Part shown: positions 1-64,000 of the stretch, in pieces
How positions within the stretch are numbered: the first letter of the stretch is position 1
Layout of the letters: each line of letters opens with the position of its first letter
Origin: a virus
Direction: 5' to 3' (one strand)
IMG/VR virus record: IMGVR_UViG_3300031758_000022
Coordinates: 1-64,000 of that record
Length of the DNA: 64,000 bases
Position numbers and translations under genes: made by a program
The notes under the pieces: model-generated
Seen by the model: only the letters and a program-made list of their open reading frames with translations
Told to the model about the DNA's origin: nothing
Databases searched by the model: none

Positions 1-1
1 G

Positions 2-1042
2 CAACTTAATAGAAGCGATGATGGTACTTTTTCTTTTAGTGCTAATATGACTAATCCTGTTGAATCTGGTAGAGCTATGTTAAAGATGGATAAGTTAATG
101 CCTCCAAAACCTACTATATTAGAACAAAAAAGTTATAGTCTTGATTCTTGGTTAAATCATGCAAAGTTAAAAGATAGACCTCATTGGTCTGGGGAATTTG
201 ATGGTTATATTCCTTTAAATCATAGTGCTGTGCATAATAAAAGTTTGGCAAAATTTGTACCTGAAGCTACTACTGAATTTAGTGTTTTTAAAAACCAAGC
301 TGATGCAGAAGAAGCTTTACAAATAGTAAATAATTTAATTAAAAAACAAGGAATTACTCAAGAAGCTAAAATTTTAAAAACAGGAGATAGCTATCAAATT
401 CAAATTCCTAATTTTAAATTAACTAGAGATTATAAATATGGAGGATCATCTAAGTATCAAACTGGTGGATCTTCTGACTATGATAAGATACCACAATCTT
501 GGAAAGACACCTATGACTGGACACCTAACGTAGAAGCTGAGTATCAGGCATTTAAAAATGATCCTATGGGTCCTTCTAATCTTGCGGGTACAGATGATAT
601 GAATGACTACAATACTAGGGGTATGTGGGATTCATTAGATAGACCTGCAAATTGGAAACAAGGATTGGATTTATATAAACAACAGTGGGGAGAAGAATGG
701 ACTCCAGAAGAAGATGGTTATTATCATGCTTGGTCTCAACATCCCGGCACTGGTGAATGGTTAAAACCAAAACATCATGATACTGCTTGGATGAACTACG
801 GTAGTTATATTTATGATCCAAATAATATGGCTGTTGTAAATCCTGAAGGATTTTTTGGGAATGAGACTTTACAGTCTTACCCTAAAGAAGTAAAATACCC
901 TGATGGGGGTGGTGTATTCAATAACTCAATAAATAAAAAACATAATCTAAAAACTTCAGCTGAAGGATATTATGCGTATATTAATGGTGTAACTTTGTCT
1001 AAAGGTGGCAGCCCAAAAAGCTGGCTTGATAAATACAAATAA
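2..1042 (+). CDS. 5'-truncated putative virion/internal protein with x-x-x-G-G motifs
   Basis: Frame is open from position 2 up to the ATG at 47, so the gene probably starts before the window; motifs YKYGG, YQTGG, YPDGG, LSKGG. Confidence 0.6.
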   Translation, partial: QLNRSDDGTFSFSANMTNPVESGRAMLKMDKLMPPKPTILEQKSYSLDSWLNHAKLKDRPHWSGEFDGYIPLNHSAVHNKSLAKFVPEATTEFSVFKNQADAEEALQIVNNLIKKQGITQEAKILKTGDSYQIQIPNFKLTRDYKYGGSSKYQTGGSSDYDKIPQSWKDTYDWTPNVEAEYQAFKNDPMGPSNLAGTDDMNDYNTRGMWDSLDRPANWKQGLDLYKQQWGEEWTPEEDGYYHAWSQHPGTGEWLKPKHHDTAWMNYGSYIYDPNNMAVVNPEGFFGNETLQSYPKEVKYPDGGGVFNNSINKKHNLKTSAEGYYAYINGVTLSKGGSPKSWLDKYK

Positions 1043-1046
1043 TCAT

Positions 1047-3050
1047 ATGAAAAAAGACATTTTAAAAACAGCGGGTGTAAGATCTGAGAAAGAGTTTTAC
1101 AAAAAATACCCTACAGAAGAGGCGTTTATAGCGGCTCATCCTGACTTTGCTAATAAAATGCAAATGGGGGGAACAAGAGAAGCCTTTCCTCAAACTGCCA
1201 CTATGGATAATTTTTTTAGTTACGGTGTTCCGGCACCTCCTAATTACTTAGCACATGGTGGTATGCCACATGCTTTTCCACAGGCACAAACAGAATCTCA
1301 ATTCTTTATTCCTATTTATACTGATGTTTATAATCCGTATAACAAACAACAAGGTGGTTCTATGCCTGAGATGTTTCCACAAGTAGGAAATGTTGAATAT
1401 CAACCACCTGCAAATATGTGGTTTCAAGAAGGAGGGGAGCCGCTAGAAGAAGTAGGTGTTCAAAACCGTCTTGGCAAATTCATGGCTCAAATAGGAGGAA
1501 GAGCTGCTACAGCTGCTAATAAGCAAGTAGGTCAGTCTGCTATGGGTATGATGAGAGCTGGTGGTAATTTATCTAAGTATGATCCTGGTGGTAGTATAGC
1601 TCCTGGTAAATATAAATCAGTAAGTGACTTTGTAACACAAAATCCTTTAGATGCTTATACTGGTACGCAGTTTCAATATGATCCTGCCTATGGAGATGCT
1701 TTTGCAAAGTACATAGATAGTATGTACCGTGATTATTATGAGTTAGATCCGGATCATGCTGTATATAAAGATGATCCTATTTATAAGCAATTATCAGAAG
1801 CTTATGGTTATAAAGGAAAACCTACAAATACTTCTACTTCTACTCCTAAGTATGATCTTAATCAATTGGCTTCAGATAGAACTTCTAGAGGTAGAGGTCC
1901 TGTTAAATCTAAGGGTTGGGTAAATGGTGAATTTGGTAGAGGTCGTAACAATGACTATATGTGGCAAACAATGTTTAACACAGATAACTTTGCTGAGGCT
2001 CAAAGACTTGCTGCTGAAACAGGTTTAAGAATTGATGAAGGTAAAGCGGGACTATTAGGAAGAAGAAAAAAATATACCTATGACTGGGGTAATCAACCTG
2101 TCCCTGGTGCTACTGATCCAAACAAATCATCTTCTCAAACTACCTCTCAAACTACCTCTCAAACCACTTCTGATCAAACTTCTGAAACGGCTTCTGATAA
2201 TTCACAGCAAGGTCCAGGCAGACCTAAAAGAAACTTTTTTGGTAGGCCTGATACAGATTCTAGATGGAATCCTGAAAATAAAGCTAGATTCCCTAGCTCT
2301 AAAGTAAAAAATGCAGAGTTTCCTATGGGTGAAAGTACATTTGAAACAGCGGGTTATAAAGATGTTAATCGTAACTCTGATTTTAGAAACTGGAGAGCTA
2401 CAGAAAGGCTTAATAGAATAGGTGAGCGTCTTGATAAAAATTATCAAAGAGAGGAAGGTCTTAATACACTTTATGGAACAGAAATGTCCAATAGAATGGA
2501 AAGACTTAGAAATAGAGATACAAGAAGGTTTAACAGAATAGCAGATAGATTTGATAGAGATGAGTATACAGCTCCCGTTTTCCCTTCTCTTCCTACTCAA
2601 GCTTATGGCGGTGTTCCTATGGCTAAATGGGGACTTGATACAGATCATAACCGAATAATTGAAAAAGGTATGGGATCTGATCCAAACTATAACCACATAA
2701 TTGAAAAAGATGCATGGTGGGATAGAGCTGCTGAAGATTATGGAGGAGAAGAAAATTTCTACCAGCGTCAGATGAAAAAAGGTATTGCAACAGATATCTT
2801 TAATATGAATCAACCTGACTTTAATACATATATTGAAGACATGTATCCTGCACCTGGTACAAGCCGCGGTACATTTGATGTTCTTAATAATAACAATATG
2901 CCTTATAAAAATAATTATGCTGTGAAGGATGACTTTGCACCAGGTTTTAAGGCAGGTGGTAATTATAGAAAAGGTGATGTAATATATTGGGATGAAGATA
3001 CTATTAATGCTTTTATTCAAGCAGGCGGCCAAGTTGAATACCTTGATTAA
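1047..3050 (+). CDS. Putative internal virion (cargo) protein, low complexity, with GG-motif repeats
   Basis: Long ORF; ATG 1047 lies just after the upstream stop and is preferred over GTG 1005; about 9 GG motifs; position upstream of the giant ejected-protein genes. Confidence 0.65.
   Translation: MKKDILKTAGVRSEKEFYKKYPTEEAFIAAHPDFANKMQMGGTREAFPQTATMDNFFSYGVPAPPNYLAHGGMPHAFPQAQTESQFFIPIYTDVYNPYNKQQGGSMPEMFPQVGNVEYQPPANMWFQEGGEPLEEVGVQNRLGKFMAQIGGRAATAANKQVGQSAMGMMRAGGNLSKYDPGGSIAPGKYKSVSDFVTQNPLDAYTGTQFQYDPAYGDAFAKYIDSMYRDYYELDPDHAVYKDDPIYKQLSEAYGYKGKPTNTSTSTPKYDLNQLASDRTSRGRGPVKSKGWVNGEFGRGRNNDYMWQTMFNTDNFAEAQRLAAETGLRIDEGKAGLLGRRKKYTYDWGNQPVPGATDPNKSSSQTTSQTTSQTTSDQTSETASDNSQQGPGRPKRNFFGRPDTDSRWNPENKARFPSSKVKNAEFPMGESTFETAGYKDVNRNSDFRNWRATERLNRIGERLDKNYQREEGLNTLYGTEMSNRMERLRNRDTRRFNRIADRFDRDEYTAPVFPSLPTQAYGGVPMAKWGLDTDHNRIIEKGMGSDPNYNHIIEKDAWWDRAAEDYGGEENFYQRQMKKGIATDIFNMNQPDFNTYIEDMYPAPGTSRGTFDVLNNNNMPYKNNYAVKDDFAPGFKAGGNYRKGDVIYWDEDTINAFIQAGGQVEYLD
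2131..2170 (+). repeat. 12-bp tandem repeat encoding SQTT x3
   Basis: tctcaaactacc tctcaaactacc tctcaaaccact; protein reads SSQTTSQTTSQTTS. Confidence 0.85.
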
Positions 3051-3058
3051 TACCTTTG
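3051..3058 (+). promoter_or_regulatory. Bacteroidota-type -7 promoter element match (TAnnTTTG)
   Basis: TACCTTTG in the intergenic gap 4 nt before ATG 3063; spacing is very tight, so it may be coincidental. Confidence 0.3.
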
Positions 3059-3062
3059 TACT

Positions 3063-5276
3063 ATGAAGAAAATTAAAATAGTAGGACTACCTAAAATGGT
3101 TTATGGTGGGAGAGCCTTTAATCAGGTAGCTCCTAATGCCATTCCTAATCATATGAATGAAGCACCTCTTAAGGTAAATGATACTTTAAAATCTGTACCA
3201 AGAGAATTAGCAAATTTAGAAGCAGAAAAAGGAGAGACGGCATTTATTCCTAATCTAAATGGTATGTCTGCCCATTATAAAATTGGTGGTAAAAGGCATA
3301 GTGAAGGAGGAACACCTCTTAATCTTCCAGATGATTCTTTTATTTTTAGTGATACTAGGAGCATGACTCTTAAAGATAAGGATTTGCTTCAACAATTTGG
3401 AGAATCAAAACCTAAAACTTATGCTGAAATTGCTAAGAAGTATGACATAAATAAGTACAGAAAGGTTTTAGCAGATAAGGACTCAGATGTTATTGAAAAG
3501 AAGACAGCTGAGAAAATGATTGAGAATTATAACATGATGTTAGGCAAGCTTGCTTTGACACAAGAAAGTCAAAAAGGATTTCCACAAGGAATTCCTTTTA
3601 TAGCACAGCCTTATATGATGATGAATAATATCAATCCAGAAGATATTCTTCCACAGCAAAAGCAGGAGCAGGAGCAGGCACCAGAGCAGCAACAAGAAAT
3701 GCCAGCTGAAATGCCTCCACAAATGCCACAAGCTAGATATGGAGGTATGAGAGCAGTAAGGATTAAAGGTCTGCCTAGATATCAAGATGGTGCAGGAGTG
3801 CTAAGTCCTGAGGCTCTGGATGCTATGGCTCGTGAACAAGCTTCTGCTGAAGAAAAAGCTGCAAGAGAAAAGTTAGCAGAACTTTATGCTACTGCGGCAC
3901 TTGCAGAAGCAAAAGCTAAGTCTAGTGCTGCTTTAGAAAATAGTAAAGCAGCTAATACTAAAACTGCTACTACTACTAAAGGTACTACTAAATCTAAACC
4001 TACTGGAGGTTATAATCCTGATAGATCTAGAGCAGAGACCTATGATTATGTACAAGCTTTTCTTGATGCTTATGTAAAAGCTGCTGAGTCAGGAGCATTT
4101 GTTCCTGAGTTACCTAGTACTTATACAGCAGGCAATGCTGATGTTAGATCTAGACAAGCTGTTCAATCATCAATCTCTGGTCAAACAAATGTATACGGTG
4201 ATCCAGAAGTTCTTAATGAAGCAGATTTTAAAAAGAGACATGCATGGTACTTTAAGAATAAACCTAAATGGGATAAGAATAATCCTGCAGATGTAGGGGA
4301 TTTCCAAAAATCATATAATGCCAAAGCTAAAGAATACGGATTACCTGAATACTTTACATTAGACGGTCCTCAAGGAACTAGATTAGATTCTAAGTTTGGT
4401 GAGCATACTTGGTCTGCACCAGGATTTAATACTCCTGCTAAAAAACCAGCGGCTGCTGCTGAAAAACCTAAAACAGACGTTACTCCTTTAGAAGAGATTG
4501 ATGTAGAAGCACCTCCTGTATATAATCCTTTTGAGTACTATCCACAGGATACTTTGAATCTTGCTACAGCAATGGCTGCACAGATTCCTGATATGAAGAC
4601 TTTTTATGCACCGGTTCAACTTCAAGGTTGGGATCCAGCATACATAAAGGAAGATTACAGTCCTATTATGGAAGCAGCTAATATTGCTACACAGGGTGTT
4701 ACAAGTTTTGGTACTAGACAAGGTGCTGATGCATCTTTATCTAAGATTCAAGGCCAAGCTTCTAGATCTGCTGCAGACCATAATTTGCAGGTTGCTAATA
4801 TGAATATTGGTATCTACAATGATGCTGAGAAGTATAACTCACAAGTACAAGCTAAAAACATAGAGTATAACAATGCTCTTAAAATGGCTGACTTTGATGC
4901 AAGACAACTGTATGCGGCTGATAGACTTAAAGCTAAGAATAAGAAGAGAGCTGAAGTAGCTAATCTATTTAACAATAGACTTACTAATGCTACAGATACT
5001 TATAATCTAAACTTGACTAGTCCTTACTTTAAAATATTCCCTGGTAGCGGGGGTGCTGCTGTATTGACTAATCCTGAGATACTTAAACCTAACAAGGATG
5101 CGTATGCTTCTCAAGCTATCAGAGAATTTAATATGTGGAAAAATGCATACCCAGATTTATCAGATGAGGCTATTCTGAGTTATCTTGCACGCTCTAAAAG
5201 TGCTGGGCAAGTACCAGAAAACCAATATTATAATCCTTATGATGTGTCTGTTGGTCCTTACGGTGGCGGGCAATAA
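3063..5276 (+). CDS. crAss-like virion protein (EAEKGE...GKRHSEGG...FIFSD N-terminal domain)
   Basis: 737-aa ORF; N-terminal motif set recalled from crAss-like structural/cargo proteins; GG motifs MVYGG and ARYGG. Confidence 0.6.
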   Translation: MKKIKIVGLPKMVYGGRAFNQVAPNAIPNHMNEAPLKVNDTLKSVPRELANLEAEKGETAFIPNLNGMSAHYKIGGKRHSEGGTPLNLPDDSFIFSDTRSMTLKDKDLLQQFGESKPKTYAEIAKKYDINKYRKVLADKDSDVIEKKTAEKMIENYNMMLGKLALTQESQKGFPQGIPFIAQPYMMMNNINPEDILPQQKQEQEQAPEQQQEMPAEMPPQMPQARYGGMRAVRIKGLPRYQDGAGVLSPEALDAMAREQASAEEKAAREKLAELYATAALAEAKAKSSAALENSKAANTKTATTTKGTTKSKPTGGYNPDRSRAETYDYVQAFLDAYVKAAESGAFVPELPSTYTAGNADVRSRQAVQSSISGQTNVYGDPEVLNEADFKKRHAWYFKNKPKWDKNNPADVGDFQKSYNAKAKEYGLPEYFTLDGPQGTRLDSKFGEHTWSAPGFNTPAKKPAAAAEKPKTDVTPLEEIDVEAPPVYNPFEYYPQDTLNLATAMAAQIPDMKTFYAPVQLQGWDPAYIKEDYSPIMEAANIATQGVTSFGTRQGADASLSKIQGQASRSAADHNLQVANMNIGIYNDAEKYNSQVQAKNIEYNNALKMADFDARQLYAADRLKAKNKKRAEVANLFNNRLTNATDTYNLNLTSPYFKIFPGSGGAAVLTNPEILKPNKDAYASQAIREFNMWKNAYPDLSDEAILSYLARSKSAGQVPENQYYNPYDVSVGPYGGGQ

Positions 5277-5280
5277 ACTA

Positions 5281-5340
5281 AGGTTTAAACTTTAAAAGTT
5301 TTTTAAACTTACAAGATTTTTTCTTGTATATTTATATTAG
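5281..5340 (+). promoter_or_regulatory. Intergenic inverted repeats plus AT-rich promoter-like element ahead of the giant-gene cluster
   Basis: AGGTTTAAA/TTTAAACTT arms around AACTTT-A-AAAGTT; TACAAGA-N5-TCTTGTA; followed by TATATTTATA. Confidence 0.4.
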
Positions 5341-5342
5341 AT

Positions 5343-8300
5343 ATGAGTCAGTACATTCCAGGCGTAGTAGATTATGTTCCTCAAATTCAGCCATATAAGC
5401 CGAATTTGAATTTTTATCAACAAGTATTAGAGACTAAGAATGCTCAATACCAACAAGGATATGATAAACTTAGTTCCTTGTATGGAAACCTTTTGGAGTC
5501 TCCAATGCTTAGAGATGAGAACATAGATCTTCGCAATAAATTCTTTAATGACATCGGTGCCCAAATCAGTAAGATTTCTGGGCTTGATTTATCATTGTCA
5601 CAAAATGTAGATGCAGCATCTAAAGTATTCCAACCTCTTATTGATAATAAGTATATCCTAAAAGATATGGCTTATACTAAGCGAGCTTATAATGAGTTAC
5701 AAAGAGGTGAGAACTTTAGAAACTGTACAGATGAAAAGAAGTGTGGTGGTAAATATTGGGATGGTGGAATCAGAGCTATACAATATCAGATGGCTGATTT
5801 TGCTAAGTCTACTGCAGATGAGTCACTTGGCTTTGATGCTCCTAAATTTACACCTTCTGTAAATGTTCCTGAGAAAGCAATGAAGTTTGCAAAGGAAATG
5901 GGTTTTGAAATAACTCCTCCACCAACTATGTCACCGGATGGAAAATTCTTGGTTACAACCACAAATGGTGTAGCCATGATTCCTTCTTTGACTAATGCTT
6001 TCTTATCAGTATTTCAAAATGACCAAGCCGCTGTAGACTATTATAAAACACAGGCTTATCTACAAAGAAAAGATTTTGTAACTCAGAATGCTGAAAAATA
6101 CGGATCTGATGTAGATGCTGAAAGATACTATCTTACTGAGATGGGTCAGTCTTTGTTTGCAGATAATGATACAAAAGCTAAACAGGCTGCTCAAGAAGCA
6201 GATGAAGCTGATTTAAAAGGTAAAGTTGTTAACCAACAGATTAAATCAAGAGGTATTGATCCAAATGATAAAAATGATCAGAAGCTAGCGGCTACGCATA
6301 AACAAACACAGGTTGATAAACTTATAGCAATAGCTTCACAAGAGTATTATGACAATACTAAAAATGAGGCTGACCCACAAACTCTTCTTGGTTCTGATAT
6401 TATTACTGAAAGAAGTAGAATAGACAATGCAATGGCAAACTCACTGTTTAGCGGTGACTTGTATAATGCTGCTGCTTCATATGCCATGCTTACAGCTAAG
6501 ACTGATATAGAAGTAAATCAGTATGCTCTTGCTGGATTTGAACATTCTCTAGCTCTTGATCGAATGGACAAGCAGTTTGTATTGGATATGGAAAAAGCTC
6601 GGAGGACAGCAGCACTTGATATTCTTAAAGAGAATTATAAATCTAATAAAGAAAAAGATGCTTTAGGAAAATCAAATGATGTTTTAAGTAATGAGTGGAT
6701 TCCTGAAGTAATTGCTAATGGTGGAAAAAGTACTATTGCAAGAGATCCTAACCTTCAAGGAACTGACCAAAATGAACAGTATATTTTTGGTAGCGGAGTA
6801 CAACAAAGTTCTAAAGGATTAATACAAGAAATTTATTCTAGACTAGAAACTGTTATTAAATCTGATATTGGTAGTACAGTAGGAAATGGTGTGACTGTAA
6901 CTAAAGAATCTAAAGAACTTGCTCAAAAATACAAAGCTCAGCTTTTGGGATGGTCTTGGAAGAATGATCAAAAGTCTAATAAATCTTCATCTTATATTAG
7001 TCCAGATGATAAAGCAATGACTTTTTTAACAATTGTACCTACTGTTGCCAGTGCTGTTTATAAAGGTTTATTTGGTGATACAGAATCTGTAGAAGCGCCT
7101 ACTACATATAATGGTGGTTACCTAGATGAGAATGGTAAACTCATTGACATTGATAAGTCTACATCTTTTACAGATGGTAACAATAAAAACAACTGGTACT
7201 ATACAACAAAAAATATTGAAAAAGCATTAACAACAGATCCTGTTCTTTTAAACATGATAGGAACTGATAAGACCTTAATAGGAAAAGTTGATTCTTATAA
7301 AAATTCTGTAAAAAATTACAATGCTGCTGAAAAAGCATTAGCTTTTAATGTTGAGGGTGTTAAGGGTGTTGTTGATCGTAACTATATGAACAGTGTTATT
7401 AACAGTGTTGTTGCTAGTTCACATCAAGAGTATGCTCAAGAAATGCTTAAAAACTATTTTGTAAAAAATAATAGAGTTGTAAGTAAAGAAGAATTTATAA
7501 AAGACTATGAAAATAACTGGTCACCAACAAGACGATCACAAGCTACAAATATGATGTTAGACATGTTACCTTTTGGTTTCATGTCTTCAGATCCTTATCT
7601 GTCTGATAAAACTGAAGCTGCAGCTTTATATGATGCCTATTCAGAAAAATTCTCATCTGTTTATAATCAAGAAGATGGGTTTGCCACATTTGCAAATCAA
7701 AAATCTCTAAAATATGGTCATGTAAAAAATGTAGGTGGTGCAGGTGCATATGTTGAAAAGCAGCCTATTACAATACCTCTTGTTGATTCTGCTTATCCTG
7801 GAGATCTAGGAGCGCAAAGCTTTATGGGCTTTATGAAAGACTTTGAATCAGTAATGAGAACTAGTGCAAATCTTTTTGTAATAAACAAAGACGGAAAGGA
7901 CATAGATGCTGAGGCTCTTTCTGATTTGACTGGTTGGACAGATGGCCTATCTGATAGAATTAATTCTAATTCTGTACAGGCTCTTAATAAGATTGCTAAT
8001 GATTTAAGATCTGGTAAAAAAATAACAGATGAAGACAGAGCTAGATTTTCATTTACTGTTCATCCAAATATAGGCGGTGACTTAAATAAAGTAGGATTTA
8101 CTGTTAAACTAAACTCAGAGTTTAGAGGTAAAAATCAAGGTGGTGACAATACATATGGAAGCACAAAAGGGCTTACTGATGATGCTATAACTGTGGTTAT
8201 GGATAAAAGTGATATGTCTCCTGATAATGAAGCATACCAACAAACACAAAGAACTCAGTATGATCTTCTTATGGAAGCTGATGATGAGCTAAATATAACA

Positions 8301-8576
8301 GGCTATGAAGAATATGGCGGTACTGCAAAAATTACATATAATCCTTTTGGACCTGGATATATGATACAAAGATCATATAAGTACATTGATGATAATGGTA
8401 ATATTAAAACCTATGAGGTAAGCCCTGACTATTCTGATCCAAATGCTACTGCTGGTCTTGTTGCACAAACTGTAATTCAAAGTTTGGAAAAAGTATACAC
8501 AGATGTTAAAAGCACTGCTGATGCATTAAGACAAATTAACCCTGGAATAATTAAAGATCCTTCCCAACTACAATAA
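5343..8576 (+). CDS. Large putative virion/ejected protein (1077 aa)
   Basis: Long ORF directly upstream of the giant-protein trio; no catalytic motif recognised. Confidence 0.6.
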   Translation: MSQYIPGVVDYVPQIQPYKPNLNFYQQVLETKNAQYQQGYDKLSSLYGNLLESPMLRDENIDLRNKFFNDIGAQISKISGLDLSLSQNVDAASKVFQPLIDNKYILKDMAYTKRAYNELQRGENFRNCTDEKKCGGKYWDGGIRAIQYQMADFAKSTADESLGFDAPKFTPSVNVPEKAMKFAKEMGFEITPPPTMSPDGKFLVTTTNGVAMIPSLTNAFLSVFQNDQAAVDYYKTQAYLQRKDFVTQNAEKYGSDVDAERYYLTEMGQSLFADNDTKAKQAAQEADEADLKGKVVNQQIKSRGIDPNDKNDQKLAATHKQTQVDKLIAIASQEYYDNTKNEADPQTLLGSDIITERSRIDNAMANSLFSGDLYNAAASYAMLTAKTDIEVNQYALAGFEHSLALDRMDKQFVLDMEKARRTAALDILKENYKSNKEKDALGKSNDVLSNEWIPEVIANGGKSTIARDPNLQGTDQNEQYIFGSGVQQSSKGLIQEIYSRLETVIKSDIGSTVGNGVTVTKESKELAQKYKAQLLGWSWKNDQKSNKSSSYISPDDKAMTFLTIVPTVASAVYKGLFGDTESVEAPTTYNGGYLDENGKLIDIDKSTSFTDGNNKNNWYYTTKNIEKALTTDPVLLNMIGTDKTLIGKVDSYKNSVKNYNAAEKALAFNVEGVKGVVDRNYMNSVINSVVASSHQEYAQEMLKNYFVKNNRVVSKEEFIKDYENNWSPTRRSQATNMMLDMLPFGFMSSDPYLSDKTEAAALYDAYSEKFSSVYNQEDGFATFANQKSLKYGHVKNVGGAGAYVEKQPITIPLVDSAYPGDLGAQSFMGFMKDFESVMRTSANLFVINKDGKDIDAEALSDLTGWTDGLSDRINSNSVQALNKIANDLRSGKKITDEDRARFSFTVHPNIGGDLNKVGFTVKLNSEFRGKNQGGDNTYGSTKGLTDDAITVVMDKSDMSPDNEAYQQTQRTQYDLLMEADDELNITGYEEYGGTAKITYNPFGPGYMIQRSYKYIDDNGNIKTYEVSPDYSDPNATAGLVAQTVIQSLEKVYTDVKSTADALRQINPGIIKDPSQLQ

Positions 8577-8579
8577 GTT

Positions 8580-11500
8580 ATGGCTGAGAACACACAAAAA
8601 CCTCCTATAACTCCAGAATCTATTGAACAACAACTAAGAAGTATTAACTCATATATAGATTCAGGACTTCCCAAAATACTTGCTGGGATGGATGCTGCCG
8701 AGCAAAATCAAGGTATGCAGATTGCAAGTATGAAATCTTTTTTGCCTCAACCTACAGCTCCCAATATTCCTAAGATTCAAACCTTAGTAAATGGTGATGC
8801 TTTTATAGGGCCTAATAGAGGAACTAAGCAAGGAACATTTACATCCGGTTTTGAATATATTAAGGCTCTGTCTGACAATGACAAAATAAAATTGTCTACA
8901 ACAGCAGACCCTTTCTTTTATGCAAAGGGTACTTCTTTTAATGGTTCACATGAGGGCTATAACTTTAATAGATATTATGCACATCCTAATTTTAAAAAGT
9001 TAGGGTTTAGTATTTATAAAGACAATGAAGCTACTTATAATGCTAATTCATCTTGGTTTGATGATTTTACAAGAATGAGTAAAACACTACCAAGCCTTAT
9101 TCTTAATGGGGCATGGAGTAATTTAAAAAACTGGGGCGTTACAGGCTTAGAAGCAGATACAGAAACATCTGCTCAAATGCAATATGACCTAGGTATAGCA
9201 TCTTCTTCTAAACAAGGCTTTGGTGCATTTACTACCAACCTTATTGGAAACTTTGGATATACCATTGGTATCATTGGTGAGATGGTGCTAGAAGATATGG
9301 CTTTAAGAGCTGCAGCTGCCGCAAGTAGGAATCCAGTATTAATGGCTACCGCAGGTGTAAGAACTACATCTAATTTAAAGAATCTTGGTAGAGCTATGTC
9401 TGTAATGGCTAAGACTCTTAATAATGCAGATAAAGCAAGAACCTTTAGCAAAGCAGCATTAAGTGGTCTTAAGTCTGCTGGTAAAACTATAATGCCTTTT
9501 CAAGAGTTTGGAGAGTTTGCTACGGATCTTATGAATCCCAATAGCGCTATTAGTAGATTAGCAGATGGAGCTAAGATGGCAAGAGGTGTAGGTAGTTTTT
9601 ACAGAGGCATGAAAGAAATAAATGCCGTAACTTCTGAATCTAGATTGGAGGGAGGTTTTACACAGAATGAACTTATCAAGAAAGAGTATGATGCCTTTAT
9701 TGAAGAAAAGGGTAGGGAGCCTAATGATCAAGAGAATGAGTTTATTTATAGCAATGCTGTAAAAGGTAGTACAAGAACAATACTTGCAAATGTTCCCGCA
9801 ATTTTTGTAAGTAACAGAATTACCCTGGATCTTGCTTTAAATCCTTATGGAAAACTATCAAGAACCTTTGCATCAAATACTTTAAAGAGTCCTTTGTTTA
9901 AAGTTGTAAAGGGTGTAGATGGTAAACTATCTGTTGAAGCTAAAGGTCTTAAAGCAGGTTTTGAAAACTTGAAAGGTATTACAAAAGTATTTAATAAAGA
10001 CTTTTATAAAGGAACACCTACTAAACTGTCAGACACCTTTGGTATTAAAAATATAGGTAGAAACGTTGGTGGTGGTATTAGATACTTTAAAGCAAATCTT
10101 ATGGAAGGTTTGCAAGAAACATATCAAGAAGGTGTACAAGTAGCTGTTGAGGATTACTACCTTAATAAGTATTATGCTGACTTGTATAGTGATCCTATGA
10201 TTGCAGCAAATCATAGTATAGCTGCAGCTATTGAAAAAGGATTTGAAAGTCAGATAAGTTCTCAAGGTCTTGATGTTTTTGCATCAGGATTTTTAATGGG
10301 TGGTTTAGCTGGTGGGGTGCAAAATAAAATTATGCAGCCTTTAGCTTTTTCTGGAATGCGTGCTAAGGATTATATTTATAAGACAAATGAATATAAAACT
10401 TATCAGGAAGAAGAAAAACAAAGACTTCAAAACTTTGCAGATGCTGTAAATGATGTCCGTGCAAGAAGAGCAGAGTATGCTTCTTGGCTTGATGAAAATG
10501 TAAAAGCTCAAAGAGACTTACAAGCTGAATATGAAGCTTGGAGTGAAATGGGAGATGAGCATGAAGTAGAGAATACTAAGAAAGATTCTATGTTCATGCA
10601 CGTTATGACTCTTCTTAGATATAACCGCTATAATGTTTTTCAGGATGAGCTTGAAGGTCTAAAAGATTTGACTGATGATGAGCTGTCTGAAGCTTTTAAT
10701 GACCAGGGAGAAGATAAAAGTAAAACCAGAGAAAGACTTGAGACCGCTATTAAAAAAGCAAACGATGTTAAAAAATGGTATGATAAGGTAAATGAAAAGA
10801 TAGTTAATCCTTTTAAGCCTAACATCTTTGATAGAGACAGGGACCCTAAAGGTTATGGTCAAGAATTAATGGGATACAAAGCATTTGAGACTGCAAAGCA
10901 AGCTCTTATGTTTAATGAGTATTCTTATCAATATGCTATTGAAAAGATAGAAAGCCTTCTTAATAAAGCTTCTTTAAATAGTCCGCTAGGTAATGTAGCT
11001 AGTAGTGACTTTAGCATATTATACAGACTAGTTGATTTACAGTCTAGAATTAAAAACGACCTTCCTACTGAGATTGATTTTCTTAATGGTGGAGATGCTA
11101 CACAAAAGAAAGAAGCTAAAAAGAAACAAACTCAGCTTGATAATCTGAAAGATCTCAATGATGAGATGAAAAGATTTATGGGTATCCATAATCTTATAGA
11201 AAGGGCTGCTTCTGGAAGTACTGAAGCTAAAACTCAGTTGTCAGAAATAGCTAATGCTATTAAAGGAAAGGTAGCTGTAGTATCTGAGCCAGATCCTATT
11301 ACAGGTCAGATTAGTATGGAGTTTGATTCTGAAGAAATTTCAGATGATGCTTTTGTAATGTCTTATCAAAAAGATCAGTTGTGGAGTTCTTATGCTAAAT
11401 ATTCTAAGAATATAGCAGATCTTAATAACGTATTTCCTATACTAGAAAGCCTTGAAAATTCATTTGATGACTTTACAAGCTTTCTTAAACTTAATAATGA

Positions 11501-14500
11501 TGCTAAGCGTTTTGCAGGTTTCCTAGATATTCTAGCAGATCCTAATAGTATTTATGCTATGTCGGATAGAATTATGGGTGCTATGAATAAAGCAAGTGAA
11601 AACAGTGCTAATCTAGTAAAAGAAGCTGTAAATAAGTTTAATAGTATAACAAACAATAATGAACTACTTCAAGACCTTGTAGGACTAAAAGTATATTTTG
11701 CACCAGAAGAAGTGGAGAACTTCTTTAAAAAAGGTATTCTTCCAAAGGTATTTTATGATGCTGGAACCGGATTACCTATTAAAGAAACAGATCCTAAGTA
11801 TGCAAAGATTATAGATTTTATTACAAGGTATGAGCAGCTTAAGGGTGTAACTTTTTCTGGTAAACCTGTTATGCCTCCTGCACCTGCACCGGGCACTCCG
11901 GCTTCAGGAGGAACATCAGAAGAAGTTGAGACAGCATCGGATGATAACTTACCTGAGGCAGAGGATGATGAAGAAGAGATTACAGATGAAACTCCTTTAG
12001 ATAAGTATCCACCAAAAGTCAAAGCTGAACTTATGGTTGAATACAATAAAGCTGTAGCAAGAGCTAAAAAGATAGATGCTTTAATTCCTACTATAGGAGA
12101 CTGGCTAGCAGATAGTCCTTCAGCAAAAGCTATTATAGAAAGAGCTTCAAGAAGAGGAACTATTGTAAAGAAAGACATTACAACTCAGATTACAAAAGAA
12201 TCACCTAAGTCAATTGTGGGTCCTACTCCAGCTCTTGCTGGTATCTATGATACACCATTTAAATTGGTTCAAGGTGTTGGTTATCAGCAAGTAGATGATG
12301 ATGGAAAGCCTGTAACAACTGCTGAGGGAGAACCTATTATTGCTAGAAGAGTTACTTCTATTATTGACAAAATAATAGATAAAAGTGAAGAGTCATTAAA
12401 ATTAGCTCAAGATCGTGGTAATATTTTGGATCAATGGCTTAAAGATTTTTCTACTCCTGATCCTACTACTGGTATATCTCAGAAGGATTATTATCTAAAT
12501 CTTATTGCAAACTACAATGCTAAACTTCCTGGATCAGAAGCAGACCTAGCTGATTATGTTATGACGCTGATAAAGGGCACAGAACTTACATTAAAAATTC
12601 AAGGTGATAAGCTTGGTATTAATTTTAGTCCTGGTACTGGTAAAGATCTAGCTAATATAGGTATGGAGTTAGCAAGAACTTTTCATGATTCTGTTTGGTA
12701 TCCTGATGTACCACCGGTTGTTGGTATGATTGAAGGTAAACTTACCGCAGGTACAATGGACTTACTTCTTGAAAAAGATGGTAAGTATTATATCATTGAT
12801 TTCAAGACATCCTTTAAACCACGTAGAACTAAAGAGTTCTATACACAATCAGATAAGGTTCAATTAAATGCTTATGCTGACAATTTTGAATCTATGACAG
12901 GTTTAAAAGTTGAAAGGCTTCATATCTTAAATCTTCTTGTAAGTTCTAGTTCTGATGGTAAAAACATTACTAGTATAAAATTTGATAAGTATCCTAAAGC
13001 TGACAGTGATAAAAAGACAATTCTTAGTCCTCCAATAACGCGTGAATCTGTAAATTCTATTCTAGGATATAAAGAAGGAAAAGCAGATGAAGAACCTGTA
13101 GTTACAGATGCTATAAAGGCTATAGAAACAAGAAGACAGGAAACTATATCTAACATTCAATTTGTAGAAGAGAGAAATGAGTATGCTACATTATATGGTG
13201 AACAAAAAGAAAGACTAAGAGCAAAAACAGAAGAAGAATTACTATATAAAATCAAGGCTGCATATGATGCAGAACTAGTTGCTGAATACAGGAAGCAAGA
13301 AATAGCAGAGTTTAGAAGAGATGTAGAAGATGCTGAGTCATTTATAGTAAATGGTAGAATAGATTCTAAAAAAGTAAAGGCTTCTAGTAATGCAAAAGCT
13401 AAAGAGATCTATGATAGGTATGATGACCTGATTACCCCACTACTAGAAGAAGCTAAACCTGCTCCAGCAGTAGACGCTGCTCAACAAAAAACATTATTTA
13501 AGGTTTTTGAAAAAGCTTTCTATGAAGGTAATGATAAAAGGTATGACGACATATCAGATGAAACGTTAGCTAAGCTTTCTCCTGCTACCCGTCAGTATCT
13601 GCTGAGCCTTTATGAAACGCTAAAACCATTCAACTCTACTTTTCAAAGAATGGGTAAAATTCTGGACAAGCAGACTAGCAAAGAAATTACAACAGAAGAT
13701 CAGAAGATAAAATATGTTACCTCTTCTTACTTTGGTGGATTGGGTCGCGGATCAAGTGAGTTAGGATCACCCGCAAATCCTAAACACAAGGATCTGGTGC
13801 TACCAGTTCCTACTGCAGATGTGCTGACTAACATCAATGAAGTATTTGGTGCAAAATTAACTGATGCAGAACTAGCTGCTTTAGAAGGTAAACCAACTAC
13901 AACAAAAGTAGATTGGAATACAGTAATAGATAGAGCTAAATCAGCACAAGAGATAGATAAGATCATGGATCAGATCTATGCTGCTAATGCGTCTACTCCA
14001 GAGTTAATTGATAGAGCATTAGTTAAAAAAGAATCATTTAAAAAATCTAAAGCTAATGTTCCAACAAGATTTGGAGGTAAATTAATTTATGCTCCTTATG
14101 GTACTGTTGACCCAATCATCTTTGAAAAGTATGATATTGTAAATGCTGATGATGTTTTAAAAGAAGTTCTTAGAGAAAACAACTTATCAGAAGATCCTAA
14201 TTTTGAAGAAAAGCCAGGGGCAGTATTATATGCTTCTCCAAAGAGAGCTATTCTTGAAAACAACGTAAAAGAAAAGATAAAAGAACTTCTTAAGTCTGGT
14301 AAAACTGTAGTATCTTCTAATTGGTTCTTAAGAGCGGAAGCTAATGTATTTAGCTCACCAAGTTCTTCTAAGGCTTTGTTTGTAAAAGAAGCAGACTCTG
14401 CTGAATCAAGCATAGATCAGTTTAATGAATATGTTGCTAAGGAACCAGCTAGACAGGCAGCTTATGATATAACTCAACAAGAAGGTTGGGAAAGTATTAC

Positions 14501-15044
14501 AACTGATACCAAAGGAAATCAAGTTGAAAAAAATACCAATAAAACCATAAAGGAACTCTTTGAAAAGGGTGCAATAAACTCTACATTTGTAGAGATGCTA
14601 GTTAAAGCGCCCAATCTTCAAAAACTACAAGATGCTCTGGCTCAATACCGTATTCCTGAAAACAGATCTTTGTTTAACAAGAAAGATAAAGAAGGAAATA
14701 TTGTACCTATAACTTTTGAAGAACTTGCTGAAATTTATGATAAAAGAGTGAGAGCTTTTTATAATCAAAATTTAATAGAACTAATGGATGTTGCTCAAGC
14801 TAATGAATTCATTTTTGACTTAAGAGATAAACTTGCTTCTGAAAAAGAAGGAATTGTTGATAATATGGATGAAGAAACAAAAAATGAGATTAAAGAAGCA
14901 GTAAATTCTGCAACAGATCCTGCTACTAAAATTAAGGATATTCAGAATCTTAATGATGAAGTTAATAATACTTCTGAAGAAGAAATTGATAATGAGTTCC
15001 TTGATAGTCTTAAGGAATGTGATAATGGAAAACAAATAGATTAA
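8580..15044 (+). CDS. Giant putative ejected virion protein (2154 aa) with a PD-(D/E)xK nuclease domain
   Basis: AGTMDLLLEKDGKYYIIDFKTS...QLNAY (RecB/Cas4-like motifs, ~12745-12880); Gly/Ala-rich hydrophobic segments in the N-terminal half; synteny with the vRNAP gene. Confidence 0.75.
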   Translation: MAENTQKPPITPESIEQQLRSINSYIDSGLPKILAGMDAAEQNQGMQIASMKSFLPQPTAPNIPKIQTLVNGDAFIGPNRGTKQGTFTSGFEYIKALSDNDKIKLSTTADPFFYAKGTSFNGSHEGYNFNRYYAHPNFKKLGFSIYKDNEATYNANSSWFDDFTRMSKTLPSLILNGAWSNLKNWGVTGLEADTETSAQMQYDLGIASSSKQGFGAFTTNLIGNFGYTIGIIGEMVLEDMALRAAAAASRNPVLMATAGVRTTSNLKNLGRAMSVMAKTLNNADKARTFSKAALSGLKSAGKTIMPFQEFGEFATDLMNPNSAISRLADGAKMARGVGSFYRGMKEINAVTSESRLEGGFTQNELIKKEYDAFIEEKGREPNDQENEFIYSNAVKGSTRTILANVPAIFVSNRITLDLALNPYGKLSRTFASNTLKSPLFKVVKGVDGKLSVEAKGLKAGFENLKGITKVFNKDFYKGTPTKLSDTFGIKNIGRNVGGGIRYFKANLMEGLQETYQEGVQVAVEDYYLNKYYADLYSDPMIAANHSIAAAIEKGFESQISSQGLDVFASGFLMGGLAGGVQNKIMQPLAFSGMRAKDYIYKTNEYKTYQEEEKQRLQNFADAVNDVRARRAEYASWLDENVKAQRDLQAEYEAWSEMGDEHEVENTKKDSMFMHVMTLLRYNRYNVFQDELEGLKDLTDDELSEAFNDQGEDKSKTRERLETAIKKANDVKKWYDKVNEKIVNPFKPNIFDRDRDPKGYGQELMGYKAFETAKQALMFNEYSYQYAIEKIESLLNKASLNSPLGNVASSDFSILYRLVDLQSRIKNDLPTEIDFLNGGDATQKKEAKKKQTQLDNLKDLNDEMKRFMGIHNLIERAASGSTEAKTQLSEIANAIKGKVAVVSEPDPITGQISMEFDSEEISDDAFVMSYQKDQLWSSYAKYSKNIADLNNVFPILESLENSFDDFTSFLKLNNDAKRFAGFLDILADPNSIYAMSDRIMGAMNKASENSANLVKEAVNKFNSITNNNELLQDLVGLKVYFAPEEVENFFKKGILPKVFYDAGTGLPIKETDPKYAKIIDFITRYEQLKGVTFSGKPVMPPAPAPGTPASGGTSEEVETASDDNLPEAEDDEEEITDETPLDKYPPKVKAELMVEYNKAVARAKKIDALIPTIGDWLADSPSAKAIIERASRRGTIVKKDITTQITKESPKSIVGPTPALAGIYDTPFKLVQGVGYQQVDDDGKPVTTAEGEPIIARRVTSIIDKIIDKSEESLKLAQDRGNILDQWLKDFSTPDPTTGISQKDYYLNLIANYNAKLPGSEADLADYVMTLIKGTELTLKIQGDKLGINFSPGTGKDLANIGMELARTFHDSVWYPDVPPVVGMIEGKLTAGTMDLLLEKDGKYYIIDFKTSFKPRRTKEFYTQSDKVQLNAYADNFESMTGLKVERLHILNLLVSSSSDGKNITSIKFDKYPKADSDKKTILSPPITRESVNSILGYKEGKADEEPVVTDAIKAIETRRQETISNIQFVEERNEYATLYGEQKERLRAKTEEELLYKIKAAYDAELVAEYRKQEIAEFRRDVEDAESFIVNGRIDSKKVKASSNAKAKEIYDRYDDLITPLLEEAKPAPAVDAAQQKTLFKVFEKAFYEGNDKRYDDISDETLAKLSPATRQYLLSLYETLKPFNSTFQRMGKILDKQTSKEITTEDQKIKYVTSSYFGGLGRGSSELGSPANPKHKDLVLPVPTADVLTNINEVFGAKLTDAELAALEGKPTTTKVDWNTVIDRAKSAQEIDKIMDQIYAANASTPELIDRALVKKESFKKSKANVPTRFGGKLIYAPYGTVDPIIFEKYDIVNADDVLKEVLRENNLSEDPNFEEKPGAVLYASPKRAILENNVKEKIKELLKSGKTVVSSNWFLRAEANVFSSPSSSKALFVKEADSAESSIDQFNEYVAKEPARQAAYDITQQEGWESITTDTKGNQVEKNTNKTIKELFEKGAINSTFVEMLVKAPNLQKLQDALAQYRIPENRSLFNKKDKEGNIVPITFEELAEIYDKRVRAFYNQNLIELMDVAQANEFIFDLRDKLASEKEGIVDNMDEETKNEIKEAVNSATDPATKIKDIQNLNDEVNNTSEEEIDNEFLDSLKECDNGKQID

Positions 15045-15056
15045 ACATTATAAAGC

Positions 15057-18000
15057 ATGGTTTGCGTACTTTCTGAAAATCAAGAAAGAGCTTTCTTAAA
15101 AAGAATTCTCAAAGATATTCAATCTAATATTAAAACGGGGGTGCCATTTGACCTAAATGGTTATATGTCAGGCATTTACAAAAAAGTACTAAATGCTACT
15201 AGTAATCCTGATATGGCTATTACTTATGCTGCTATTATTCCAGAGAACTTAATGAGTTTATTGGGACCTATTGCAGAGATAAGAGATTACCTTATTCCTT
15301 CTATTGCACAGATTAATGAGCAAGCTAAAGCTTATGCTGCAGATCCTATGAATGTTGTATCTTTTCTGGGTCTTGATCCAGTTAAAGATCAAAAGGACTT
15401 AGAAGCTGATATTAAAAGTCTTAATGAAAAGAAAGATGCTGCTGACAAAGAAGATGAAAAGAGATCTAATATTGCCAAAGCAAGTATCTCTATAAGACCT
15501 TATACATTTGATAGTACAACAGGAGATGAAACAGATCCTGACCTAATGTTCAGCTATGCTTTCTTGAAGAATGTATTAAACAATGGACAGACTGACTCGC
15601 AAGATACGGGTTACTATGTTACATTGATGAGTTCTAAAGAAGCATTACAAGGTATCACAGTTAATAACAAATCTTATACATCCGGTGTATTACAAGTAAT
15701 TACAGATGTTAATGGTAACATCTTGTACTTTAATAATGATTATCAACCGGTAAATAAGGAAGAGGGGGCACCTGTATTCTTTAGACTCCGTGAGAAAAGA
15801 GATACTGTTCAGACTATCAAGGAGCTTATGTTTACTCAGAACTTCACAACAGAAGAAGCTGAAGAGTATATAGAAATACAGAGAGCTAATGTAAAAAAGA
15901 AAAAGGATTTTGTTCTTGCTGCCCCTGGTAGAAAAGTAGTACAGAGTATTACAGGTGGTAGCTACGGCTATATTCCTGATGAAGACTCTTATACAGATCT
16001 TTCTACAGCAGAGGACATGTCAGAGAATCCTCTAAAGAGAACTAATCAGTTCAAAGCTTTTAGTAGAGGTGCTTACAAAGATGTGGTACCATTTAAAATG
16101 AATTCTGTAGATTCAGACCAAGAGTTTCTTGAGGATGCAATCAACATCTTACTAGGAGAAAATCTAGTGGATGAAAGAGGTAAAAAATCTCCAGAAACAC
16201 TTCTTGTCTATAGAGAGAAGTTTTTTCAAGTTTACTTTGGTAACAACTATGAGAATGTATTCTTTGGTAAGAAAACAAAAACTAGAGGTAAGCTTTATGT
16301 AATGTTTGCCGATGGTAAAAAACTTGACAAGCCTGTTATTGCTACTAGAGAAAATCTTAGAGATGCTTTAGTAAACAACATTGTAAAAGATAATAAGACA
16401 GGTGAAATGGTCCCTGTACTACATGCTTATAACGTTTATTCTAAAGATGGTGAAACAACACCTTCTTACCAAAAGAATACAGATGGCACCATTACTTTAA
16501 AAGGTAATGGTACTAGTCCTGTGCAGTATAGAAAGTGGCTTCAGAATAACTCAAAGACCTTAAAACCTTTTGATTCTACAACAGGAAAGTTTCAAGACTT
16601 GAATGGCTATTTCATTTTTGAAACTATGAAAGAGCTTGAGGGTGAGGGAGTTACAGAACAGAAGGTTAAGACTGAGAAAGAAGTAACTACTAGTGGTACT
16701 ATTACTTACTCTACTACTGAAAAATTAAGAGAGCTTCATAATGAAGGTAAGCTCTTGTACACAATGCGTGTATCAGAAAAACAAGCAGCATCAGAGAAAC
16801 TTAAATTCAAGGGTCTTACTCCTAATAAACATTTTGGTAATCCTTTTACTGGAACAGATGTAAAAGGAACTATTCCTATGGAGGATATTTCTGCTGCTGT
16901 AGATGCTTATGAAAAATGGCTTGATGGGCAGAATGTATTTACAGATAAGAATGGTGAACTCCATGATCTATCTGATATTGCTGATAGAAGAGCTTGGATT
17001 AATTCTCAGATTGATAGACTTAAACTTAAAGGTGGTGCACAACTAGGCTACTTTAAAGGTGGCTATAGAAGTCATGCCGATGTTCTTAATGAAAGAATTA
17101 ATGGTAAGGCTGATAAGCAAGTTGAAACAGCTACTACAAATAATCTTGCTATAGAAGTAATCTCTGAAAATTATACTGTTAAACTACTTAGGGCGAATCC
17201 TAATAAACTTTTTCTGTTTGGAGATAACAATACTAGAACTGGTAAAGGTGGTCAAGCTATTATTAGAGATGAACCTAATGCTGTGGGTATCTCTACAAAA
17301 TTATTACCTAAGAATACCCCAGAAGCATTTATGTCAGATGATCAACTTGCTGATAACAAAGCAGTTATAGATTCTGATATTAAAAAAGCAAAAGAAAAAG
17401 CAGCTAAAGAAGGTAAAACTATTGTATTGCCTAAAGGAGGATTTGGTACCGGATTAGCAGCACTTGCTACAAAAGCTCCACAAACATTTGCTTATCTAAA
17501 TCAAAGACTTCAAGAGGAGTTTGGATTTGATAATGTTTCTGGTAATATATCTAAATCTGCAAAATCTGAAGCTAGTCCTGTAACACCAAAACCTGTATTC
17601 CAAGCTAAAACTTTTAATAAACCTAGTGCTGCTTCTAGAGAGATAAAAAAGATTAATGATAAAGACACTTTAAATAAACTTAAAGGTCAAGGTATTATTA
17701 ATGAGTCTGTTACAGAAGAACAAATTAATGCTGCTAAAGAATGGTATGACAGCCATCCTATGAGTCGATTTGTTCCATATGAGGTAATGTTTAACATTAT
17801 TAATACAGAGAACCCTAACTCTATTGCTACTTTTTCTAGAGCAGGTATTGTACTTTCTAGAGCAGGTATTGTACTTTACAAAGGGTCAAACTTTGCAGAT
17901 TTGTACCATGAGGCATGGCATGCCTTTACTCAGATGTTTCTTACAGAAGCTCAACGTAAAAAACTTTACAAAGAGCTTTCTAATAAGTCAGGTACTTTCA

Positions 18001-21000
18001 AAGCATTTGATGGAACTACTGTTACTTTTAAGGATGCTACATCTAAGCAACTAGAAGAATATCTAGCTGAAGACTTTAGACAGTTTATGCTTAATGGCGG
18101 TAAGTTTAAAGGTGCAGATAAAGAACCTGTAAAGAAATCTATCTTTAAAAATATACTAGATTTCCTAAAGGCTGTATTTAATATTAGCAATGACACCATC
18201 TACAATGATGAAAAAGTTAGTAACCTTCTAGAAGAAGTATATACTAAACTACGTCTTGGTGATATTAATCCTATTCCTTATGGGCTTGAAAACTCTGAGT
18301 TTACTAAGCTAGATAAAATTAAAGCTGTTAATCCGGATGAGCAAGATCTTCTTGATGAGATGGGTTATGCACAGGCTATGAAAATAGTTAATGCTATTGA
18401 TGCTGTATTCTCACAAATAGTAGATAAAGTATCTAAAGAGCACGGTGTTAGTTATGCGGCAAGTCTGTTCTCAGATCCTGCAAGAAGAACTGCAGCTTAC
18501 AATGAAGTAATTGCTGAGTTTGTAACTAAGTACACAGACCTTTCTGATAAGCTTGTTAATATGTCTACTGATGATGTAGGGTATGAAAAGCTCTATAAGT
18601 CAGTTAAGACACTAGAACTTGCTATTACTAACTTTGCTCCTGCTTCTACATTAGGTCAAGAACTTACTCAAGATGATGTAATTAGTGCAATTCAAAAAGA
18701 CTCTGGTATTCTAGGGTTCCACTTGAAAAAGTCTAAGTATCTACAGTTTGATGAAACATATGACCTTATTAATAACTTAGAGGAAGAAGATCCGGATTCT
18801 AAGACTGTAAAAGACAAAGATGGTTATAGCCATAAATCAGGAAATGAAATTTCCATGAGAGAACTGGCAGCCAAAGAAGTCCTTTATACTATTAGAAGTC
18901 TATATAAATATGAGGGTGGAAAGCTTCAGTATGATGACTTTGGTTTCCCACAGCTTAATGATTTTGATGTAAGCTGGAATAAGATTCAAAAAGCTTTGTC
19001 TGGAAGCATGGGTGTAGAAGATATCTACAAAAAACTCCAAGCTTCAAAAGATAAAGTAATGCAACATCTTTTAGAAAAGCTAGGTAATCCTGATGCTCAA
19101 ACCGGTATAGAGAATGATCTTACAGCTGAGAGCATAGCTCAAAATGCTTTGTGGACAAACTTTACACAGACCTTTACAGCTACCAGAATTCCTTTGATTC
19201 AACTTACTGTTAACTTCCAAATGGATGATAATGGTAATTATATTCTAGAACCTAAGCCTGGAAAAGCCCAAGGAGATCTTAATAGAATTGCTAAAGCATG
19301 GGAAGTAAACTTCAGCCGTCCTTATAAAGAGGGTGAGAGAAAGTACATTGTAACTAAGAAAGTAGATAGAGGTGAAGGCAAGACAAGCTTTACAAGTAAC
19401 TATCTTAATGTTTCAGAAGTTCTCAAAGACTTTAAAGACTCCTATAAAACTAAGCCTATAGACTTTTTAAGAAGTCTTGGTATGGATGTATCTGCAGTAC
19501 CTGAAATTCAGAATGCTCTTAGAACTAATCTGCGTGTATTAGTAAATGGACTGTGGACAAGACTTAACCATATAAACAATAATAATAAAGACAAGAAGAT
19601 CTTTATCAATAGTATAAAGGATCTTATCAATATTAAAATTGATGGTAAGACTGAGGACAACTCTTATAAAGAGCTCTTAGCTCTTGAGAGTAGATACTCT
19701 GACTTGTATGGCACCGGTATGGTGTACAATGCAAGTGGAGATGGTCAGTTTGAGTTCTCTAAAAATGGAACATTCACTGTTCAGATTAATTCACTTAATG
19801 CTGCAAAAGGGTATAATGAGCTTATTAGTGACCCTAAAATGTCACATTTGGATTATGAAAGAAATCCAGCAATGCGTAATAACCTGATCTTAAAGGCTTT
19901 ATTTGGTGAAAACCTAGGTGCTAAAATTAAACAAGAGACTCCAGGTGGTAGAGAGACCTTTGCTAAAATTGAGTTGATTAACTCTAGTGGTGTTTCTGTA
20001 ACTATAGATAATGAGTTTGCAAACATTGGTATTGCTACCTCTGATGCAGATGAGATTACAAACCTTTTGCAGAACTTCTATACTACACTTATATATGGAA
20101 CTCCTGCTACAACTCAGCACTCAGATAAGTCTTCAGCTTATTTGTATAAAATAGTATTTCCTAGTGGTAAAAAGAACTATGTAAACATATTTAAGTTTGC
20201 TCAGTACAATAGTGACAAAGACATTGATCTAACTGCAGGTAATCTTGAGACATTGTCACACTTTATGACCTTCTTAGATTCAGAAATTCAAAGAATGGTT
20301 AAGCTAAGAAACGGTGATGAGGCTGGATTAGTTACTGTTGGAGATGACCTGTATAAAAATATAGGTGATAAGTTTGTAACCTTTAAAGATATTCTTAGCC
20401 CAAAAACTAAAGCTAAGCTTGAAAAAGGAAAATTCATTTCAGAAAACTTCCTAGAAAAGATCAATAGTGCAAAGGGTACAAATTTAAGAAGAGACATTGA
20501 AGCTGATATACTAGCATACTTCAACAACATTGTAGGTGAGTTTAAAAAGGATGGAGCTAAGTTTGGTTTGCAAAAAAATCAAAAGCTTATGAAATCCGTT
20601 AGAGATCTTTTCTTAAACTCTGAAGAACTCCCTTTGAGTCTTTATGAAAAAGAAAATGAAAACTATCTTGATGAGGCCATCTTTAGATCATTTGTACTGA
20701 ATGACTGGATTCATAAGCATGAAACAGGTAATCTGTTTTATGGTGATGTAGCTCTTTATAATCTTAAAAAAGAAGAGTATCATAAGAGAAATGCAGCATT
20801 TGCAGCTACTGGGGAGATTATGCGTACTGACAATGCTATGCTTAATATGCTAAATAACGTAGCTTCTAAATATAGTTATGCAGATAGTGAATGGTTTAGT
20901 AAGTCCGGATATAATAAAAACGGAGCTAAAGTATTTAAGAGAACAATGAATACTGCTGTTCTACAAGATACTAAGAGTAAATCATCTCTAATGGATCACT

Positions 21001-24000
21001 ATAAAGATGCTGTTATCAAAGCTGAAAGAAAAAGACTTGGTGATAAGTATGAAGAGAAAAGAGATGTATTTGAATCTAATATCAATAAGCTTTTCTCTGA
21101 GTATGGTAAGATGAAAGAAGGGGATGGTCAAGGATGGATTTCTTTTGATTCATACAGAGCCATGCTTATGAGTCTTGGTAAATGGTCACCTCCTCAGGAA
21201 CAATTGTATAGAAGAATCCTAAGAAATGAGAAAGTAGATACTGCTACTGTATTGAAGTTCTTCCCTGTAAAGAAGATGCAATACTATGGTCCATTGAAAA
21301 CCAATGGTTTACCTGTTGTGGGTTTCCATAAGTTTTCTTTGATGCCTCTTATCCCAAATGTTATTGAGGGTAGTAATCTAGAAATTCTTCATAATAGAAT
21401 GGTTGAGCAAAACATTGATTATGCTTTGTTCCAATCAGCATCTAAAGTTAATACTATTACTAGTAATGGTGTAGTTGATCAGTTCTATCTAGATAATAGC
21501 AGAGCATCTAATGAGGTAGCTTTTGCTCAACCGGGCTTTAAATTTACAAACAATGAGATCTTTATTGATTACTTTAAAGATCAAACAGAAGTTCATGATA
21601 AATTTAAGGGCACAATTCTTTTCTCAACACAGTTAAGAAAACTTGTAGAGGAAGGTCTTATGGAGCAAGGTGTACCTACTAGTTTTAGAAATGACTTGCC
21701 AGAAAAAGAGAAAAAAGAACTCTGGGAAAGTTTAAGTGAATCTGAAAAGCTAAAGGATCCTAACTATAATAAGCTTATAGCTTATGAAAGTCTTATTAAA
21801 AAGCATATTGACTTTAAAATAAAAGAGCTCAAAAAAGAAATGGCTTTGCATTTTAAAGATGGAAAGCTTGTTATGTCTCAAAAGTTAATTGACTTTATAA
21901 AAAAAGAACTTGAAAGACAAGACCTTGCTGAGCATGAAATTGACTTTATTAAGTTTAGTGAATTTAGTAACTCATTAGTTTATGACTTGAGTATTCACCC
22001 ATCTGCAGAAACAATTGAAAAACTGCTTGTTGCTATTGTAAATAAGAGAGTTGTTAAACAGAAAATAAACGGTGAAGCTTTAGTTCAAGTTTCTGGAGCA
22101 GGATTTGAAAAAGCTAATATTAGAAAAGCTACTGCAGAAGAAAACAGAATTTATGATGATGTAGGATTACCTACCTATGAATTAGGTCCTGATGGCATTG
22201 TTAGAGGAATGAAAGTTAAAATTGCTCTTCAAGGAGATTTCAAGAAACTACTGAAGCTTAAAGAGGTAACTATATTGATGAAAGCTAAGACAGGCCGCAC
22301 TAGATTGCAAGCTCTTAACATGCTTATCAAAGATGAGGCATGGCTTAATGAAGGTGATAACAGAAAGCTTGTTACTATGGCCGGTGTACGTATTCCTGTA
22401 CAAGGTCTTAATAATATGGAATTTGCTGAAGTTTATGAGTTCTTGCCAGAGGCTGCGGGTAATATGATTATCCTACCAAGAGAAATTGTAGCAAAGGCAG
22501 GATCTGACTTTGACATTGATAAGCTATTCATGATGTTCCCTAGTCTTGTAAAGACTTCTAAAGGTATTTCTTTAGTTAAATATAAAGAAGGAAGTGAAGA
22601 TACTGTTGATAAAGAGACAGCCTACCAACAACTATTTGATTTATACAGACAAAGAGAGGAAGCTTTTCAAAATGTTATTGACTACACTCAAGACAAGATG
22701 AATGAGTTTCCTGATGAGTTAAAAAGCGACTTTGAGGATACTGTTAAACAATACAAAGATGCTATTAGAAATGCTAAGAATAATCTCCAGGATGCCTTTG
22801 AGCGCCAGGAACAACCAGATCCAAGCCTATATGTAGAACTTAATGAGCTATCATTAGAATTGGAAGAGCTATATTCTACAGCTTCTAAAGAGTTTAGAGA
22901 TTATAAAAATGATCTTGTAAATCCTATTCAAGATAGAATTGATAATCTTACTTTAGAAATATCTAGTGCTTCAGCAAAAGGTATTGAAAATGATTTGCTC
23001 TTTAGTCTTGTAGATATTTTGTCTATGGAGCAGAACTTCTCAGATCTTATTACTCCTAACAGTACAGAATATGTAAAAACTATTGCTGATGATATCTCTA
23101 AGTATACAAGAGACTATGATGCATACAAAAACTTTACTACTGGAAGAGAGGATATTATTTCTGGAACCAGAATTTATGAGCTAGGTTATAATAGATACAA
23201 ACAGTCTTCAAATAACATTGGTAAAAAGACCCTAGGTCTTGGTGCTGTTGATAATACTTATAACACTCTGTTTAACAGGGTTGGTGCTTACATGGTAAGA
23301 ACTGCAGAAATAGGTTCTAAGAAAAACCCATATGACATCATCCAACAAATCAGAATGCCTCATAACACCATTAGCATTAATGATGAAGATGTTATATCAT
23401 TGTCTAATATCTATGATGTAGAAGGTAAGTATAGAATTTCAACTCTAATCAGCCAAATGATGAATGGTTGGGTTGACGTTGCTAAAGATGCTTGGATTTT
23501 TGATATTAATGGTAATAAAGAAGTCAGCCCTACTTTGCTATTTATGGTACAGGCAGGCGTGCCATTAGAACAGGCTATCTATTTTGCAGCACAGCCTATT
23601 GTTAGAAAGTATGTAGAAGAACAAAGAAAAGCTAAAAGTACTTTTGCTAAACCTCTTAATAGAGAACCTTCAAGTCCTAACATGTATAGGGTTGAAACAA
23701 GATCTAGAATGATTAAAGAACTTCTTCCAGAAGATTTTTATAATAATTATTTTGAACCTTATGTAGTAACAGAAAAAGGAAAGATATTAGGTAGTAAGTT
23801 TGACTCTAACTATATTAAGAAAACTATTTATACTGAGTTTGTACCAACCTTTCTTAATAACACAGGTGAGTATGAAACATCTGCTCCAGACTTTAGTGCT
23901 AATACTCTTAAGAAAACTTTAGATGGCTCTTCTACTAAACTTCAAGATTTACAGGTATTACTTCATTTTATAGAACTTGAAGAGATGTCTAGTGCCACTA

Positions 24001-26096
24001 CCCAAGTCAAACTTTCTATGAACTTTGATACTCAAAGATCTTCAACACTAAGGTCTGTAAGAGAATCTTTAGCAAAAACTCTTGCACTTAAAACTGATAA
24101 CAGGTTCCCAAATGAAATATTAGAAAAGCTTGAAAAGGAATCACCAATTGGTGCATTTAAGATTCATGATGAGATAATAAATCTTATTGGAGGAATGTTT
24201 ATTTTAAGAGATCATCCTTCTCTAAATAAGCTTATAGATGAGATGACTAATATTTATCCGGATGCCTTTACAGAAAAGTATGGTCATATATTCAAAGATA
24301 CAGAAGCACTTACAAATGCTATCAGAAATGACTTTACAAATTATGTGTTCCAAAGCTGGTTAATAGATCCTAACAGATTTGACCCAAAAGCTCCTTATAA
24401 TAATTTAGGAATTGACTTTGAAGTTAAAAAAGTTCTAGATCTAGAGAGAGGTGCTTTTGTAGAAGGAAACACTCTTTATGTTGATGAAAGAGCTCTAAAT
24501 GATCATGTCAAAGAAGATCTATACTCTTCAGAAAATTATTGGTTAAAACAGGCATTATCTCCTGTAAGCCCAATGTACTTACATGGTAATACAGAAGCTG
24601 AAAAGAAAGCTAAGTATTACAGATTTGTATATGAAAGAGAGACTTTAAGAGCTACAGTTCCTTATGATAACTATAAAAATACTCCTGACTTTGAAGAAAG
24701 AAAGAATGCTATTCTTATTTCTGGAATACTAGATGATTATAGCAATGCAGCTAATTTTGAAAAGATTGTTGGTAGAAGAGCTTATGAAGATTACATAAGA
24801 GATTTGGCTTTGCTAAATAATCTTAATGTCCAATTTATGTTCAAAGATGTTAACTCATATGCTACACAAGTAGATAAGTTGACAATGGATCATAAGAACT
24901 TACTTACTGATTATAAAGTACTTAGCTCATTGCTGTTTACTAATATTAGAGGAGTAAGAAATCTAAAGCTTTCAGAAATCAAACTAACTGCAGATGAAGT
25001 AAACATCTATCATGATGAACTAGAAAGACTTGCTGATCCTCGTATAATGAAAGTGGAAGACCCTTTTGAAAATGCTAGAATTAGTAAAATCTTTGCAGCG
25101 TTTCCTTTCTTTGCTTTCTTCCAAGCAGGTCAAGGGTCTAAAAATAGATACAGCCTATCAAGATTGATATCTACAAAAGTTTATAGTGAGATGTTAAGTG
25201 AGGCATCTGCCTTGGCTATTAAAAAGCTAGATGCATCAAAAGACTTTATAGATACCTATAAAACTAAATTTAATAATCTGTATGCTAAAGAAAAAAGCAA
25301 TGAGTTTGGTTTAGAGGAAGAAGAGGTTGAGGCTAAGTTGTTTACAGCTTTGTACATGAAAGATTATTCTTTAGGGGAATCTGATGAAAATCTAGAAGCA
25401 CCACTTCCAAAAGCTGCAAGCATGGGCTCTTCATACTATGATCCTAATGTTAATCTTTATGATATACATCCGGCTGCTAAATCAGAAACATTGGTTAAGT
25501 ACATTACTTCTAAAAGTAAAGCTAATAATAACCTAGTATTTGCTTTTGATGACAGTCTACAGCCATACTCTACAAAGTATCTACCTGTTAATACAGGTGC
25601 TAGAAAGAATGGTTATAATGGAACTACTCTTTTTGGAAGTATGCTGGCTAAGAGTGAGTTAAGTAAAGAACAAGCTGTAGGTCTTATAACAAAACCGGTT
25701 GCAGTTGTAATGGGTCCAGAAGAACTGTTTAGAGACTCTGATCCACAGCAACATGCTAATAATATCAAGAGAATTGATGCTTGGATTGAAAAGTTGAAAT
25801 CTCTTAGAGATGATGAGAAGAAAACCATTATCTTTAATCTAAAGGGTCATGGTCAAGCTTTCTTAGGATATGGTAGAAATGAATTTACTGATCATGCTGA
25901 AAGTAAGATAACCAAAGATCCAGTAGCCCTAGATAGTTTTGTATATTTGTCTGAGCGCCTGTATAAGGAGTTTGGCTATATCAATCCTATGTACAAAACT
26001 GTAAATAAGAAGAGCTATAGTGAAACAGTTTTAAGTAGCCAACCTATTACAGATGAGATGGTTAAAGAAAAATTACGTCAATGCTTTTATAGTTAA
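15057..26096 (+). CDS. Giant virion RNA polymerase (crAss-like double-psi beta-barrel RNAP) with zincin protease and accessory domains
   Basis: RIPVQG (~22389) and GSDFDIDK catalytic motif (22500-22523); DGQGW motif; HEAWH...EEYLAE zincin (17907-18075); 3679 aa. Confidence 0.9.
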   Translation: MVCVLSENQERAFLKRILKDIQSNIKTGVPFDLNGYMSGIYKKVLNATSNPDMAITYAAIIPENLMSLLGPIAEIRDYLIPSIAQINEQAKAYAADPMNVVSFLGLDPVKDQKDLEADIKSLNEKKDAADKEDEKRSNIAKASISIRPYTFDSTTGDETDPDLMFSYAFLKNVLNNGQTDSQDTGYYVTLMSSKEALQGITVNNKSYTSGVLQVITDVNGNILYFNNDYQPVNKEEGAPVFFRLREKRDTVQTIKELMFTQNFTTEEAEEYIEIQRANVKKKKDFVLAAPGRKVVQSITGGSYGYIPDEDSYTDLSTAEDMSENPLKRTNQFKAFSRGAYKDVVPFKMNSVDSDQEFLEDAINILLGENLVDERGKKSPETLLVYREKFFQVYFGNNYENVFFGKKTKTRGKLYVMFADGKKLDKPVIATRENLRDALVNNIVKDNKTGEMVPVLHAYNVYSKDGETTPSYQKNTDGTITLKGNGTSPVQYRKWLQNNSKTLKPFDSTTGKFQDLNGYFIFETMKELEGEGVTEQKVKTEKEVTTSGTITYSTTEKLRELHNEGKLLYTMRVSEKQAASEKLKFKGLTPNKHFGNPFTGTDVKGTIPMEDISAAVDAYEKWLDGQNVFTDKNGELHDLSDIADRRAWINSQIDRLKLKGGAQLGYFKGGYRSHADVLNERINGKADKQVETATTNNLAIEVISENYTVKLLRANPNKLFLFGDNNTRTGKGGQAIIRDEPNAVGISTKLLPKNTPEAFMSDDQLADNKAVIDSDIKKAKEKAAKEGKTIVLPKGGFGTGLAALATKAPQTFAYLNQRLQEEFGFDNVSGNISKSAKSEASPVTPKPVFQAKTFNKPSAASREIKKINDKDTLNKLKGQGIINESVTEEQINAAKEWYDSHPMSRFVPYEVMFNIINTENPNSIATFSRAGIVLSRAGIVLYKGSNFADLYHEAWHAFTQMFLTEAQRKKLYKELSNKSGTFKAFDGTTVTFKDATSKQLEEYLAEDFRQFMLNGGKFKGADKEPVKKSIFKNILDFLKAVFNISNDTIYNDEKVSNLLEEVYTKLRLGDINPIPYGLENSEFTKLDKIKAVNPDEQDLLDEMGYAQAMKIVNAIDAVFSQIVDKVSKEHGVSYAASLFSDPARRTAAYNEVIAEFVTKYTDLSDKLVNMSTDDVGYEKLYKSVKTLELAITNFAPASTLGQELTQDDVISAIQKDSGILGFHLKKSKYLQFDETYDLINNLEEEDPDSKTVKDKDGYSHKSGNEISMRELAAKEVLYTIRSLYKYEGGKLQYDDFGFPQLNDFDVSWNKIQKALSGSMGVEDIYKKLQASKDKVMQHLLEKLGNPDAQTGIENDLTAESIAQNALWTNFTQTFTATRIPLIQLTVNFQMDDNGNYILEPKPGKAQGDLNRIAKAWEVNFSRPYKEGERKYIVTKKVDRGEGKTSFTSNYLNVSEVLKDFKDSYKTKPIDFLRSLGMDVSAVPEIQNALRTNLRVLVNGLWTRLNHINNNNKDKKIFINSIKDLINIKIDGKTEDNSYKELLALESRYSDLYGTGMVYNASGDGQFEFSKNGTFTVQINSLNAAKGYNELISDPKMSHLDYERNPAMRNNLILKALFGENLGAKIKQETPGGRETFAKIELINSSGVSVTIDNEFANIGIATSDADEITNLLQNFYTTLIYGTPATTQHSDKSSAYLYKIVFPSGKKNYVNIFKFAQYNSDKDIDLTAGNLETLSHFMTFLDSEIQRMVKLRNGDEAGLVTVGDDLYKNIGDKFVTFKDILSPKTKAKLEKGKFISENFLEKINSAKGTNLRRDIEADILAYFNNIVGEFKKDGAKFGLQKNQKLMKSVRDLFLNSEELPLSLYEKENENYLDEAIFRSFVLNDWIHKHETGNLFYGDVALYNLKKEEYHKRNAAFAATGEIMRTDNAMLNMLNNVASKYSYADSEWFSKSGYNKNGAKVFKRTMNTAVLQDTKSKSSLMDHYKDAVIKAERKRLGDKYEEKRDVFESNINKLFSEYGKMKEGDGQGWISFDSYRAMLMSLGKWSPPQEQLYRRILRNEKVDTATVLKFFPVKKMQYYGPLKTNGLPVVGFHKFSLMPLIPNVIEGSNLEILHNRMVEQNIDYALFQSASKVNTITSNGVVDQFYLDNSRASNEVAFAQPGFKFTNNEIFIDYFKDQTEVHDKFKGTILFSTQLRKLVEEGLMEQGVPTSFRNDLPEKEKKELWESLSESEKLKDPNYNKLIAYESLIKKHIDFKIKELKKEMALHFKDGKLVMSQKLIDFIKKELERQDLAEHEIDFIKFSEFSNSLVYDLSIHPSAETIEKLLVAIVNKRVVKQKINGEALVQVSGAGFEKANIRKATAEENRIYDDVGLPTYELGPDGIVRGMKVKIALQGDFKKLLKLKEVTILMKAKTGRTRLQALNMLIKDEAWLNEGDNRKLVTMAGVRIPVQGLNNMEFAEVYEFLPEAAGNMIILPREIVAKAGSDFDIDKLFMMFPSLVKTSKGISLVKYKEGSEDTVDKETAYQQLFDLYRQREEAFQNVIDYTQDKMNEFPDELKSDFEDTVKQYKDAIRNAKNNLQDAFERQEQPDPSLYVELNELSLELEELYSTASKEFRDYKNDLVNPIQDRIDNLTLEISSASAKGIENDLLFSLVDILSMEQNFSDLITPNSTEYVKTIADDISKYTRDYDAYKNFTTGREDIISGTRIYELGYNRYKQSSNNIGKKTLGLGAVDNTYNTLFNRVGAYMVRTAEIGSKKNPYDIIQQIRMPHNTISINDEDVISLSNIYDVEGKYRISTLISQMMNGWVDVAKDAWIFDINGNKEVSPTLLFMVQAGVPLEQAIYFAAQPIVRKYVEEQRKAKSTFAKPLNREPSSPNMYRVETRSRMIKELLPEDFYNNYFEPYVVTEKGKILGSKFDSNYIKKTIYTEFVPTFLNNTGEYETSAPDFSANTLKKTLDGSSTKLQDLQVLLHFIELEEMSSATTQVKLSMNFDTQRSSTLRSVRESLAKTLALKTDNRFPNEILEKLEKESPIGAFKIHDEIINLIGGMFILRDHPSLNKLIDEMTNIYPDAFTEKYGHIFKDTEALTNAIRNDFTNYVFQSWLIDPNRFDPKAPYNNLGIDFEVKKVLDLERGAFVEGNTLYVDERALNDHVKEDLYSSENYWLKQALSPVSPMYLHGNTEAEKKAKYYRFVYERETLRATVPYDNYKNTPDFEERKNAILISGILDDYSNAANFEKIVGRRAYEDYIRDLALLNNLNVQFMFKDVNSYATQVDKLTMDHKNLLTDYKVLSSLLFTNIRGVRNLKLSEIKLTADEVNIYHDELERLADPRIMKVEDPFENARISKIFAAFPFFAFFQAGQGSKNRYSLSRLISTKVYSEMLSEASALAIKKLDASKDFIDTYKTKFNNLYAKEKSNEFGLEEEEVEAKLFTALYMKDYSLGESDENLEAPLPKAASMGSSYYDPNVNLYDIHPAAKSETLVKYITSKSKANNNLVFAFDDSLQPYSTKYLPVNTGARKNGYNGTTLFGSMLAKSELSKEQAVGLITKPVAVVMGPEELFRDSDPQQHANNIKRIDAWIEKLKSLRDDEKKTIIFNLKGHGQAFLGYGRNEFTDHAESKITKDPVALDSFVYLSERLYKEFGYINPMYKTVNKKSYSETVLSSQPITDEMVKEKLRQCFYS
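17835..17876 (+). repeat. Exact 21-bp tandem duplication (SRAGIVL x2)
   Basis: tctagagcaggtattgtactt repeated twice in frame. Confidence 0.95.
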
Positions 26097-26101
26097 GTAA
26101 A

Positions 26102-29100
26102 ATGAATAGTTGCCCTAATAGAATAAGTCCTGAATGGAAAGCTTTATCAGAAGCTGTAGGTGAATTTGAAGCTATGCGTGACTTTATGGAGTATGGAGAT
26201 ATCCGTACTCCTAAAGAAGTGCAACAGAAAATTAGTAAATCCAAAACAGAAAATTCTAAACCTATCCCTTTTAATAAACAACTTGATGATCTTCTATTAG
26301 ATTTTGTTAAAGGTCTTAAAATTAATGTAGTTGAGCAACCTGAGGAAATTGTTACTACTTTAAGGTCACTTACTGGGTCACCATTAGCTGCATTTGATGT
26401 CTTACAAAAGTATTTAGCAATAAAAGAAGACCGAAATCTAGAGACAGTACCAGAAGTAGTTGCATATATTGCCTATACTTTTCTTGGTCAAAAATCTAAA
26501 TTGGGAAAAGACCTTTGGTATAATATATCAAGTTGGGATAAATACGATTATTACTATAACAAGTTTGCTCCTTTTAAAAGATTAGGTGAACCATCTTTTA
26601 CAATGGATGATGAAGTAATTGAATCAGAAGATCTGTTTAAAAACAGAAATAACTGGGCTCATAGACAAGTAATAGTTGAGTTTATAAAACAAGGTTTAGT
26701 TGGTAATTTTCAAAAAGATATTAGTCCTGAAGTCACTTTTGATAATCCTGATTTAGATGCTAAGTTTTTTGCTAAAAAAGGATTCAAAAATCCTTATGTA
26801 GAAGGTAAACTTTTGTCTATCTGGAACAAACTTTACAATTGGATTAGAGAACATATTCTAGGTGTAAAAAAGTTTGATACATATAATCAAGAAAAGCTTA
26901 ATAATCTTCTGTTAGACATTGTTGATAATGTTTATAAAAAAGACTATAGTAAGTTTATTCGTGGTGTGTATGAGAAAGATGGTAAGCTTTTTAAAGCTGA
27001 TGGTACTGAACTTGAATTAAAAGATTATGATAAGACATTAGAAAAAGATCAATTTGCTAAGTCTCTTATTTTAAGGTTAGTAGAAAATCCTTATGTCAAT
27101 TTTAAACTTTCAGGATCACAAGTAATCAGAAAATATGGTAATTTGTGGCGTGATGTAAATGAAGATCTTCATGATATTGACGGTGTTATTACTCTTGAAA
27201 CATTTAGAAAAGAACAGAATGCTAAAAAGTTTTATGAGTGGATTACAACTCGTGGGTTAGAATTAAAAAATGCTGAGAGACGTAAGCAATTCACCAAAGA
27301 GATAATTCCATTTTTAGAAGAACAAGCTTGGTATAGAAATGTACAAGACATGTTTCCTTCTTGGACATTAGGTGCTACATTTATTGGAAAAGATCATAAA
27401 AAAGGTGAATCTGTAACTATATCTGGTTATATAGAACATCCAACAGAAACTGTGCTTGTAAAAAATGCTGATGGTACAGGAGCTAGTATGTTTTTTAAAC
27501 CTTCAGATAATGGTAAAATTTTACCTAAAAGATATGTATTAGATTTCTTTTTAAGAACTGCAGAAGGTAACTACCCTGAGATTTTTGATAATTATTGGAA
27601 AGATTGGAAACAAATCTTTGAAGCTAAAATAGCTATGGGGCGTTCAAAAGATATTAGTGATCTTATCTACTTTGATCCTTTTATAAATGATAAGTATAAA
27701 TTTACATCAAAAGGTTACAGATATTTTTCATTTTCTGAAACACAATCAAAAATAGAAAGCTCTGATATAAATTCTGAAGAAGCTAATGTTGCATTCTTCA
27801 AAGAATTAGGTAATTACAATAACAAGTATACTGCTCTTACAGAGCCTTTACTTGTTAATGAAGAAACTAATAAGAAAGACAGAGGAAATGAAATTGCCAA
27901 TAAGCTAGCTGCACTCCTTGCTAATAATATAGAAGGTCTTAGTGTTGAAATGGTTACTGAGGAACAAGCAGCTCAGATAATTCAAGATGCCGGTATTCCT
28001 TATAAAAATGAAGCAGCTTTCTATGTAGGTGATAAAGTATACTTTATTGCTGATAGAATGACTACTGAGATAGTATTCCACGAGTTTGCTCACCCTATTG
28101 TTAGATCTATAGCATTGTCTAACAACACCTTGTTTAATAATTTATATAATCAAGTAGCCAGCACACCGGAAGGAAGAGAACTAATCAATGCTGTAAAAAG
28201 AACCTATCCTGAGTTAAAGGAAGGTTCTGATCGTTTTAAAGAAGAGGTTATAGTATTTGCCATATCTAAAGCGGCAAATCTTAAATATAACAACAAAGCA
28301 AAAAGTACAGGATTTGCCAAGTTTATTAAGGATTTGCTATTTGCTGTCAAGCAGATGTTCCGCAGACTATTAAAAGGTCAAAAAATATCTATTGAGAAAC
28401 TTGACGTTGATACTACTTTGGATCAATTGGCTGAAATGCTTAATTCTGAGAAGTTTAAAATCAACACAGAAGTACTTAATCAAGAAGATGTTATAGCATT
28501 TGCTAGAGATATAAAACAGCAAGTAATGGATGACCTGCTAACATTAGAGCAGTCAGACATGAATAAAATTACCCGTGAGTTTTCTAAAACCTTCCTCAGA
28601 CAGAGAAAGATAATGGAAGCTACTAAGTATACTGAAGTAAAACAGTTGTTTGAAAACAAACTTAAAAAATCAGACTTAAGTGAAGTACTTAGTTATCTAA
28701 GAGAATATAATATTTCCGGTGAGGTATCATTTAAGACTGATGAAGAAGAAATAGAATATCTTACAAACCATGCTTTAGCCCTATATAATAGCTTAGAAAA
28801 GCTTAATAATATGGGTAAGAAGGCTGTGGGTCAGCTTAGAAAGATAGCTACTGAAGAAATTGATGATAAGCAGGCTTTATTAAGAGCCTCTAATCTTAAC
28901 AAGTTTATTGTAGACTGGCTTTCATTCTTGGATTATATCCAACAAGTAGCTGACAGCGAAGTATATAGAGATAATCTAACTCCAGATAATGCTCTGTTCT
29001 CATTGATTAGTGAAGCAAGAAATAACCTGCAAAGAGGTAAAAGATATACAGATGATATCTATAGCGAAGGTGTTGCCGACCTAATAAACACTCAACTAAA

Positions 29101-32100
29101 GCCTCTGAATGATAATATTGAAGCATACTATGAGAGAATAAGAACAAAGCTTAAAGCTAAAAATGCTCCTCAGTCTTTAATTGATAGATATGAAGAAGAG
29201 TACAATGAAGTAAGACTTACACCAGAAACTGTAAAGAAACTAATTGAAGGTGAACTTGGAGATGCACATGCTCTTAATAGTTTCTTAGAAGGTTATATGT
29301 ATAACCAAGATCCAGTAGTATTTGGATTTGCTTCTTATGTTAAAGATAGATATTCAGAAATGTATGCTGAAATACAAAGTAGCTTTAACAATTTCATTGA
29401 CTCTATTGATGGCTTAGCAAGTGCTGCTGGTTATAAAACAGCTTATCAAAGAATGACTATGGGTAAAGACCTATGGTTTCTAGATGCTGTATCTACTAAT
29501 AAAGAAGATAGTAAACCAAAGCTTGTATGGAAGTTCTTAACTCCATTCAGAAACTACCAAAAAGATTATAGAGATCTTAAAGATAGATTATCTGCAGCGC
29601 ATGATAAAGTAAATGAAAATAACTCTAATGATAATAACAAAGAGCTTATCAATGCTATCACTGATCTAGCAGCATTTGAAAAGAAATATATGAATCGTAG
29701 GTATACAGATGAATACTACGAATTGTATAATATGTTTAATGATGAGATTGGTAAAACGGCTTTCTTAGAAAGAGAAAAAATTATAGGTGAATTAAGGGCC
29801 TATAACGGAGAGATTACTGATCCGGAGGAGCTTCTTAATAATATTACTCTAAGTAGAGAAAAGCTTAAAGAACTTAAGCAATTGTCTTCTTTTACATATT
29901 CTGATGGTACACCAAAACCTATAGACTCAGATGATTATGCTGTTGCTAAAAGATTGCAGGAGTATAATAAACTAAGTAAAAAGTTCCATGAATGGAAGCC
30001 TAGAGAAGGCGCATTTGAAAGTGCATATCTTCATTTTGAAGATCTTGTTGCTACTAAGTATGGTAGAGGTAGTGAAGAGTATGATACAAGTATGGAAGAA
30101 TGGATAGAGAAAAATACTGTCCGTAAAACTTCTCAAAGATATTTTGATGATAGAAATAGAATCTTTACACAATTATCTGCTCTATCATCTAATGATGCTG
30201 TTCTAGAAGAAATTAATGAGCTTAGAGAAGAGTTGAACTCTTACATTGCTCCTTATAAGGATCAGAACTATATTCCTATTGGTTCAGATATACCTCCAGC
30301 AGTTGTAAAAAGAATTAAAGAGATTGAAGAAGAACTTAAAGAATTAAGAAAGAGTTCTTCTACAGCTCCAAAAGGAATGACTAAAGCTGAGTATGGTGTT
30401 TATAAACTATACAATGAAACTCTTGATGCCTATAAAATAGGCGCTGGAGCAGCACCTTCTGCTGACTTAACTCTACAGTATGAAGTTATAATAGAGAGAC
30501 TTGCTCAATCTAAACTAAGTCAAGAGGATATTGATAAATCACTAGAAATATCTCAGCTGTACTATGAGCTAGATCTTATTACTAAGAAGAGTGTAAGTCA
30601 AAACTATCTAGATACCTTGAATAGCTTTATTCAAAGTACCCCTAAGATGCTAGATTACATTCAAAAGAATTTGAATATTAGTGAGTTTAGTGAGTCAGAT
30701 GTTAATGATCTTCTTCTAAGAGAGCCTGATATGATTAATATGGCTGTCTTATTCAAAATGAATCCTGACTTTGCTGACTGGATATTAAAAAACCACAGCA
30801 CCTATACAAATCAGGCTGGGCTTAATACTTATTCACCTTTGTCTATATGGACATATAGCAGGCCTGCAAGTAGTGATTACTATGAGCAGACAATTATTTT
30901 TGATAATGAAGGTAATGAAATCAAAAGAATTGATGGAGTACCTACAGCTGAGTATACTTACAGAACTGTAAAAGACTTCTATGTTGATGATGCTGGTAAT
31001 GAAGTTAAACTTAAGACAGAAAGAAAAACCATTCTAGACTGTTTTAATGAAGGACTCTCTATTGAAAACGCTACTGTTGATATGCTAGGTAATTTCTTAC
31101 CTAAGATTAATAATACAGATAGGACTTACATCAATGAAGATTACTTTAACTTAGAGAAAAATGATCCTGCTAAGTTTAAGCTTTTAAATAAACTTATCCA
31201 AGAGCATCTAAACTTCCAAACAAAACTTCCATATGATAGCCGCCTAGACTTAGAGGCACCTAGATATGGCCAAGAAGACTATGAGATCTTTACTACTACT
31301 AGACAAAATCCTTTAAGTGTTTGGGCTGGTAAGGTAAAAAGATTCTTCTCTACTGCAGCGGATGACCTGGAAGAGGGATTGAACCCTACCTATATGAATG
31401 CATCTAATACTACAGACTTACTAAATGATGCTTATGCTAAGGTTCCTATTACTGGTAAGTATGATTTGCCTAGTGAACAAGTATCTATGGATGTCTTGAG
31501 AGGTATGACTAGATATATGCAATCTGGTATTAAACAAAAAACTCTTATAGATATGCTTCCTACAGCTCAGGCATTAAGAAGTATATTACAAGATCCTGGT
31601 AGAAATGAGGAAGCACTTAAGAGAAAACTAAAAGGTTTTACAGCAGTTGTTAACTTGTCAACCGGATATCTGTATCCTAAAAATTCTCAGCAAATGAGCA
31701 TAAGAGCTAAGGCTATTAATGCTTTTATTGAAAGAGAGTTTGAAGGAAAAACCCAAACAGGTTTTACAAAGAACATGGGAGGTCTTAATAAGTTTGTTAA
31801 TGGTATTTTTGGATTATCCTCTACATCATTCTTTGCCTTTAACTTACCATCTACCCTTAAAAATACATTTGGTTTTAAACACCAAGCTATGATTCAGGCC
31901 GCTGGAGGTAAGTATTTTACAGTAGGTGATTATTTGAAAGGAAGTATGTGGGCAAATGCTACATCATTTGAGATAAGTATGCAGCTTTATAAAACTACTT
32001 CTAGATCTTTGAATGTTCAGTTAGTTGAGATGATGGATCCACTACAAGGTAGATTGATGAAAAAAATCACTCAAGGTGTAGGAACCACTAGATCTTTATT

Positions 32101-33160
32101 TAAGGACACTGCTACTCTTGGTTTTTCAACCAATGTAAGACAATGGACTGAACTAAATGATTCCTTAAGTATTTTTGGAGCAATGCTTACCAAAACATTG
32201 GTTGAACAAACAATGCCTGATGGAACTGTAAATAAAATAAAATACAGTGATGCTTGGGAAGTTGTTGATGGTAAAGTACAATTAAAAGAAGGTGTTGATG
32301 CAGAATGGGCTCCTACAGGAGCAAAGTATAAAAACTTTATAAAGACAGTGCATGGCTTGATTAATAATATAGCCGGTGCTTATTCTCAGTTTGAAAGTCC
32401 AGAAGCAGGTAGATACCTACTATTCAGAGTAATTGCTAATATGAAAACATACTTTACAAGGATGTTTATGGATAGATGGCAATACAGATATAGAAATGGT
32501 AAATTTTTACCAAGATATGATGCTAATCTAAATGATGTGAGCAAAGGTTTCTATATTGACTTTTTGCAGACAATGGCTATGATGTTTAAAACAAGAGGTA
32601 AATCTCTAGCTTATATGACACCTGACCAAATTGTATCACTAAAGAAAGTCAGCATGGATACAATAATGCTTGTTGTATTACAGGAAATACTTGTAAAACT
32701 ATTCTTTGGCTTTGATCCGGATGATGAAGACAGGTTTGAAAAATTGAGAAAGAAAAGTGGACCTCTTCCAACACCTTTCACATCTGATTCTGAGGACCCA
32801 TTTCATATGGATGGTTGGATTTCAAATCACTTGCTTAACCTTGCTATGCAAACAAGAGCAGAGAATGAAGCTTGGATTCCTTGGCCAGGTATGGGTCTAG
32901 ATGATTATCTAGGTCTTATCAAAATGGAAAGTATCAGTGTTAAGAGTACAATGGATTACTATCAAAACATATTTACTTATTTGATAGACTATGCTACTGA
33001 TGATCCTTCAGGACGCTATAAAAGAGATGTTGGTCCTTATAATTGGCAACAAGAAGAGTCTTCTAAAATTGTAAACCAATTAATGAAAGTAATGAGTATA
33101 TCCGGTACAACTGTTGAACCTATAATATTAGTGCGTAACCTTCAAAAACGTGATAAATAA
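26102..33160 (+). CDS. Giant putative ejected virion protein (2352 aa) with nucleotidyltransferase-like and zincin domains
   Basis: LSGS...DLHDIDGV...LDFF...AKIAMGRSKDISDL (Pol-beta-type NTase pattern); HEFAH...EEV zincin at 28079; third gene of the crAss-like giant trio. Confidence 0.75.
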   Translation: MNSCPNRISPEWKALSEAVGEFEAMRDFMEYGDIRTPKEVQQKISKSKTENSKPIPFNKQLDDLLLDFVKGLKINVVEQPEEIVTTLRSLTGSPLAAFDVLQKYLAIKEDRNLETVPEVVAYIAYTFLGQKSKLGKDLWYNISSWDKYDYYYNKFAPFKRLGEPSFTMDDEVIESEDLFKNRNNWAHRQVIVEFIKQGLVGNFQKDISPEVTFDNPDLDAKFFAKKGFKNPYVEGKLLSIWNKLYNWIREHILGVKKFDTYNQEKLNNLLLDIVDNVYKKDYSKFIRGVYEKDGKLFKADGTELELKDYDKTLEKDQFAKSLILRLVENPYVNFKLSGSQVIRKYGNLWRDVNEDLHDIDGVITLETFRKEQNAKKFYEWITTRGLELKNAERRKQFTKEIIPFLEEQAWYRNVQDMFPSWTLGATFIGKDHKKGESVTISGYIEHPTETVLVKNADGTGASMFFKPSDNGKILPKRYVLDFFLRTAEGNYPEIFDNYWKDWKQIFEAKIAMGRSKDISDLIYFDPFINDKYKFTSKGYRYFSFSETQSKIESSDINSEEANVAFFKELGNYNNKYTALTEPLLVNEETNKKDRGNEIANKLAALLANNIEGLSVEMVTEEQAAQIIQDAGIPYKNEAAFYVGDKVYFIADRMTTEIVFHEFAHPIVRSIALSNNTLFNNLYNQVASTPEGRELINAVKRTYPELKEGSDRFKEEVIVFAISKAANLKYNNKAKSTGFAKFIKDLLFAVKQMFRRLLKGQKISIEKLDVDTTLDQLAEMLNSEKFKINTEVLNQEDVIAFARDIKQQVMDDLLTLEQSDMNKITREFSKTFLRQRKIMEATKYTEVKQLFENKLKKSDLSEVLSYLREYNISGEVSFKTDEEEIEYLTNHALALYNSLEKLNNMGKKAVGQLRKIATEEIDDKQALLRASNLNKFIVDWLSFLDYIQQVADSEVYRDNLTPDNALFSLISEARNNLQRGKRYTDDIYSEGVADLINTQLKPLNDNIEAYYERIRTKLKAKNAPQSLIDRYEEEYNEVRLTPETVKKLIEGELGDAHALNSFLEGYMYNQDPVVFGFASYVKDRYSEMYAEIQSSFNNFIDSIDGLASAAGYKTAYQRMTMGKDLWFLDAVSTNKEDSKPKLVWKFLTPFRNYQKDYRDLKDRLSAAHDKVNENNSNDNNKELINAITDLAAFEKKYMNRRYTDEYYELYNMFNDEIGKTAFLEREKIIGELRAYNGEITDPEELLNNITLSREKLKELKQLSSFTYSDGTPKPIDSDDYAVAKRLQEYNKLSKKFHEWKPREGAFESAYLHFEDLVATKYGRGSEEYDTSMEEWIEKNTVRKTSQRYFDDRNRIFTQLSALSSNDAVLEEINELREELNSYIAPYKDQNYIPIGSDIPPAVVKRIKEIEEELKELRKSSSTAPKGMTKAEYGVYKLYNETLDAYKIGAGAAPSADLTLQYEVIIERLAQSKLSQEDIDKSLEISQLYYELDLITKKSVSQNYLDTLNSFIQSTPKMLDYIQKNLNISEFSESDVNDLLLREPDMINMAVLFKMNPDFADWILKNHSTYTNQAGLNTYSPLSIWTYSRPASSDYYEQTIIFDNEGNEIKRIDGVPTAEYTYRTVKDFYVDDAGNEVKLKTERKTILDCFNEGLSIENATVDMLGNFLPKINNTDRTYINEDYFNLEKNDPAKFKLLNKLIQEHLNFQTKLPYDSRLDLEAPRYGQEDYEIFTTTRQNPLSVWAGKVKRFFSTAADDLEEGLNPTYMNASNTTDLLNDAYAKVPITGKYDLPSEQVSMDVLRGMTRYMQSGIKQKTLIDMLPTAQALRSILQDPGRNEEALKRKLKGFTAVVNLSTGYLYPKNSQQMSIRAKAINAFIEREFEGKTQTGFTKNMGGLNKFVNGIFGLSSTSFFAFNLPSTLKNTFGFKHQAMIQAAGGKYFTVGDYLKGSMWANATSFEISMQLYKTTSRSLNVQLVEMMDPLQGRLMKKITQGVGTTRSLFKDTATLGFSTNVRQWTELNDSLSIFGAMLTKTLVEQTMPDGTVNKIKYSDAWEVVDGKVQLKEGVDAEWAPTGAKYKNFIKTVHGLINNIAGAYSQFESPEAGRYLLFRVIANMKTYFTRMFMDRWQYRYRNGKFLPRYDANLNDVSKGFYIDFLQTMAMMFKTRGKSLAYMTPDQIVSLKKVSMDTIMLVVLQEILVKLFFGFDPDDEDRFEKLRKKSGPLPTPFTSDSEDPFHMDGWISNHLLNLAMQTRAENEAWIPWPGMGLDDYLGLIKMESISVKSTMDYYQNIFTYLIDYATDDPSGRYKRDVGPYNWQQEESSKIVNQLMKVMSISGTTVEPIILVRNLQKRDK

Positions 33161-33300
33161 TGGCTAAAGTCCAAACTTCAAAAAACAATTATGCTCCTGA
33201 CAACTTTAAGAAAAGCCGTCCTGGAGTTCACGCTAAAACCAAATTTAGCAAATTGAAATCTAGTAAGTTTTACAAAAAGCTAAATAGAGGACAAGGATAA
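33160..33300 (+). CDS. Small basic protein (46 aa, MAKVQTSKNNYAPDNFKKSRPGVHAKTKFSKLKSSKFYKKLNRGQG); not in ORF track
   Basis: ATG overlaps the upstream stop (TAATG); ends just before the terminator; Lys-rich. Confidence 0.75.
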   Translation: MAKVQTSKNNYAPDNFKKSRPGVHAKTKFSKLKSSKFYKKLNRGQG

Positions 33301-33302
33301 AA

Positions 33303-33334
33303 AGAAAAACCCCGGCATTACACCGGGGTTTTCT
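33303..33334. terminator. Bidirectional intrinsic terminator between the convergent genome arms
   Basis: AGAAAAACCCCGG-CATTACA-CCGGGGTTTTCT hairpin with A/T tracts. Confidence 0.85.
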
Positions 33335-33377
33335 CTTCCCTTTAGTTTATCAAAGAGTCTTGAGTGTGGGATACAGA

Positions 33378-33785
33378 CTACTTATCTGATATATTTCTTT
33401 CTACTTTATTGATGACTTTTGTAAGTCTAGGTTTAAAGTAAGAAGGACCTTTGAGAATTTTGCCATCTTCTCTGTAAATAGGTTTGCCATCAGCTCCTAG
33501 TTTGCTCATGTTGCTTCTGTGGATTTCAGTAAACACAGATTCCATGTACGCTTGAAAGCCATGTTCTACCATTGTACCACACAGAATATAAAGCATGTCT
33601 CCTAAGGCATCAGCAACACCGACAACATCTTTATCAAGACATGCCTTTAGGTATTCTTGATTCTCTTCTGCTAAAAGATCACTTCTTAAGTGATATCTTT
33701 CTTCTGGAATAAGAGTTAACTCTTCTGAAATGGGAGCATCAAAAGCTTCATGAAACTCTTTTACTTGTCTTAATTGTTTATTCAT
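33378..33785 (-). CDS. MazG-like NTP pyrophosphohydrolase (DR2231/dUTPase-like)
   Basis: LLAEE...DALGDMLY...EIHRSNMSKLGADGKPIYREDGKILKGP signature. Confidence 0.85.
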   Translation of the reverse strand: MNKQLRQVKEFHEAFDAPISEELTLIPEERYHLRSDLLAEENQEYLKACLDKDVVGVADALGDMLYILCGTMVEHGFQAYMESVFTEIHRSNMSKLGADGKPIYREDGKILKGPSYFKPRLTKVINKVERNISDK

Positions 33786-34176
33786 TCTGGTCTGTAAAGA
33801 TGATTTTGTCATAGGTAGTTGTTGTATTTGTACCTGTTGGTATTTCTTTATAATTAATGTCCTCTTGGAACATACCCTCTAAAAGAATGAGATAGTTAAT
33901 AGTATCGCCTATCTTCTCTTCTACAAGAGCTTTAGAAGGAACTGTACCAAATTGTTGGCGGTCATCTATCATGTCCTTAATAGATTGCAAATGCTTACAC
34001 ATAAATTCCCAAGCAACTCCCTGAGGAGTTTTATGGAAACTTAATTTAGAAGCTTGTTCAAAAGTATGGAAAGCTGACTTATCAGCTCCATACTCTGTAC
34101 CCTTTGCTGACAGAACTTTTCTAATAAGTTCTAACCTAGGCTCTACTACAGTAGTTGTAAATTCTTTGCTTGTCAT
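33778..34176 (-). CDS. DUF1599-like (nucleotide-modification-associated) helical protein
   Basis: KGTEYG...F...EKIGDTINYLILL pattern; adjacent to the NTP-PPase and PolB. Confidence 0.55.
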   Translation of the reverse strand: MTSKEFTTTVVEPRLELIRKVLSAKGTEYGADKSAFHTFEQASKLSFHKTPQGVAWEFMCKHLQSIKDMIDDRQQFGTVPSKALVEEKIGDTINYLILLEGMFQEDINYKEIPTGTNTTTTYDKIIFTDQNE

Positions 34177-34179
34177 GTT

Positions 34180-36183
34180 TTAAAACATTGAAAGTTGTAC
34201 ATTCTTTTTGTCTCCTTCTATCTTAATAATTTCTTTGTAGATCTTATTGATATAGTAAGCTTCATTAACATTGTATTCTGGCCATTTCTTTTGTTCAGCT
34301 ATGTTATAAACAGTTTGTTTAACAGCACCGGCTTCTACTTGAAAGGTTCTATGATCTACTTTATTGTGTTTATATATCTTACAGCCTTCATCTGAAATAT
34401 AAGCCCTAACAATTTTATGCAATGGCTTATTTATGACATTTCCATCAGCAAAGCAGGATGATGAGAAGTACCAATCTCCTTTAGCCTTAAGACCTGAACA
34501 GTAATCATATATATTACGATTCATGCTCAAATACTTTTCAGGGATAGTATTATAAACAAAATAGTTATAGATAGCTTTTGGTACAATAGCATAAGACTTG
34601 TTTTTGTGCAGTGCTAAATTTGAGAACTCAAATCTACCTTTGCACTTAGTAGCCTTATAAAAGTATTCACCATTTTCTTCATAGAATACATAGTCAGGAT
34701 TATCTTTTTTAATGTCTGACCATTGCTCATAAGAGACCTTCTTTGCTTTATTTACAGCAATATAGTTATTAACATCAGCTATAACTATCTTAGAGTATTC
34801 ATCATGCTCTAATTGAAGTTTTGTCATATCCTCCCACCTCTTACAAATCTCAAAGTATTTGTCTTTGTACTTTGCAGGAATCATTGTTTCAAGACCGTCT
34901 GTGTTTTGCATTAAAGGAATTGATCCTGGAATCTCCATACATATCATTTCATAAAGCATAGCCAAGCTTAGCTGGCCATTAATAGTAATACGCATAGTAA
35001 ACTCTGGATCATACAGAAAACTATTTTCATCATTGCTCAAACCATAGGTACTATTGAGAATGATCTTATAAACATAGTTTCTTGGATCTTTTTTAGGGAT
35101 TACTTTTCTTTCATCAAAGAACCATTCATACTGTTCACAAAAAGCTTCTTTAGGAATATGAGCCGGTGACCACTTGTTTCTAATAGCCAGATTAGGATAG
35201 AAACTTGTTACATCAGAGGTAATAATAAGCATCTCTTCATTAGATTCATATACTCCGGCATCTCTAGCACCGTGTACACCACCTAAACCAAAATCTGTTC
35301 TTACACCTTTGAAGTTAACAGAGTAGCTAAATCCTCCCTTTGTATTAGTAGGATCTATTACTAGATTTTTAAATGCTTCATGAATCTTTTGAAACGGCTT
35401 TGTCTCAAACTTTACATAAGGCAGGATAATCTCATTGACTCTAATCTCACTTCTTCTTGTTCTTAGTTGCTTAAGGTCATACTTCTTTACTTTTAGTTTT
35501 TCACTAAGAAAGTGTAGAAATAACTCCTTAGCTATTCTTGGCTCAGAAGCACTGTATAGATTAATATTATATTGCTTAGTAAGACTCTGCCGAAGATTAA
35601 TCTGACTTTTACTCAGATGCATAATGTTCTTGGTAGCCTTTACGTCATTAATACAATAGGAGATAATCTCATTAATCTGTTCCATTGTGGTTATAAATGT
35701 ACTATGGTGTATAGGCATCTCTTGGATGTTATACCAGTCCATACTAAACTCAATCCACTTAAGACTAGATCTTTTTGCAGGATTATCCCAGTGATTCAAT
35801 TTAAAGACATCTATTTGCTCAATAGATAAATCTCTTGGAGAAAACAAAGCAAATTCCCCAGCTTGACTCCTTTCAATTGTTTGTTGAGCTATGTTATACA
35901 GCTCATTTGCAACAAATTCCGGGTCACCATCAACTAAACCGTCCTGTACTTTTAGTATATACTCAGTTATCTGAGAGTCAAAAGCCAAACCGTTGAAGCT
36001 GATATGCCATTCATTGTTTTCTTTGTTTTCATTTAAGAACTTTATTAGTTCTACAGTGTCATTGCGGAGTTTATGTATTACAAAGACTTTTATTTCTTCT
36101 GTCTTATAGTGCTCAAAGCATGCTACAAAGCAGTTGATTAAAGTCTCATAGTCCATCACCCAGTGTGATTTTTTCATATGCAT
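34180..36183 (-). CDS. Family B DNA polymerase with 3'-5' exonuclease
   Basis: ExoI DYET, ExoII FNGLAFD, ExoIII YCINDV; Pol motifs DVTSFYPN, KIILNSTYG, NTDG. Confidence 0.93.
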   Translation of the reverse strand: MHMKKSHWVMDYETLINCFVACFEHYKTEEIKVFVIHKLRNDTVELIKFLNENKENNEWHISFNGLAFDSQITEYILKVQDGLVDGDPEFVANELYNIAQQTIERSQAGEFALFSPRDLSIEQIDVFKLNHWDNPAKRSSLKWIEFSMDWYNIQEMPIHHSTFITTMEQINEIISYCINDVKATKNIMHLSKSQINLRQSLTKQYNINLYSASEPRIAKELFLHFLSEKLKVKKYDLKQLRTRRSEIRVNEIILPYVKFETKPFQKIHEAFKNLVIDPTNTKGGFSYSVNFKGVRTDFGLGGVHGARDAGVYESNEEMLIITSDVTSFYPNLAIRNKWSPAHIPKEAFCEQYEWFFDERKVIPKKDPRNYVYKIILNSTYGLSNDENSFLYDPEFTMRITINGQLSLAMLYEMICMEIPGSIPLMQNTDGLETMIPAKYKDKYFEICKRWEDMTKLQLEHDEYSKIVIADVNNYIAVNKAKKVSYEQWSDIKKDNPDYVFYEENGEYFYKATKCKGRFEFSNLALHKNKSYAIVPKAIYNYFVYNTIPEKYLSMNRNIYDYCSGLKAKGDWYFSSSCFADGNVINKPLHKIVRAYISDEGCKIYKHNKVDHRTFQVEAGAVKQTVYNIAEQKKWPEYNVNEAYYINKIYKEIIKIEGDKKNVQLSMF

Positions 36184-36217
36184 CAATATTTTAAGTAGCT
36201 GATTACTCTTATAAAAA

Positions 36218-36252
36218 TAAAAAGGGGAGAGAACGTTATCTCTCCCTTTTTT
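36218..36252. terminator. Intrinsic terminator
   Basis: AAAAGGGGAGAGA-ACGTTA-TCTCTCCCTTTTTT. Confidence 0.8.
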
Positions 36253-36281
36253 GCTGTACCGTAAAACTTAACTAACCGTTA

Positions 36282-36677
36282 TTAAGAAGCTGGAGTGCTA
36301 GGAGTACTCGTAGCATCCATACCTACTAAATACTTTTCAAAGTCAAATGTAGCGTTATTACTACCAAACATTTTAACAATTTGTCTGATATCATCCACAT
36401 TTGTAATATAGTATTCTTGAAAAGTTTCAAGAAGTTTTCTTTCCTCTTTATAAGGACTAGAACCTTCTGTGCGTATTTTTCTAGTTACTATATCACCATT
36501 GTCATCTATTTTGCGGACCATGTGAAAGCTTTGCTTTGTAGTTTTACCTATAATTGCAAGTACTTTGGAATCACGGTCATAGATACATTCTACAAAAGGA
36601 CAAGACAAATCAATAGGAATCATTTTGAATGTTTCCTGATTGTTCCAATCCGATTTAATTAAAAGCATATTACTCAT
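36282..36677 (-). CDS. Hypothetical protein
   Basis: 131-aa ORF in the replication operon. Confidence 0.7.
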   Translation of the reverse strand: MSNMLLIKSDWNNQETFKMIPIDLSCPFVECIYDRDSKVLAIIGKTTKQSFHMVRKIDDNGDIVTRKIRTEGSSPYKEERKLLETFQEYYITNVDDIRQIVKMFGSNNATFDFEKYLVGMDATSTPSTPAS

Positions 36678-36687
36678 ACTGTTGATT

Positions 36688-37254
36688 TTATTGTGGCAAA
36701 TCTACTACAAAACCTAGATCCTTAATAGAAACTGTTATTGTTTCTTTAGTAAAGTCTGGTTTATCACATAGTTCACCAACTGATTTTAATAATTTAGAGT
36801 TACACCCTAGAAGTTTTGCATAAGATTCAAAATAATCTTGTGGGTTTAAATAACTGTCAACATAAGCATAATTAGTTTTACTATTGAGATAATAAGTTAG
36901 AATTATGCTTTTTGCTTCTTTACTCAATTGAGAGTATTTACCATCAATCACTTTATCCCAATCACTTCTAAAGTCCTGTAAATCAAATATATATAATCCG
37001 ATATTATCAGGTGCTTCAAAAAATTCATGAAAAAATTGATTTCCTAGTAAGTGCCTCTTTTCAAAAACTTTATAGGCATTATCATCCCTAATATGATACT
37101 GACACACAAGTTTTGTATCCGAGTGGATACAATAACCTTCTAATGAAGTATAGGTGTTAATAGGACTAACACTGCTACCCTTAGGTACTAGTAAAAAAGG
37201 ATATAGAAATACCTTAGATTTTTGAAAATAGTCATTATACAATTTTTTAATCAT
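36688..37254 (-). CDS. Hypothetical protein
   Basis: 188-aa ORF, tightly packed. Confidence 0.7.
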   Translation of the reverse strand: MIKKLYNDYFQKSKVFLYPFLLVPKGSSVSPINTYTSLEGYCIHSDTKLVCQYHIRDDNAYKVFEKRHLLGNQFFHEFFEAPDNIGLYIFDLQDFRSDWDKVIDGKYSQLSKEAKSIILTYYLNSKTNYAYVDSYLNPQDYFESYAKLLGCNSKLLKSVGELCDKPDFTKETITVSIKDLGFVVDLPQ

Positions 37255-37268
37255 ACAAGGTCTACTTT

Positions 37269-38270
37269 TTAAAGTGTTACCTTGCCAGTTGCAAATTTGT
37301 ATGGCAAAGTATAGTCTCTTTTACTATAGTGGTGATTTGCCTGGACAAGGGTTGATTTTGCTTTTTCTGTCCATAGATCCATTGTTGCATCTGAAACAGT
37401 AAACACATAAGACTGCTTATATATGTCAATGACTATAAAATTAAATATAATTTTGTAGCCATCAATATAAAATGCATCTACTACTAGCATTTTGTATATA
37501 GCAGCTTGTAGCCAGTAGTTGTAATATTCTACACTTTCAGGAAAATCCGCAATTGTTTTACCAGAAGTTTTTAAGTCACTGATTGTGATTGTTTTATCTT
37601 CATGGTTTACAATAACACCATCAACTATACCTTTTAGACCAAAGTCTTCAAAGATTAATTTGTCAATAGTAAGTGGGTGTTCTCTGTATATATCTACTGC
37701 TGCGCTATTGAGACCAAGACCAAGACTAATTTCCACATCCGGGTTTTGCTTTAGAACCTCTACAGATTCCTTACACTTAGTATAGGTCTCAGTATCAATA
37801 ACGTCTTTTCCTTCCTTTTCTTTGAGGAAGCTATAGTAACTAATGGTTTGGTCAGTTACTATTTTGTCTACACGTTGTTCATCAGTTTTTAATGACTGAT
37901 GAAGATTTGCTTCTTTTAAAATATCTATGATAACACTATCAAGAGATTTTAATTCTGAATCAAGAAGCATGTTTTGCTTTGCGTGCTGAAAAACCTTGTC
38001 TATAACAGCCTTGGAATTTTCTGATGGTAAAGATAATGGAGAAACCATGAACTTCTCATTGAATTTTTCAGGCTCTAGTAATAAGCAATGTATTACTTTA
38101 CCTTCAATTAAGTGAGCGCCAAGCTTTTCCTCTCTTTGATTCAGCACATATTGTGAATAAAAAAGCTTAGGTGAGTATAATAACTTACTTAAGCTGCTAT
38201 AACTAAAGTGAAACTTTTTGGAATAAAAAGCTTCCTCAAGTGCTAATACGTTTATTTCATCAAAATTCAT
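37269..38270 (-). CDS. PD-(D/E)xK exonuclease (RecE/ExoVIII, DUF3799-like)
   Basis: SYSSLSKL, GKVIHCLLLEP, LKGIVD...SDLKT, YWLQAAIY. Confidence 0.85.
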   Translation of the reverse strand: MNFDEINVLALEEAFYSKKFHFSYSSLSKLLYSPKLFYSQYVLNQREEKLGAHLIEGKVIHCLLLEPEKFNEKFMVSPLSLPSENSKAVIDKVFQHAKQNMLLDSELKSLDSVIIDILKEANLHQSLKTDEQRVDKIVTDQTISYYSFLKEKEGKDVIDTETYTKCKESVEVLKQNPDVEISLGLGLNSAAVDIYREHPLTIDKLIFEDFGLKGIVDGVIVNHEDKTITISDLKTSGKTIADFPESVEYYNYWLQAAIYKMLVVDAFYIDGYKIIFNFIVIDIYKQSYVFTVSDATMDLWTEKAKSTLVQANHHYSKRDYTLPYKFATGKVTL

Positions 38271-39471
38271 AAGTGTCTGGGATTTGTTCACTTGCAACGT
38301 TATTGTTTATTTCAGAAAGCTTTTCTTCATCAAGCTCAATGTGTACAGCTTTGATATACTTAGATATCATACCGACCTTAAGCTGCTTTGAAAGAATTTC
38401 AATCATCATGTTTTTAAAGTCACCTTCAAATTTGCCAATCTCTACACTTGTTCTTATAATCTGATCAAAAGTTATAGAATAGCCTGTGACTTTAAGAAAA
38501 GACAGCATACTTTGAAAAGCTACAGACTTTGTATACTTTTGATAACGGTGTCTTTGAAAATGCTTTTCAAGCAACAACATTAGGTAATGAGCATTCTCAT
38601 TAAAATTAGAATTGGCCATCATTGTCAAACCTAATTCAATATTTGTTTCATCTTCATTATCAAGCAATTTGTCTATAAACAAATAGTCATCATTGGATAA
38701 AATAGTGGCCCCTAGGTTAGCTTGAATTACAGAATCTTCAACTAAGACTTTATCTTTTATTGTCTGTATAAAGTGATAAGTATCTTGGTCAATAATACCA
38801 ACTGTTCTTCCTGGAAATTGTAAATTTATTTCTAATTGGGTTTTATCAAAAGCCGATATATTCTCAATAAGCTCTTTTATAAATCTTGAAGGTGTCCAAT
38901 TAAGAAGAGCATAATCAGTTGTATATGATTCAAGATCTTTTTTCATTGCCTGCAATAGTTCTAAATCTATTTTTTTATGTTTGAACTCATAACTAGAACT
39001 CTTAATAAGTGCTAGTATTTTATCTCTATTTAGTGAATTAGTAACAGCATCTACAAGTCTTATCAAATCCTTTCTTAAGTAAAGAGTATTGCTATAAGAA
39101 GTTGTAAATAATTTGCTAAAATTGTGTTTATTAACAACAACATGATCTGAATCATTTACATTTCTTACTATAGAAAAGTCATACTTCTCTTTTGCTTCTT
39201 TTAGTTTGTATCTAGGAATTAAAGCACTACGATGGATATAAAGTTTTTTAATATCTTTTAAGTCATAGTCTTTGTTTTCTATCATACCGACTTCTTTTAA
39301 AATAGAATTTGATAGGTAAGCAGTGCCACCAGAATACGGTAGTGTATCATTAATTGCAAGCCAATGACCTTCAACTGTTGATGACATATCATTATAAAAA
39401 AAGTCTTTAATATATACATACTTTAAAAACTTAACACCAGGTGTATCAAGGATTTTTATTTGTGATTCCAT
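38260..39471 (-). CDS. Hypothetical protein (403 aa)
   Basis: Long ORF; no motif recognised. Confidence 0.7.
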   Translation of the reverse strand: MESQIKILDTPGVKFLKYVYIKDFFYNDMSSTVEGHWLAINDTLPYSGGTAYLSNSILKEVGMIENKDYDLKDIKKLYIHRSALIPRYKLKEAKEKYDFSIVRNVNDSDHVVVNKHNFSKLFTTSYSNTLYLRKDLIRLVDAVTNSLNRDKILALIKSSSYEFKHKKIDLELLQAMKKDLESYTTDYALLNWTPSRFIKELIENISAFDKTQLEINLQFPGRTVGIIDQDTYHFIQTIKDKVLVEDSVIQANLGATILSNDDYLFIDKLLDNEDETNIELGLTMMANSNFNENAHYLMLLLEKHFQRHRYQKYTKSVAFQSMLSFLKVTGYSITFDQIIRTSVEIGKFEGDFKNMMIEILSKQLKVGMISKYIKAVHIELDEEKLSEINNNVASEQIPDTYEF

Positions 39472-39492
39472 AATTTTATTATTAGTAAATTA

Positions 39493-39521
39493 AAAAGTGA
39501 GCCCTGAATGAGCTCACTTTA
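39493..39521. terminator. Intrinsic terminator
   Basis: AAAAGTGAGC-CCTGAATGA-GCTCACTTTT. Confidence 0.7.
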
Positions 39522-39540
39522 TTATGATCAGTGCAAGCAC

Positions 39541-39807
39541 TTATTTTATTCTCCAAACACGAACCCCGGTACCATAAGCTTTAAAAGCATATTCTGCTTT
39601 AGTCTTACTCATCTTAGAGTATCTGCTTGCAGATGTTCTAATGCTATTGAGAAGAGCATGAGGACTTTTAGAAGTACCAGAAGATAAATCTACAAAAAAG
39701 CTGTTAGTAACTTTGAGTTTGTCAAAAGGATACTTTCTGGATCTTCCTCTTCTTTTAAAGCAGCTTGCAGGAATTTTAACTCCTTCTTCAATTTGAATCA
39801 TTGTCAT
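39541..39807 (-). CDS. Small basic putative DNA-binding phage protein
   Basis: RKYPFDKL...SFFV...GVRVWRIK pattern recalled from small phage DNA-binding proteins. Confidence 0.55.
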   Translation of the reverse strand: MTMIQIEEGVKIPASCFKRRGRSRKYPFDKLKVTNSFFVDLSSGTSKSPHALLNSIRTSASRYSKMSKTKAEYAFKAYGTGVRVWRIK

Positions 39808-39818
39808 GTGGGTTTTAA

Positions 39819-41018
39819 TTATTGAACTGTTAATTTTACAATTTCTGGATCAAGAAGTAGTTTTTGGAACTTAGTCCTGTTACCTGAAATGATTGTTTTG
39901 ATAATTACATAGTGTAAATCAAGGGTGAATAGCTTCTCAGACTTCATGATATTTTTAATTCTATCTAGAATTTTATCATTGATGCTATTACCATTAGAAT
40001 GAACAACTGCATAGTTACTAAAACGGGTTGCCATTAAGCTAGCAATATCAGCTCTATAACCGGATGAGTCATTCATACTACTATGTAACTTTGTCTCAAC
40101 ACTATCCCAATTAGCATCCAAAAGTATATCATGAGGAGATATCAAAATATCTAACTTATTGGCAATGAATGTAGTAAACATTGAAGTAAACTCTTCACCT
40201 ACACTACCTTCACCAATCATCTGAATAATTCTCAAATTATCCTCAAATGATTTAATGGAGCTTATAGAATTAAAGAAAGTAGTTATACTCCTAGGATTAA
40301 TATCTCCACTTACTAGTTCAGGATTCATTAGTAAGAAGTTAATACATCTGCTGTCAACCTTATTTTCTTCTGCCCATCTTGCCCAACACTTAATATCAAA
40401 CTCAAGATGAGTGGTAATAAATCTGGTTCTTTGAGCTTTGTCAATACTGTTTACTAGATACTCACCGTTATCAGGATTAGAGGTTAGTACTATGTGCCAG
40501 TCTTTAGGTAGTTTCCAAGAGATGTACTCTTGTCTATCTATTACCTCCATTACTGCTTGAACAAAGCGTAGATCAGCTCTAGTCCAGTCATCCAAAATTA
40601 GAATACCACCCTCTTCTTTGCCTTGAATCCATTCTGGCGCAGCATGTGTCATTCTTTTCTCACCTGTAGGTTTGTACCCACTAGAAATATACATTGGCAT
40701 AGTAGACTCGGTAACCCATTTAACTAGTGTTTCTGAATCTTTTGTCTTAATCATCTCATGCTCTTTCATAGGATAACCTACAAGGTCACCTAGCTCCTCA
40801 ATGTGGCTCAAATTGAGCTTTATACATTGTAGATTGAGCTCTTCTGCAATTTGGAGAATAGTGCTAGTCTTGCCAAGACCTGCTTCTCCCTCAATATTTA
40901 TAGCAACTGGTTTCTTACCTTGCCCTTGAATATGCCTATTATTTTCAATCATGTGCTTAATGAAATCCTTAAGCTCATCAGTGTTCAAATTTACATGTGC
41001 GTGTGTTTTCTTTGACAT
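39819..41018 (-). CDS. MoxR-like AAA+ ATPase
   Basis: Walker A GEAGLGKT, Walker B ILILDD, TSNP sensor, DKAQRTRF, NPRS. Confidence 0.85.
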   Translation of the reverse strand: MSKKTHAHVNLNTDELKDFIKHMIENNRHIQGQGKKPVAINIEGEAGLGKTSTILQIAEELNLQCIKLNLSHIEELGDLVGYPMKEHEMIKTKDSETLVKWVTESTMPMYISSGYKPTGEKRMTHAAPEWIQGKEEGGILILDDWTRADLRFVQAVMEVIDRQEYISWKLPKDWHIVLTSNPDNGEYLVNSIDKAQRTRFITTHLEFDIKCWARWAEENKVDSRCINFLLMNPELVSGDINPRSITTFFNSISSIKSFEDNLRIIQMIGEGSVGEEFTSMFTTFIANKLDILISPHDILLDANWDSVETKLHSSMNDSSGYRADIASLMATRFSNYAVVHSNGNSINDKILDRIKNIMKSEKLFTLDLHYVIIKTIISGNRTKFQKLLLDPEIVKLTVQ

Positions 41019-41019
41019 C

Positions 41020-42207
41020 TTAATTTAGTTTGATTACTTGTCCTGGTAATTGTTCATTTAATTTAGATCTTTCACTTAGTACCCAAAGGATTCTTCCTTT
41101 TGGTTTTTCTGGTGCAGGAGCCTCACCATCTGTAAAATATATAAGACTAGTATATATTCTTTGATTTGCATTATAATACTCTATAACAGGTTCAAAGCTA
41201 GTACCGCCTCTACCATAGATTTTGATATCTACACCTGGTTTATATGAGCCTATATTAGAAATAGCGGCATCACATTGTACAAGGGTAATATCAACACCTG
41301 TTCTGTGTATATGATTAATTTCAGAAAAGAATTCCTGAAGCTCATCATTACTTACAGAACCGGATGTATCTATAGCTAGCAAAATATGCTGGCGCTTTTT
41401 GATTTTTAATCCGGGATTATCTTCAAATCTCTTGTTAAACTTTCTTCTAAGTTTCTTAGTATAAACCTTATTTGAATTTCCAACAAATCTTCTAAGATAT
41501 CCTCTCCAATCAAACTTTGGCGGTTCTAGATTCTCAAAAGATTTTAGTATCTGTTCAATCTCTGATGGAACAGTACCTCTACCTTTCTTAATTTCTTCTG
41601 CTAGTTTCTCAATGTTATACTTAACTTGATTTTTAATCAACTTCTTTTCTGAGTCACTAAGGTCATTGTATTCTTCCCAAGTATCATGGTTTGGAACCAA
41701 TGTGTCATCTACATATATCTCTACTTTATCGCTTTTCATAGACTCAAGGAGTTTATTTAGCAAAGGAGAGGTATTATCTTTTTGTGCCTGAAGCAAGAGG
41801 TCATAATAAGCTCTTGTACCGGCTTTTATTGGAAGATTTAGTTCTGGAAATGTCTTTAAAGTAACACCACCTTCTGGTAGTTCATCCTCACTAATATATT
41901 GATTAATTTCAATATCTGCAGCAATGTTAAAAACATCTTTATCTGAAAAGAGATCTCCCATCATTGGATGAAAGAAGGCCAGGTGTAACATTTCGTGTTT
42001 TGTTAAACCTAGTTTGTGTTTTTCACTTAGACTCTCCCAAAAGTTTTCATTTATATAGAGCTTATAAGAAATTCCACTTCTTGCCACACCGGCTGTAGGA
42101 ACTTTTTCTGTCCAGACTTTATCAGTCATAATAAGAAAAAGCCCGTAATAGGGCTCTCTCAATAATAAATCTTTACAAATTTTGGATATACTTTTATTCT
42201 TATCCAT
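41020..42207 (-). CDS. DUF2201-type metallopeptidase plus vWA domain protein
   Basis: HEMLH, NIAADIEIN, MIDAS DTSGS, GRGGTSF, YFTDG. Confidence 0.88.
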   Translation of the reverse strand: MDKNKSISKICKDLLLREPYYGLFLIMTDKVWTEKVPTAGVARSGISYKLYINENFWESLSEKHKLGLTKHEMLHLAFFHPMMGDLFSDKDVFNIAADIEINQYISEDELPEGGVTLKTFPELNLPIKAGTRAYYDLLLQAQKDNTSPLLNKLLESMKSDKVEIYVDDTLVPNHDTWEEYNDLSDSEKKLIKNQVKYNIEKLAEEIKKGRGTVPSEIEQILKSFENLEPPKFDWRGYLRRFVGNSNKVYTKKLRRKFNKRFEDNPGLKIKKRQHILLAIDTSGSVSNDELQEFFSEINHIHRTGVDITLVQCDAAISNIGSYKPGVDIKIYGRGGTSFEPVIEYYNANQRIYTSLIYFTDGEAPAPEKPKGRILWVLSERSKLNEQLPGQVIKLN

Positions 42208-42209
42208 TA

Positions 42210-42728
42210 CTAGTAGTTTTTTCTTTTAGCATATTGGGCCATTAATAAAGCATCAATTAAGCCATCATGAGGTTTTGTAGCTCTGGTGCCAAATGTAAGT
42301 TTCTGTCCTGGGAATATTCTATTAACAGCAATTAATGCCATAGCCTTGGTATCATTATTAGTTCTACCAGGTTTTTTAATTACCTCTACTCCTTGAAACA
42401 TCTCTTTTTGCCATTGCTTTGCCGGTACCTTAGTATAAGGAATCTTTAATGCAATAGCTATCATTTCTATAGCACCTGACTGATAACCCATACTAAAGGC
42501 TGTAGCTTTACTGGTGCCAAATATGACACCTAGTTTTTCAAAAACCATATGAATCTCTCCATTAGCTTTAGCAAGATCTGTTGATTGAATATATTCAATA
42601 AGATCAAACAAATCAGAATAAGAAATTTCATCTTTTATCAATGGAATAGGATATGTTGTCACCTCATCTGAAGAGATAACAGCTATGCCTCCTTTTTTTC
42701 CAATATCAATGCCTATGTATGTTTTCAT
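42210..42728 (-). CDS. RuvC-like Holliday junction resolvase
   Basis: YIGIDIG, FEK, AFSMG, WQK, DGLIDALLMA. Confidence 0.8.
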   Translation of the reverse strand: MKTYIGIDIGKKGGIAVISSDEVTTYPIPLIKDEISYSDLFDLIEYIQSTDLAKANGEIHMVFEKLGVIFGTSKATAFSMGYQSGAIEMIAIALKIPYTKVPAKQWQKEMFQGVEVIKKPGRTNNDTKAMALIAVNRIFPGQKLTFGTRATKPHDGLIDALLMAQYAKRKNY

Positions 42729-43705
42729 GTTTTTAATGCTTGATTGATAAGTGGTGTTAATGTTTGTTTGACTTTTAGTTGGCCGTGCTTTTTAATAGAA
42801 TCAGATATATCTTTTTCTAATGGTAGTACAACATAAGGAAGTTTAAAAGCTTCTTTATATCTTTCCATTGCAGTCATACCGGCTACATCATTGTCAAAAA
42901 TACATACAATCTTTTTGTAATTAGCTTTTAGGTTCCTTACTATTTCTTCTCTAAGCATGCTACCTTCAGAATCAGGAGCTATAAATTCTATAGGATATCC
43001 TAATTTTACTAGAGACATGCCATCCTTTAAAGAAGATACTATAACTAACAAAGGTTTTTTAAACTCAAGCTGTTCCATTCCCTGGACATAATCTTTAAGC
43101 TTCATAAACTTTTTATCTTTGTTATAAGGCTGATAAATCTTGTACAGAGTACCATCCTCACGGAAGAAACCATATACATAAGGCTTTTCACTTGTAAAGA
43201 AGCTATACACACCATTCTCTACTTTGCTAAAAGTAAAAGAACATAAAGGTTCTATGTTATACTTTCCAAGAATATCAGAGTCTATACCGTAGCTTGTCCA
43301 ATAGTCTGCATCATTCTTATTCCATTTCCTAGTATTATAAGTTTCAAGCTTATAATTAACTTTTGGAACAATCACTTTTGTTTTTGCAGATTCACCGGTG
43401 CGCTTTAAGTAATTAGTGTAATCACTAACTATTTTGTTTACAGCATCTCCTAAACTCAGATTAAACATTTCCATGACTAAAGTAATGCCTGTACCACCTT
43501 TATCTGTTGAAAAGTCCTTGAAGTAATAATCTCCATTTTCTCTACAAAAAATAACCATTGATGGAACAGAATCTCTAGCATTAAAAATAGACTTGATTTT
43601 TACATCTTGTCCTACTAGTGTTTCTGGTAATGAACAATACTGCTCAAATATCCAGTTACTTGGTACATCATATGTACTGCTTACTATAATTTTAGTACTA
43701 ATCAT
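42725..43705 (-). CDS. DnaG-like (TOPRIM) primase, crAss-like type
   Basis: FKDFST, KIYQPY, SSLKD, FDNDVAG, KDISD. Confidence 0.8.
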   Translation of the reverse strand: MISTKIIVSSTYDVPSNWIFEQYCSLPETLVGQDVKIKSIFNARDSVPSMVIFCRENGDYYFKDFSTDKGGTGITLVMEMFNLSLGDAVNKIVSDYTNYLKRTGESAKTKVIVPKVNYKLETYNTRKWNKNDADYWTSYGIDSDILGKYNIEPLCSFTFSKVENGVYSFFTSEKPYVYGFFREDGTLYKIYQPYNKDKKFMKLKDYVQGMEQLEFKKPLLVIVSSLKDGMSLVKLGYPIEFIAPDSEGSMLREEIVRNLKANYKKIVCIFDNDVAGMTAMERYKEAFKLPYVVLPLEKDISDSIKKHGQLKVKQTLTPLINQALKT

Positions 43706-43716
43706 GGTAGAAAATA

Positions 43717-43746
43717 AAAAAAAGGGGCCGTGATGACCCCTTTTTA
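43717..43746. terminator. Intrinsic terminator
   Basis: AAAAAAAGGGG-CCGTGATGA-CCCCTTTTT. Confidence 0.7.
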
Positions 43747-43757
43747 ATTGATAACCC

Positions 43758-44480
43758 TTAATCCAAATCTAAATTAAAGTCAGAAGCAATAATAGTTGTT
43801 GTTGGAACATCAACCATCATACCCGCTGTTGGCTCACTTGTACCAAATGATGCAACAGTTGCGCCTCCATCAGTTTTAGCTTTTTTAATATGTTCTTCTT
43901 CATTGAAGATCATAACTTTACCATCATTATCAGCACTTTTATAAGAAAAAGCACCTTTTACAGCTTTAGGCAAATACAGATCAAAGTTGATATAACCAGC
44001 TTTGTTCAAATATTCACGGCCTGCCACACACATGCTAAGCATTTTACCTTTGAAAGGTTTGTCACTATTGAACTGCTCTACTAGAGATTCAATAGTATCA
44101 TGCTGATTATCTTGAGACTCAAGCCAAGCTGCAGAATTTGTTTCTACACAAAGGTTTCTTAGAGCTTTCAAAACTTCCATATCACGAGAAATAACAATAC
44201 CACTCTTAGTAGTGCCATCAGCAAAAGGCCATTCAGTTAATCTAACTTTGCCTATTTGACCTGCATATCTTCCCAAATCCGGTTGGTCCTTATCAATATA
44301 AAAACCTTCAAATTCAGGGCCCATATCAGGACCTTCTACTTGAAGCGCCATATGATAAGCACCTTCTTTATAAGGAACTTTTTCAAGTGTTACACTGTTG
44401 ATTGAGCATTGAATATTACCAGGTTGTAATACTTTTGGAGTTGCTGAACCGCCTCCAGGAATTTTAGTTGTACTAATCAT
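43758..44480 (-). CDS. Putative single-stranded DNA-binding protein
   Basis: Located between the Sak4-like ATPase and primase; beta-rich; acidic/hydrophobic C-tail SDFNLDLD; GREY motif. Confidence 0.55.
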   Translation of the reverse strand: MISTTKIPGGGSATPKVLQPGNIQCSINSVTLEKVPYKEGAYHMALQVEGPDMGPEFEGFYIDKDQPDLGRYAGQIGKVRLTEWPFADGTTKSGIVISRDMEVLKALRNLCVETNSAAWLESQDNQHDTIESLVEQFNSDKPFKGKMLSMCVAGREYLNKAGYINFDLYLPKAVKGAFSYKSADNDGKVMIFNEEEHIKKAKTDGGATVASFGTSEPTAGMMVDVPTTTIIASDFNLDLD

Positions 44481-44501
44481 GTTACTTTTTTATAAAACTT
44501 A

Positions 44502-45251
44502 TTAATCAATGAATATTCTATCCCAGTGTGTTTTAAATGTACCATCTTCTAGGATTTCAGATAATACAATTTCCTGATTTCTAAGGTGTTCAGGACGTGC
44601 ACCACAAGATATCTCATCAGTTGTTTTGAAACTTAAGATGTTCTTGTTTCCTTTTCTATACAGATAACCAATGGCATCTGATTTAGAACTGGCAATTCTT
44701 TTAAGTTTACCTGTCAAATCTAAGTCAAGAGAGCTAAACTCCGAACCATTTTTTTCTAACAAAGTGTCCTTAACGTGACATAATTGGATTGTTCTTGGAG
44801 CCCATGTGCTAATATAACCTACAGTGTTAACGTAAGCTTCTCTTAACCAGGGATATCCAGCACCATTAGCCATATTTAAAATAGTGCCATATTTAGGCTT
44901 CCCTTCTGTAAACCAGTTTTTACCCATAGGGGACTGTGAATACAAATGTTCAGCATAAGGAATACACATTTCTTCAAGTGCAGTTCCTGTATCAATTGTA
45001 ACATACTTGTAAGGCATGTTAGCTCCTTTAATAGCTTTACCAATAGCATTGATTTCAGCTATTGATTTAGCTTTAAGCTTCATAGCTTCAACATAATCAG
45101 TACCGTCTTCTAGGTCTAGAATAAGGTTGTCATCTAGTTGAGCTACTAAACTTGTCTTGCCTACTTTAGGCTTAGAAAAGATAATAAGATTCTTTGGACT
45201 TTTTACTTCTGCTGACTGTCTAGTCATTGGAAGAATAATGGTTTCACTCAT
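44502..45251 (-). CDS. Sak4-like AAA_24 ATPase (recombination/annealing)
   Basis: SKPKVGKT, LDLEDG, TIDT, DAIGY. Confidence 0.8.
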   Translation of the reverse strand: MSETIILPMTRQSAEVKSPKNLIIFSKPKVGKTSLVAQLDDNLILDLEDGTDYVEAMKLKAKSIAEINAIGKAIKGANMPYKYVTIDTGTALEEMCIPYAEHLYSQSPMGKNWFTEGKPKYGTILNMANGAGYPWLREAYVNTVGYISTWAPRTIQLCHVKDTLLEKNGSEFSSLDLDLTGKLKRIASSKSDAIGYLYRKGNKNILSFKTTDEISCGARPEHLRNQEIVLSEILEDGTFKTHWDRIFID

Positions 45252-45775
45252 TTTTTAATACTATTAATTAGTTCGTTTAACCATGCTTTCTCACTTACTG
45301 GTTTCCAGCTCATAATAGCAGCAAAGTCCTTGATAGTCATTTCAGAAAAAGGAAGATCCCCTAAACTTGACTCTAGGCTAGTAAATCTGTCTACAACAGC
45401 AGGAGTATCAGGAATTTTAATTAGCTCACTAACAGGAACTAAATACCTAACATGTCCTAAAGCGTTAGCTTCTGTTATTTCATACTCAGATTGCCAATGA
45501 GGATTGTACCTCCATAACCATAGTTCACGGTTATCACTTTCTGAAATGTAGTCCCTACTAACAGCTTCGGTGTATATATCTTCTGCTCTTTTTAGTTCAC
45601 TCTCAAAAAAGCTTACATATAACTCATCTTTTCCAGATGGTCTATATGCCATTTTTGGGAAGAACAAAGCATTAGGTACACCTAGTCTGTCAAATGAGGG
45701 CTGATGTTTCTCCCTAAGGAGAGAAATTTTTTCCTTTGTTGACAAAGGCTCACTTGTTTTTGTACTTATACTCAT
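45248..45775 (-). CDS. Hypothetical protein
   Basis: 175-aa ORF, overlaps next gene (ATGA). Confidence 0.7.
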   Translation of the reverse strand: MSISTKTSEPLSTKEKISLLREKHQPSFDRLGVPNALFFPKMAYRPSGKDELYVSFFESELKRAEDIYTEAVSRDYISESDNRELWLWRYNPHWQSEYEITEANALGHVRYLVPVSELIKIPDTPAVVDRFTSLESSLGDLPFSEMTIKDFAAIMSWKPVSEKAWLNELINSIKK

Positions 45776-45786
45776 TACTTATTTAT

Positions 45787-46779
45787 TTATATTGTACCAA
45801 CTCTTTTCACAGCTTGTGGTGGAGTAGGCATTTCTGTTATTTGCATTCTTTCAAACTGAGCTTTAAAGAAGCTCATCCTTGTGTCACCATTTCTGCATTT
45901 TAGAAAGTGCATTACAAGAGTTTTATCATCTTCAATGATATATTTGTCTGGACCATAGAGCCTTATTTTTTGTTTGCCAGGTCTATTAAGTCCTATTAGT
46001 GTATCTGCATGCTGTAGCAATGCATCACCACCAAAGATATCTGACTCAAGTATGTAATTGCCGTATTTTCCATCTTCACTTCTTTCAGGAGAATCAACAT
46101 TACGGTTCAATTGACTCAGAACAATAAATGCTATAGGATACTTTCTCTTTAGTTCAGTTAGAGCTTCACCAAGATTATACAAAGTATCAAATTTTTCTTT
46201 TTCAAAAGATGATTTTTTGAGCAACAGACTGTGATCCAGAGTGACTATAGTATTAGTATACTGTACTCTACCATCTTCATCTCTTGTAGCATGAGTATTC
46301 ATGTACATTTGAATCTGTTCTTTTAGCTCATTAACCGTGATAGGTGTTTCAACCACATCAATAGGCTCATCTTTTCTTTTTTTAGCATGAGCAAGACATT
46401 TTCTCAAATCTTCTTTGCTCAAAACACCATCAGCACTACATAGATATTTATAGGTCCTCCCTAAAATACTTGAATATTCCCTGATAGCAGTAGTTCTTGC
46501 TAGCATCTCGAATTGGAATTCTAATACTCTAAATGTTTCTCCAGGATTTAATGTGGAAGCTTCTCTGATTATTTGATCTTTAACCAAAGTCTTTCCAGCA
46601 CCGGGTCTACCACCTATTACAGTAAGTGAATGCCATTCTATTCCGTCTGTAGTTGCATCATTAAATTTATCCCAAGGAGTTTTTATACTCTTTATACGAC
46701 CTTCCATTCTCCCCTGCATGTATTCTAAGGACTGCTGAAATCCTTCTTTGTGACTTTTCCATAAGGCAGGTGTTTCCAT
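45787..46779 (-). CDS. DnaB-like replicative helicase
   Basis: GGRPGAGKT, FEM, LDH, LSQLNR, KCRNG. Confidence 0.9.
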   Translation of the reverse strand: METPALWKSHKEGFQQSLEYMQGRMEGRIKSIKTPWDKFNDATTDGIEWHSLTVIGGRPGAGKTLVKDQIIREASTLNPGETFRVLEFQFEMLARTTAIREYSSILGRTYKYLCSADGVLSKEDLRKCLAHAKKRKDEPIDVVETPITVNELKEQIQMYMNTHATRDEDGRVQYTNTIVTLDHSLLLKKSSFEKEKFDTLYNLGEALTELKRKYPIAFIVLSQLNRNVDSPERSEDGKYGNYILESDIFGGDALLQHADTLIGLNRPGKQKIRLYGPDKYIIEDDKTLVMHFLKCRNGDTRMSFFKAQFERMQITEMPTPPQAVKRVGTI

Positions 46780-46842
46780 ATTTTTTGAGATAAAAATACC
46801 GGCATAGCCGGCATGACTGTAAATATAATAAAACTTTTAGGT

Positions 46843-47412
46843 CTATACAACCTTTTCAGAAAAATGATTTGGGTCTTCTGTGGTATCTCCTGTAACTATT
46901 AAAGAACAGTAATTTGCTAATTCAGATTCCCTGGTCCTATCAGGATTAGCTTTAGTAATAAAGTATTGAGAAGTTCTCATATACAAGTATCCCTTAAGCT
47001 CATACTCATTAACATACATTGCTGTAGCCTTAAGTACAGTTTCCCAATCATAGCCATAGGTTTTGAAAAACCATGTAAAACATTGCTTTAGATTTTTCTT
47101 ATCTGCACGCGCTTGTTTGCCACTTGGCAGTTTACCTTTTGGGAAAAGACTCAAATATTTTTCAATCATGTCATCTAGTAAAACTATAGTTTTTACAGCT
47201 TTACTGGATGGTTTAGGCAAAGAAGACACGGCCTCTAAACCTAATGGTGTAATCTTACCTTTAGCATCAAGATGAGTGCTATTTTTTAAAGCTCTTACCT
47301 CAGTATGAACATTGATATTCAAAGGAATCTCTTCATACTGTAAACACCACAGCAAGTAAAGCTGATTAGGTGTTAGTTTGCTATCCTTAATGCTTTGAAT
47401 CAGACTTTGCAT
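46843..47412 (-). CDS. Hypothetical protein, possibly replication initiation/helicase loading
   Basis: 189 aa; wHTH-like N-terminus; immediately upstream of DnaB. Confidence 0.5.
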   Translation of the reverse strand: MQSLIQSIKDSKLTPNQLYLLWCLQYEEIPLNINVHTEVRALKNSTHLDAKGKITPLGLEAVSSLPKPSSKAVKTIVLLDDMIEKYLSLFPKGKLPSGKQARADKKNLKQCFTWFFKTYGYDWETVLKATAMYVNEYELKGYLYMRTSQYFITKANPDRTRESELANYCSLIVTGDTTEDPNHFSEKVV

Positions 47413-47869
47413 TTTCTAGTTTTTTATCTAAATAATTAGAAAATTTCTTCATGAACTCTTGATACATAGTAACAAAATTGGGGTCATTCATATCTAAAAA
47501 ATTCATACTTGCTTTACAGGCATGAACCCAAGTAGCATGATGCTTACCAAAATATTCCTGTATCTCTCTATAAGTATATCCTCCAGAATATTTAGCAGTA
47601 TATGCCATTATAAATCTTTTGTAAATATGAGGATGCCTTTGAGTTTTTGTAATAGATTCAGGATAAGTTTCTTTCATAAATTCATATATATCACTCATTG
47701 TGAATGATCTAAATAATCTAGAAACTTTTTTGTTTGCCTTAATCATTAGAGTTCTATCATCCTCAGGCATATAGACAGATATGTATCTTTTCTTACTATT
47801 AGCAACAAGCGCTGTGATAAACTCTGTAAAATCAGAAAGCTCTAATACTAGATTGGATTTCTTATTCAT
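47387..47869 (-). CDS. Protein with a DnaA domain IV-like helix-turn-helix
   Basis: YTYREIQEYFGKHHATWVHACK resembles DnaA C-terminal IG..FG.RDHTTV.HA. Confidence 0.55.
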   Translation of the reverse strand: MNKKSNLVLELSDFTEFITALVANSKKRYISVYMPEDDRTLMIKANKKVSRLFRSFTMSDIYEFMKETYPESITKTQRHPHIYKRFIMAYTAKYSGGYTYREIQEYFGKHHATWVHACKASMNFLDMNDPNFVTMYQEFMKKFSNYLDKKLENAKSDSKH

Positions 47870-48579
47870 CACCAAATAATTTTAGGTTGATTTTGTAATT
47901 CTAAATAGGCGTTTACCCTATTGAACATATCTTCACAATTCCATGTCTGACCTGTATAAGCTGCAGATGCTGGATGATTAACAGCTATTTTATAGTTGTT
48001 ATCCGGAATCAAGTCCATATATTCTTGAGCTTTCTTGCCTAAAAACACATAGATTAATCCAGGTTTGTTCCAGATCAGTGCATCTAATAGAGTAACCATA
48101 AAAGGTCTCCATAGTAATTGATGAGTACCTGGTTTTCCAATAGTAGTAGTAAATGCTGAATTAAGCATTAAAACACCTTGGTCAGACCATCTAGATAAAT
48201 CATTAGTCTTTGGAGCTATAAGTTCTGGCGGTACTGTTTTATCAATAGCATCCATAATATACTTCAAAGAAACTTCTGTTTTATCTTTAATACTACAAGA
48301 AAAGGCAATGCCGTCTGCAGTATTTACTTGAGGATAAGGGTCTTGACCAATAATAACAACTCTAGTGTTTTCAAAAGGACATGTTTCTAGGGCCCTAAAA
48401 AAGTACTTAACAGGAGGTGTAAATCTTTTACCATCTTGAGATTCTGCTAACAAAACTTCAAGAAGAGTATCCATTTCAGTACCTAATAAGTAACTTCTAA
48501 GTTTTAAATCCCAATCAGATCCGGAAAGTTTAGAGTATAACTTTTCTTTTACATCTTGTAAATTGACAGAACTTATCAT
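47869..48579 (-). CDS. ung: Uracil-DNA glycosylase family 1
   Basis: VVIIGQDPY, ADGIAFS, QGVLMLN, HPAS. Confidence 0.92.
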   Translation of the reverse strand: MISSVNLQDVKEKLYSKLSGSDWDLKLRSYLLGTEMDTLLEVLLAESQDGKRFTPPVKYFFRALETCPFENTRVVIIGQDPYPQVNTADGIAFSCSIKDKTEVSLKYIMDAIDKTVPPELIAPKTNDLSRWSDQGVLMLNSAFTTTIGKPGTHQLLWRPFMVTLLDALIWNKPGLIYVFLGKKAQEYMDLIPDNNYKIAVNHPASAAYTGQTWNCEDMFNRVNAYLELQNQPKIIW

Positions 48580-48602
48580 AAGTTTGTATAAATTAAATAG
48601 TT

Positions 48603-48926
48603 ATGAGTGAAAAAAAATCTGTGGAAGTAGAAATAATACCTACAGAAGCTATTATTGAAATAAAAGTTTCTGGGGAATTTGCGGCTAGACTTAAGTCTCT
48701 TATTACTGATTTCTTTCCTTACAAAAGTAATGAGCATTACTCAGAAATAATTGGCCACATTAAAAATAATACTAACCAAGATGACCCATATGTCTACCAC
48801 TTTAAGACTTTGTTGGCATTACAAACTCATCTAGAATTAGAAGCGAGAGCCCAAAAAATGACTAAAATGGTACCATTAGAATCAGGTAATATTAAACAAG
48901 AGGAAAATCCACAGCCTCCCCAATAG
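48603..48926 (+). CDS. Hypothetical protein (divergent orientation)
   Basis: 107-aa ORF filling the gap between minus-strand genes. Confidence 0.65.
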   Translation: MSEKKSVEVEIIPTEAIIEIKVSGEFAARLKSLITDFFPYKSNEHYSEIIGHIKNNTNQDDPYVYHFKTLLALQTHLELEARAQKMTKMVPLESGNIKQEENPQPPQ

Positions 48927-49269
48927 TAATAACTGCCTCTATTGCTAAACTTAATTCTTCTTTAGAGCAATCCTTAAAAGACTTATATTCACCGTCATTG
49001 GTGTATAACTGTGCTTTGTGTTTAACAATTGCCTTTAATTCTTCTTTGTCATAGCCTAAAAATTTAGAGAGCTCTCCAATACAAGCATGAACTTTAGCTA
49101 ATTGAGCTAGTGTTCCATCTGCTGTTTGTTCTTGATATGTCACTTCAATAACATCATCTTCTTTAAGATTTTTGACAAACAAGTCATATTTGAGCTTGTC
49201 TATTTCTCTCTTGAAGACGAGTTTTCCTTCCTCCATTTTATAGAGGATTGATAATGGTAATTGCTTCAT
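48892..49269 (-). CDS. NinB/YbcN-like protein
   Basis: QLAKVHACIGELSKFLGY...SFKDCSKEELSLAIE pattern. Confidence 0.5.
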   Translation of the reverse strand: MKQLPLSILYKMEEGKLVFKREIDKLKYDLFVKNLKEDDVIEVTYQEQTADGTLAQLAKVHACIGELSKFLGYDKEELKAIVKHKAQLYTNDGEYKSFKDCSKEELSLAIEAVITIGEAVDFPLV

Positions 49270-49287
49270 AGTGGGAATCTTATTAAA

Positions 49288-49680
49288 TTATTGCCTTGAA
49301 AATCTCTCAAAGCTGATATAAAAGCCTATTCCATAAATAACTGGAAAGACTACAAAGCTTGCAACTAAAGCTAAATACCAAGGAACCATCTGAATAGACA
49401 GCGCAAGATAAAAAGCTCTAAGCATAAAAAACTGATATTTATGCCAAGCATCAGTAAGACATACAAGTATAGTGCTACTGTATGGAAATTTTTCTTCATA
49501 AAGAGGATAATGACCGAAGTAATACCAGTCTTTTTGTTTATAATACTTAAGCCTACCATCTACAGTAAGCTTCCATTTGTTTTTCCATCCTATGTTTCTA
49601 CCACGAAACATAATAGTATCCATCTTGCCTTTTAAATAGGCAGCTACTATTATTAATATAAGACTACAAATGTCCAGCAT
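49288..49680 (-). CDS. Putative membrane protein
   Basis: Hydrophobic segments; WKNKWK...STILVCLTDAWH. Confidence 0.6.
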   Translation of the reverse strand: MLDICSLILIIVAAYLKGKMDTIMFRGRNIGWKNKWKLTVDGRLKYYKQKDWYYFGHYPLYEEKFPYSSTILVCLTDAWHKYQFFMLRAFYLALSIQMVPWYLALVASFVVFPVIYGIGFYISFERFSRQ

Positions 49681-49861
49681 CTTTTTTTTCTATATAATCT
49701 ATGTACTTACCTATGAGCAATATACAAAAAAATACAGACCATAAGTAAAGTCCTATGGTTTTATCTAATCCAGGAGACCAAAATAACATGATCAAATAGC
49801 CTATGGCAAACACAAGAACATGAAATAGAGATTCTTTTAATAACCATTTAATGTAATTCAT
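49664..49861 (-). CDS. Small two-TM membrane protein
   Basis: Two hydrophobic helices; ATG at 49861 lies downstream of a terminator. Confidence 0.55.
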   Translation of the reverse strand: MNYIKWLLKESLFHVLVFAIGYLIMLFWSPGLDKTIGLYLWSVFFCILLIGKYIDYIEKKDAGHL

Positions 49862-49874
49862 TGCATAAAGATAT

Positions 49875-49902
49875 AAAAAAAGTGGGCCTAGACCCACTTC
49901 TT
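49875..49902 (-). terminator. Intrinsic terminator
   Basis: AAGTGGG-CCTAGA-CCCACTT with an A tract on +. Confidence 0.7.
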
Positions 49903-49920
49903 ATTGTATTTTTTAACTAA

Positions 49921-50364
49921 TTACTTGTCCAATTTCTTAGGACCTCCTGTTGATTTTTTCTTGTAAAATCTGCGCTTAGGCTTAGGATTTTCAGAAACAA
50001 TCTTAGCATCATCTGCTGCTTTTACATTAATTGTAACGTCATCTGATGCTGCTGCAAGAAGTTTCTTGTTTTCATTATAAAGAACATCAATTTTAGACTG
50101 AAGAGATGCAATCTTAATGTCTTTTACTTGAATGTCCTTTGCAAGAGCAGCCTTCTCATCAGAAAGTTGAGCAATTTGCTTCTCTTGAGCACGCATCTTA
50201 GAAGATACTAAAGCACATGAATTATTGGCATTTGCCAAATCATCCTGAGACTCAGCTATAATAGCTTTTAGGTCAGCTACTTTTGATGCAAAAACAATAC
50301 TTACAATTATAGCCACTACAGCGACAACTGAAATTGAAAGAAGAAGTAAGTTATTATATTCCAT
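49921..50364 (-). CDS. Membrane-anchored coiled-coil protein
   Basis: N-terminal TM, long heptad region, basic tail. Confidence 0.65.
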   Translation of the reverse strand: MEYNNLLLLSISVVAVVAIIVSIVFASKVADLKAIIAESQDDLANANNSCALVSSKMRAQEKQIAQLSDEKAALAKDIQVKDIKIASLQSKIDVLYNENKKLLAAASDDVTINVKAADDAKIVSENPKPKRRFYKKKSTGGPKKLDK

Positions 50365-50384
50365 TGGTTTTGAGATTTATGGTC

Positions 50385-50392
50385 CAAATATA
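50385..50392 (-). promoter_or_regulatory. Bacteroidota-type -7 promoter element (TATATTTG)
   Basis: Intergenic TAnnTTTG match ~20 nt upstream of ATG 50364. Confidence 0.5.
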
Positions 50393-50402
50393 TACATATT
50401 TC

Positions 50403-50810
50403 TTATTCCCACAAACTTCTAAACAAAGATTTTATATTTTTAACTCCTACAGGGTTCATACTATGTATGAGAATCTCAGGTACTTGCCAATTGTTTTCTT
50501 GGTAATATTCCAAAAACCACTTTGCACAATGATATCCTGTTTTATTGTAGTCATCTTCAAAACTCTTTCCGTCATAATCTAATATACCGTCCACCATGTT
50601 TTGATGATAGTGACCATCCACTAAATCATGATCAAAAGAAATAGTATCTATGCTATCTCCAGCTGCTTTTACAGCTTCAACAAACTCCGGGTAATTTCTT
50701 ACTATTACCCAATCATCTTGACCATAGATAGTAGAATAACCGTTTATTCTAGCGGCCATATAAGTTAAGCAATCAGCCGGCTTTCTAAAGTCATCAAGGA
50801 AAATTTTCAT
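50403..50810 (-). CDS. Cyclic-phosphate-processing receiver-like (cREC) domain protein
   Basis: IFLDDFR.P, VRNY.EF, ISFDHDL, TGYHCAKW, IHSMNPVG. Confidence 0.8.
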   Translation of the reverse strand: MKIFLDDFRKPADCLTYMAARINGYSTIYGQDDWVIVRNYPEFVEAVKAAGDSIDTISFDHDLVDGHYHQNMVDGILDYDGKSFEDDYNKTGYHCAKWFLEYYQENNWQVPEILIHSMNPVGVKNIKSLFRSLWE

Positions 50811-51007
50811 ATTGGTAAGTTTTTTATTTTGTCAATTTCATTAAGCACTTCATACCAGTATTTCTGACCGGTAATGTCAATGAGTTTAGTTACAGCTACT
50901 TTAGCACATTCTTTTACCTTTCTTGTAGGTATAATGCTCTCTAATATAATCATGTAAGTTCTTACAAGATCTTTAGCTTGTTCTTCAGGTGTTTTGTTAG
51001 AATTCAT
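50807..51007 (-). CDS. Hypothetical protein
   Basis: Small ORF; TPEEQAKDL...CAKVAV...YWYEVLNEI pattern. Confidence 0.6.
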   Translation of the reverse strand: MNSNKTPEEQAKDLVRTYMIILESIIPTRKVKECAKVAVTKLIDITGQKYWYEVLNEIDKIKNLPI

Positions 51008-51020
51008 AATTAACAAAATT

Positions 51021-51052
51021 AAAAAAAAGAGGGATGTTACTCCCTCTTTTTT
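51021..51052. terminator. Intrinsic terminator
   Basis: AAAAAAAGAGGGA-TGTTAC-TCCCTCTTTTTT. Confidence 0.8.
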
Positions 51053-52403
51053 ATTGAAATTCGGATTTTACAACATTGTTAATAAGCATACTAATAGCCT
51101 CAGGAGCTTTAGACATTTCTGTAACAACAGTATTGTATTTGTACAACTCTTGAACTCCAGTATAGTTAAAACCTATACCGCAAGCTACAAAACCGTCCCT
51201 TTTGCATTTTTCAACAATTCTCTTTAAATCATCACGGTCTGAAGAGCTTCCATATCTGTAACCTGCAGGTTGACCATCAGAAATTACAATGAAAAGAATG
51301 TTCTTATCAGTATAAGATCTAATTTTGTCATAGATATTGTCAATAACAGGACCATCATAATTCTCTAAAAAGTTTACTCTATTTTGACGAGCATAAGCTT
51401 TTTCAAAAATCTGGTTGTACTTGTCATTATATACATGAATTTCAGGAACATTACCACCTGTATGACCATATATATAAATGTCTTTAGGATCCATTACTTG
51501 AGAGAATGTCAAATAAAGCATTTTTGTAATACTGTGTTGGCTATCTCTATAACCAGAATAGTCCATACTACCACTCTCATCATTTAGAATGCAAACACTA
51601 AAAGGCTTAGTTCTATCATGAAGCTCTTTTCTAAAATTGATAAGATGATTTCCTGCTATTGCCTCAGCAATTTTAGGAATATCTATTTTACCAGTTCTTA
51701 GATTAGTAATTTTAGTCTCATCCTGATCAAAAGAAATATCAAGAAGATTTAACAGTTTTTCAGAGTTTTTTACTTCATTGGAATTATAATGATGTTCACT
51801 CTCCTGCTCAGACATAACCTTAAATGTAGTATTCTTTTTAAGATCTTCATAACAGCTAGAACTAGATTTATAGTCACCCCATATATTAGAACGAGTTTGC
51901 TTCTCAACAGAATTTATTTCACTTCTTAAAAAATCCTTAGTTGATTTACCTATAGACAAATAGTCTTCAGTATCCTCATCTTTTAAGGAAAATTTATAAG
52001 TAATTGTTGAATTACTTATCAAATTACTATAATTAGTAAATAATGAAGAAAGCTCCTTTTCATTCTTTATGATACCTCTTAAACAAGCTTTTACAGATTC
52101 TTTATTAAAAGTGTAAACAATACTTGATCTATATACACCATATCCATAGAAATTGTCTACTTTTTCTGCTTTACAAGATTCTAAAAATGTATCTTGATAA
52201 CCGTATTTGTTAACAGCATTGATAAAAACAGCTAGTAGCTTCTTTTCAGAATAAGGACTAATATATTGAGATTTATCTCCCGCTGTAATGTTAAAACCAT
52301 AAGGCATTTTCATTTCAGGAAGATCCCATAAAAGCTGGGAAAACCCTCCAAAATCGGAGGATTCCCAGCCACTTTTACTAAAAAACTTTTTTACTTTACC
52401 CAT
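51051..52403 (-). CDS. vWA domain protein (CobT/NorD-like C-terminus)
   Basis: RTGKID, MIDAS DESGSM, NYDG, VISDGQP, GIG. Confidence 0.82.
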   Translation of the reverse strand: MGKVKKFFSKSGWESSDFGGFSQLLWDLPEMKMPYGFNITAGDKSQYISPYSEKKLLAVFINAVNKYGYQDTFLESCKAEKVDNFYGYGVYRSSIVYTFNKESVKACLRGIIKNEKELSSLFTNYSNLISNSTITYKFSLKDEDTEDYLSIGKSTKDFLRSEINSVEKQTRSNIWGDYKSSSSCYEDLKKNTTFKVMSEQESEHHYNSNEVKNSEKLLNLLDISFDQDETKITNLRTGKIDIPKIAEAIAGNHLINFRKELHDRTKPFSVCILNDESGSMDYSGYRDSQHSITKMLYLTFSQVMDPKDIYIYGHTGGNVPEIHVYNDKYNQIFEKAYARQNRVNFLENYDGPVIDNIYDKIRSYTDKNILFIVISDGQPAGYRYGSSSDRDDLKRIVEKCKRDGFVACGIGFNYTGVQELYKYNTVVTEMSKAPEAISMLINNVVKSEFQ

Positions 52404-52430
52404 ATTATATGGTTTTTAGTAGTGTGATTA

Positions 52431-53501
52431 TTACTTTTTATAAGGGTTGATTATACTAGAGACAGCATCTATTCCTGCTTTTCCTCCAATACCCTTACAC
52501 GTAGCATAATATGCATCATAGATTGTGAAGCCATTAGCTACCATAGAAGTAATCATTTTCAAGTGTCTCATTGACAAATTGAAATTGATAACAAATTGCT
52601 CATGCTGAACATTAATAGCAAAGAATATATCTACAATACTAGAATAGTTTTCTTTACTAACTGTGTCTTTGAAGACATTTTCTAGTACGTATTTACAACC
52701 TTCAGCATTCAAAGGCTCAATCTCCAAGATCATAAATCTGTCAATCAAAGCTTTGTCAAGTTTGTGAGTACCTGTGTACTGACTACCTGTATTTGCTGTA
52801 GCTACAAACACACAATCAGGATGAATCTTAATTGGTGAATAGTCCTCAAAAGAATACTCCATTGGAAGTTCTCTTCTAAAGTCAAGACAAGGGAACAACA
52901 AGTTGTTAGAACCTGCTGCAGCACGAGACAACTCATCAAGAACTACAATCCCAGGTTTTTGAATTACCTCTGAGAATCTTGATTTCTTAAATTCACTACT
53001 TGTAACTCCATCTTTTACAGTGATTGCGTGAGTACCAATCAAAGACATGATAGGGTCTGTCATAGTACCCATATCAAATACAGTATAATCCATTTTTAAA
53101 GATTGCGCTATTGCAGCAATCATCTCAGTCTTACCTACACCGGTAGGACCCAATAACATAGTATTTACCTTGTTCTTGATATTATGAGAAAGCATCTTTG
53201 AGATACCTTTTTCAATCAAAAACCCATTAACAGCTTGATAAATCTTAGGTGCTGCGGCTGTTGTTTTTAATGTAGCAGTTAGTGTTTCTGAATCTATCAC
53301 AGATTCTATCACAGAGTCTTTAATAGTAGGTGGTGTTTTTGCTGCTTCAGCTGCTTCTCTTGCTTCCATCATTTCTTTTTTTGTTCTACGTTTTCTTTTT
53401 ACTTTTAATAATTCTGCTCTTAATAATTCTTCAGTACTTTCTAGTCTACCTATTTCAATAGTTGCATCTTTGAAGAATTCTTCAATAGTTTCTGGTTCCA
53501 T
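52431..53501 (-). CDS. MoxR/CbbQ/NorQ-like AAA+ ATPase
   Basis: GPTGVGKT, VVLDELSR, ATAN.G..Y.GT..LDKALIDRF, SMR. Confidence 0.88.
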   Translation of the reverse strand: MEPETIEEFFKDATIEIGRLESTEELLRAELLKVKRKRRTKKEMMEAREAAEAAKTPPTIKDSVIESVIDSETLTATLKTTAAAPKIYQAVNGFLIEKGISKMLSHNIKNKVNTMLLGPTGVGKTEMIAAIAQSLKMDYTVFDMGTMTDPIMSLIGTHAITVKDGVTSSEFKKSRFSEVIQKPGIVVLDELSRAAAGSNNLLFPCLDFRRELPMEYSFEDYSPIKIHPDCVFVATANTGSQYTGTHKLDKALIDRFMILEIEPLNAEGCKYVLENVFKDTVSKENYSSIVDIFFAINVQHEQFVINFNLSMRHLKMITSMVANGFTIYDAYYATCKGIGGKAGIDAVSSIINPYKK

Positions 53502-53560
53502 TTTGTTAAATGTGAGTTGTTAAGCCTTGAGAATCAAGACTTTTATTTTTTTACAAGGGA

Positions 53561-54682
53561 CTAAACGTTTATGTATTTGATTTTACTTTGGTCAAATACT
53601 GCTAATGCAGATTTGGTCCAGTTCTCATCTACAGTACCTCTGTAACATAAAACGTGAATTACTGCCTTTTCTGTAGGATTTAATCTTAACATCCTACCAA
53701 TTCTCTGACTAGATTTTCTTTCATTGCCATATGCATGCATAATGATTCCTTGTTTTAAGTCAGGTATATTTACACCTTCACTTAATTGTAGTACTGCTGA
53801 GAGTTTAGGAATTATGCCGGCTTTAAACTTTAAAAGATTTTCTTCAGAATCTTTGTTACCACTATAGTAACTGTGTCTACATAGTCTATTAGCTTGGTTC
53901 TGAGTATTAGCAAACAAGATGCATTTATCAGATATAGAATTAAAAAGTTTTTCAGCATATACTTCTTTTGAAGGATACTCCATCATAGCTTTCATTCTTT
54001 GAATTCTGAGCATCATAGTTTCTTTTATAAAACTAGAATTATCAATTCTATCACACCAATACACATAGGATTCTACCTCTGATGTAGGCCACTTCTTATA
54101 CTTATTTCCTACCATTACATTCTTCATTTTTCCTAGAGGAAGTAAATGAACAATGATCTCATAGTCATTAAGAATACCATCTCCTACGGCATCATCTACT
54201 AAATACTCATATACCATAGGGCAATAAGTATTTACCATTTTACCTTTTTCAGATGTGACAAACTTAGGAGGAGTCCCTGTTAAGCCAATTATACCACCAG
54301 AAAATTTTGATAAACAAGGAGAATGAGATTCAAGAAGATTGTGACACTCATCAAGATAGATTACATCATAGACACTTAAGTCCTTTTTACAAAGAGATAA
54401 GTAAGTAGTGTAATCTATATTGTCAGATAACCAAGACATATTATGCTTAGTAATCTCATCTTTCCAGGAATTCCAAATAGATTTTTTAGGCGCTACTACT
54501 AAGGCCTTTATACTAGAACCATAGTATATATTAAGACTGTTCAAGTGTTTAAGACCTATTAAAGTCTTTCCTACTCCCATACTTACTGCAACACCTGCTC
54601 TATTTTTAATACCTAAAGCTGCTAATGCTTCAGCTTGTATTTCATCTTTAGTCTTCTTCATTCTCTTGAGTTCTTGTTTCAT
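53561..54682 (-). CDS. Superfamily 2 (DExH) helicase
   Basis: MGVGKT, LDECH, GLTGT, EGVNIP, QRIGR. Confidence 0.88.
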   Translation of the reverse strand: MKQELKRMKKTKDEIQAEALAALGIKNRAGVAVSMGVGKTLIGLKHLNSLNIYYGSSIKALVVAPKKSIWNSWKDEITKHNMSWLSDNIDYTTYLSLCKKDLSVYDVIYLDECHNLLESHSPCLSKFSGGIIGLTGTPPKFVTSEKGKMVNTYCPMVYEYLVDDAVGDGILNDYEIIVHLLPLGKMKNVMVGNKYKKWPTSEVESYVYWCDRIDNSSFIKETMMLRIQRMKAMMEYPSKEVYAEKLFNSISDKCILFANTQNQANRLCRHSYYSGNKDSEENLLKFKAGIIPKLSAVLQLSEGVNIPDLKQGIIMHAYGNERKSSQRIGRMLRLNPTEKAVIHVLCYRGTVDENWTKSALAVFDQSKIKYINV

Positions 54683-55082
54683 CTCTTGATACAGAGAATC
54701 CCATAGCCTTTGCCATTAAAGGATTCTCTTCAATTTGATTGTGACACACCCTACAAACAGGCAGGAATAAGCTATCATCTAATAGATACCTACCCCTACC
54801 TGCCATATGGTGCACATCTGAAGCATTAAGTTGACATCCGGTTAATTTTGCTTTGCAAAAAGGATTATTTGTAAGGAAAGCTATGCGAAGAATCCCATAC
54901 AATTTTTCCAACTTTTCTTGCTTAGAAGATTTGCTCTTGATAGGAGCTTTTGCTTTTAATGGTTTTAAAGACTTTTCTGGATGTTTTGCCCAACAGGCTT
55001 GGCAGAATCTTTCTTTGCCGTGTTTTTTCCATATTACTTTGTCTTCATGACAACCATCACATTTCTTTAGTTTCGCTTGCAT
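54648..55082 (-). CDS. Zn-finger/HNH-like nuclease (NinG-like)
   Basis: CDGC...CQAC; C...C...DVHH...GRG...VCRVCH. Confidence 0.65.
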   Translation of the reverse strand: MQAKLKKCDGCHEDKVIWKKHGKERFCQACWAKHPEKSLKPLKAKAPIKSKSSKQEKLEKLYGILRIAFLTNNPFCKAKLTGCQLNASDVHHMAGRGRYLLDDSLFLPVCRVCHNQIEENPLMAKAMGFSVSRDETRTQENEED

Positions 55083-55257
55083 TTCCGGTAACTAGAATGG
55101 TCCCATCATTATAAAGTGCACCTAGAGATGCACTTTTAGATACTTCTTTAAAAGCGTTGTTTTGAACACTCAAAGATTTTAATAAGCTTTTTTCCAATTC
55201 ATTTTCAGGAATCAAAGCTAATCCTACAGTACCATTGACTGTAAATTGATATTTCAT
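55057..55257 (-). CDS. Hypothetical protein
   Basis: 66-aa ORF coupled to its neighbours. Confidence 0.55.
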   Translation of the reverse strand: MKYQFTVNGTVGLALIPENELEKSLLKSLSVQNNAFKEVSKSASLGALYNDGTILVTGNASETKEM

Positions 55258-55568
55258 TCTTCTTGTTTTTTAAAGGACTCTTCCACCTTCTCATAAAGCC
55301 CAGGGATAGACTCCCTGATAAGCTCTATGATAGGTGTAAGTTTTTCATCCACAATCTGACAATATTTATAGTGAGGTTCTTCTACTATATCTAAAAGATC
55401 TTGTTCAGAAAACTCTTTAAAAGTAGATATCAAAGTTGTTTCAGAAATATCTAAAACACTTTCAACACCGCCTAATTGAAAAAGCTTATCATAATTATCC
55501 AAGAACTTCTTGTTTGTGATATAAATGAAGATTACTTCTTCATTGTCTAAGTTGTGAAAGTTGCCCAT
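55254..55568 (-). CDS. Hypothetical protein
   Basis: 104-aa acidic ORF. Confidence 0.65.
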   Translation of the reverse strand: MGNFHNLDNEEVIFIYITNKKFLDNYDKLFQLGGVESVLDISETTLISTFKEFSEQDLLDIVEEPHYKYCQIVDEKLTPIIELIRESIPGLYEKVEESFKKQEE

Positions 55569-55570
55569 AG

Positions 55571-56053
55571 TTATACTAATTCATAAAAATTAACAGGAAG
55601 TATTTTTTCTTGGATAAGTTTAGAAACAATTTGTTTCTTTTCTACACCAAGGCTTTTGAAATCAACATCGCTAATGTATGACTGATCAGTCTCAGTTCCA
55701 AATTTTTCTACTATTTCTTTAGCAAATGTGCTGTGATAGAAAAGATTATTAAAAATGGAGTTAACCATATTATTAACCATTTCCTGTTTCCAAAGATTCA
55801 ATACTTTCTGTGTACGCCCATGCACTTTGACAATTCTTTTCTTTTTGTCTCCATGCATTATACCCAGTTCTTCAACTGAATATACAGATAATCCAAACAA
55901 TGCCCTTTTATACAGAAAATTCTGATAGGCATTAAACTCATCCCTTTCATACTCAACATATCCAGATTGTCTGTTGCCAAACAACTGATAGTCACTTAAT
56001 TTCCCATCATAAGATGATGGCTGTACTTGGGATCTTTTTTTAGGTGGTTGCAT
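55571..56053 (-). CDS. Hypothetical protein
   Basis: 160-aa ORF. Confidence 0.7.
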   Translation of the reverse strand: MQPPKKRSQVQPSSYDGKLSDYQLFGNRQSGYVEYERDEFNAYQNFLYKRALFGLSVYSVEELGIMHGDKKKRIVKVHGRTQKVLNLWKQEMVNNMVNSIFNNLFYHSTFAKEIVEKFGTETDQSYISDVDFKSLGVEKKQIVSKLIQEKILPVNFYELV

Positions 56054-56082
56054 ATATATTTGATTTACAATATTTTAGAAAT

Positions 56083-56105
56083 AAAAAATGAGGCCTAGCC
56101 TCATT
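56083..56105 (-). terminator. Intrinsic terminator
   Basis: AAAAAATGAGGC-CTA-GCCTCATT. Confidence 0.65.
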
Positions 56106-56376
56106 ACTCAATTTCAAACTCAAATGGTTCATCTGGTATATCATTATCATCAGGAAAATAGTCTTCAAAGTATGTTTCCACCTCATCTACTTCTTCTTCT
56201 TCCTCTTCCTTAATGTCCGGCTCTTCAGTTTTAGAGATAGAAGACCCTGACCAAGGATTTGATATATATTCCCCGGCATTTATACTCAGTAAATACTGAA
56301 CATCCCTGTCTTTTAGATTGAGATATTCCTCTACTGAAATATGAACCACTTTACCATTTGGAAGCTGATAATACAT
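56104..56376 (-). CDS. Hypothetical protein with acidic C-terminus
   Basis: 90 aa; MYYQLPNGK N-terminus, E/D-rich tail. Confidence 0.7.
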   Translation of the reverse strand: MYYQLPNGKVVHISVEEYLNLKDRDVQYLLSINAGEYISNPWSGSSISKTEEPDIKEEEEEEVDEVETYFEDYFPDDNDIPDEPFEFEIE

Positions 56377-56392
56377 TGTACATATAATCTAT

Positions 56393-56400
56393 CAAAGATA
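56393..56400 (-). promoter_or_regulatory. Bacteroidota-type -7 promoter element (TATCTTTG)
   Basis: Intergenic TAnnTTTG match ~16 nt upstream of ATG 56376. Confidence 0.5.
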
Positions 56401-56465
56401 CGTGTACATAATAAAAAAACTTCTAACTACCACTACTATAAGCAATAATTAAAGCATTAATATAG

Positions 56466-56708
56466 CTAGGACCTCATAGCAAGTACCGCAGCTAAAACTG
56501 AGGCAATTGTAGAGGCAATGCATAGCAAATAGCATATCTTTATGCCTTTATTAAAGGCACGCATATCTTGGGTAGCAGTAATACTAATTTTTGATGTATT
56601 TTTAACATCTTCCTTTAAATATGATAGCTGATCTGTTATATGTTTGATCTGTTTACTATACGTCCCCATATAAACAGGACGTTGATCTTGAGTTCTTTTT
56701 TCATTCAT
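56466..56708 (-). CDS. Small protein with C-terminal TM helix
   Basis: 80 aa; hydrophobic C-terminus. Confidence 0.55.
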   Translation of the reverse strand: MNEKRTQDQRPVYMGTYSKQIKHITDQLSYLKEDVKNTSKISITATQDMRAFNKGIKICYLLCIASTIASVLAAVLAMRS

Positions 56709-56748
56709 AATAAAATTCTTTGTATTTTAAATAATAAATACTAGTCAC

Positions 56749-57741
56749 ATGGCAGGAAAAACACCAGCTCAGATCTGCAAAGATCATCTTAAAGAATATC
56801 CAAACACTCCAATACTTACTCTAGCTAAGAAAATCTATGGAAAGCACAATCTGCTTTTCAAAGATGTTGAAGCTGTTAGAACAATGCTTAGGCGTTATGC
56901 TGGATTATCAGGAAATAAATCCCGTAAAGTAAAAACAGAGCTTACAAGACCTGTTACTTACAATTACAATCCTTTTGATGATATTCCTGAATCTTTTATG
57001 GATGTTAGAGAACCTTATGTTCTTCCTACAACAGCTACTAATATTCTTATTCTTTCTGATATTCACTTTCCATACCATGATAAAGATGCTTTAAAAGCAG
57101 CTATTCAGTATGGAGTAGATAAAAACATTAATTGCATTGTATTAAACGGGGATATTCTTGACTTCTATCAGTTATCTGACTTTAGTAAAGACCCTAGTAA
57201 ACCAAAAATGTCCAAAGAGTTGGAACTTGGTAGATGGTTTTTAGGTGCATTACGTAGTAAATTTCCAAATATTCCTATTTATTACAAGATTGGTAATCAT
57301 GAAATGAGACTAGAGAGATGGCTTAAAGTCAAAGCTCCAGAATTTCTTGATACCGATGAATTTAGACTTGATGTGCTCCTAAGATTTGGAGAACATAAAA
57401 TCCATTTGATAGATAAATATACTGTAATCAAGGCAGGACATTTGAATATAATTCACGGCCATGAATACAAAGGTGCCGGAGGTGTATATCCAGCTAAGTA
57501 TATTTATAGTAAAACTAAAGTAAACACCTTATGCGGGCACTATCACAGGGCCAGCACATTCCTTGACAAAAATATGGATGGTAATTATCACGGAGGATTC
57601 ACAACAGGATGTCTGTGTGAACTTAGTCCAGATTACCTACCATATAATGATTGGGTTCTAGGATTTTCAAGAGTAATTGTACATCCTGATAAATCCTTTG
57701 AGGTTGAAAACAAAATAATTGTTGACGGTAAAATAAGATAA
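56749..57741 (+). CDS. Calcineurin-like metallophosphoesterase
   Basis: SDIH, NGDILD, GNHE, HGHE, GHYH. Confidence 0.9.
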   Translation: MAGKTPAQICKDHLKEYPNTPILTLAKKIYGKHNLLFKDVEAVRTMLRRYAGLSGNKSRKVKTELTRPVTYNYNPFDDIPESFMDVREPYVLPTTATNILILSDIHFPYHDKDALKAAIQYGVDKNINCIVLNGDILDFYQLSDFSKDPSKPKMSKELELGRWFLGALRSKFPNIPIYYKIGNHEMRLERWLKVKAPEFLDTDEFRLDVLLRFGEHKIHLIDKYTVIKAGHLNIIHGHEYKGAGGVYPAKYIYSKTKVNTLCGHYHRASTFLDKNMDGNYHGGFTTGCLCELSPDYLPYNDWVLGFSRVIVHPDKSFEVENKIIVDGKIR

Positions 57742-57745
57742 TACA

Positions 57746-57970
57746 ATGGCTACATATGTAAATATGGGGTTGTACACTCCTGAAACTGAAGAAGAAGAAA
57801 CTTATTCTCCCATTATCTACATTGATGAAGAAATAGTACAGATCTTAAATACTGAACATGAATTTATAGCTCAATTTACCTACGAAGAACTCAGAGGTAT
57901 AATGGCTATAATGGCTGCTGAACAAGAAAAACAACACTTATTTATCAAAGCTCAGATAAAAAGCAATTAA
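57746..57970 (+). CDS. Hypothetical protein
   Basis: 74-aa ORF following the phosphoesterase. Confidence 0.6.
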   Translation: MATYVNMGLYTPETEEEETYSPIIYIDEEIVQILNTEHEFIAQFTYEELRGIMAIMAAEQEKQHLFIKAQIKSN

Positions 57971-58308
57971 GGCTTTTTCTTATTAGCTTCAATTTGTTCA
58001 TCAAGGTATTTCTCTATTACTTGTTTTATCTCAGGTAACATATAAAATGGAATGTCACCAATCAGTTGAGAAAACTGAAGAACCTGTGCCATTATCATTT
58101 CCATATTGACACCTTCTTTTTCCCACAATCCGGAAATACCATCCTTATGCTCTTTCTGAATAGTATCATTTAACCTATTTAGAAGCATTTTAGTTTGGTT
58201 TCTATTAAACCATTTAATAGTACTAGCCTCATCTGCAGCATATGTAGCTACCTGAAGCCAGACTAAAAGGTTTAAAATTCTTATTCTTTCCTCTTCTTTT
58301 AAAGTCAT
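57967..58308 (-). CDS. Hypothetical protein
   Basis: 113-aa ORF. Confidence 0.65.
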   Translation of the reverse strand: MTLKEEERIRILNLLVWLQVATYAADEASTIKWFNRNQTKMLLNRLNDTIQKEHKDGISGLWEKEGVNMEMIMAQVLQFSQLIGDIPFYMLPEIKQVIEKYLDEQIEANKKKP

Positions 58309-58520
58309 AGGAAACTAATGATTTTTGCATAAATAATTTTACTTTTTTCTTTATGGCTTTCAACATAGCCATAGCCCACCTTAGTATCCTTACTAAGGCA
58401 CATCATTGGATCTTCAACATCATCAGGATGAAGAGGATATATACCTCTTTCCGTATGTATATGCCAAGATTTGTCATTTGGATCCAAAAATAAAAATCCT
58501 TGAGGAAATTTAACTTCCAT
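58305..58520 (-). CDS. Hypothetical protein
   Basis: 71-aa ORF. Confidence 0.6.
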   Translation of the reverse strand: MEVKFPQGFLFLDPNDKSWHIHTERGIYPLHPDDVEDPMMCLSKDTKVGYGYVESHKEKSKIIYAKIISFL

Positions 58521-58549
58521 TTGTTTATTGTTTGCTTGTTTTAACCATC

Positions 58550-58571
58550 AAAAAAGCCCATAAAGGGCTTT
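58550..58571 (-). terminator. Intrinsic terminator
   Basis: AAAAAAGCCC-ATAAA-GGGCTTT. Confidence 0.6.
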
Positions 58572-58581
58572 AATGATAGAT

Positions 58582-58977
58582 TTAATATGCATTTATCTTA
58601 ATTTTTACCTCTGTTTTAATGATCTCATAAGATGACTTCATACTATCAAAACCATCTAAGAAACTCAGTAGAATAAACATCTGTGATGCCTCTGAGTAGT
58701 CCATTTTATTATTATTCATAGGAAGTTCTGTCCAAGTATAGACATCATCTACATAAATAACCTGTGCTGCAATCTTTCCAGCAACTGATGGATCCCAAGA
58801 AGCATTGTCTGCATAGTACATAGTAATTCTTTGGCCTGTAGACTTAGTAAATTCTGCAACTTCTATTACATATTCAATGTGATGCTCACCTTGAGTTTTA
58901 TCCATTACATAATAAAACCTCTGTGTGCTTTTATCAATAGTAAAAGCATCTTTTGTTTTCTTTTTCTTTTTAGCCAT
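58582..58977 (-). CDS. Hypothetical protein
   Basis: Start re-called at ATG 58977 (MAKKKK); the longer ORF start overlaps a tRNA-like element. Confidence 0.65.
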   Translation of the reverse strand: MAKKKKKTKDAFTIDKSTQRFYYVMDKTQGEHHIEYVIEVAEFTKSTGQRITMYYADNASWDPSVAGKIAAQVIYVDDVYTWTELPMNNNKMDYSEASQMFILLSFLDGFDSMKSSYEIIKTEVKIKINAY

Positions 58978-58990
58978 AAAATTTAATAAT

Positions 58991-59082
58991 TTGTTCCCTA
59001 TACAAGATTTGAACTTGTATCCTACCATAAGGTAGATGTTACTCTCAATGCCAGTATTTATTCCTGGTTACACCAATAGGGA
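58991..59082 (-). ncRNA. tRNA-like RNA 1 (non-canonical anticodon arm, expanded D-loop)
   Basis: Acceptor TCCCTAT/ATAGGGA; TGGTGTAA; T-arm ACAAG-TTCAAAT-CTTGT; CTACC-TTAT-GGTAG in the anticodon position. Confidence 0.7.
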
Positions 59083-59087
59083 TCTTA

Positions 59088-59194
59088 AGTCAAGACAGGA
59101 TTTTACCTGTATGATATACACTTTGCAGGCAACCTAATCAATGATTCAAGGCTGTATATCTTACCACATTAGCGTCTAATTCCGCCACCTGACT
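59088..59194 (-). ncRNA. tRNA-like RNA 2 (Leu/Ser-type D-arm, no canonical anticodon arm)
   Basis: Acceptor AGTCAGG/CTTGACT; TGGCGGAA..TAGACGC D-arm; T-arm ACAGG-TAAAAT-CCTGT; central GATATACA/TGTATATC stem. Confidence 0.65.
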
Positions 59195-59201
59195 ATTTAC
59201 T

Positions 59202-59444
59202 TCAATACTTTAAAAGAGTAATGCTATAATCTCCACAGATTTTCTTGAGAGAAGAATCTTGGGCGGTAAATGTGATACATACCGCTGATACTTGCTTGAA
59301 GTCATTGGTATAATACTTATTCCGGCCAGCATCTTCTACAAGATATAGATAGTCTGATGGATGTGAGTTTAGAAATACAACAGGATCAGGTGAGTATAGC
59401 TTACACCCAGTAAGCATCATCACTAATACTATTAAATATTTCAT
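59202..59444 (-). CDS. Putative lipoprotein
   Basis: MKYLIVLVMMLTGC signal peptide II/lipobox. Confidence 0.65.
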   Translation of the reverse strand: MKYLIVLVMMLTGCKLYSPDPVVFLNSHPSDYLYLVEDAGRNKYYTNDFKQVSAVCITFTAQDSSLKKICGDYSITLLKY

Positions 59445-59448
59445 TGTC

Positions 59449-59727
59449 TTACCAGATTATTGAAACAGCATGATCTGGTACTAGGAAAAAGAAATCTTCC
59501 TCAATCTGAATGACCTCTGAGTGTGCAATAGCTGCACCTACATATACTAGGTCACCTGGTTTGATGTCTGTTACATCATCACCTACAGCAAACACTTCAA
59601 GCTTACTGTATTTCATCATTAGATCTTTTTCAAGACTAGCCTCCATCTCAGGAGTTAGTTCTATTAAAGATTCTTTTCTAACAATTGGCTTCTTAATAAG
59701 AATTCGTTTGCCTCTAACTTTTTGCAT
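59449..59727 (-). CDS. GroES/Cpn10-like co-chaperonin
   Basis: RGKRILI...SLIEL...VFAVGDDVTDIKPGDLV; 92 aa. Confidence 0.78.
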   Translation of the reverse strand: MQKVRGKRILIKKPIVRKESLIELTPEMEASLEKDLMMKYSKLEVFAVGDDVTDIKPGDLVYVGAAIAHSEVIQIEEDFFFLVPDHAVSIIW

Positions 59728-59762
59728 AATTTGATGGTTTTAGACCGTAAATGTACAATAAT

Positions 59763-60146
59763 TTATATTGATACAATATAATAAAAGAATGCTAAATCAG
59801 CATACATAACCATCAGATAAGCTCTATCACCTTCTTTATTAAGTCCAACATCAACATGACATCTTATCCCTTCATCATCCTTACCATAGAAGGTAGTAGA
59901 CTTAGAGTTTTGATTGTATGTACCCTCAATATTGATGATGTATAGGTGCTCAGCATAAATGATTACCCTTGACTTCTCTATACCAATCCTAATTGTAGGA
60001 TAGGTAGCAGGACTCCAATTGTATTCAGTTTCATACTCTTTTTTAACACCAATGTTGGCCTGTGTAGTTTCAAACCACACAGTCTCCTGGCAAAAAGCGC
60101 TAGTTGTTATGACAACAAATAGTAATATCAGTATAAGTTTTTTCAT
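59763..60146 (-). CDS. Putative exported protein
   Basis: MKKLILILLFVVITTSAFC-Q signal peptide (Gln after cleavage, typical of Bacteroidota). Confidence 0.65.
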   Translation of the reverse strand: MKKLILILLFVVITTSAFCQETVWFETTQANIGVKKEYETEYNWSPATYPTIRIGIEKSRVIIYAEHLYIINIEGTYNQNSKSTTFYGKDDEGIRCHVDVGLNKEGDRAYLMVMYADLAFFYYIVSI

Positions 60147-60406
60147 TATTTCTTTGTTTTATAAACTAAATCACAGACTTCTATATACTCTAAATGTTTC
60201 ATTTGAAGATATCTGTTAAGAATCCGGGCCTTTGCCTCTAAATCCTCAACACTGTCTTTTAATGACTGAACATAAGAATAATCTGTTTTATGCTTAATCA
60301 ATTTAGTGGGCTCTTTAGCACTCAAACTAAATTGAACTCCTATAATAGCAAGTATTATGATAATAATTACTATTATTGTTACATACTTAAAATTTGTTAT
60401 TTTCAT
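60146..60406 (-). CDS. Small membrane-anchored protein
   Basis: N-terminal TM and a short coiled coil. Confidence 0.6.
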   Translation of the reverse strand: MKITNFKYVTIIVIIIIILAIIGVQFSLSAKEPTKLIKHKTDYSYVQSLKDSVEDLEAKARILNRYLQMKHLEYIEVCDLVYKTKK

Positions 60407-60421
60407 AGCTTTTAGAATTGA

Positions 60422-60592
60422 TTAATTATCTACCGGCCAATAATAATCACAGGTAACTTTACCTTCATTATCTTCATCCCATTGAAAATCTCCATAGGAT
60501 TGTCTAAATGGATTTGGTTCTGCAACAAATCTGTAACAAGTTAATCTCAAAGGACAAGTCTTGTTATCACACATTGCGGTATCTGGACTCAT
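60422..60592 (-). CDS. Small Cys-rich protein (56 aa, MSPDTAMCDNKTCPLRLTCYRF...CDYYWPVDN); not in ORF track
   Basis: Manually translated; C-x4-C-x5-C...C; fills the gap between genes. Confidence 0.7.
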   Translation of the reverse strand: MSPDTAMCDNKTCPLRLTCYRFVAEPNPFRQSYGDFQWDEDNEGKVTCDYYWPVDN

Positions 60593-60607
60593 TTTGTTGT
60601 TTAATTT

Positions 60608-60907
60608 TTATTCTAGACACTTAGGATAGATGCAGTTGTCATTCAATGTACAACTCTCACCTTCTTTCTTTATTCCATTCTTAGAGCATTTGTCATCTCC
60701 TTTGAATATAGGATGGATTGGTAGATAGTCTTCGTGGTGTATTGTCCGCACACCTTCTAGGTATGCCTCCACAATCTGCTCACGCTCCATTACCTTAGCC
60801 TTTTTAATAAATTCATCAAATGTTGACCAGTCTAAACTTAGATGTGAGGATGAGCCATATTCTTCAAGCTCTTTCTTTAACCAGTCAATTGCCGTTTGTT
60901 TACTCAT
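60608..60907 (-). CDS. KQTAxxWL-family protein, paralog 2 (Cys-rich C-terminus)
   Basis: Start re-called at ATG 60907 (MSKQTAIDWL); AKVMEREQI. Confidence 0.7.
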   Translation of the reverse strand: MSKQTAIDWLKKELEEYGSSSHLSLDWSTFDEFIKKAKVMEREQIVEAYLEGVRTIHHEDYLPIHPIFKGDDKCSKNGIKKEGESCTLNDNCIYPKCLE

Positions 60908-61121
60908 TTTCACCTCCGTATGTTTCGTTGTAGTATTGTTCTGCTTGGTCATTAGTCCATTGAGTATGTGGGTGTTTATCAAACACTCTTTGTCCTTCGA
61001 TATGGGCATCAATCATCTGCTCCTTCTCCATTTGCTTGGCTTGTTTAAATATATTCGTCCAAAATGGATGTTGCTCTTTTATTTGCTCTACAAGCCATTC
61101 AACTGCAGTCTGTTTACTCAT
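60900..61121 (-). CDS. KQTAxxWL-family protein, paralog 1
   Basis: MSKQTAVEWL...AKQMEKEQM...AEQYYNETY. Confidence 0.75.
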   Translation of the reverse strand: MSKQTAVEWLVEQIKEQHPFWTNIFKQAKQMEKEQMIDAHIEGQRVFDKHPHTQWTNDQAEQYYNETYGGENE

Positions 61122-61276
61122 TGTTTCTCCTTTAGATATTTAACAAAAGTTTGATTACTAAGATCCCAATGTTTACCATTGAAGTAAGCATTAACTCTAT
61201 TAGTATTACCCATCATAGTTTTTGTTTCTACAATATACTTTCCTGGGTTTTCAGGAAGAGATTCTAACCATTCCAT
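61118..61276 (-). CDS. Small protein (52 aa, MEWLESLPENPGKYIV...), DUF551-like; not in ORF track
   Basis: Manually translated; ATGA overlap with the downstream gene. Confidence 0.65.
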   Translation of the reverse strand: MEWLESLPENPGKYIVETKTMMGNTNRVNAYFNGKHWDLSNQTFVKYLKEKQ

Positions 61277-61278
61277 GT

Positions 61279-61581
61279 TTAGTCTGTCTTAGGGTGTTTA
61301 CCATTCCACCATTCATATTCTGAGTTTTCAGTCATGAATCTGATGTAATGATTGTCTTCATCTTTGATTTCTTCTAGTATTTCTACTATTGGAGTAGTCA
61401 ACCAATAATCTTGATTGGCATATGTCCTAGCAGTTACACTGCCTACAAGTATAGAACAACCAACTGTTGGTATATGGCTTACTACTTTATCATAAGTACC
61501 ATCTTCTTTCCAAGCAATTGCTTCAGATCTACCGCCATGTTCTTCTACATTGTCTCTTAATCTACGTAAGTGGAATGCCAT
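61279..61581 (-). CDS. Hypothetical protein
   Basis: 100-aa ORF; WLTT.I.EI...F.TENS.Y. Confidence 0.7.
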   Translation of the reverse strand: MAFHLRRLRDNVEEHGGRSEAIAWKEDGTYDKVVSHIPTVGCSILVGSVTARTYANQDYWLTTPIVEILEEIKDEDNHYIRFMTENSEYEWWNGKHPKTD

Positions 61582-61632
61582 AATAATATATGTGGTTTGA
61601 TTTTAATGCAATAATAGTAATAAGTATGTAGA

Positions 61633-61663
61633 GAGAAGGGGAAACGTTATCCCCCTTCTGCTC
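61633..61663. terminator. Hairpin / probable terminator
   Basis: AGAAGGGGA-AACGTTA-TCCCCCTTCT. Confidence 0.5.
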
Positions 61664-61817
61664 ACTAATTAAACTGAAAAACTAAAAACTTAATGTTTGA
61701 GTCCTAGACTGACTCATCATTATGAGAGCACAACACTCTCTACATACTTATTAGCAAACTGTAGAATCCAAGATATTACTACCAAGGATTCTACAGTCTA
61801 TTTTATAAAGACTATGC

Positions 61818-62546
61818 TCAATAGTCTTTATAAGTTTTGTGTAGCAGATTCAAAAGATATCCCGTATCATGAGGAATTCTTTCAAAATCACTACTGCTCT
61901 TGAGAGCATTAATCATTCTGTTGTGATCATACTTGCTACCAAGAGATCTATAAACAGAACAAAAAGCTGTATGAAATTTATTACTATTGGTTTTAACAAC
62001 AGAACTTGCTTCAATCAGATTTTTTGTAAGTACTTCAGAATCAGGCATATTTACTGTGAAATTACCATTTCTAATAGAAGTTAGACCTCTACCTGATGTA
62101 GCAGATCCTCCAAGAATGCTAGCAGAAATTGCTACAGAAAGACCATTTTTGATAAAATGTTCCTTAAGTCTAAAGTAATTCTCATTACCAAGACCACAAT
62201 ATGCATTAACATAATCTGTCAATGTCCATTTTTGTTGAACATTATTCAGAGTAGCCATCATATCCACAATTGTTGATACAGAATCTGTTTCAACAACAAT
62301 ACAGTGTACTTTTTTAATACGCAATCTCTTAAGAGATTCAACCAAGTGCTGACCATCAACATTGTAATACTCAGCCTTACCAGTAATTGCTGTAGTATAT
62401 GCAAGAACAGGAGTTCTTAATATACCTACACGGGCAATTGATTTTACTAGTGCTTGGACATGTTTTTCATTTTTTGCTCTATTGAAAGTAAGCTCCTTGA
62501 TTTTATCAACAGCTATTTCAACAAATTTGTGCTTAGAAAATTCCAT
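61818..62546 (-). CDS. ParB/Srx N-terminal-like domain protein
   Basis: NR...HVQALVKSI...P....VDGQHL...LN..Q.KW. Confidence 0.72.
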   Translation of the reverse strand: MEFSKHKFVEIAVDKIKELTFNRAKNEKHVQALVKSIARVGILRTPVLAYTTAITGKAEYYNVDGQHLVESLKRLRIKKVHCIVVETDSVSTIVDMMATLNNVQQKWTLTDYVNAYCGLGNENYFRLKEHFIKNGLSVAISASILGGSATSGRGLTSIRNGNFTVNMPDSEVLTKNLIEASSVVKTNSNKFHTAFCSVYRSLGSKYDHNRMINALKSSSDFERIPHDTGYLLNLLHKTYKDY

Positions 62547-62585
62547 TTGTGTTTTACTTTTTGTGTTTTCTTAATTTAAATAGTA

Positions 62586-62624
62586 ATAAAAATAAGGGGA
62601 CCGGATGTTTCACCGGTCCCTTAT
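62586..62624 (-). terminator. Intrinsic terminator downstream of the candidate ncRNA
   Basis: Minus strand: ATAAGGGACCGG-TGAAACAT-CCGGTCCCCTTATTTTT. Confidence 0.8.
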
Positions 62625-62637
62625 GGCATCACGTAGA

Positions 62638-63138
62638 GCTTGAGAGAAAGTATTAGAACACCCTAACATTATACATGTTAGGACATAAACAGTGCAATAT
62701 TCTATACGAGTGTTAGGCATCTCAGCCAATTCCCTCCAATACTACAGTATACTTGTTCTCTACTGGTCACAAAGAGACCGTCCAATACCTCCATATAAAA
62801 ATAGGAAAGGGTACACCTTCTTACCGACACTTCATTTTTCCAGGAAAACCTGTCCAAAAACTTATTAATTAATACTTTAGAACATTACAGGATAAAACAT
62901 CCCTTTACTGTTGTTAAACATTAATCAACATTACATACTTCCTATGTATTGTTCTTGCATAAAAAATCCACATCAAACTGCTACCTTTTCATTATGTTCT
63001 TCACGCCAGAGGTTTAGCAGCCTCAGCCCTAAACGTACAGAATAATATAATAACTACTAGGATATTAGCTGGCTTTTCTTATACTTTGCGTAGTAGGCAT
63101 TTATGAGTGTAAGTCTTTCAATACACTGCCTCTCAAGC
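62638..63138 (-). ncRNA. Candidate large (~500 nt) structured non-coding RNA
   Basis: No ORF >=60 aa; 9-bp terminal inverted repeat GCTTGAGAG/CTCTCAAGC; at least 10 internal helices; followed by a terminator. Confidence 0.6.
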
Positions 63139-63143
63139 AATTA

Positions 63144-63980
63144 TTATAACTCCAGAGTTTTTAACTTCTCTGGTATGTCAATGTTATAATGCATTTTAAC
63201 ATGTTTACAGCTTTCATGATAATGAATAGTACTACAACCGCAGTTATGACCTTTTTCAAAATGTGTAGCAAAGTGTAAATCATAGTCTTTAGGGATATCA
63301 CCCCATGCACCACCACATCCTTGACTTAAAACAAGAACCTTTTTTCCCTTAGGTACTAATTTTTTAATATGGCCTAAGTAGTAATTCAGATCATCTCCTG
63401 AAGGTAAACCTTTAGAACTGATACATAATCTACTGCCATAATAAATCTTAACACCTTTGATCTTTTTAGCTTCTTCAATCAATGTTCTATGAAACCCTTT
63501 ATCAAGGCTATTGTAACCAACTGATTCATCTACAAATAGATAAAGCTCTTGTTTGGTTTCAACAGTCATCTTCTTTTCATATAAAGCAAGATGAGGTTCT
63601 GATAGTAATTTCTTGAACACACGCGGATAATTAAGCTTATCTTCAATAAGAAATTCAACCTTTGATAGTCTGATTAATTCTCTTTTGATTAAAGCTCTTT
63701 TATTCTCTGCATCTACTTTGGTAGAATCCATTCCTTTACCTCTTGATTTGCTAGGATTTTCTTTACTCTTAGCAGGTTGAGGTTTTTTAACAGATTTTTT
63801 CTGAGAAGGATTCTCTTTTCTTAACCTAGTAGCTACGCTTTGTAGCACCTCCGGACTGAGATCATTAACAGAATCAGGAGACACATTATACTCTTTACCT
63901 TTATAAGTATGAGTAAAACTTTTACTTTCTGATTTCATATAATAATCATCAAAAAGTTGTTGTTGTCTAAAATGTGGCAT
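63144..63980 (-). CDS. Hypothetical protein with a degenerate vWA-like motif
   Basis: LYLFVDESVG (MIDAS-like), VLVLSQG; 278 aa. Confidence 0.6.
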   Translation of the reverse strand: MPHFRQQQLFDDYYMKSESKSFTHTYKGKEYNVSPDSVNDLSPEVLQSVATRLRKENPSQKKSVKKPQPAKSKENPSKSRGKGMDSTKVDAENKRALIKRELIRLSKVEFLIEDKLNYPRVFKKLLSEPHLALYEKKMTVETKQELYLFVDESVGYNSLDKGFHRTLIEEAKKIKGVKIYYGSRLCISSKGLPSGDDLNYYLGHIKKLVPKGKKVLVLSQGCGGAWGDIPKDYDLHFATHFEKGHNCGCSTIHYHESCKHVKMHYNIDIPEKLKTLEL

Positions 63981-64000
63981 ATAATAAAGTAAAAAAGGGG

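Follow-up and report, generated by a model that had tools for sequence, protein, structure and literature searches.

The RNA polymerase cargo block of the window

No phages are more abundant in the human gut than the Crassvirales. The window analysed here, the first 64 kb (64,000 nucleotides) of the IMG/VR virus record IMGVR_UViG_3300031758_000022, was found to belong to a divergent crAss-like phage and to carry its RNA-polymerase cargo block, in which three giant proteins, called P1, P2 and P3 below, are encoded. The first of them, P1 (8580..15044, + strand; 2154 aa, 240 kDa), contains a PD-(D/E)XK nuclease domain at residues 1270-1441 (PF12705; 26 bits against a Pfam cut-off of 22) and matches the exonuclease profile phrog_298 of PHROGs with an E value of 7.6e-12.

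The second protein, P2 (15057..26096, + strand; 3679 aa, 418 kDa), is a vRNAP-like giant protein homologous to phi14:2 gp66 and crAss001 gp50. Its residues 2003-2528 match phi14:2 g066 with 28.6% identity, and matches to many other crAss-like genomes were obtained by tblastn. The catalytic DFDID motif of RNA polymerase lies at 22506..22520 on the + strand (residues 2484-2488, within GSDFDIDK at 2482-2489), and its aspartates D2484, D2486 and D2488 were invariant in an alignment of 54 homologues, in agreement with the DFDxD signature. The window proteins are nevertheless distant from those of the cultured phages phi14:2 and crAss001, being far larger (3679 aa against 2180 aa for the phi14:2 polymerase) and sharing a core identity of just ~24-29%. 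A DUF7831 was located at residues 704-816. A DUF4326-like domain, which the initial annotation of the window had described as stripped of its usual cysteines, gave a weak match only, below the Pfam gathering score (PF14216, E 0.028, 15.5 bits against a cut-off of 25, residues 590-656), and the Cys-bearing part of the PF14216 profile fell outside the alignment with P2.

The third protein, P3 (26102..33160, + strand; 2352 aa, 272 kDa), is the equivalent of phi14:2 gp65 and crAss001 gp49. It contains a zincin-like HExxH motif (HEFAH, 28079..28093, + strand, residues 660-664), of which E661 and H664 were nearly invariant in the aligned homologues; the Pfam search matched no family at this putative domain. 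Searches of P1, P2 and P3 against PDB sequences (phmmer) returned nothing at E 0.01, and PHROGs assigned no function to P3 or to the four upstream virion proteins. On either side of P2 lies the gene of a giant cargo protein associated with the polymerase; these genes close the virion gene block, and a replication module follows on the opposite strand. According to the respective publications, the phi14:2 and crAss001 counterparts of all three proteins are present in virions (crAss001: PMC10172136), and by homology we infer that P2, too, is carried in the particle and ejected.

Cysteines at the protein ends

The three proteins, 8185 aa in total, contain 5 Cys, while ~88 were expected from the Cys frequency of the window's other large ORFs (1.07%); the entire + strand block (11011 aa) contains 7, and the 1077-aa protein upstream of P1 bears a Cys128/Cys134 pair. 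The sole Cys of P1, Cys2147 (TGT, 15018..15020, + strand), is the 8th residue counted from its C-end, and P1 has no Cys at its N-terminus. P2 has Cys3 (TGC, 15063..15065, + strand) and Cys3676 (TGC, 26082..26084, + strand), the 4th residue from its C-end, and no others. P3 has Cys4 (TGC, 26111..26113, + strand), no Cys at its C-terminus, and one internal Cys, Cys1647 (TGT, 31040..31042, + strand), which is present in 13 of 49 aligned homologues. This computed recount reproduced every Cys position in the initial annotation, including Cys1647 as the only internal one. The probability that at least four of five Cys fall by chance inside the four 10-residue segments facing the two junctions was P=2.8e-9.

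The terminal Cys were also conserved, as the initial annotation had proposed to check in orthologues: they were invariant in P2 and near-universal in the homologues of P1 and P3. The Cys3 and Cys3676 columns of P2 were invariant in all 54 aligned homologues (27-44% identity), like the aspartates of DFDxD. Among 120 P2 homologues, 106 had a Cys at residues 3-9 together with one 1-9 residues from the C-end, and the remaining 14 were truncated N- or C-terminally relative to P2. In P1, a Cys 1-10 residues from the C-end was found in 39/39 homologues, in 36 of them as the sole Cys, and an N-terminal Cys in 0/39. In P3, 70 of 75 homologues had an N-terminal Cys without a C-terminal one, and Cys4 was invariant in 49/49 aligned homologues. 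The offsets of the terminal Cys vary across homologues (3-9 and 1-11 residues), and the residue itself is kept.

Chance, wrongly assigned start codons, or a junction signal at the nucleotide level that merely encodes Cys (translational coupling, for example) must be considered here, since little space separates the genes (12 nt between P1 and P2, 5 nt between P2 and P3). We regard these explanations as hardly credible: the window alone gives P ~3e-9 against chance, the offsets vary while the Cys stays, and both TGT and TGC codons are used. A start-codon artefact was rejected, as no earlier start lies between the preceding in-frame stops and the ATGs at 15057 and 26102, and the motif is conserved. 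A nucleotide-level signal was rejected as well, given that the Cys are also present in genomes whose cargo genes are apart; crAss001, cr128_1 and DAC15 encode the P1 equivalent on the opposite strand and still retain the Cys. Because the Cys are kept in crAss001 in spite of this arrangement, they do not constitute a DNA signal.

Junctions, splits and fusions of cargo genes

A census of 79 IMG/VR loci yielded 138 in-row junctions of cargo genes, and Cys were found at both facing ends in 136 of them. The two exceptions were sequence defects, one an in-frame stop and the other a frameshift. The outer ends of the cargo row carried Cys in 0/55 and 0/68 cases, 74 of 76 upstream control junctions had none, and 25 internal Cys were counted in 539,181 aa. 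Extra genes inserted into the row bear Cys at each end (L004, L016, L049, L058, L068, L072 and L080), with the row of L058 reaching five members. In L016, L004, L049 and L058 a P3-type gene is split, and Cys are present on both new ends. The split falls at a module boundary that corresponds to 27797..27871 (+ strand, about residues 566-590) in the window; for L016 the split point is at residues 566/590 of the window P3, which is unsplit and has no Cys there.

The converse was observed for fusions. Fused genes without the junction Cys were found in five Suoliviridae, p-crAssphage, crAss002 and Fpv1; the fused gp33 of Fpv1 (4401 aa) has a single Cys at -2, and the next protein, gp34, has Cys3. 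All fusions in the crAss-like genomes compared joined two genes. The phi14:2 preprint mentions complete fusion into one polyprotein, a form that was looked for in these genomes and not found. In the IAS virus the relevant gene boundary contains ambiguous bases.

Since the Cys pairs are kept between separate genes and dropped on fusion, P1, P2 and P3 are probably tied end to end, and the head-to-tail linkage of consecutive cargo proteins in general is well supported by their sequences. The initial annotation had suggested such linking, from C-end to N-end and in gene order; conservation, the recount, insertions, splits and fusions all spoke for it. The disulfide nature of the link, its role in ordered packaging or ejection and its release by reduction, put forward there as well, are proposals, and the match behind the side remark on DUF4326 was below threshold. 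The partner of each terminal Cys was deduced from co-occurrence at junctions.

A different pairing was also weighed, in which like ends of the same protein are bonded, or the middle proteins are closed into rings (N-end to C-end) with P1 and P3 forming a pair. The Cys numbers are even in all these arrangements, and parity alone does not tell them apart. However, in two-member systems (Suoliviridae, Fpv1, p-crAssphage and A4) a single hetero-pair is possible and ring formation is not, and any ring would need to traverse the tail as a hairpin. Moreover, splits give Cys on both new ends together and fusions do without both, which would be expected from neither self-pairing nor ring closure. Such topologies therefore appear improbable. 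The probability is equally small that the terminal Cys serve a purpose besides linking the cargo proteins to each other, whether as a packaging or processing signal or for attachment to the portal or to the upstream 1077-aa protein. The CxxxxxC of that protein is conserved in most relatives, and p-crAssphage gp47 and gp48 and crAss002 gp30 each have a single C-terminal Cys for which no partner is evident, as this reading would allow. Yet the upstream CxxxxxC is missing from many relatives in which every terminal Cys is retained, and a signal would need neither to occupy both sides of each boundary and nothing else, nor to be lost upon fusion.

Known systems and the proposed disulfide thread

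The same Cys rule was recognized in two homologous systems. In phi14:2, gp67 has Cys as its last residue, gp66 has Cys3 and Cys2179 of 2180 residues, and gp65 has Cys3; in crAss001, the Cys lie at -3 in gp47, at residue 5 and -9 in gp50, and at residue 5 in gp49. We found no mention of these terminal Cys in the publications consulted on the phi14:2 and crAss001 cargo (crAss001: PMC10172136), nor any earlier description of the rule for Crassvirales.

A precedent exists in the unrelated cyanopodophage A4 (Anabaena phage A-4L), for which cryo-EM shows a disulfide between gp27 Cys1715 and gp26 Cys5 in the pre-ejectosome (PNAS 2025, PMC12002296). As in the window, adjacent genes encode large proteins, in A4 ejected ones, with near-terminal Cys at the facing ends: the sole Cys of A-4L gp27 (1717 aa) lies 3 residues from the C-end, and that of gp26 (1114 aa) at residue 5. 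In contrast to the window, A4, of the family Saffermanviridae, has one joint, two proteins and no polymerase, whereas the crass-like row would have two to four joints, with its middle members bonded at both ends. No similarity between A4 gp27 or gp26 and P1, P2 or P3 was detectable (best BLAST E 0.27). The Cys arrangement of P1, P2 and P3 thus seems to resemble that of A4 in its working, with no shared descent as far as tested. Phage N4 offers a further comparison: its giant virion polymerase (vRNAP gp50) is likewise ejected with helper proteins (gp51 and gp52), and Cys are strongly avoided, with zero in 3500, 644 and 150 aa, respectively. Its polymerase is of an unrelated type, however, and lacking terminal Cys the N4 proteins have no such tether. 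In crAss001, tail hub and ring proteins are joined by inter-protein disulfides (Bayfield 2023, PMC10172136), so crassvirus particles do carry bonds of this kind, although these involve structural tail proteins rather than cargo and are not end-to-end joints.

The cargo proteins are most likely linked by disulfide bonds. The same head-to-tail joint might be made by other chemistry, such as a shared metal ion, another thiol cross-link or a tight contact; sequence is silent on chemistry, and coupled Cys at each junction would suit any joint of two thiols. We consider this unlikely, because a metal ion is poorly held by two thiols alone, the terminal Cys are not flanked by any conserved His, Asp or additional Cys, and the equivalent arrangement in A4 is a disulfide. 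It is therefore the disulfide-linked row that we propose, and we think it rather likely that P1 Cys2147 is bonded to P2 Cys3, and P2 Cys3676 to P3 Cys4, giving one head-to-tail thread of ~930 kDa in gene order.

In such a scheme, the termini would dock during assembly and the thiols would oxidise after the particle exits the reducing cytoplasm, as is also required for the disulfides that join the tail hub and ring proteins in crAss001. With every terminal Cys no more than ~10 residues away from its chain end, the link would form a nearly linear joint, which could pass the portal and tail as part of an unfolded chain; the 1:1:1 ratio and a fixed exit order would be maintained in this way. Cytoplasmic reductants of the host would finally set the polymerase free. 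The scarcity of other Cys would keep wrong pairings from forming, an argument that is weaker for the human-gut relatives, in which internal Cys are more numerous (the fused cr10_1 protein has 7 and p-crAssphage gp44 has 8). On the other hand, assembly takes place in a reducing cytoplasm and the habitat of gut phages is anoxic, and thus the oxidation of the terminal thiols is not assured. P3 Cys1647 has no partner in the linkage scheme.

More tentatively, and with somewhat less than even confidence, we suggest that in crass-like phages a pair of terminal Cys has evolved to take the place of a peptide bond. The cargo would then be one thread of 6,000-9,000 residues, made from two to five genes, that exits in gene order as an unfolded chain and is cut by host reductants into working enzymes, a redox timer of the first viral transcription; given A4, this might be a general principle of podophage ejection. 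The linkage bears on how polymerase cargo of ~1 megadalton is delivered through a narrow tail. If true, a reducible covalent tether would account for equal copy numbers and a fixed exit order, and also for the gene fusions and splits tolerated within the cargo block. Moreover, the Cys rule provides a simple annotation aid, by which correct start codons, frameshifts and additional cargo-row genes can be recognized. For phi14:2 gp66, the recombinant protein was isolated on its own and its activity measured in DTT, and the link would therefore be dispensable for catalysis.

Cysteine Placement in the Predicted Cargo Block

The + strand of the window carries seven large ORFs from 47 to 33160, the final three of which are all giants: P1 (8580-15044, +, 2154 aa), P2 (15057-26096, +, 3679 aa), and P3 (26102-33160, +, 2352 aa). 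Downstream of P3, a - strand block serves replication and nucleotide metabolism (DnaB-like helicase, Toprim primase, PD-(D/E)XK exonuclease, SNF2-type helicase, AAA ATPase, and MazG-like enzyme), and one of its genes encodes a small cREC_REC-domain protein (50403-50810, -; cyclic-phosphate processing receiver, E 7.8e-21). The core of P2 matched the RNA polymerase that crAss-like phages carry in their virions (hits in phi14:2 g066 and in many "cr" genomes) and has a DFDID motif at residues 2484-2488; P1 contains a PD-(D/E)XK nuclease domain, and P3 has a HEFAH motif at residues 660-664. Homologues of the block are reported from the virions of phi14:2 and of crAss001 (for the latter, PMC10172136). 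Judged by sequence, the phage is a divergent crAss-like one, and P1, P2, and P3 make up its polymerase cargo block.

The initial annotation had proposed that cysteines at the facing ends of these proteins pair from C-end to N-end. A computed recount returned its cysteine coordinates identical to the base: Cys2147 is the sole cysteine of P1, P2 has just Cys3 and Cys3676, and P3 has just Cys4 and Cys1647, the starts of P2 and P3 being the first ATG past the preceding stop codons. The cysteine content of the window's other large ORFs (1.07%) predicts about 88 per 8185 aa, while P1, P2, and P3 together have 5, and 4 of the 5 fall in the four junction-facing 10-residue segments (P = 2.8e-9). The internal Cys1647 of P3 (31040-31042), common to 13 of 49 aligned homologues, is partnerless in the chain scheme. 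The DUF4326-like domain once assigned to P2 was recovered as a weak similarity at residues 590-656 (16824-17024), which stayed sub-threshold (E 0.028); the LGYF..SHADVL stretch, read earlier as part of it, occupies residues 663-677, just beyond the match. Upstream of P1, a virion protein of 1077 aa (5343-8576, +) has only two cysteines (residues 128 and 134, CxxxxxC). This pair, found at the same place in most relatives and absent from some, is uncoupled from the terminal cysteines of the cargo row and may form an internal or inter-subunit disulfide.

Conservation among Homologues and at Gene Junctions

The terminal cysteines were conserved in orthologues. Among 120 P2 homologues (28-50% identity), 106 had a cysteine at residue 3-9 and another 1-9 residues from the C-end, and 97 had no internal cysteine; the 14 exceptions lacked the corresponding N- or C-terminal portion of the protein. 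All 39 P1 homologues had a cysteine 1-10 residues from the C-end and none had one at the N-end, and in 70 of 75 P3 homologues a cysteine stood at residue 3-10 while the C-end was cysteine-free. Cys3 and Cys3676 of P2 were invariant in an alignment of 54 sequences, where the other invariant columns include the catalytic aspartates, and Cys4 was among seven invariant columns of P3 (49 sequences).

Junctions within single genomes were then scored for cysteines within 12 residues of the facing ends in 79 polymerase-centred IMG/VR loci. The placement proposed for the trio recurred at 136 of 138 cargo-row junctions, with cysteines on both facing ends, and at no outer end (P1 N-ends, 0/55; P3 C-ends, 0/68). 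The two exceptions are sequence defects: a single in-frame stop within P2 (L071) and a frameshift that leaves the MVNC start in the neighbouring frame (L080). Control junctions among upstream virion genes were cysteine-free in 74 of 76 cases, and the cargo rows held 25 internal cysteines in a total of 539,181 aa.

Insertions, Splits, Fusions, and the Proposed Pairing of Ends

Additional genes inserted in the row had cysteines at both ends in every listed case: 754 aa in L004, 574 aa in L016, 739 aa in L049, 1325 and 318 aa in the five-member row of L058, 1228 aa between P1 and P2 in L068, and about 270 aa in L072 and L080. The L016 gene reflects a split, its 574-aa product matching P3 residues 3-566 and the next protein residues 590-2349; both newly made ends carry a cysteine, and the window's fused P3 has none at that point. 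Conversely, P1-P2 fusions in five Suoliviridae (4460-4946 aa) have no N-terminal cysteine and none near the fused boundary; they retain the C-terminal cysteine, and their P3 the N-terminal one. Flavobacterium phage Fpv1 gp33 (4401 aa) has one cysteine, at -2 from its C-end, and is followed by gp34 with Cys3. In p-crAssphage and crAss002, a P2-P3 fusion retains Cys3 and has no C-terminal cysteine, and P1 retains its C-terminal one.

In two-member systems each protein has exactly one cysteine, at the facing end, so that a ring cannot close and the sole possible hetero-pair joins a C-end to an N-end. If like ends paired with each other, neither cysteines on both new ends after a split nor the loss of both on fusion would be expected. 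All cases seen are predicted by head-to-tail pairing. A DNA-level junction signal was excluded, since crAss001, cr128_1, and DAC15 keep every terminal cysteine with the P1 equivalent on the opposite strand.

Several individual proteins deserve mention. For crAss002 gp33 (L091 13088-13190), translation probably begins 32 codons downstream of the annotated start; an MSC.. start there, at residue 33 of the annotated protein, fits both p-crAssphage gp44 and the cysteine rule. The polymerase gene of cr108_1 breaks off within the catalytic motif (..AKAGSD; L084 15824-16133) and continues in a new ORF about 300 nt on, with no cysteine at the break, which looks like an intervening element or assembly fault and not a true protein boundary. 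In three smaller proteins that are putative cargo as well, a lone cysteine near the C-end lacks an obvious partner: p-crAssphage gp47 (857 aa; L090 1588-4161), with its single cysteine at -2, and p-crAssphage gp48 (L090 673-1467) and crAss002 gp30 (L091 2393-4066), which have a common terminal ..RCGG.. motif, the cysteine 6-8 residues from the end. P0222 (2342 aa, on a 226-kb contig) joins the P3 N-terminal module to helicase domains, has Cys3 and a cysteine 2 residues from the C-end, and looks like the middle member of a longer row. P0122, a P1 homologue (88% identity), has DUF7831 in place of the PD-(D/E)XK domain, and P0143 joins P1-like parts to a segment 83% identical to P2 residues 685-837. 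Domains move between members of the putative chain.

A Putative Disulfide-Linked Chain and Its Precedents

The placement of the terminal cysteines is a genuine feature that spans the order and is under strong selection, and its best reading from sequence is a disulfide-linked head-to-tail cargo chain. Assembly is cytoplasmic and reducing, so the cysteine pairs would oxidise after particle release. The bond could ensure equal stoichiometry of the cargo proteins and their ordered exit, as a chain that would be near-linear because each end overhangs by about 10 residues at most; host reductants would then release it.

Terminal cysteines are not mentioned in the preprint on gp66, the phi14:2 equivalent of P2, or in the crAss001 atlas (PMC10172136), and a full-text literature search found no description of terminal-cysteine linkage in Crassvirales. 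The multi-joint form proposed here is new; such a link has been seen once so far, in an unrelated phage. In the pre-ejectosome of cyanopodophage A4, a disulfide between gp27 Cys1715 and gp26 Cys5 was resolved by cryo-EM (PMC12002296). We found that these are the sole cysteines of gp27 (1717 aa) and gp26 (1114 aa) in the Anabaena phage A-4L record, a single cysteine at each facing end as in the crass cargo. BLAST of gp27 and gp26 against the crass cargo proteins gave no similarity. Inter-protein disulfides also occur within the tail of crAss001 virions (PMC10172136). The ejected proteins of N4 (vRNAP, 3500 aa; gp51; gp52) are wholly cysteine-free, and therefore cysteine avoidance looks common to the giant ejected proteins of N4 and of the crass phages, a background against which the terminal cysteine pairs of the latter stand out.

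Follow-up and report, generated by a model that had tools for sequence, protein, structure and literature searches.

Within the viral DNA analyzed here, a stretch of 64,000 nucleotides that we refer to as the window, positions 62547–63143 form the longest interval without an open reading frame (ORF) of at least 60 aa. At 597 bp, compared with 217 bp for the runner-up, this interval corresponds to the gene-free gap of ≈600 bp that an earlier, sequence-only reading had singled out as the longest in the window. Two minus-strand genes border the gap. On the upstream side lies a 278-aa ORF (p278; 63980–63144), which terminates in a double TAA and for which 29 homologs of 31–89% identity were found in a large protein collection and aligned (alignment A1); on the other side, a ParB-like ORF (61818–62546; PHROG 12305, E 6e-13) begins at 62546. 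Each of the six frames across the gap holds 8 to 19 stop codons, with TAA, TAG, and TGA all present throughout, which excludes a recoded gene. No ORF is conserved across the homologs of the gap element, and in three loci (L016, L022, and L023) neither strand of the element has an ORF that reaches 25 aa. With stops in all frames and no conserved ORF, the element is noncoding, as expected of a structured noncoding RNA (ncRNA).

The whole noncoding element occupies 62588–63143 on the minus strand and is probably the transcribed span; it is ORF-free, has homologs in 31 loci, and shows covariation. It begins immediately past the double stop codon that ends p278 and reaches the T-run of an intrinsic terminator, and within these limits the structured core extends from 63138 to 62638. 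The RNA measures ≈510 nt in the window and 470–600 nt in relatives. The strong terminator that the sequence-only reading had placed after the RNA was recovered by scanning as an 8-bp hairpin, seven of its pairs being G-C, followed by a T-run (62620–62597, minus strand). Scans of three other loci (L025, L039, and L016) located terminators in the same place with unrelated stem sequences, and in the remaining loci the terminator was read off the alignment. Between the closing helix, P1, and the terminator, a GUGAU(G) tail (62627–62632, minus strand) is formed by invariant columns of the RNA alignment A2 described below; the distance from the stop codon to the invariant GUGAU is 469–604 nt across loci.

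The order p60, p207, AAA+, p278, RNA, and terminator recurs in all loci whose DNA extends far enough upstream, a fixed tie to a protein cassette that the sequence-only reading missed. The AAA+ ATPase (287 aa, ≈76% identical across loci) has AAA_5 as its best Pfam match (1e-13, above the cut-off) and belongs to the MoxR/dynein-type branch. Searches with p278 against Pfam, PHROG, NCBIfam, and PADLOC gave no match, a search of solved structures by sequence with the A1 profile returned nothing meaningful, and tblastn detected neither p278 nor the AAA+ protein in GenBank phages. The structural model of p278 (pLDDT 83.6) comprises an N-terminal domain and a C-terminal alpha/beta domain joined by a disordered, basic linker rich in Lys and Pro (residues 62–82); no RNA-binding domain was identified in it. 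The C-terminal domain may be VWA-like and carries invariant QGCGG, HFxTHF, and CGC motifs in A1, with fold matches that are weak and mixed (Foldseek E ≈0.01, VIA Z 6–7) and tied with many Rossmann-like folds. These matches include the VWA domains of NorD (of the NorQ complex), TFIIH p44, Rpn10, and VWF-A, together with those of a phage Ro60 (Z 6.7) and Deinococcus Rsr (Z 6.4). A MIDAS-type DxSxS motif is not conserved in A1, where D151 is invariant and the serines are variable. A protein atlas provides a sub-threshold lead from p278 to DUF2201 (0.88).

Downstream of the RNA, the genes differ between loci, being either ParB-like or ORFs of 155, 65, or 100 aa, so the ParB-like gene is not part of the element. 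The same variation bears on whether the element could be a leader, riboswitch, or attenuator that acts on the downstream gene via the terminator, as might be suggested by the structured RNA and terminator that immediately precede the ParB-like gene in the window. We regard such a role as very improbable, because the downstream gene varies among loci whereas the upstream gene is constant, and because the element is several times larger than known riboswitches. In many loci, a tRNA-Arg(UCU) gene lies 0.6–1.6 kb downstream of the RNA.

Homologs and conserved blocks

The sequence-only reading had proposed that homologs be collected from related phages. Searched by BLASTN, 50,697 GenBank phages gave no match to the gap; a search with alignment A1 reached 31 loci, 5 of them viral and 26 from metagenomes. 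A pattern search of viral contigs based on p278 only had returned no result. In all 31 of the loci reached via upstream p278 homologs, the element is present directly 3′ of the stop codon. An ORF-free stretch of ≈500–740 bp follows p278 in most loci with enough downstream sequence; in six (L019, L021, L039, L042, L043, and L046), a 60-aa ORF on one or the other strand overlaps the stretch and the element is retained. The element of L021 is 94% identical to the gap of the window, and the other loci share islands of sequence with it.

Three such islands, termed blocks A, B, and C, stand out. Blocks A (AAUGCCUACUACGCG) and B (GGUAUUGGACGGUCUCUU) occur in order in 31 of 31 loci, and block C (AAUAUUGCAC) in all 29 that reach far enough, the two remaining loci stopping short of it. 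The spacing of the blocks is variable, at 200–312 nt from A to B and 88–241 nt from B to C. A 20-mer of block B (AGGUAUUGGACGGUCUCUUU) is 100% identical in loci whose adjacent protein is only ≈50% identical, indicating that the RNA is better conserved than the protein beside it.

Single blocks were also tried as markers and rejected. The bare 18-mer of block B is not specific, as 25 of its 29 viral matches lack blocks A and C; some of these chance matches fall in coding stretches that resemble a Walker A motif (GPPGIGKSL), others in a recurring motif that is probably coding. A 20-mer of block C searched against 185,579 species genomes gave two matches, about the number that chance predicts, and neither is accompanied by blocks A or B or by the protein.

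Loci reached instead via the ParB-like gene (L002–L009) contain no similar DNA, no gap, and no 278-aa gene. The gene upstream in these loci encodes 362 aa and corresponds to window positions 53567–54652. Two near-complete relatives (119.6 and 113.2 kb), searched as whole records, have no RNA, p278, or AAA+ gene. The joint absence of all three from these genomes indicates that the cassette and the RNA constitute an accessory module.

Comparative fold of the RNA

A structural model of 113 pairs was obtained from alignment A2, which holds 24 distinct sequences, using RNAalifold with a raised covariance weight. Plain RNAalifold on the concatenated alignment had produced doubtful long-range pairs, so that a covariation scan and the higher covariance weight were needed; the scan revealed long-range nested helices that were invisible to the sequence-only reading. 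Counted on the same alignment from which the structure was derived, the full model has 90.5% of its cells paired compared with 37–49% in slid controls, 60 double-changed pairs compared with 23–35, and a covariation score of 0.311 compared with at most 0.105, an observed value reached by none of 500 shuffles. The core of the model (P1–P4 and P6–P9; 59 pairs) has 92.3% of cells paired versus 40–47% in slid controls, compensatory changes on both sides in 36 of 59 pairs versus 14–21, and a score of 0.371 versus at most 0.119, again with 0 of 500 shuffles reaching the observed value. Because the 24 sequences share ancestry, many of them within a single lineage, the cell counts overstate the number of independent events; conversely, the window row is shifted by one column in P1 and P3 of A2, which lowers the measured support. 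Covariation, which had been put forward as a check with the original proposal, thus came out in favor of an RNA, and the gap element shows the compensatory changes across diverged genomes that characterize a structured ncRNA.

Thermodynamic folding of the window sequence is consistent with the comparative model. The unconstrained minimum free energy (MFE) structure already includes P1, P2, P4, P6, P8, and P9, and imposing all comparative helices costs 1 kcal/mol. Comparison of folding energy with shuffled sequences, a second proposed check, gave a divided answer: the minus strand folds mildly better than its shuffles (z −2.19), but the opposite strand does equally well (z −2.52). Chance alone, moreover, would yield about one perfect 9-bp inverted repeat in ≈750 bp. 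A chance-level repeat and a mild z on both strands mean that the sequence of the window on its own does not establish an RNA, and we take P1 as real because of the double-sided changes in its homologs and not because of the inverted repeat alone.

The strand follows from the kind of mismatch tolerated in paired columns, where G·U or U·G pairs occupy 369 cells and A·C or C·A pairs 49. This excess indicates that the minus strand is the sense strand of a single-stranded transcript, and it argues against a DNA element such as a replication origin, a parS centromere, or a packaging site beside the ParB-like gene, as the adjacency of a noncoding region to that gene could suggest; the sequence-only reading had named an origin as a reason to give up the RNA. 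A DNA element would not explain an asymmetry that fits only one transcribed strand, nor helices that conserve base pairing and not sequence. The region also has no iterons or meaningful direct repeats (short two-copy repeats only) and no GC-skew turn, and related phages that have the ParB-like gene lack the element. We therefore consider a DNA element extremely improbable.

P1 closes the structure by perfect 9-bp pairing of GCUUGAGAG (63130–63138) with CUCUCAAGC (62638–62646) on the minus strand. It is the terminal stem already recognized in the sequence-only reading, and 8 of its 11 aligned pairs have changed on both sides. P1 opens into a three-way junction with a long arm, P2–P5, and a second arm, P6–P9. 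All coordinates below refer to the minus strand.

In the long arm, an irregular stem, P2 was identified by the covariation scan, and is also present in the unconstrained MFE structure, as a long-range pairing of the 5′ strand GUGUAUU (63120–63126) with a 3′ strand in the AAGUAUAC region (62747–62753); 8 of 11 aligned pairs are double-changed, and 93% of cells pair. P3, formed by CUUAC (63109–63113) and GUAGAG (62758–62763) with one bulged A, is the weakest core helix at 77% paired and three double-change pairs, with the window row out of register; its counterpart in other lineages is GUCUUUUA/UAAAAGAC. P4 pairs UCAUAAA (63100–63106) with UUUGUGA (62767–62773) and is supported by covariation, with 96% of cells paired and double changes in five of seven pairs. 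P5 (GUAUAAGAA, 63084–63076; UUUUUAUAU, 62801–62793) closes lineage-variable domain 1 (62790–63085), and its counterpart in the L025 group is a 12-bp helix. This domain caps the arm and comprises ≈295 nt in the window and ≈185 nt in most other lineages.

Blocks A and B lie in internal loops of the same arm. Block A (AAAUGCCUACUACGCA, 63086–63101) is near-invariant in the 31 loci, as judged by regular expression and alignment, and block B (GGUAUUGGACGGUCUCUU) spans 62772–62789, with its 20-mer identical in many loci. Together they make up either a large, conserved internal loop or an irregularly paired stretch of the P2–P5 arm. Block A is likely to pair partly with block B or else to serve as a tertiary or protein contact; the evidence for A/B pairing is a single C-G to U-A co-change, shared by three sequences that are nearly identical. 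A search for pseudoknots among the conserved blocks gave none with covariation support.

The second arm opens with P6, in which GUAUUGGA (62735–62742) pairs with UCUAAUAC (62650–62657); all cells are paired (100%), and six of eight pairs are double-changed. P7 (GGG, 62734–62732; CUC, 62710–62708; within 62708–62734) is 91% paired and encloses P8, a hairpin of GGC (62727–62725), a UGAGAU loop, and GCC (62718–62716) that is 100% paired, with GGU/ACC, AGU/GCU, GGC/GCC, and AGC/GCU as its variants. Block C (AAUAUUGCAC, 62692–62701) is unpaired in the model. The P9 hairpin (CCUAACAU, 62682–62675; loop GUAUA; AUGUUAGG, 62669–62662) was present in the sequence-only reading and is 96% paired, with compensatory changes. 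In other lineages, a variable domain 2 of ≈150 nt is inserted at the P7–P8 region. The large insertion accordingly sits between blocks A and B in the lineage of the window and between P8 and block C in most other lineages.

The remaining interior helices drawn by eye in the sequence-only reading fared unevenly, some being conserved and about a third being wrong. Within variable domain 1, compared with a second lineage, the hairpin GUUUAG/CUAAAC corresponds to GUUGUG/CACAAC, GAAGG/CCUUU to GAGGG/CCCUU, and GGAU/AUCC is retained. The proposed GGCA/UGCC enclosing AGUGUA/UACACU, together with GGUC/GACC, did not hold, with 58% of cells pairing compared with 25–48% in slid controls, and the actual partner of the AGUGUA strand is long-range, as part of P2. 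For CUACUA/UAGUAG, the other lineages show no conserved pairing partner. AGAACAU/AUGUUCU, UACAUA/UAUGUA, UGUU/AACA, and CAGG/CCUG are confined to the window and its 94%-identical relative. The overall proposal of a large multidomain phage RNA closed by a terminal stem is supported by the 31 loci, the covariation, the G·U excess, and the terminator on the sense strand.

The architecture also informs the question of whether the element is a cis-acting 3′ UTR of the cassette mRNA, conferring protection from 3′ exonucleases or control of expression with no separate RNA. The structured element begins 5 nt past the stop codon and ends at the terminator of the operon, and scans of the window and three other loci revealed no convincing conserved promoter ahead of it, all of which speak for such a UTR. 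A terminator hairpin by itself would stabilize an mRNA, however, and a 500-nt element that has a three-way junction and three blocks of invariant unpaired sequence, and whose lineages swap domains while preserving the core, goes far beyond the needs of known 3′ stabilizers. On balance, a 3′ UTR acting only in cis appears quite unlikely.

Relation to known RNA classes and possible function

The 4227 covariance models of Rfam 15 gave no match to the whole window at the gathering score, and a permissive search of 62450–63250 (E ≤ 10) returned noise, with a top score of 24.8 bits where the cut-off is 60. In 25 homolog loci (16 searched at the gathering score and 9 at E ≤ 1), there was no match within the element, and only tRNAs were detected. 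Over the window and these loci, the models for ROOL (RF03087), GOLLD (RF01998), and OLE (RF00110) found nothing, in the permissive search of 62450–63250 as well, nor was there a match to those in Rfam 15 for RNase P RNA, tmRNA, group I and II introns, 6S RNA, Y RNA, and ribozymes. ARAGORN detected no tmRNA in the window and only one tRNA gene, tRNA-Leu at 58993–59082. The families that the sequence-only reading had listed for checking (ROOL, GOLLD, RNase P, tmRNA, and introns) are thus without a match at the gathering score or at E ≤ 1, and its suggestion of a possibly new class agrees with the lack of any matching Rfam 15 family. Our literature search found no paper describing the RNA of gap 62547–63143. 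An IMG/VR survey of candidate structured RNAs reported motifs of only 29–151 nt (PMC10690425). Large ornate phage RNAs are already known as a kind of object; the family in the gap matches none that has been described. We consider it very likely that the RNA of the gap belongs to a class of large structured ncRNA not described before, which uncultured freshwater phages carry.

The size of the RNA and the invariant unpaired nucleotides within its conserved fold would suit a ribozyme, self-processing or otherwise catalytic, and release from a polycistronic transcript would be required. No Rfam ribozyme family matches, and the HDV-like match (E 5.1, 14.9 bits) is noise; we regard catalysis as improbable.

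Few classes of bacterial or phage RNA are both large and complex in fold, namely, the rRNAs, RNase P, tmRNA, group I and II introns, OLE, GOLLD, ROOL, HEARO, and raiA, and each has rewarded study with new biochemistry or, recently, with unexpected RNA-only cages. Like the gap RNA, GOLLD (RF01998) and ROOL (RF03087) are large, multidomain, ornate phage ncRNAs often found near tRNA genes, and GOLLD likewise occurs in lake metagenomes. The gap RNA differs in being shorter than GOLLD and in lying always directly 3′ of an AAA+/VWA-like cassette gene. The assignment to the ROOL/GOLLD kind made in the sequence-only reading therefore holds for a large multidomain RNA, but the link is one of analogy, with no model match.

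GOLLD and ROOL are reported to form homo-oligomeric complexes (PMC12286853). By the same analogy, the gap RNA might be an RNA-only self-assembling multimer, with the neighboring cassette merely co-inherited. In favor of this reading, the RNA is large and ornate, is carried by phages known from lake metagenomes, and lies 0.6–1.6 kb from tRNA genes, traits of a kind that GOLLD and ROOL share. Against this stand the lack of any sequence or structure match to either RNA and the fixed place after one gene, which is not described for ROOL or GOLLD, and we judge an RNA-only multimer to be unlikely.

Two further systems offer partial parallels. OLE is an RNA of ≈600 nt with conserved unpaired blocks and a complex fold that is encoded beside its protein partners (Oap) and works as a ribonucleoprotein (RNP). 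The gap RNA resembles OLE in its size, in the conserved unpaired blocks within a complex fold, and in the protein genes alongside, an RNP in the present case being only inferred. OLE differs in being a chromosomal RNA of extremophilic or anaerobic Bacillota with unrelated partner proteins, and neither its sequence nor its model matches the gap RNA. In Ro60 (Rsr)/Y RNA modules, which include those of phages, an end-paired ncRNA is encoded beside the gene for a VWA protein, and the gap RNA is similar in its 5′–3′ end pairing and, putatively, in its VWA-like neighbor. p278, however, lacks the TROVE ring that forms the RNA-binding part of Ro60, and its Ro60 VWA matches score level with those to many alpha/beta folds of other kinds. 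Y RNAs are also only 100–200 nt long, and no Y RNA model matches the gap RNA.

As the most probable of the mechanisms weighed here, we tentatively propose that the gap RNA acts in trans as an RNP with the cassette proteins, on the basis of gene adjacency and the basic linker of p278. The RNA would be read from the minus strand, with its start no more than a few bases from the p278 stop codon, would probably be co-transcribed with the cassette operon, and would end at the intrinsic terminator, thereafter acting as a folded trans-acting molecule. Its partners in the RNP may be the AAA+ ATPase of the AAA_5/MoxR type, the VWA-like p278 with its basic linker, or both, and the unpaired invariant blocks A, B, and C and the GUGAU tail could provide tertiary or protein contacts. 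More specifically, and somewhat unlikely in our estimation, the RNA would be a subunit or substrate of a new phage RNP machine composed of a MoxR-type AAA+ protein and a VWA-like adaptor, or else a new natural ribozyme. In such a machine, the AAA+ protein and the adaptor might load, remodel, or be scaffolded by the 500-nt RNA.

This RNA offers an unusually clear comparative signal from only ≈30 sequences and a modular design in which one core carries different inserted domains at two sites. Its fixed set of partner protein genes, unlike the situation for GOLLD and ROOL, provides a direct experimental handle. To our knowledge, none of the MoxR AAA+/VWA pairs described so far has been reported with a dedicated large RNA, and the proposed RNP, if true, would be the first RNA-linked MoxR/VWA system. 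MoxR-type AAA+/VWA chaperone pairs occur in cells and are known in large phages (PMC7824862). The cassette resembles the NorQ/NorD, CobS/CobT, and RavA/ViaA pairs in that an AAA_5-type ATPase gene is directly followed by that of a putative VWA-like partner. The genome represented by the window also has a separate CobS/CobT-like pair.

Gene order around the cassette

In related phages, the gene for a helicase-like protein of 373 amino acids lies immediately before the ParB-like gene, whereas here the helicase-like gene (53567-54652, minus strand) is separated from its ParB-like partner by ≈8 kb. The local gene order has therefore been rearranged in this genome around the cassette, the p60-p207-AAA+(AAA_5)-p278 genes directly upstream of the structured RNA. 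A second AAA+/VWA-type pair, separate from the cassette, occupies 51051-52403 and 52431-53501, both on the minus strand; its members carry the PHROGs annotations CobT-like and CobS-like ("porphyrin biosynthesis"). Positions 39819-41018 encode a third MoxR-like ATPase. Three giant ORFs of 2154, 3679, and 2352 amino acids follow one another at 8580-33160 on the plus strand.

tRNA genes on either side

Downstream of the RNA, nine related loci that carry a homologue (L017, L020, L025-L027, L029, L036, L038, and L046) have a tRNA-Arg(UCU) gene at a distance of 0.6-1.6 kb, in place of which the window has tRNA-Leu(GAG) at 58993-59082. Upstream of the cassette, a tRNA gene is located ≈2 kb past the window's end in L078, the continuation of the same genome (L078:1971-2043, minus strand; Rfam tRNA, 47.8 bits). 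ARAGORN reports a defective anticodon loop ("tt") for this gene. Its counterpart in L021, a related contig 94% identical over the RNA (L021:936-1009, plus strand), has a loop longer by one A and is read as having the anticodon UUA, of the ochre-suppressor type. The two genes differ by this single-base indel, which falls within an A/T run, and at one further position; the difference may have arisen in the assembly or may be genuine variation of the loop.

ORF-free gaps beyond the window

Across 8 kb of L078, the tRNA was the sole Rfam match at gathering score. This span includes three further ORF-free gaps of 300-500 bp, all within the block of minus-strand genes to which the window's own gap belongs (L078:2912-3409, 3939-4327, and 4728-5033).
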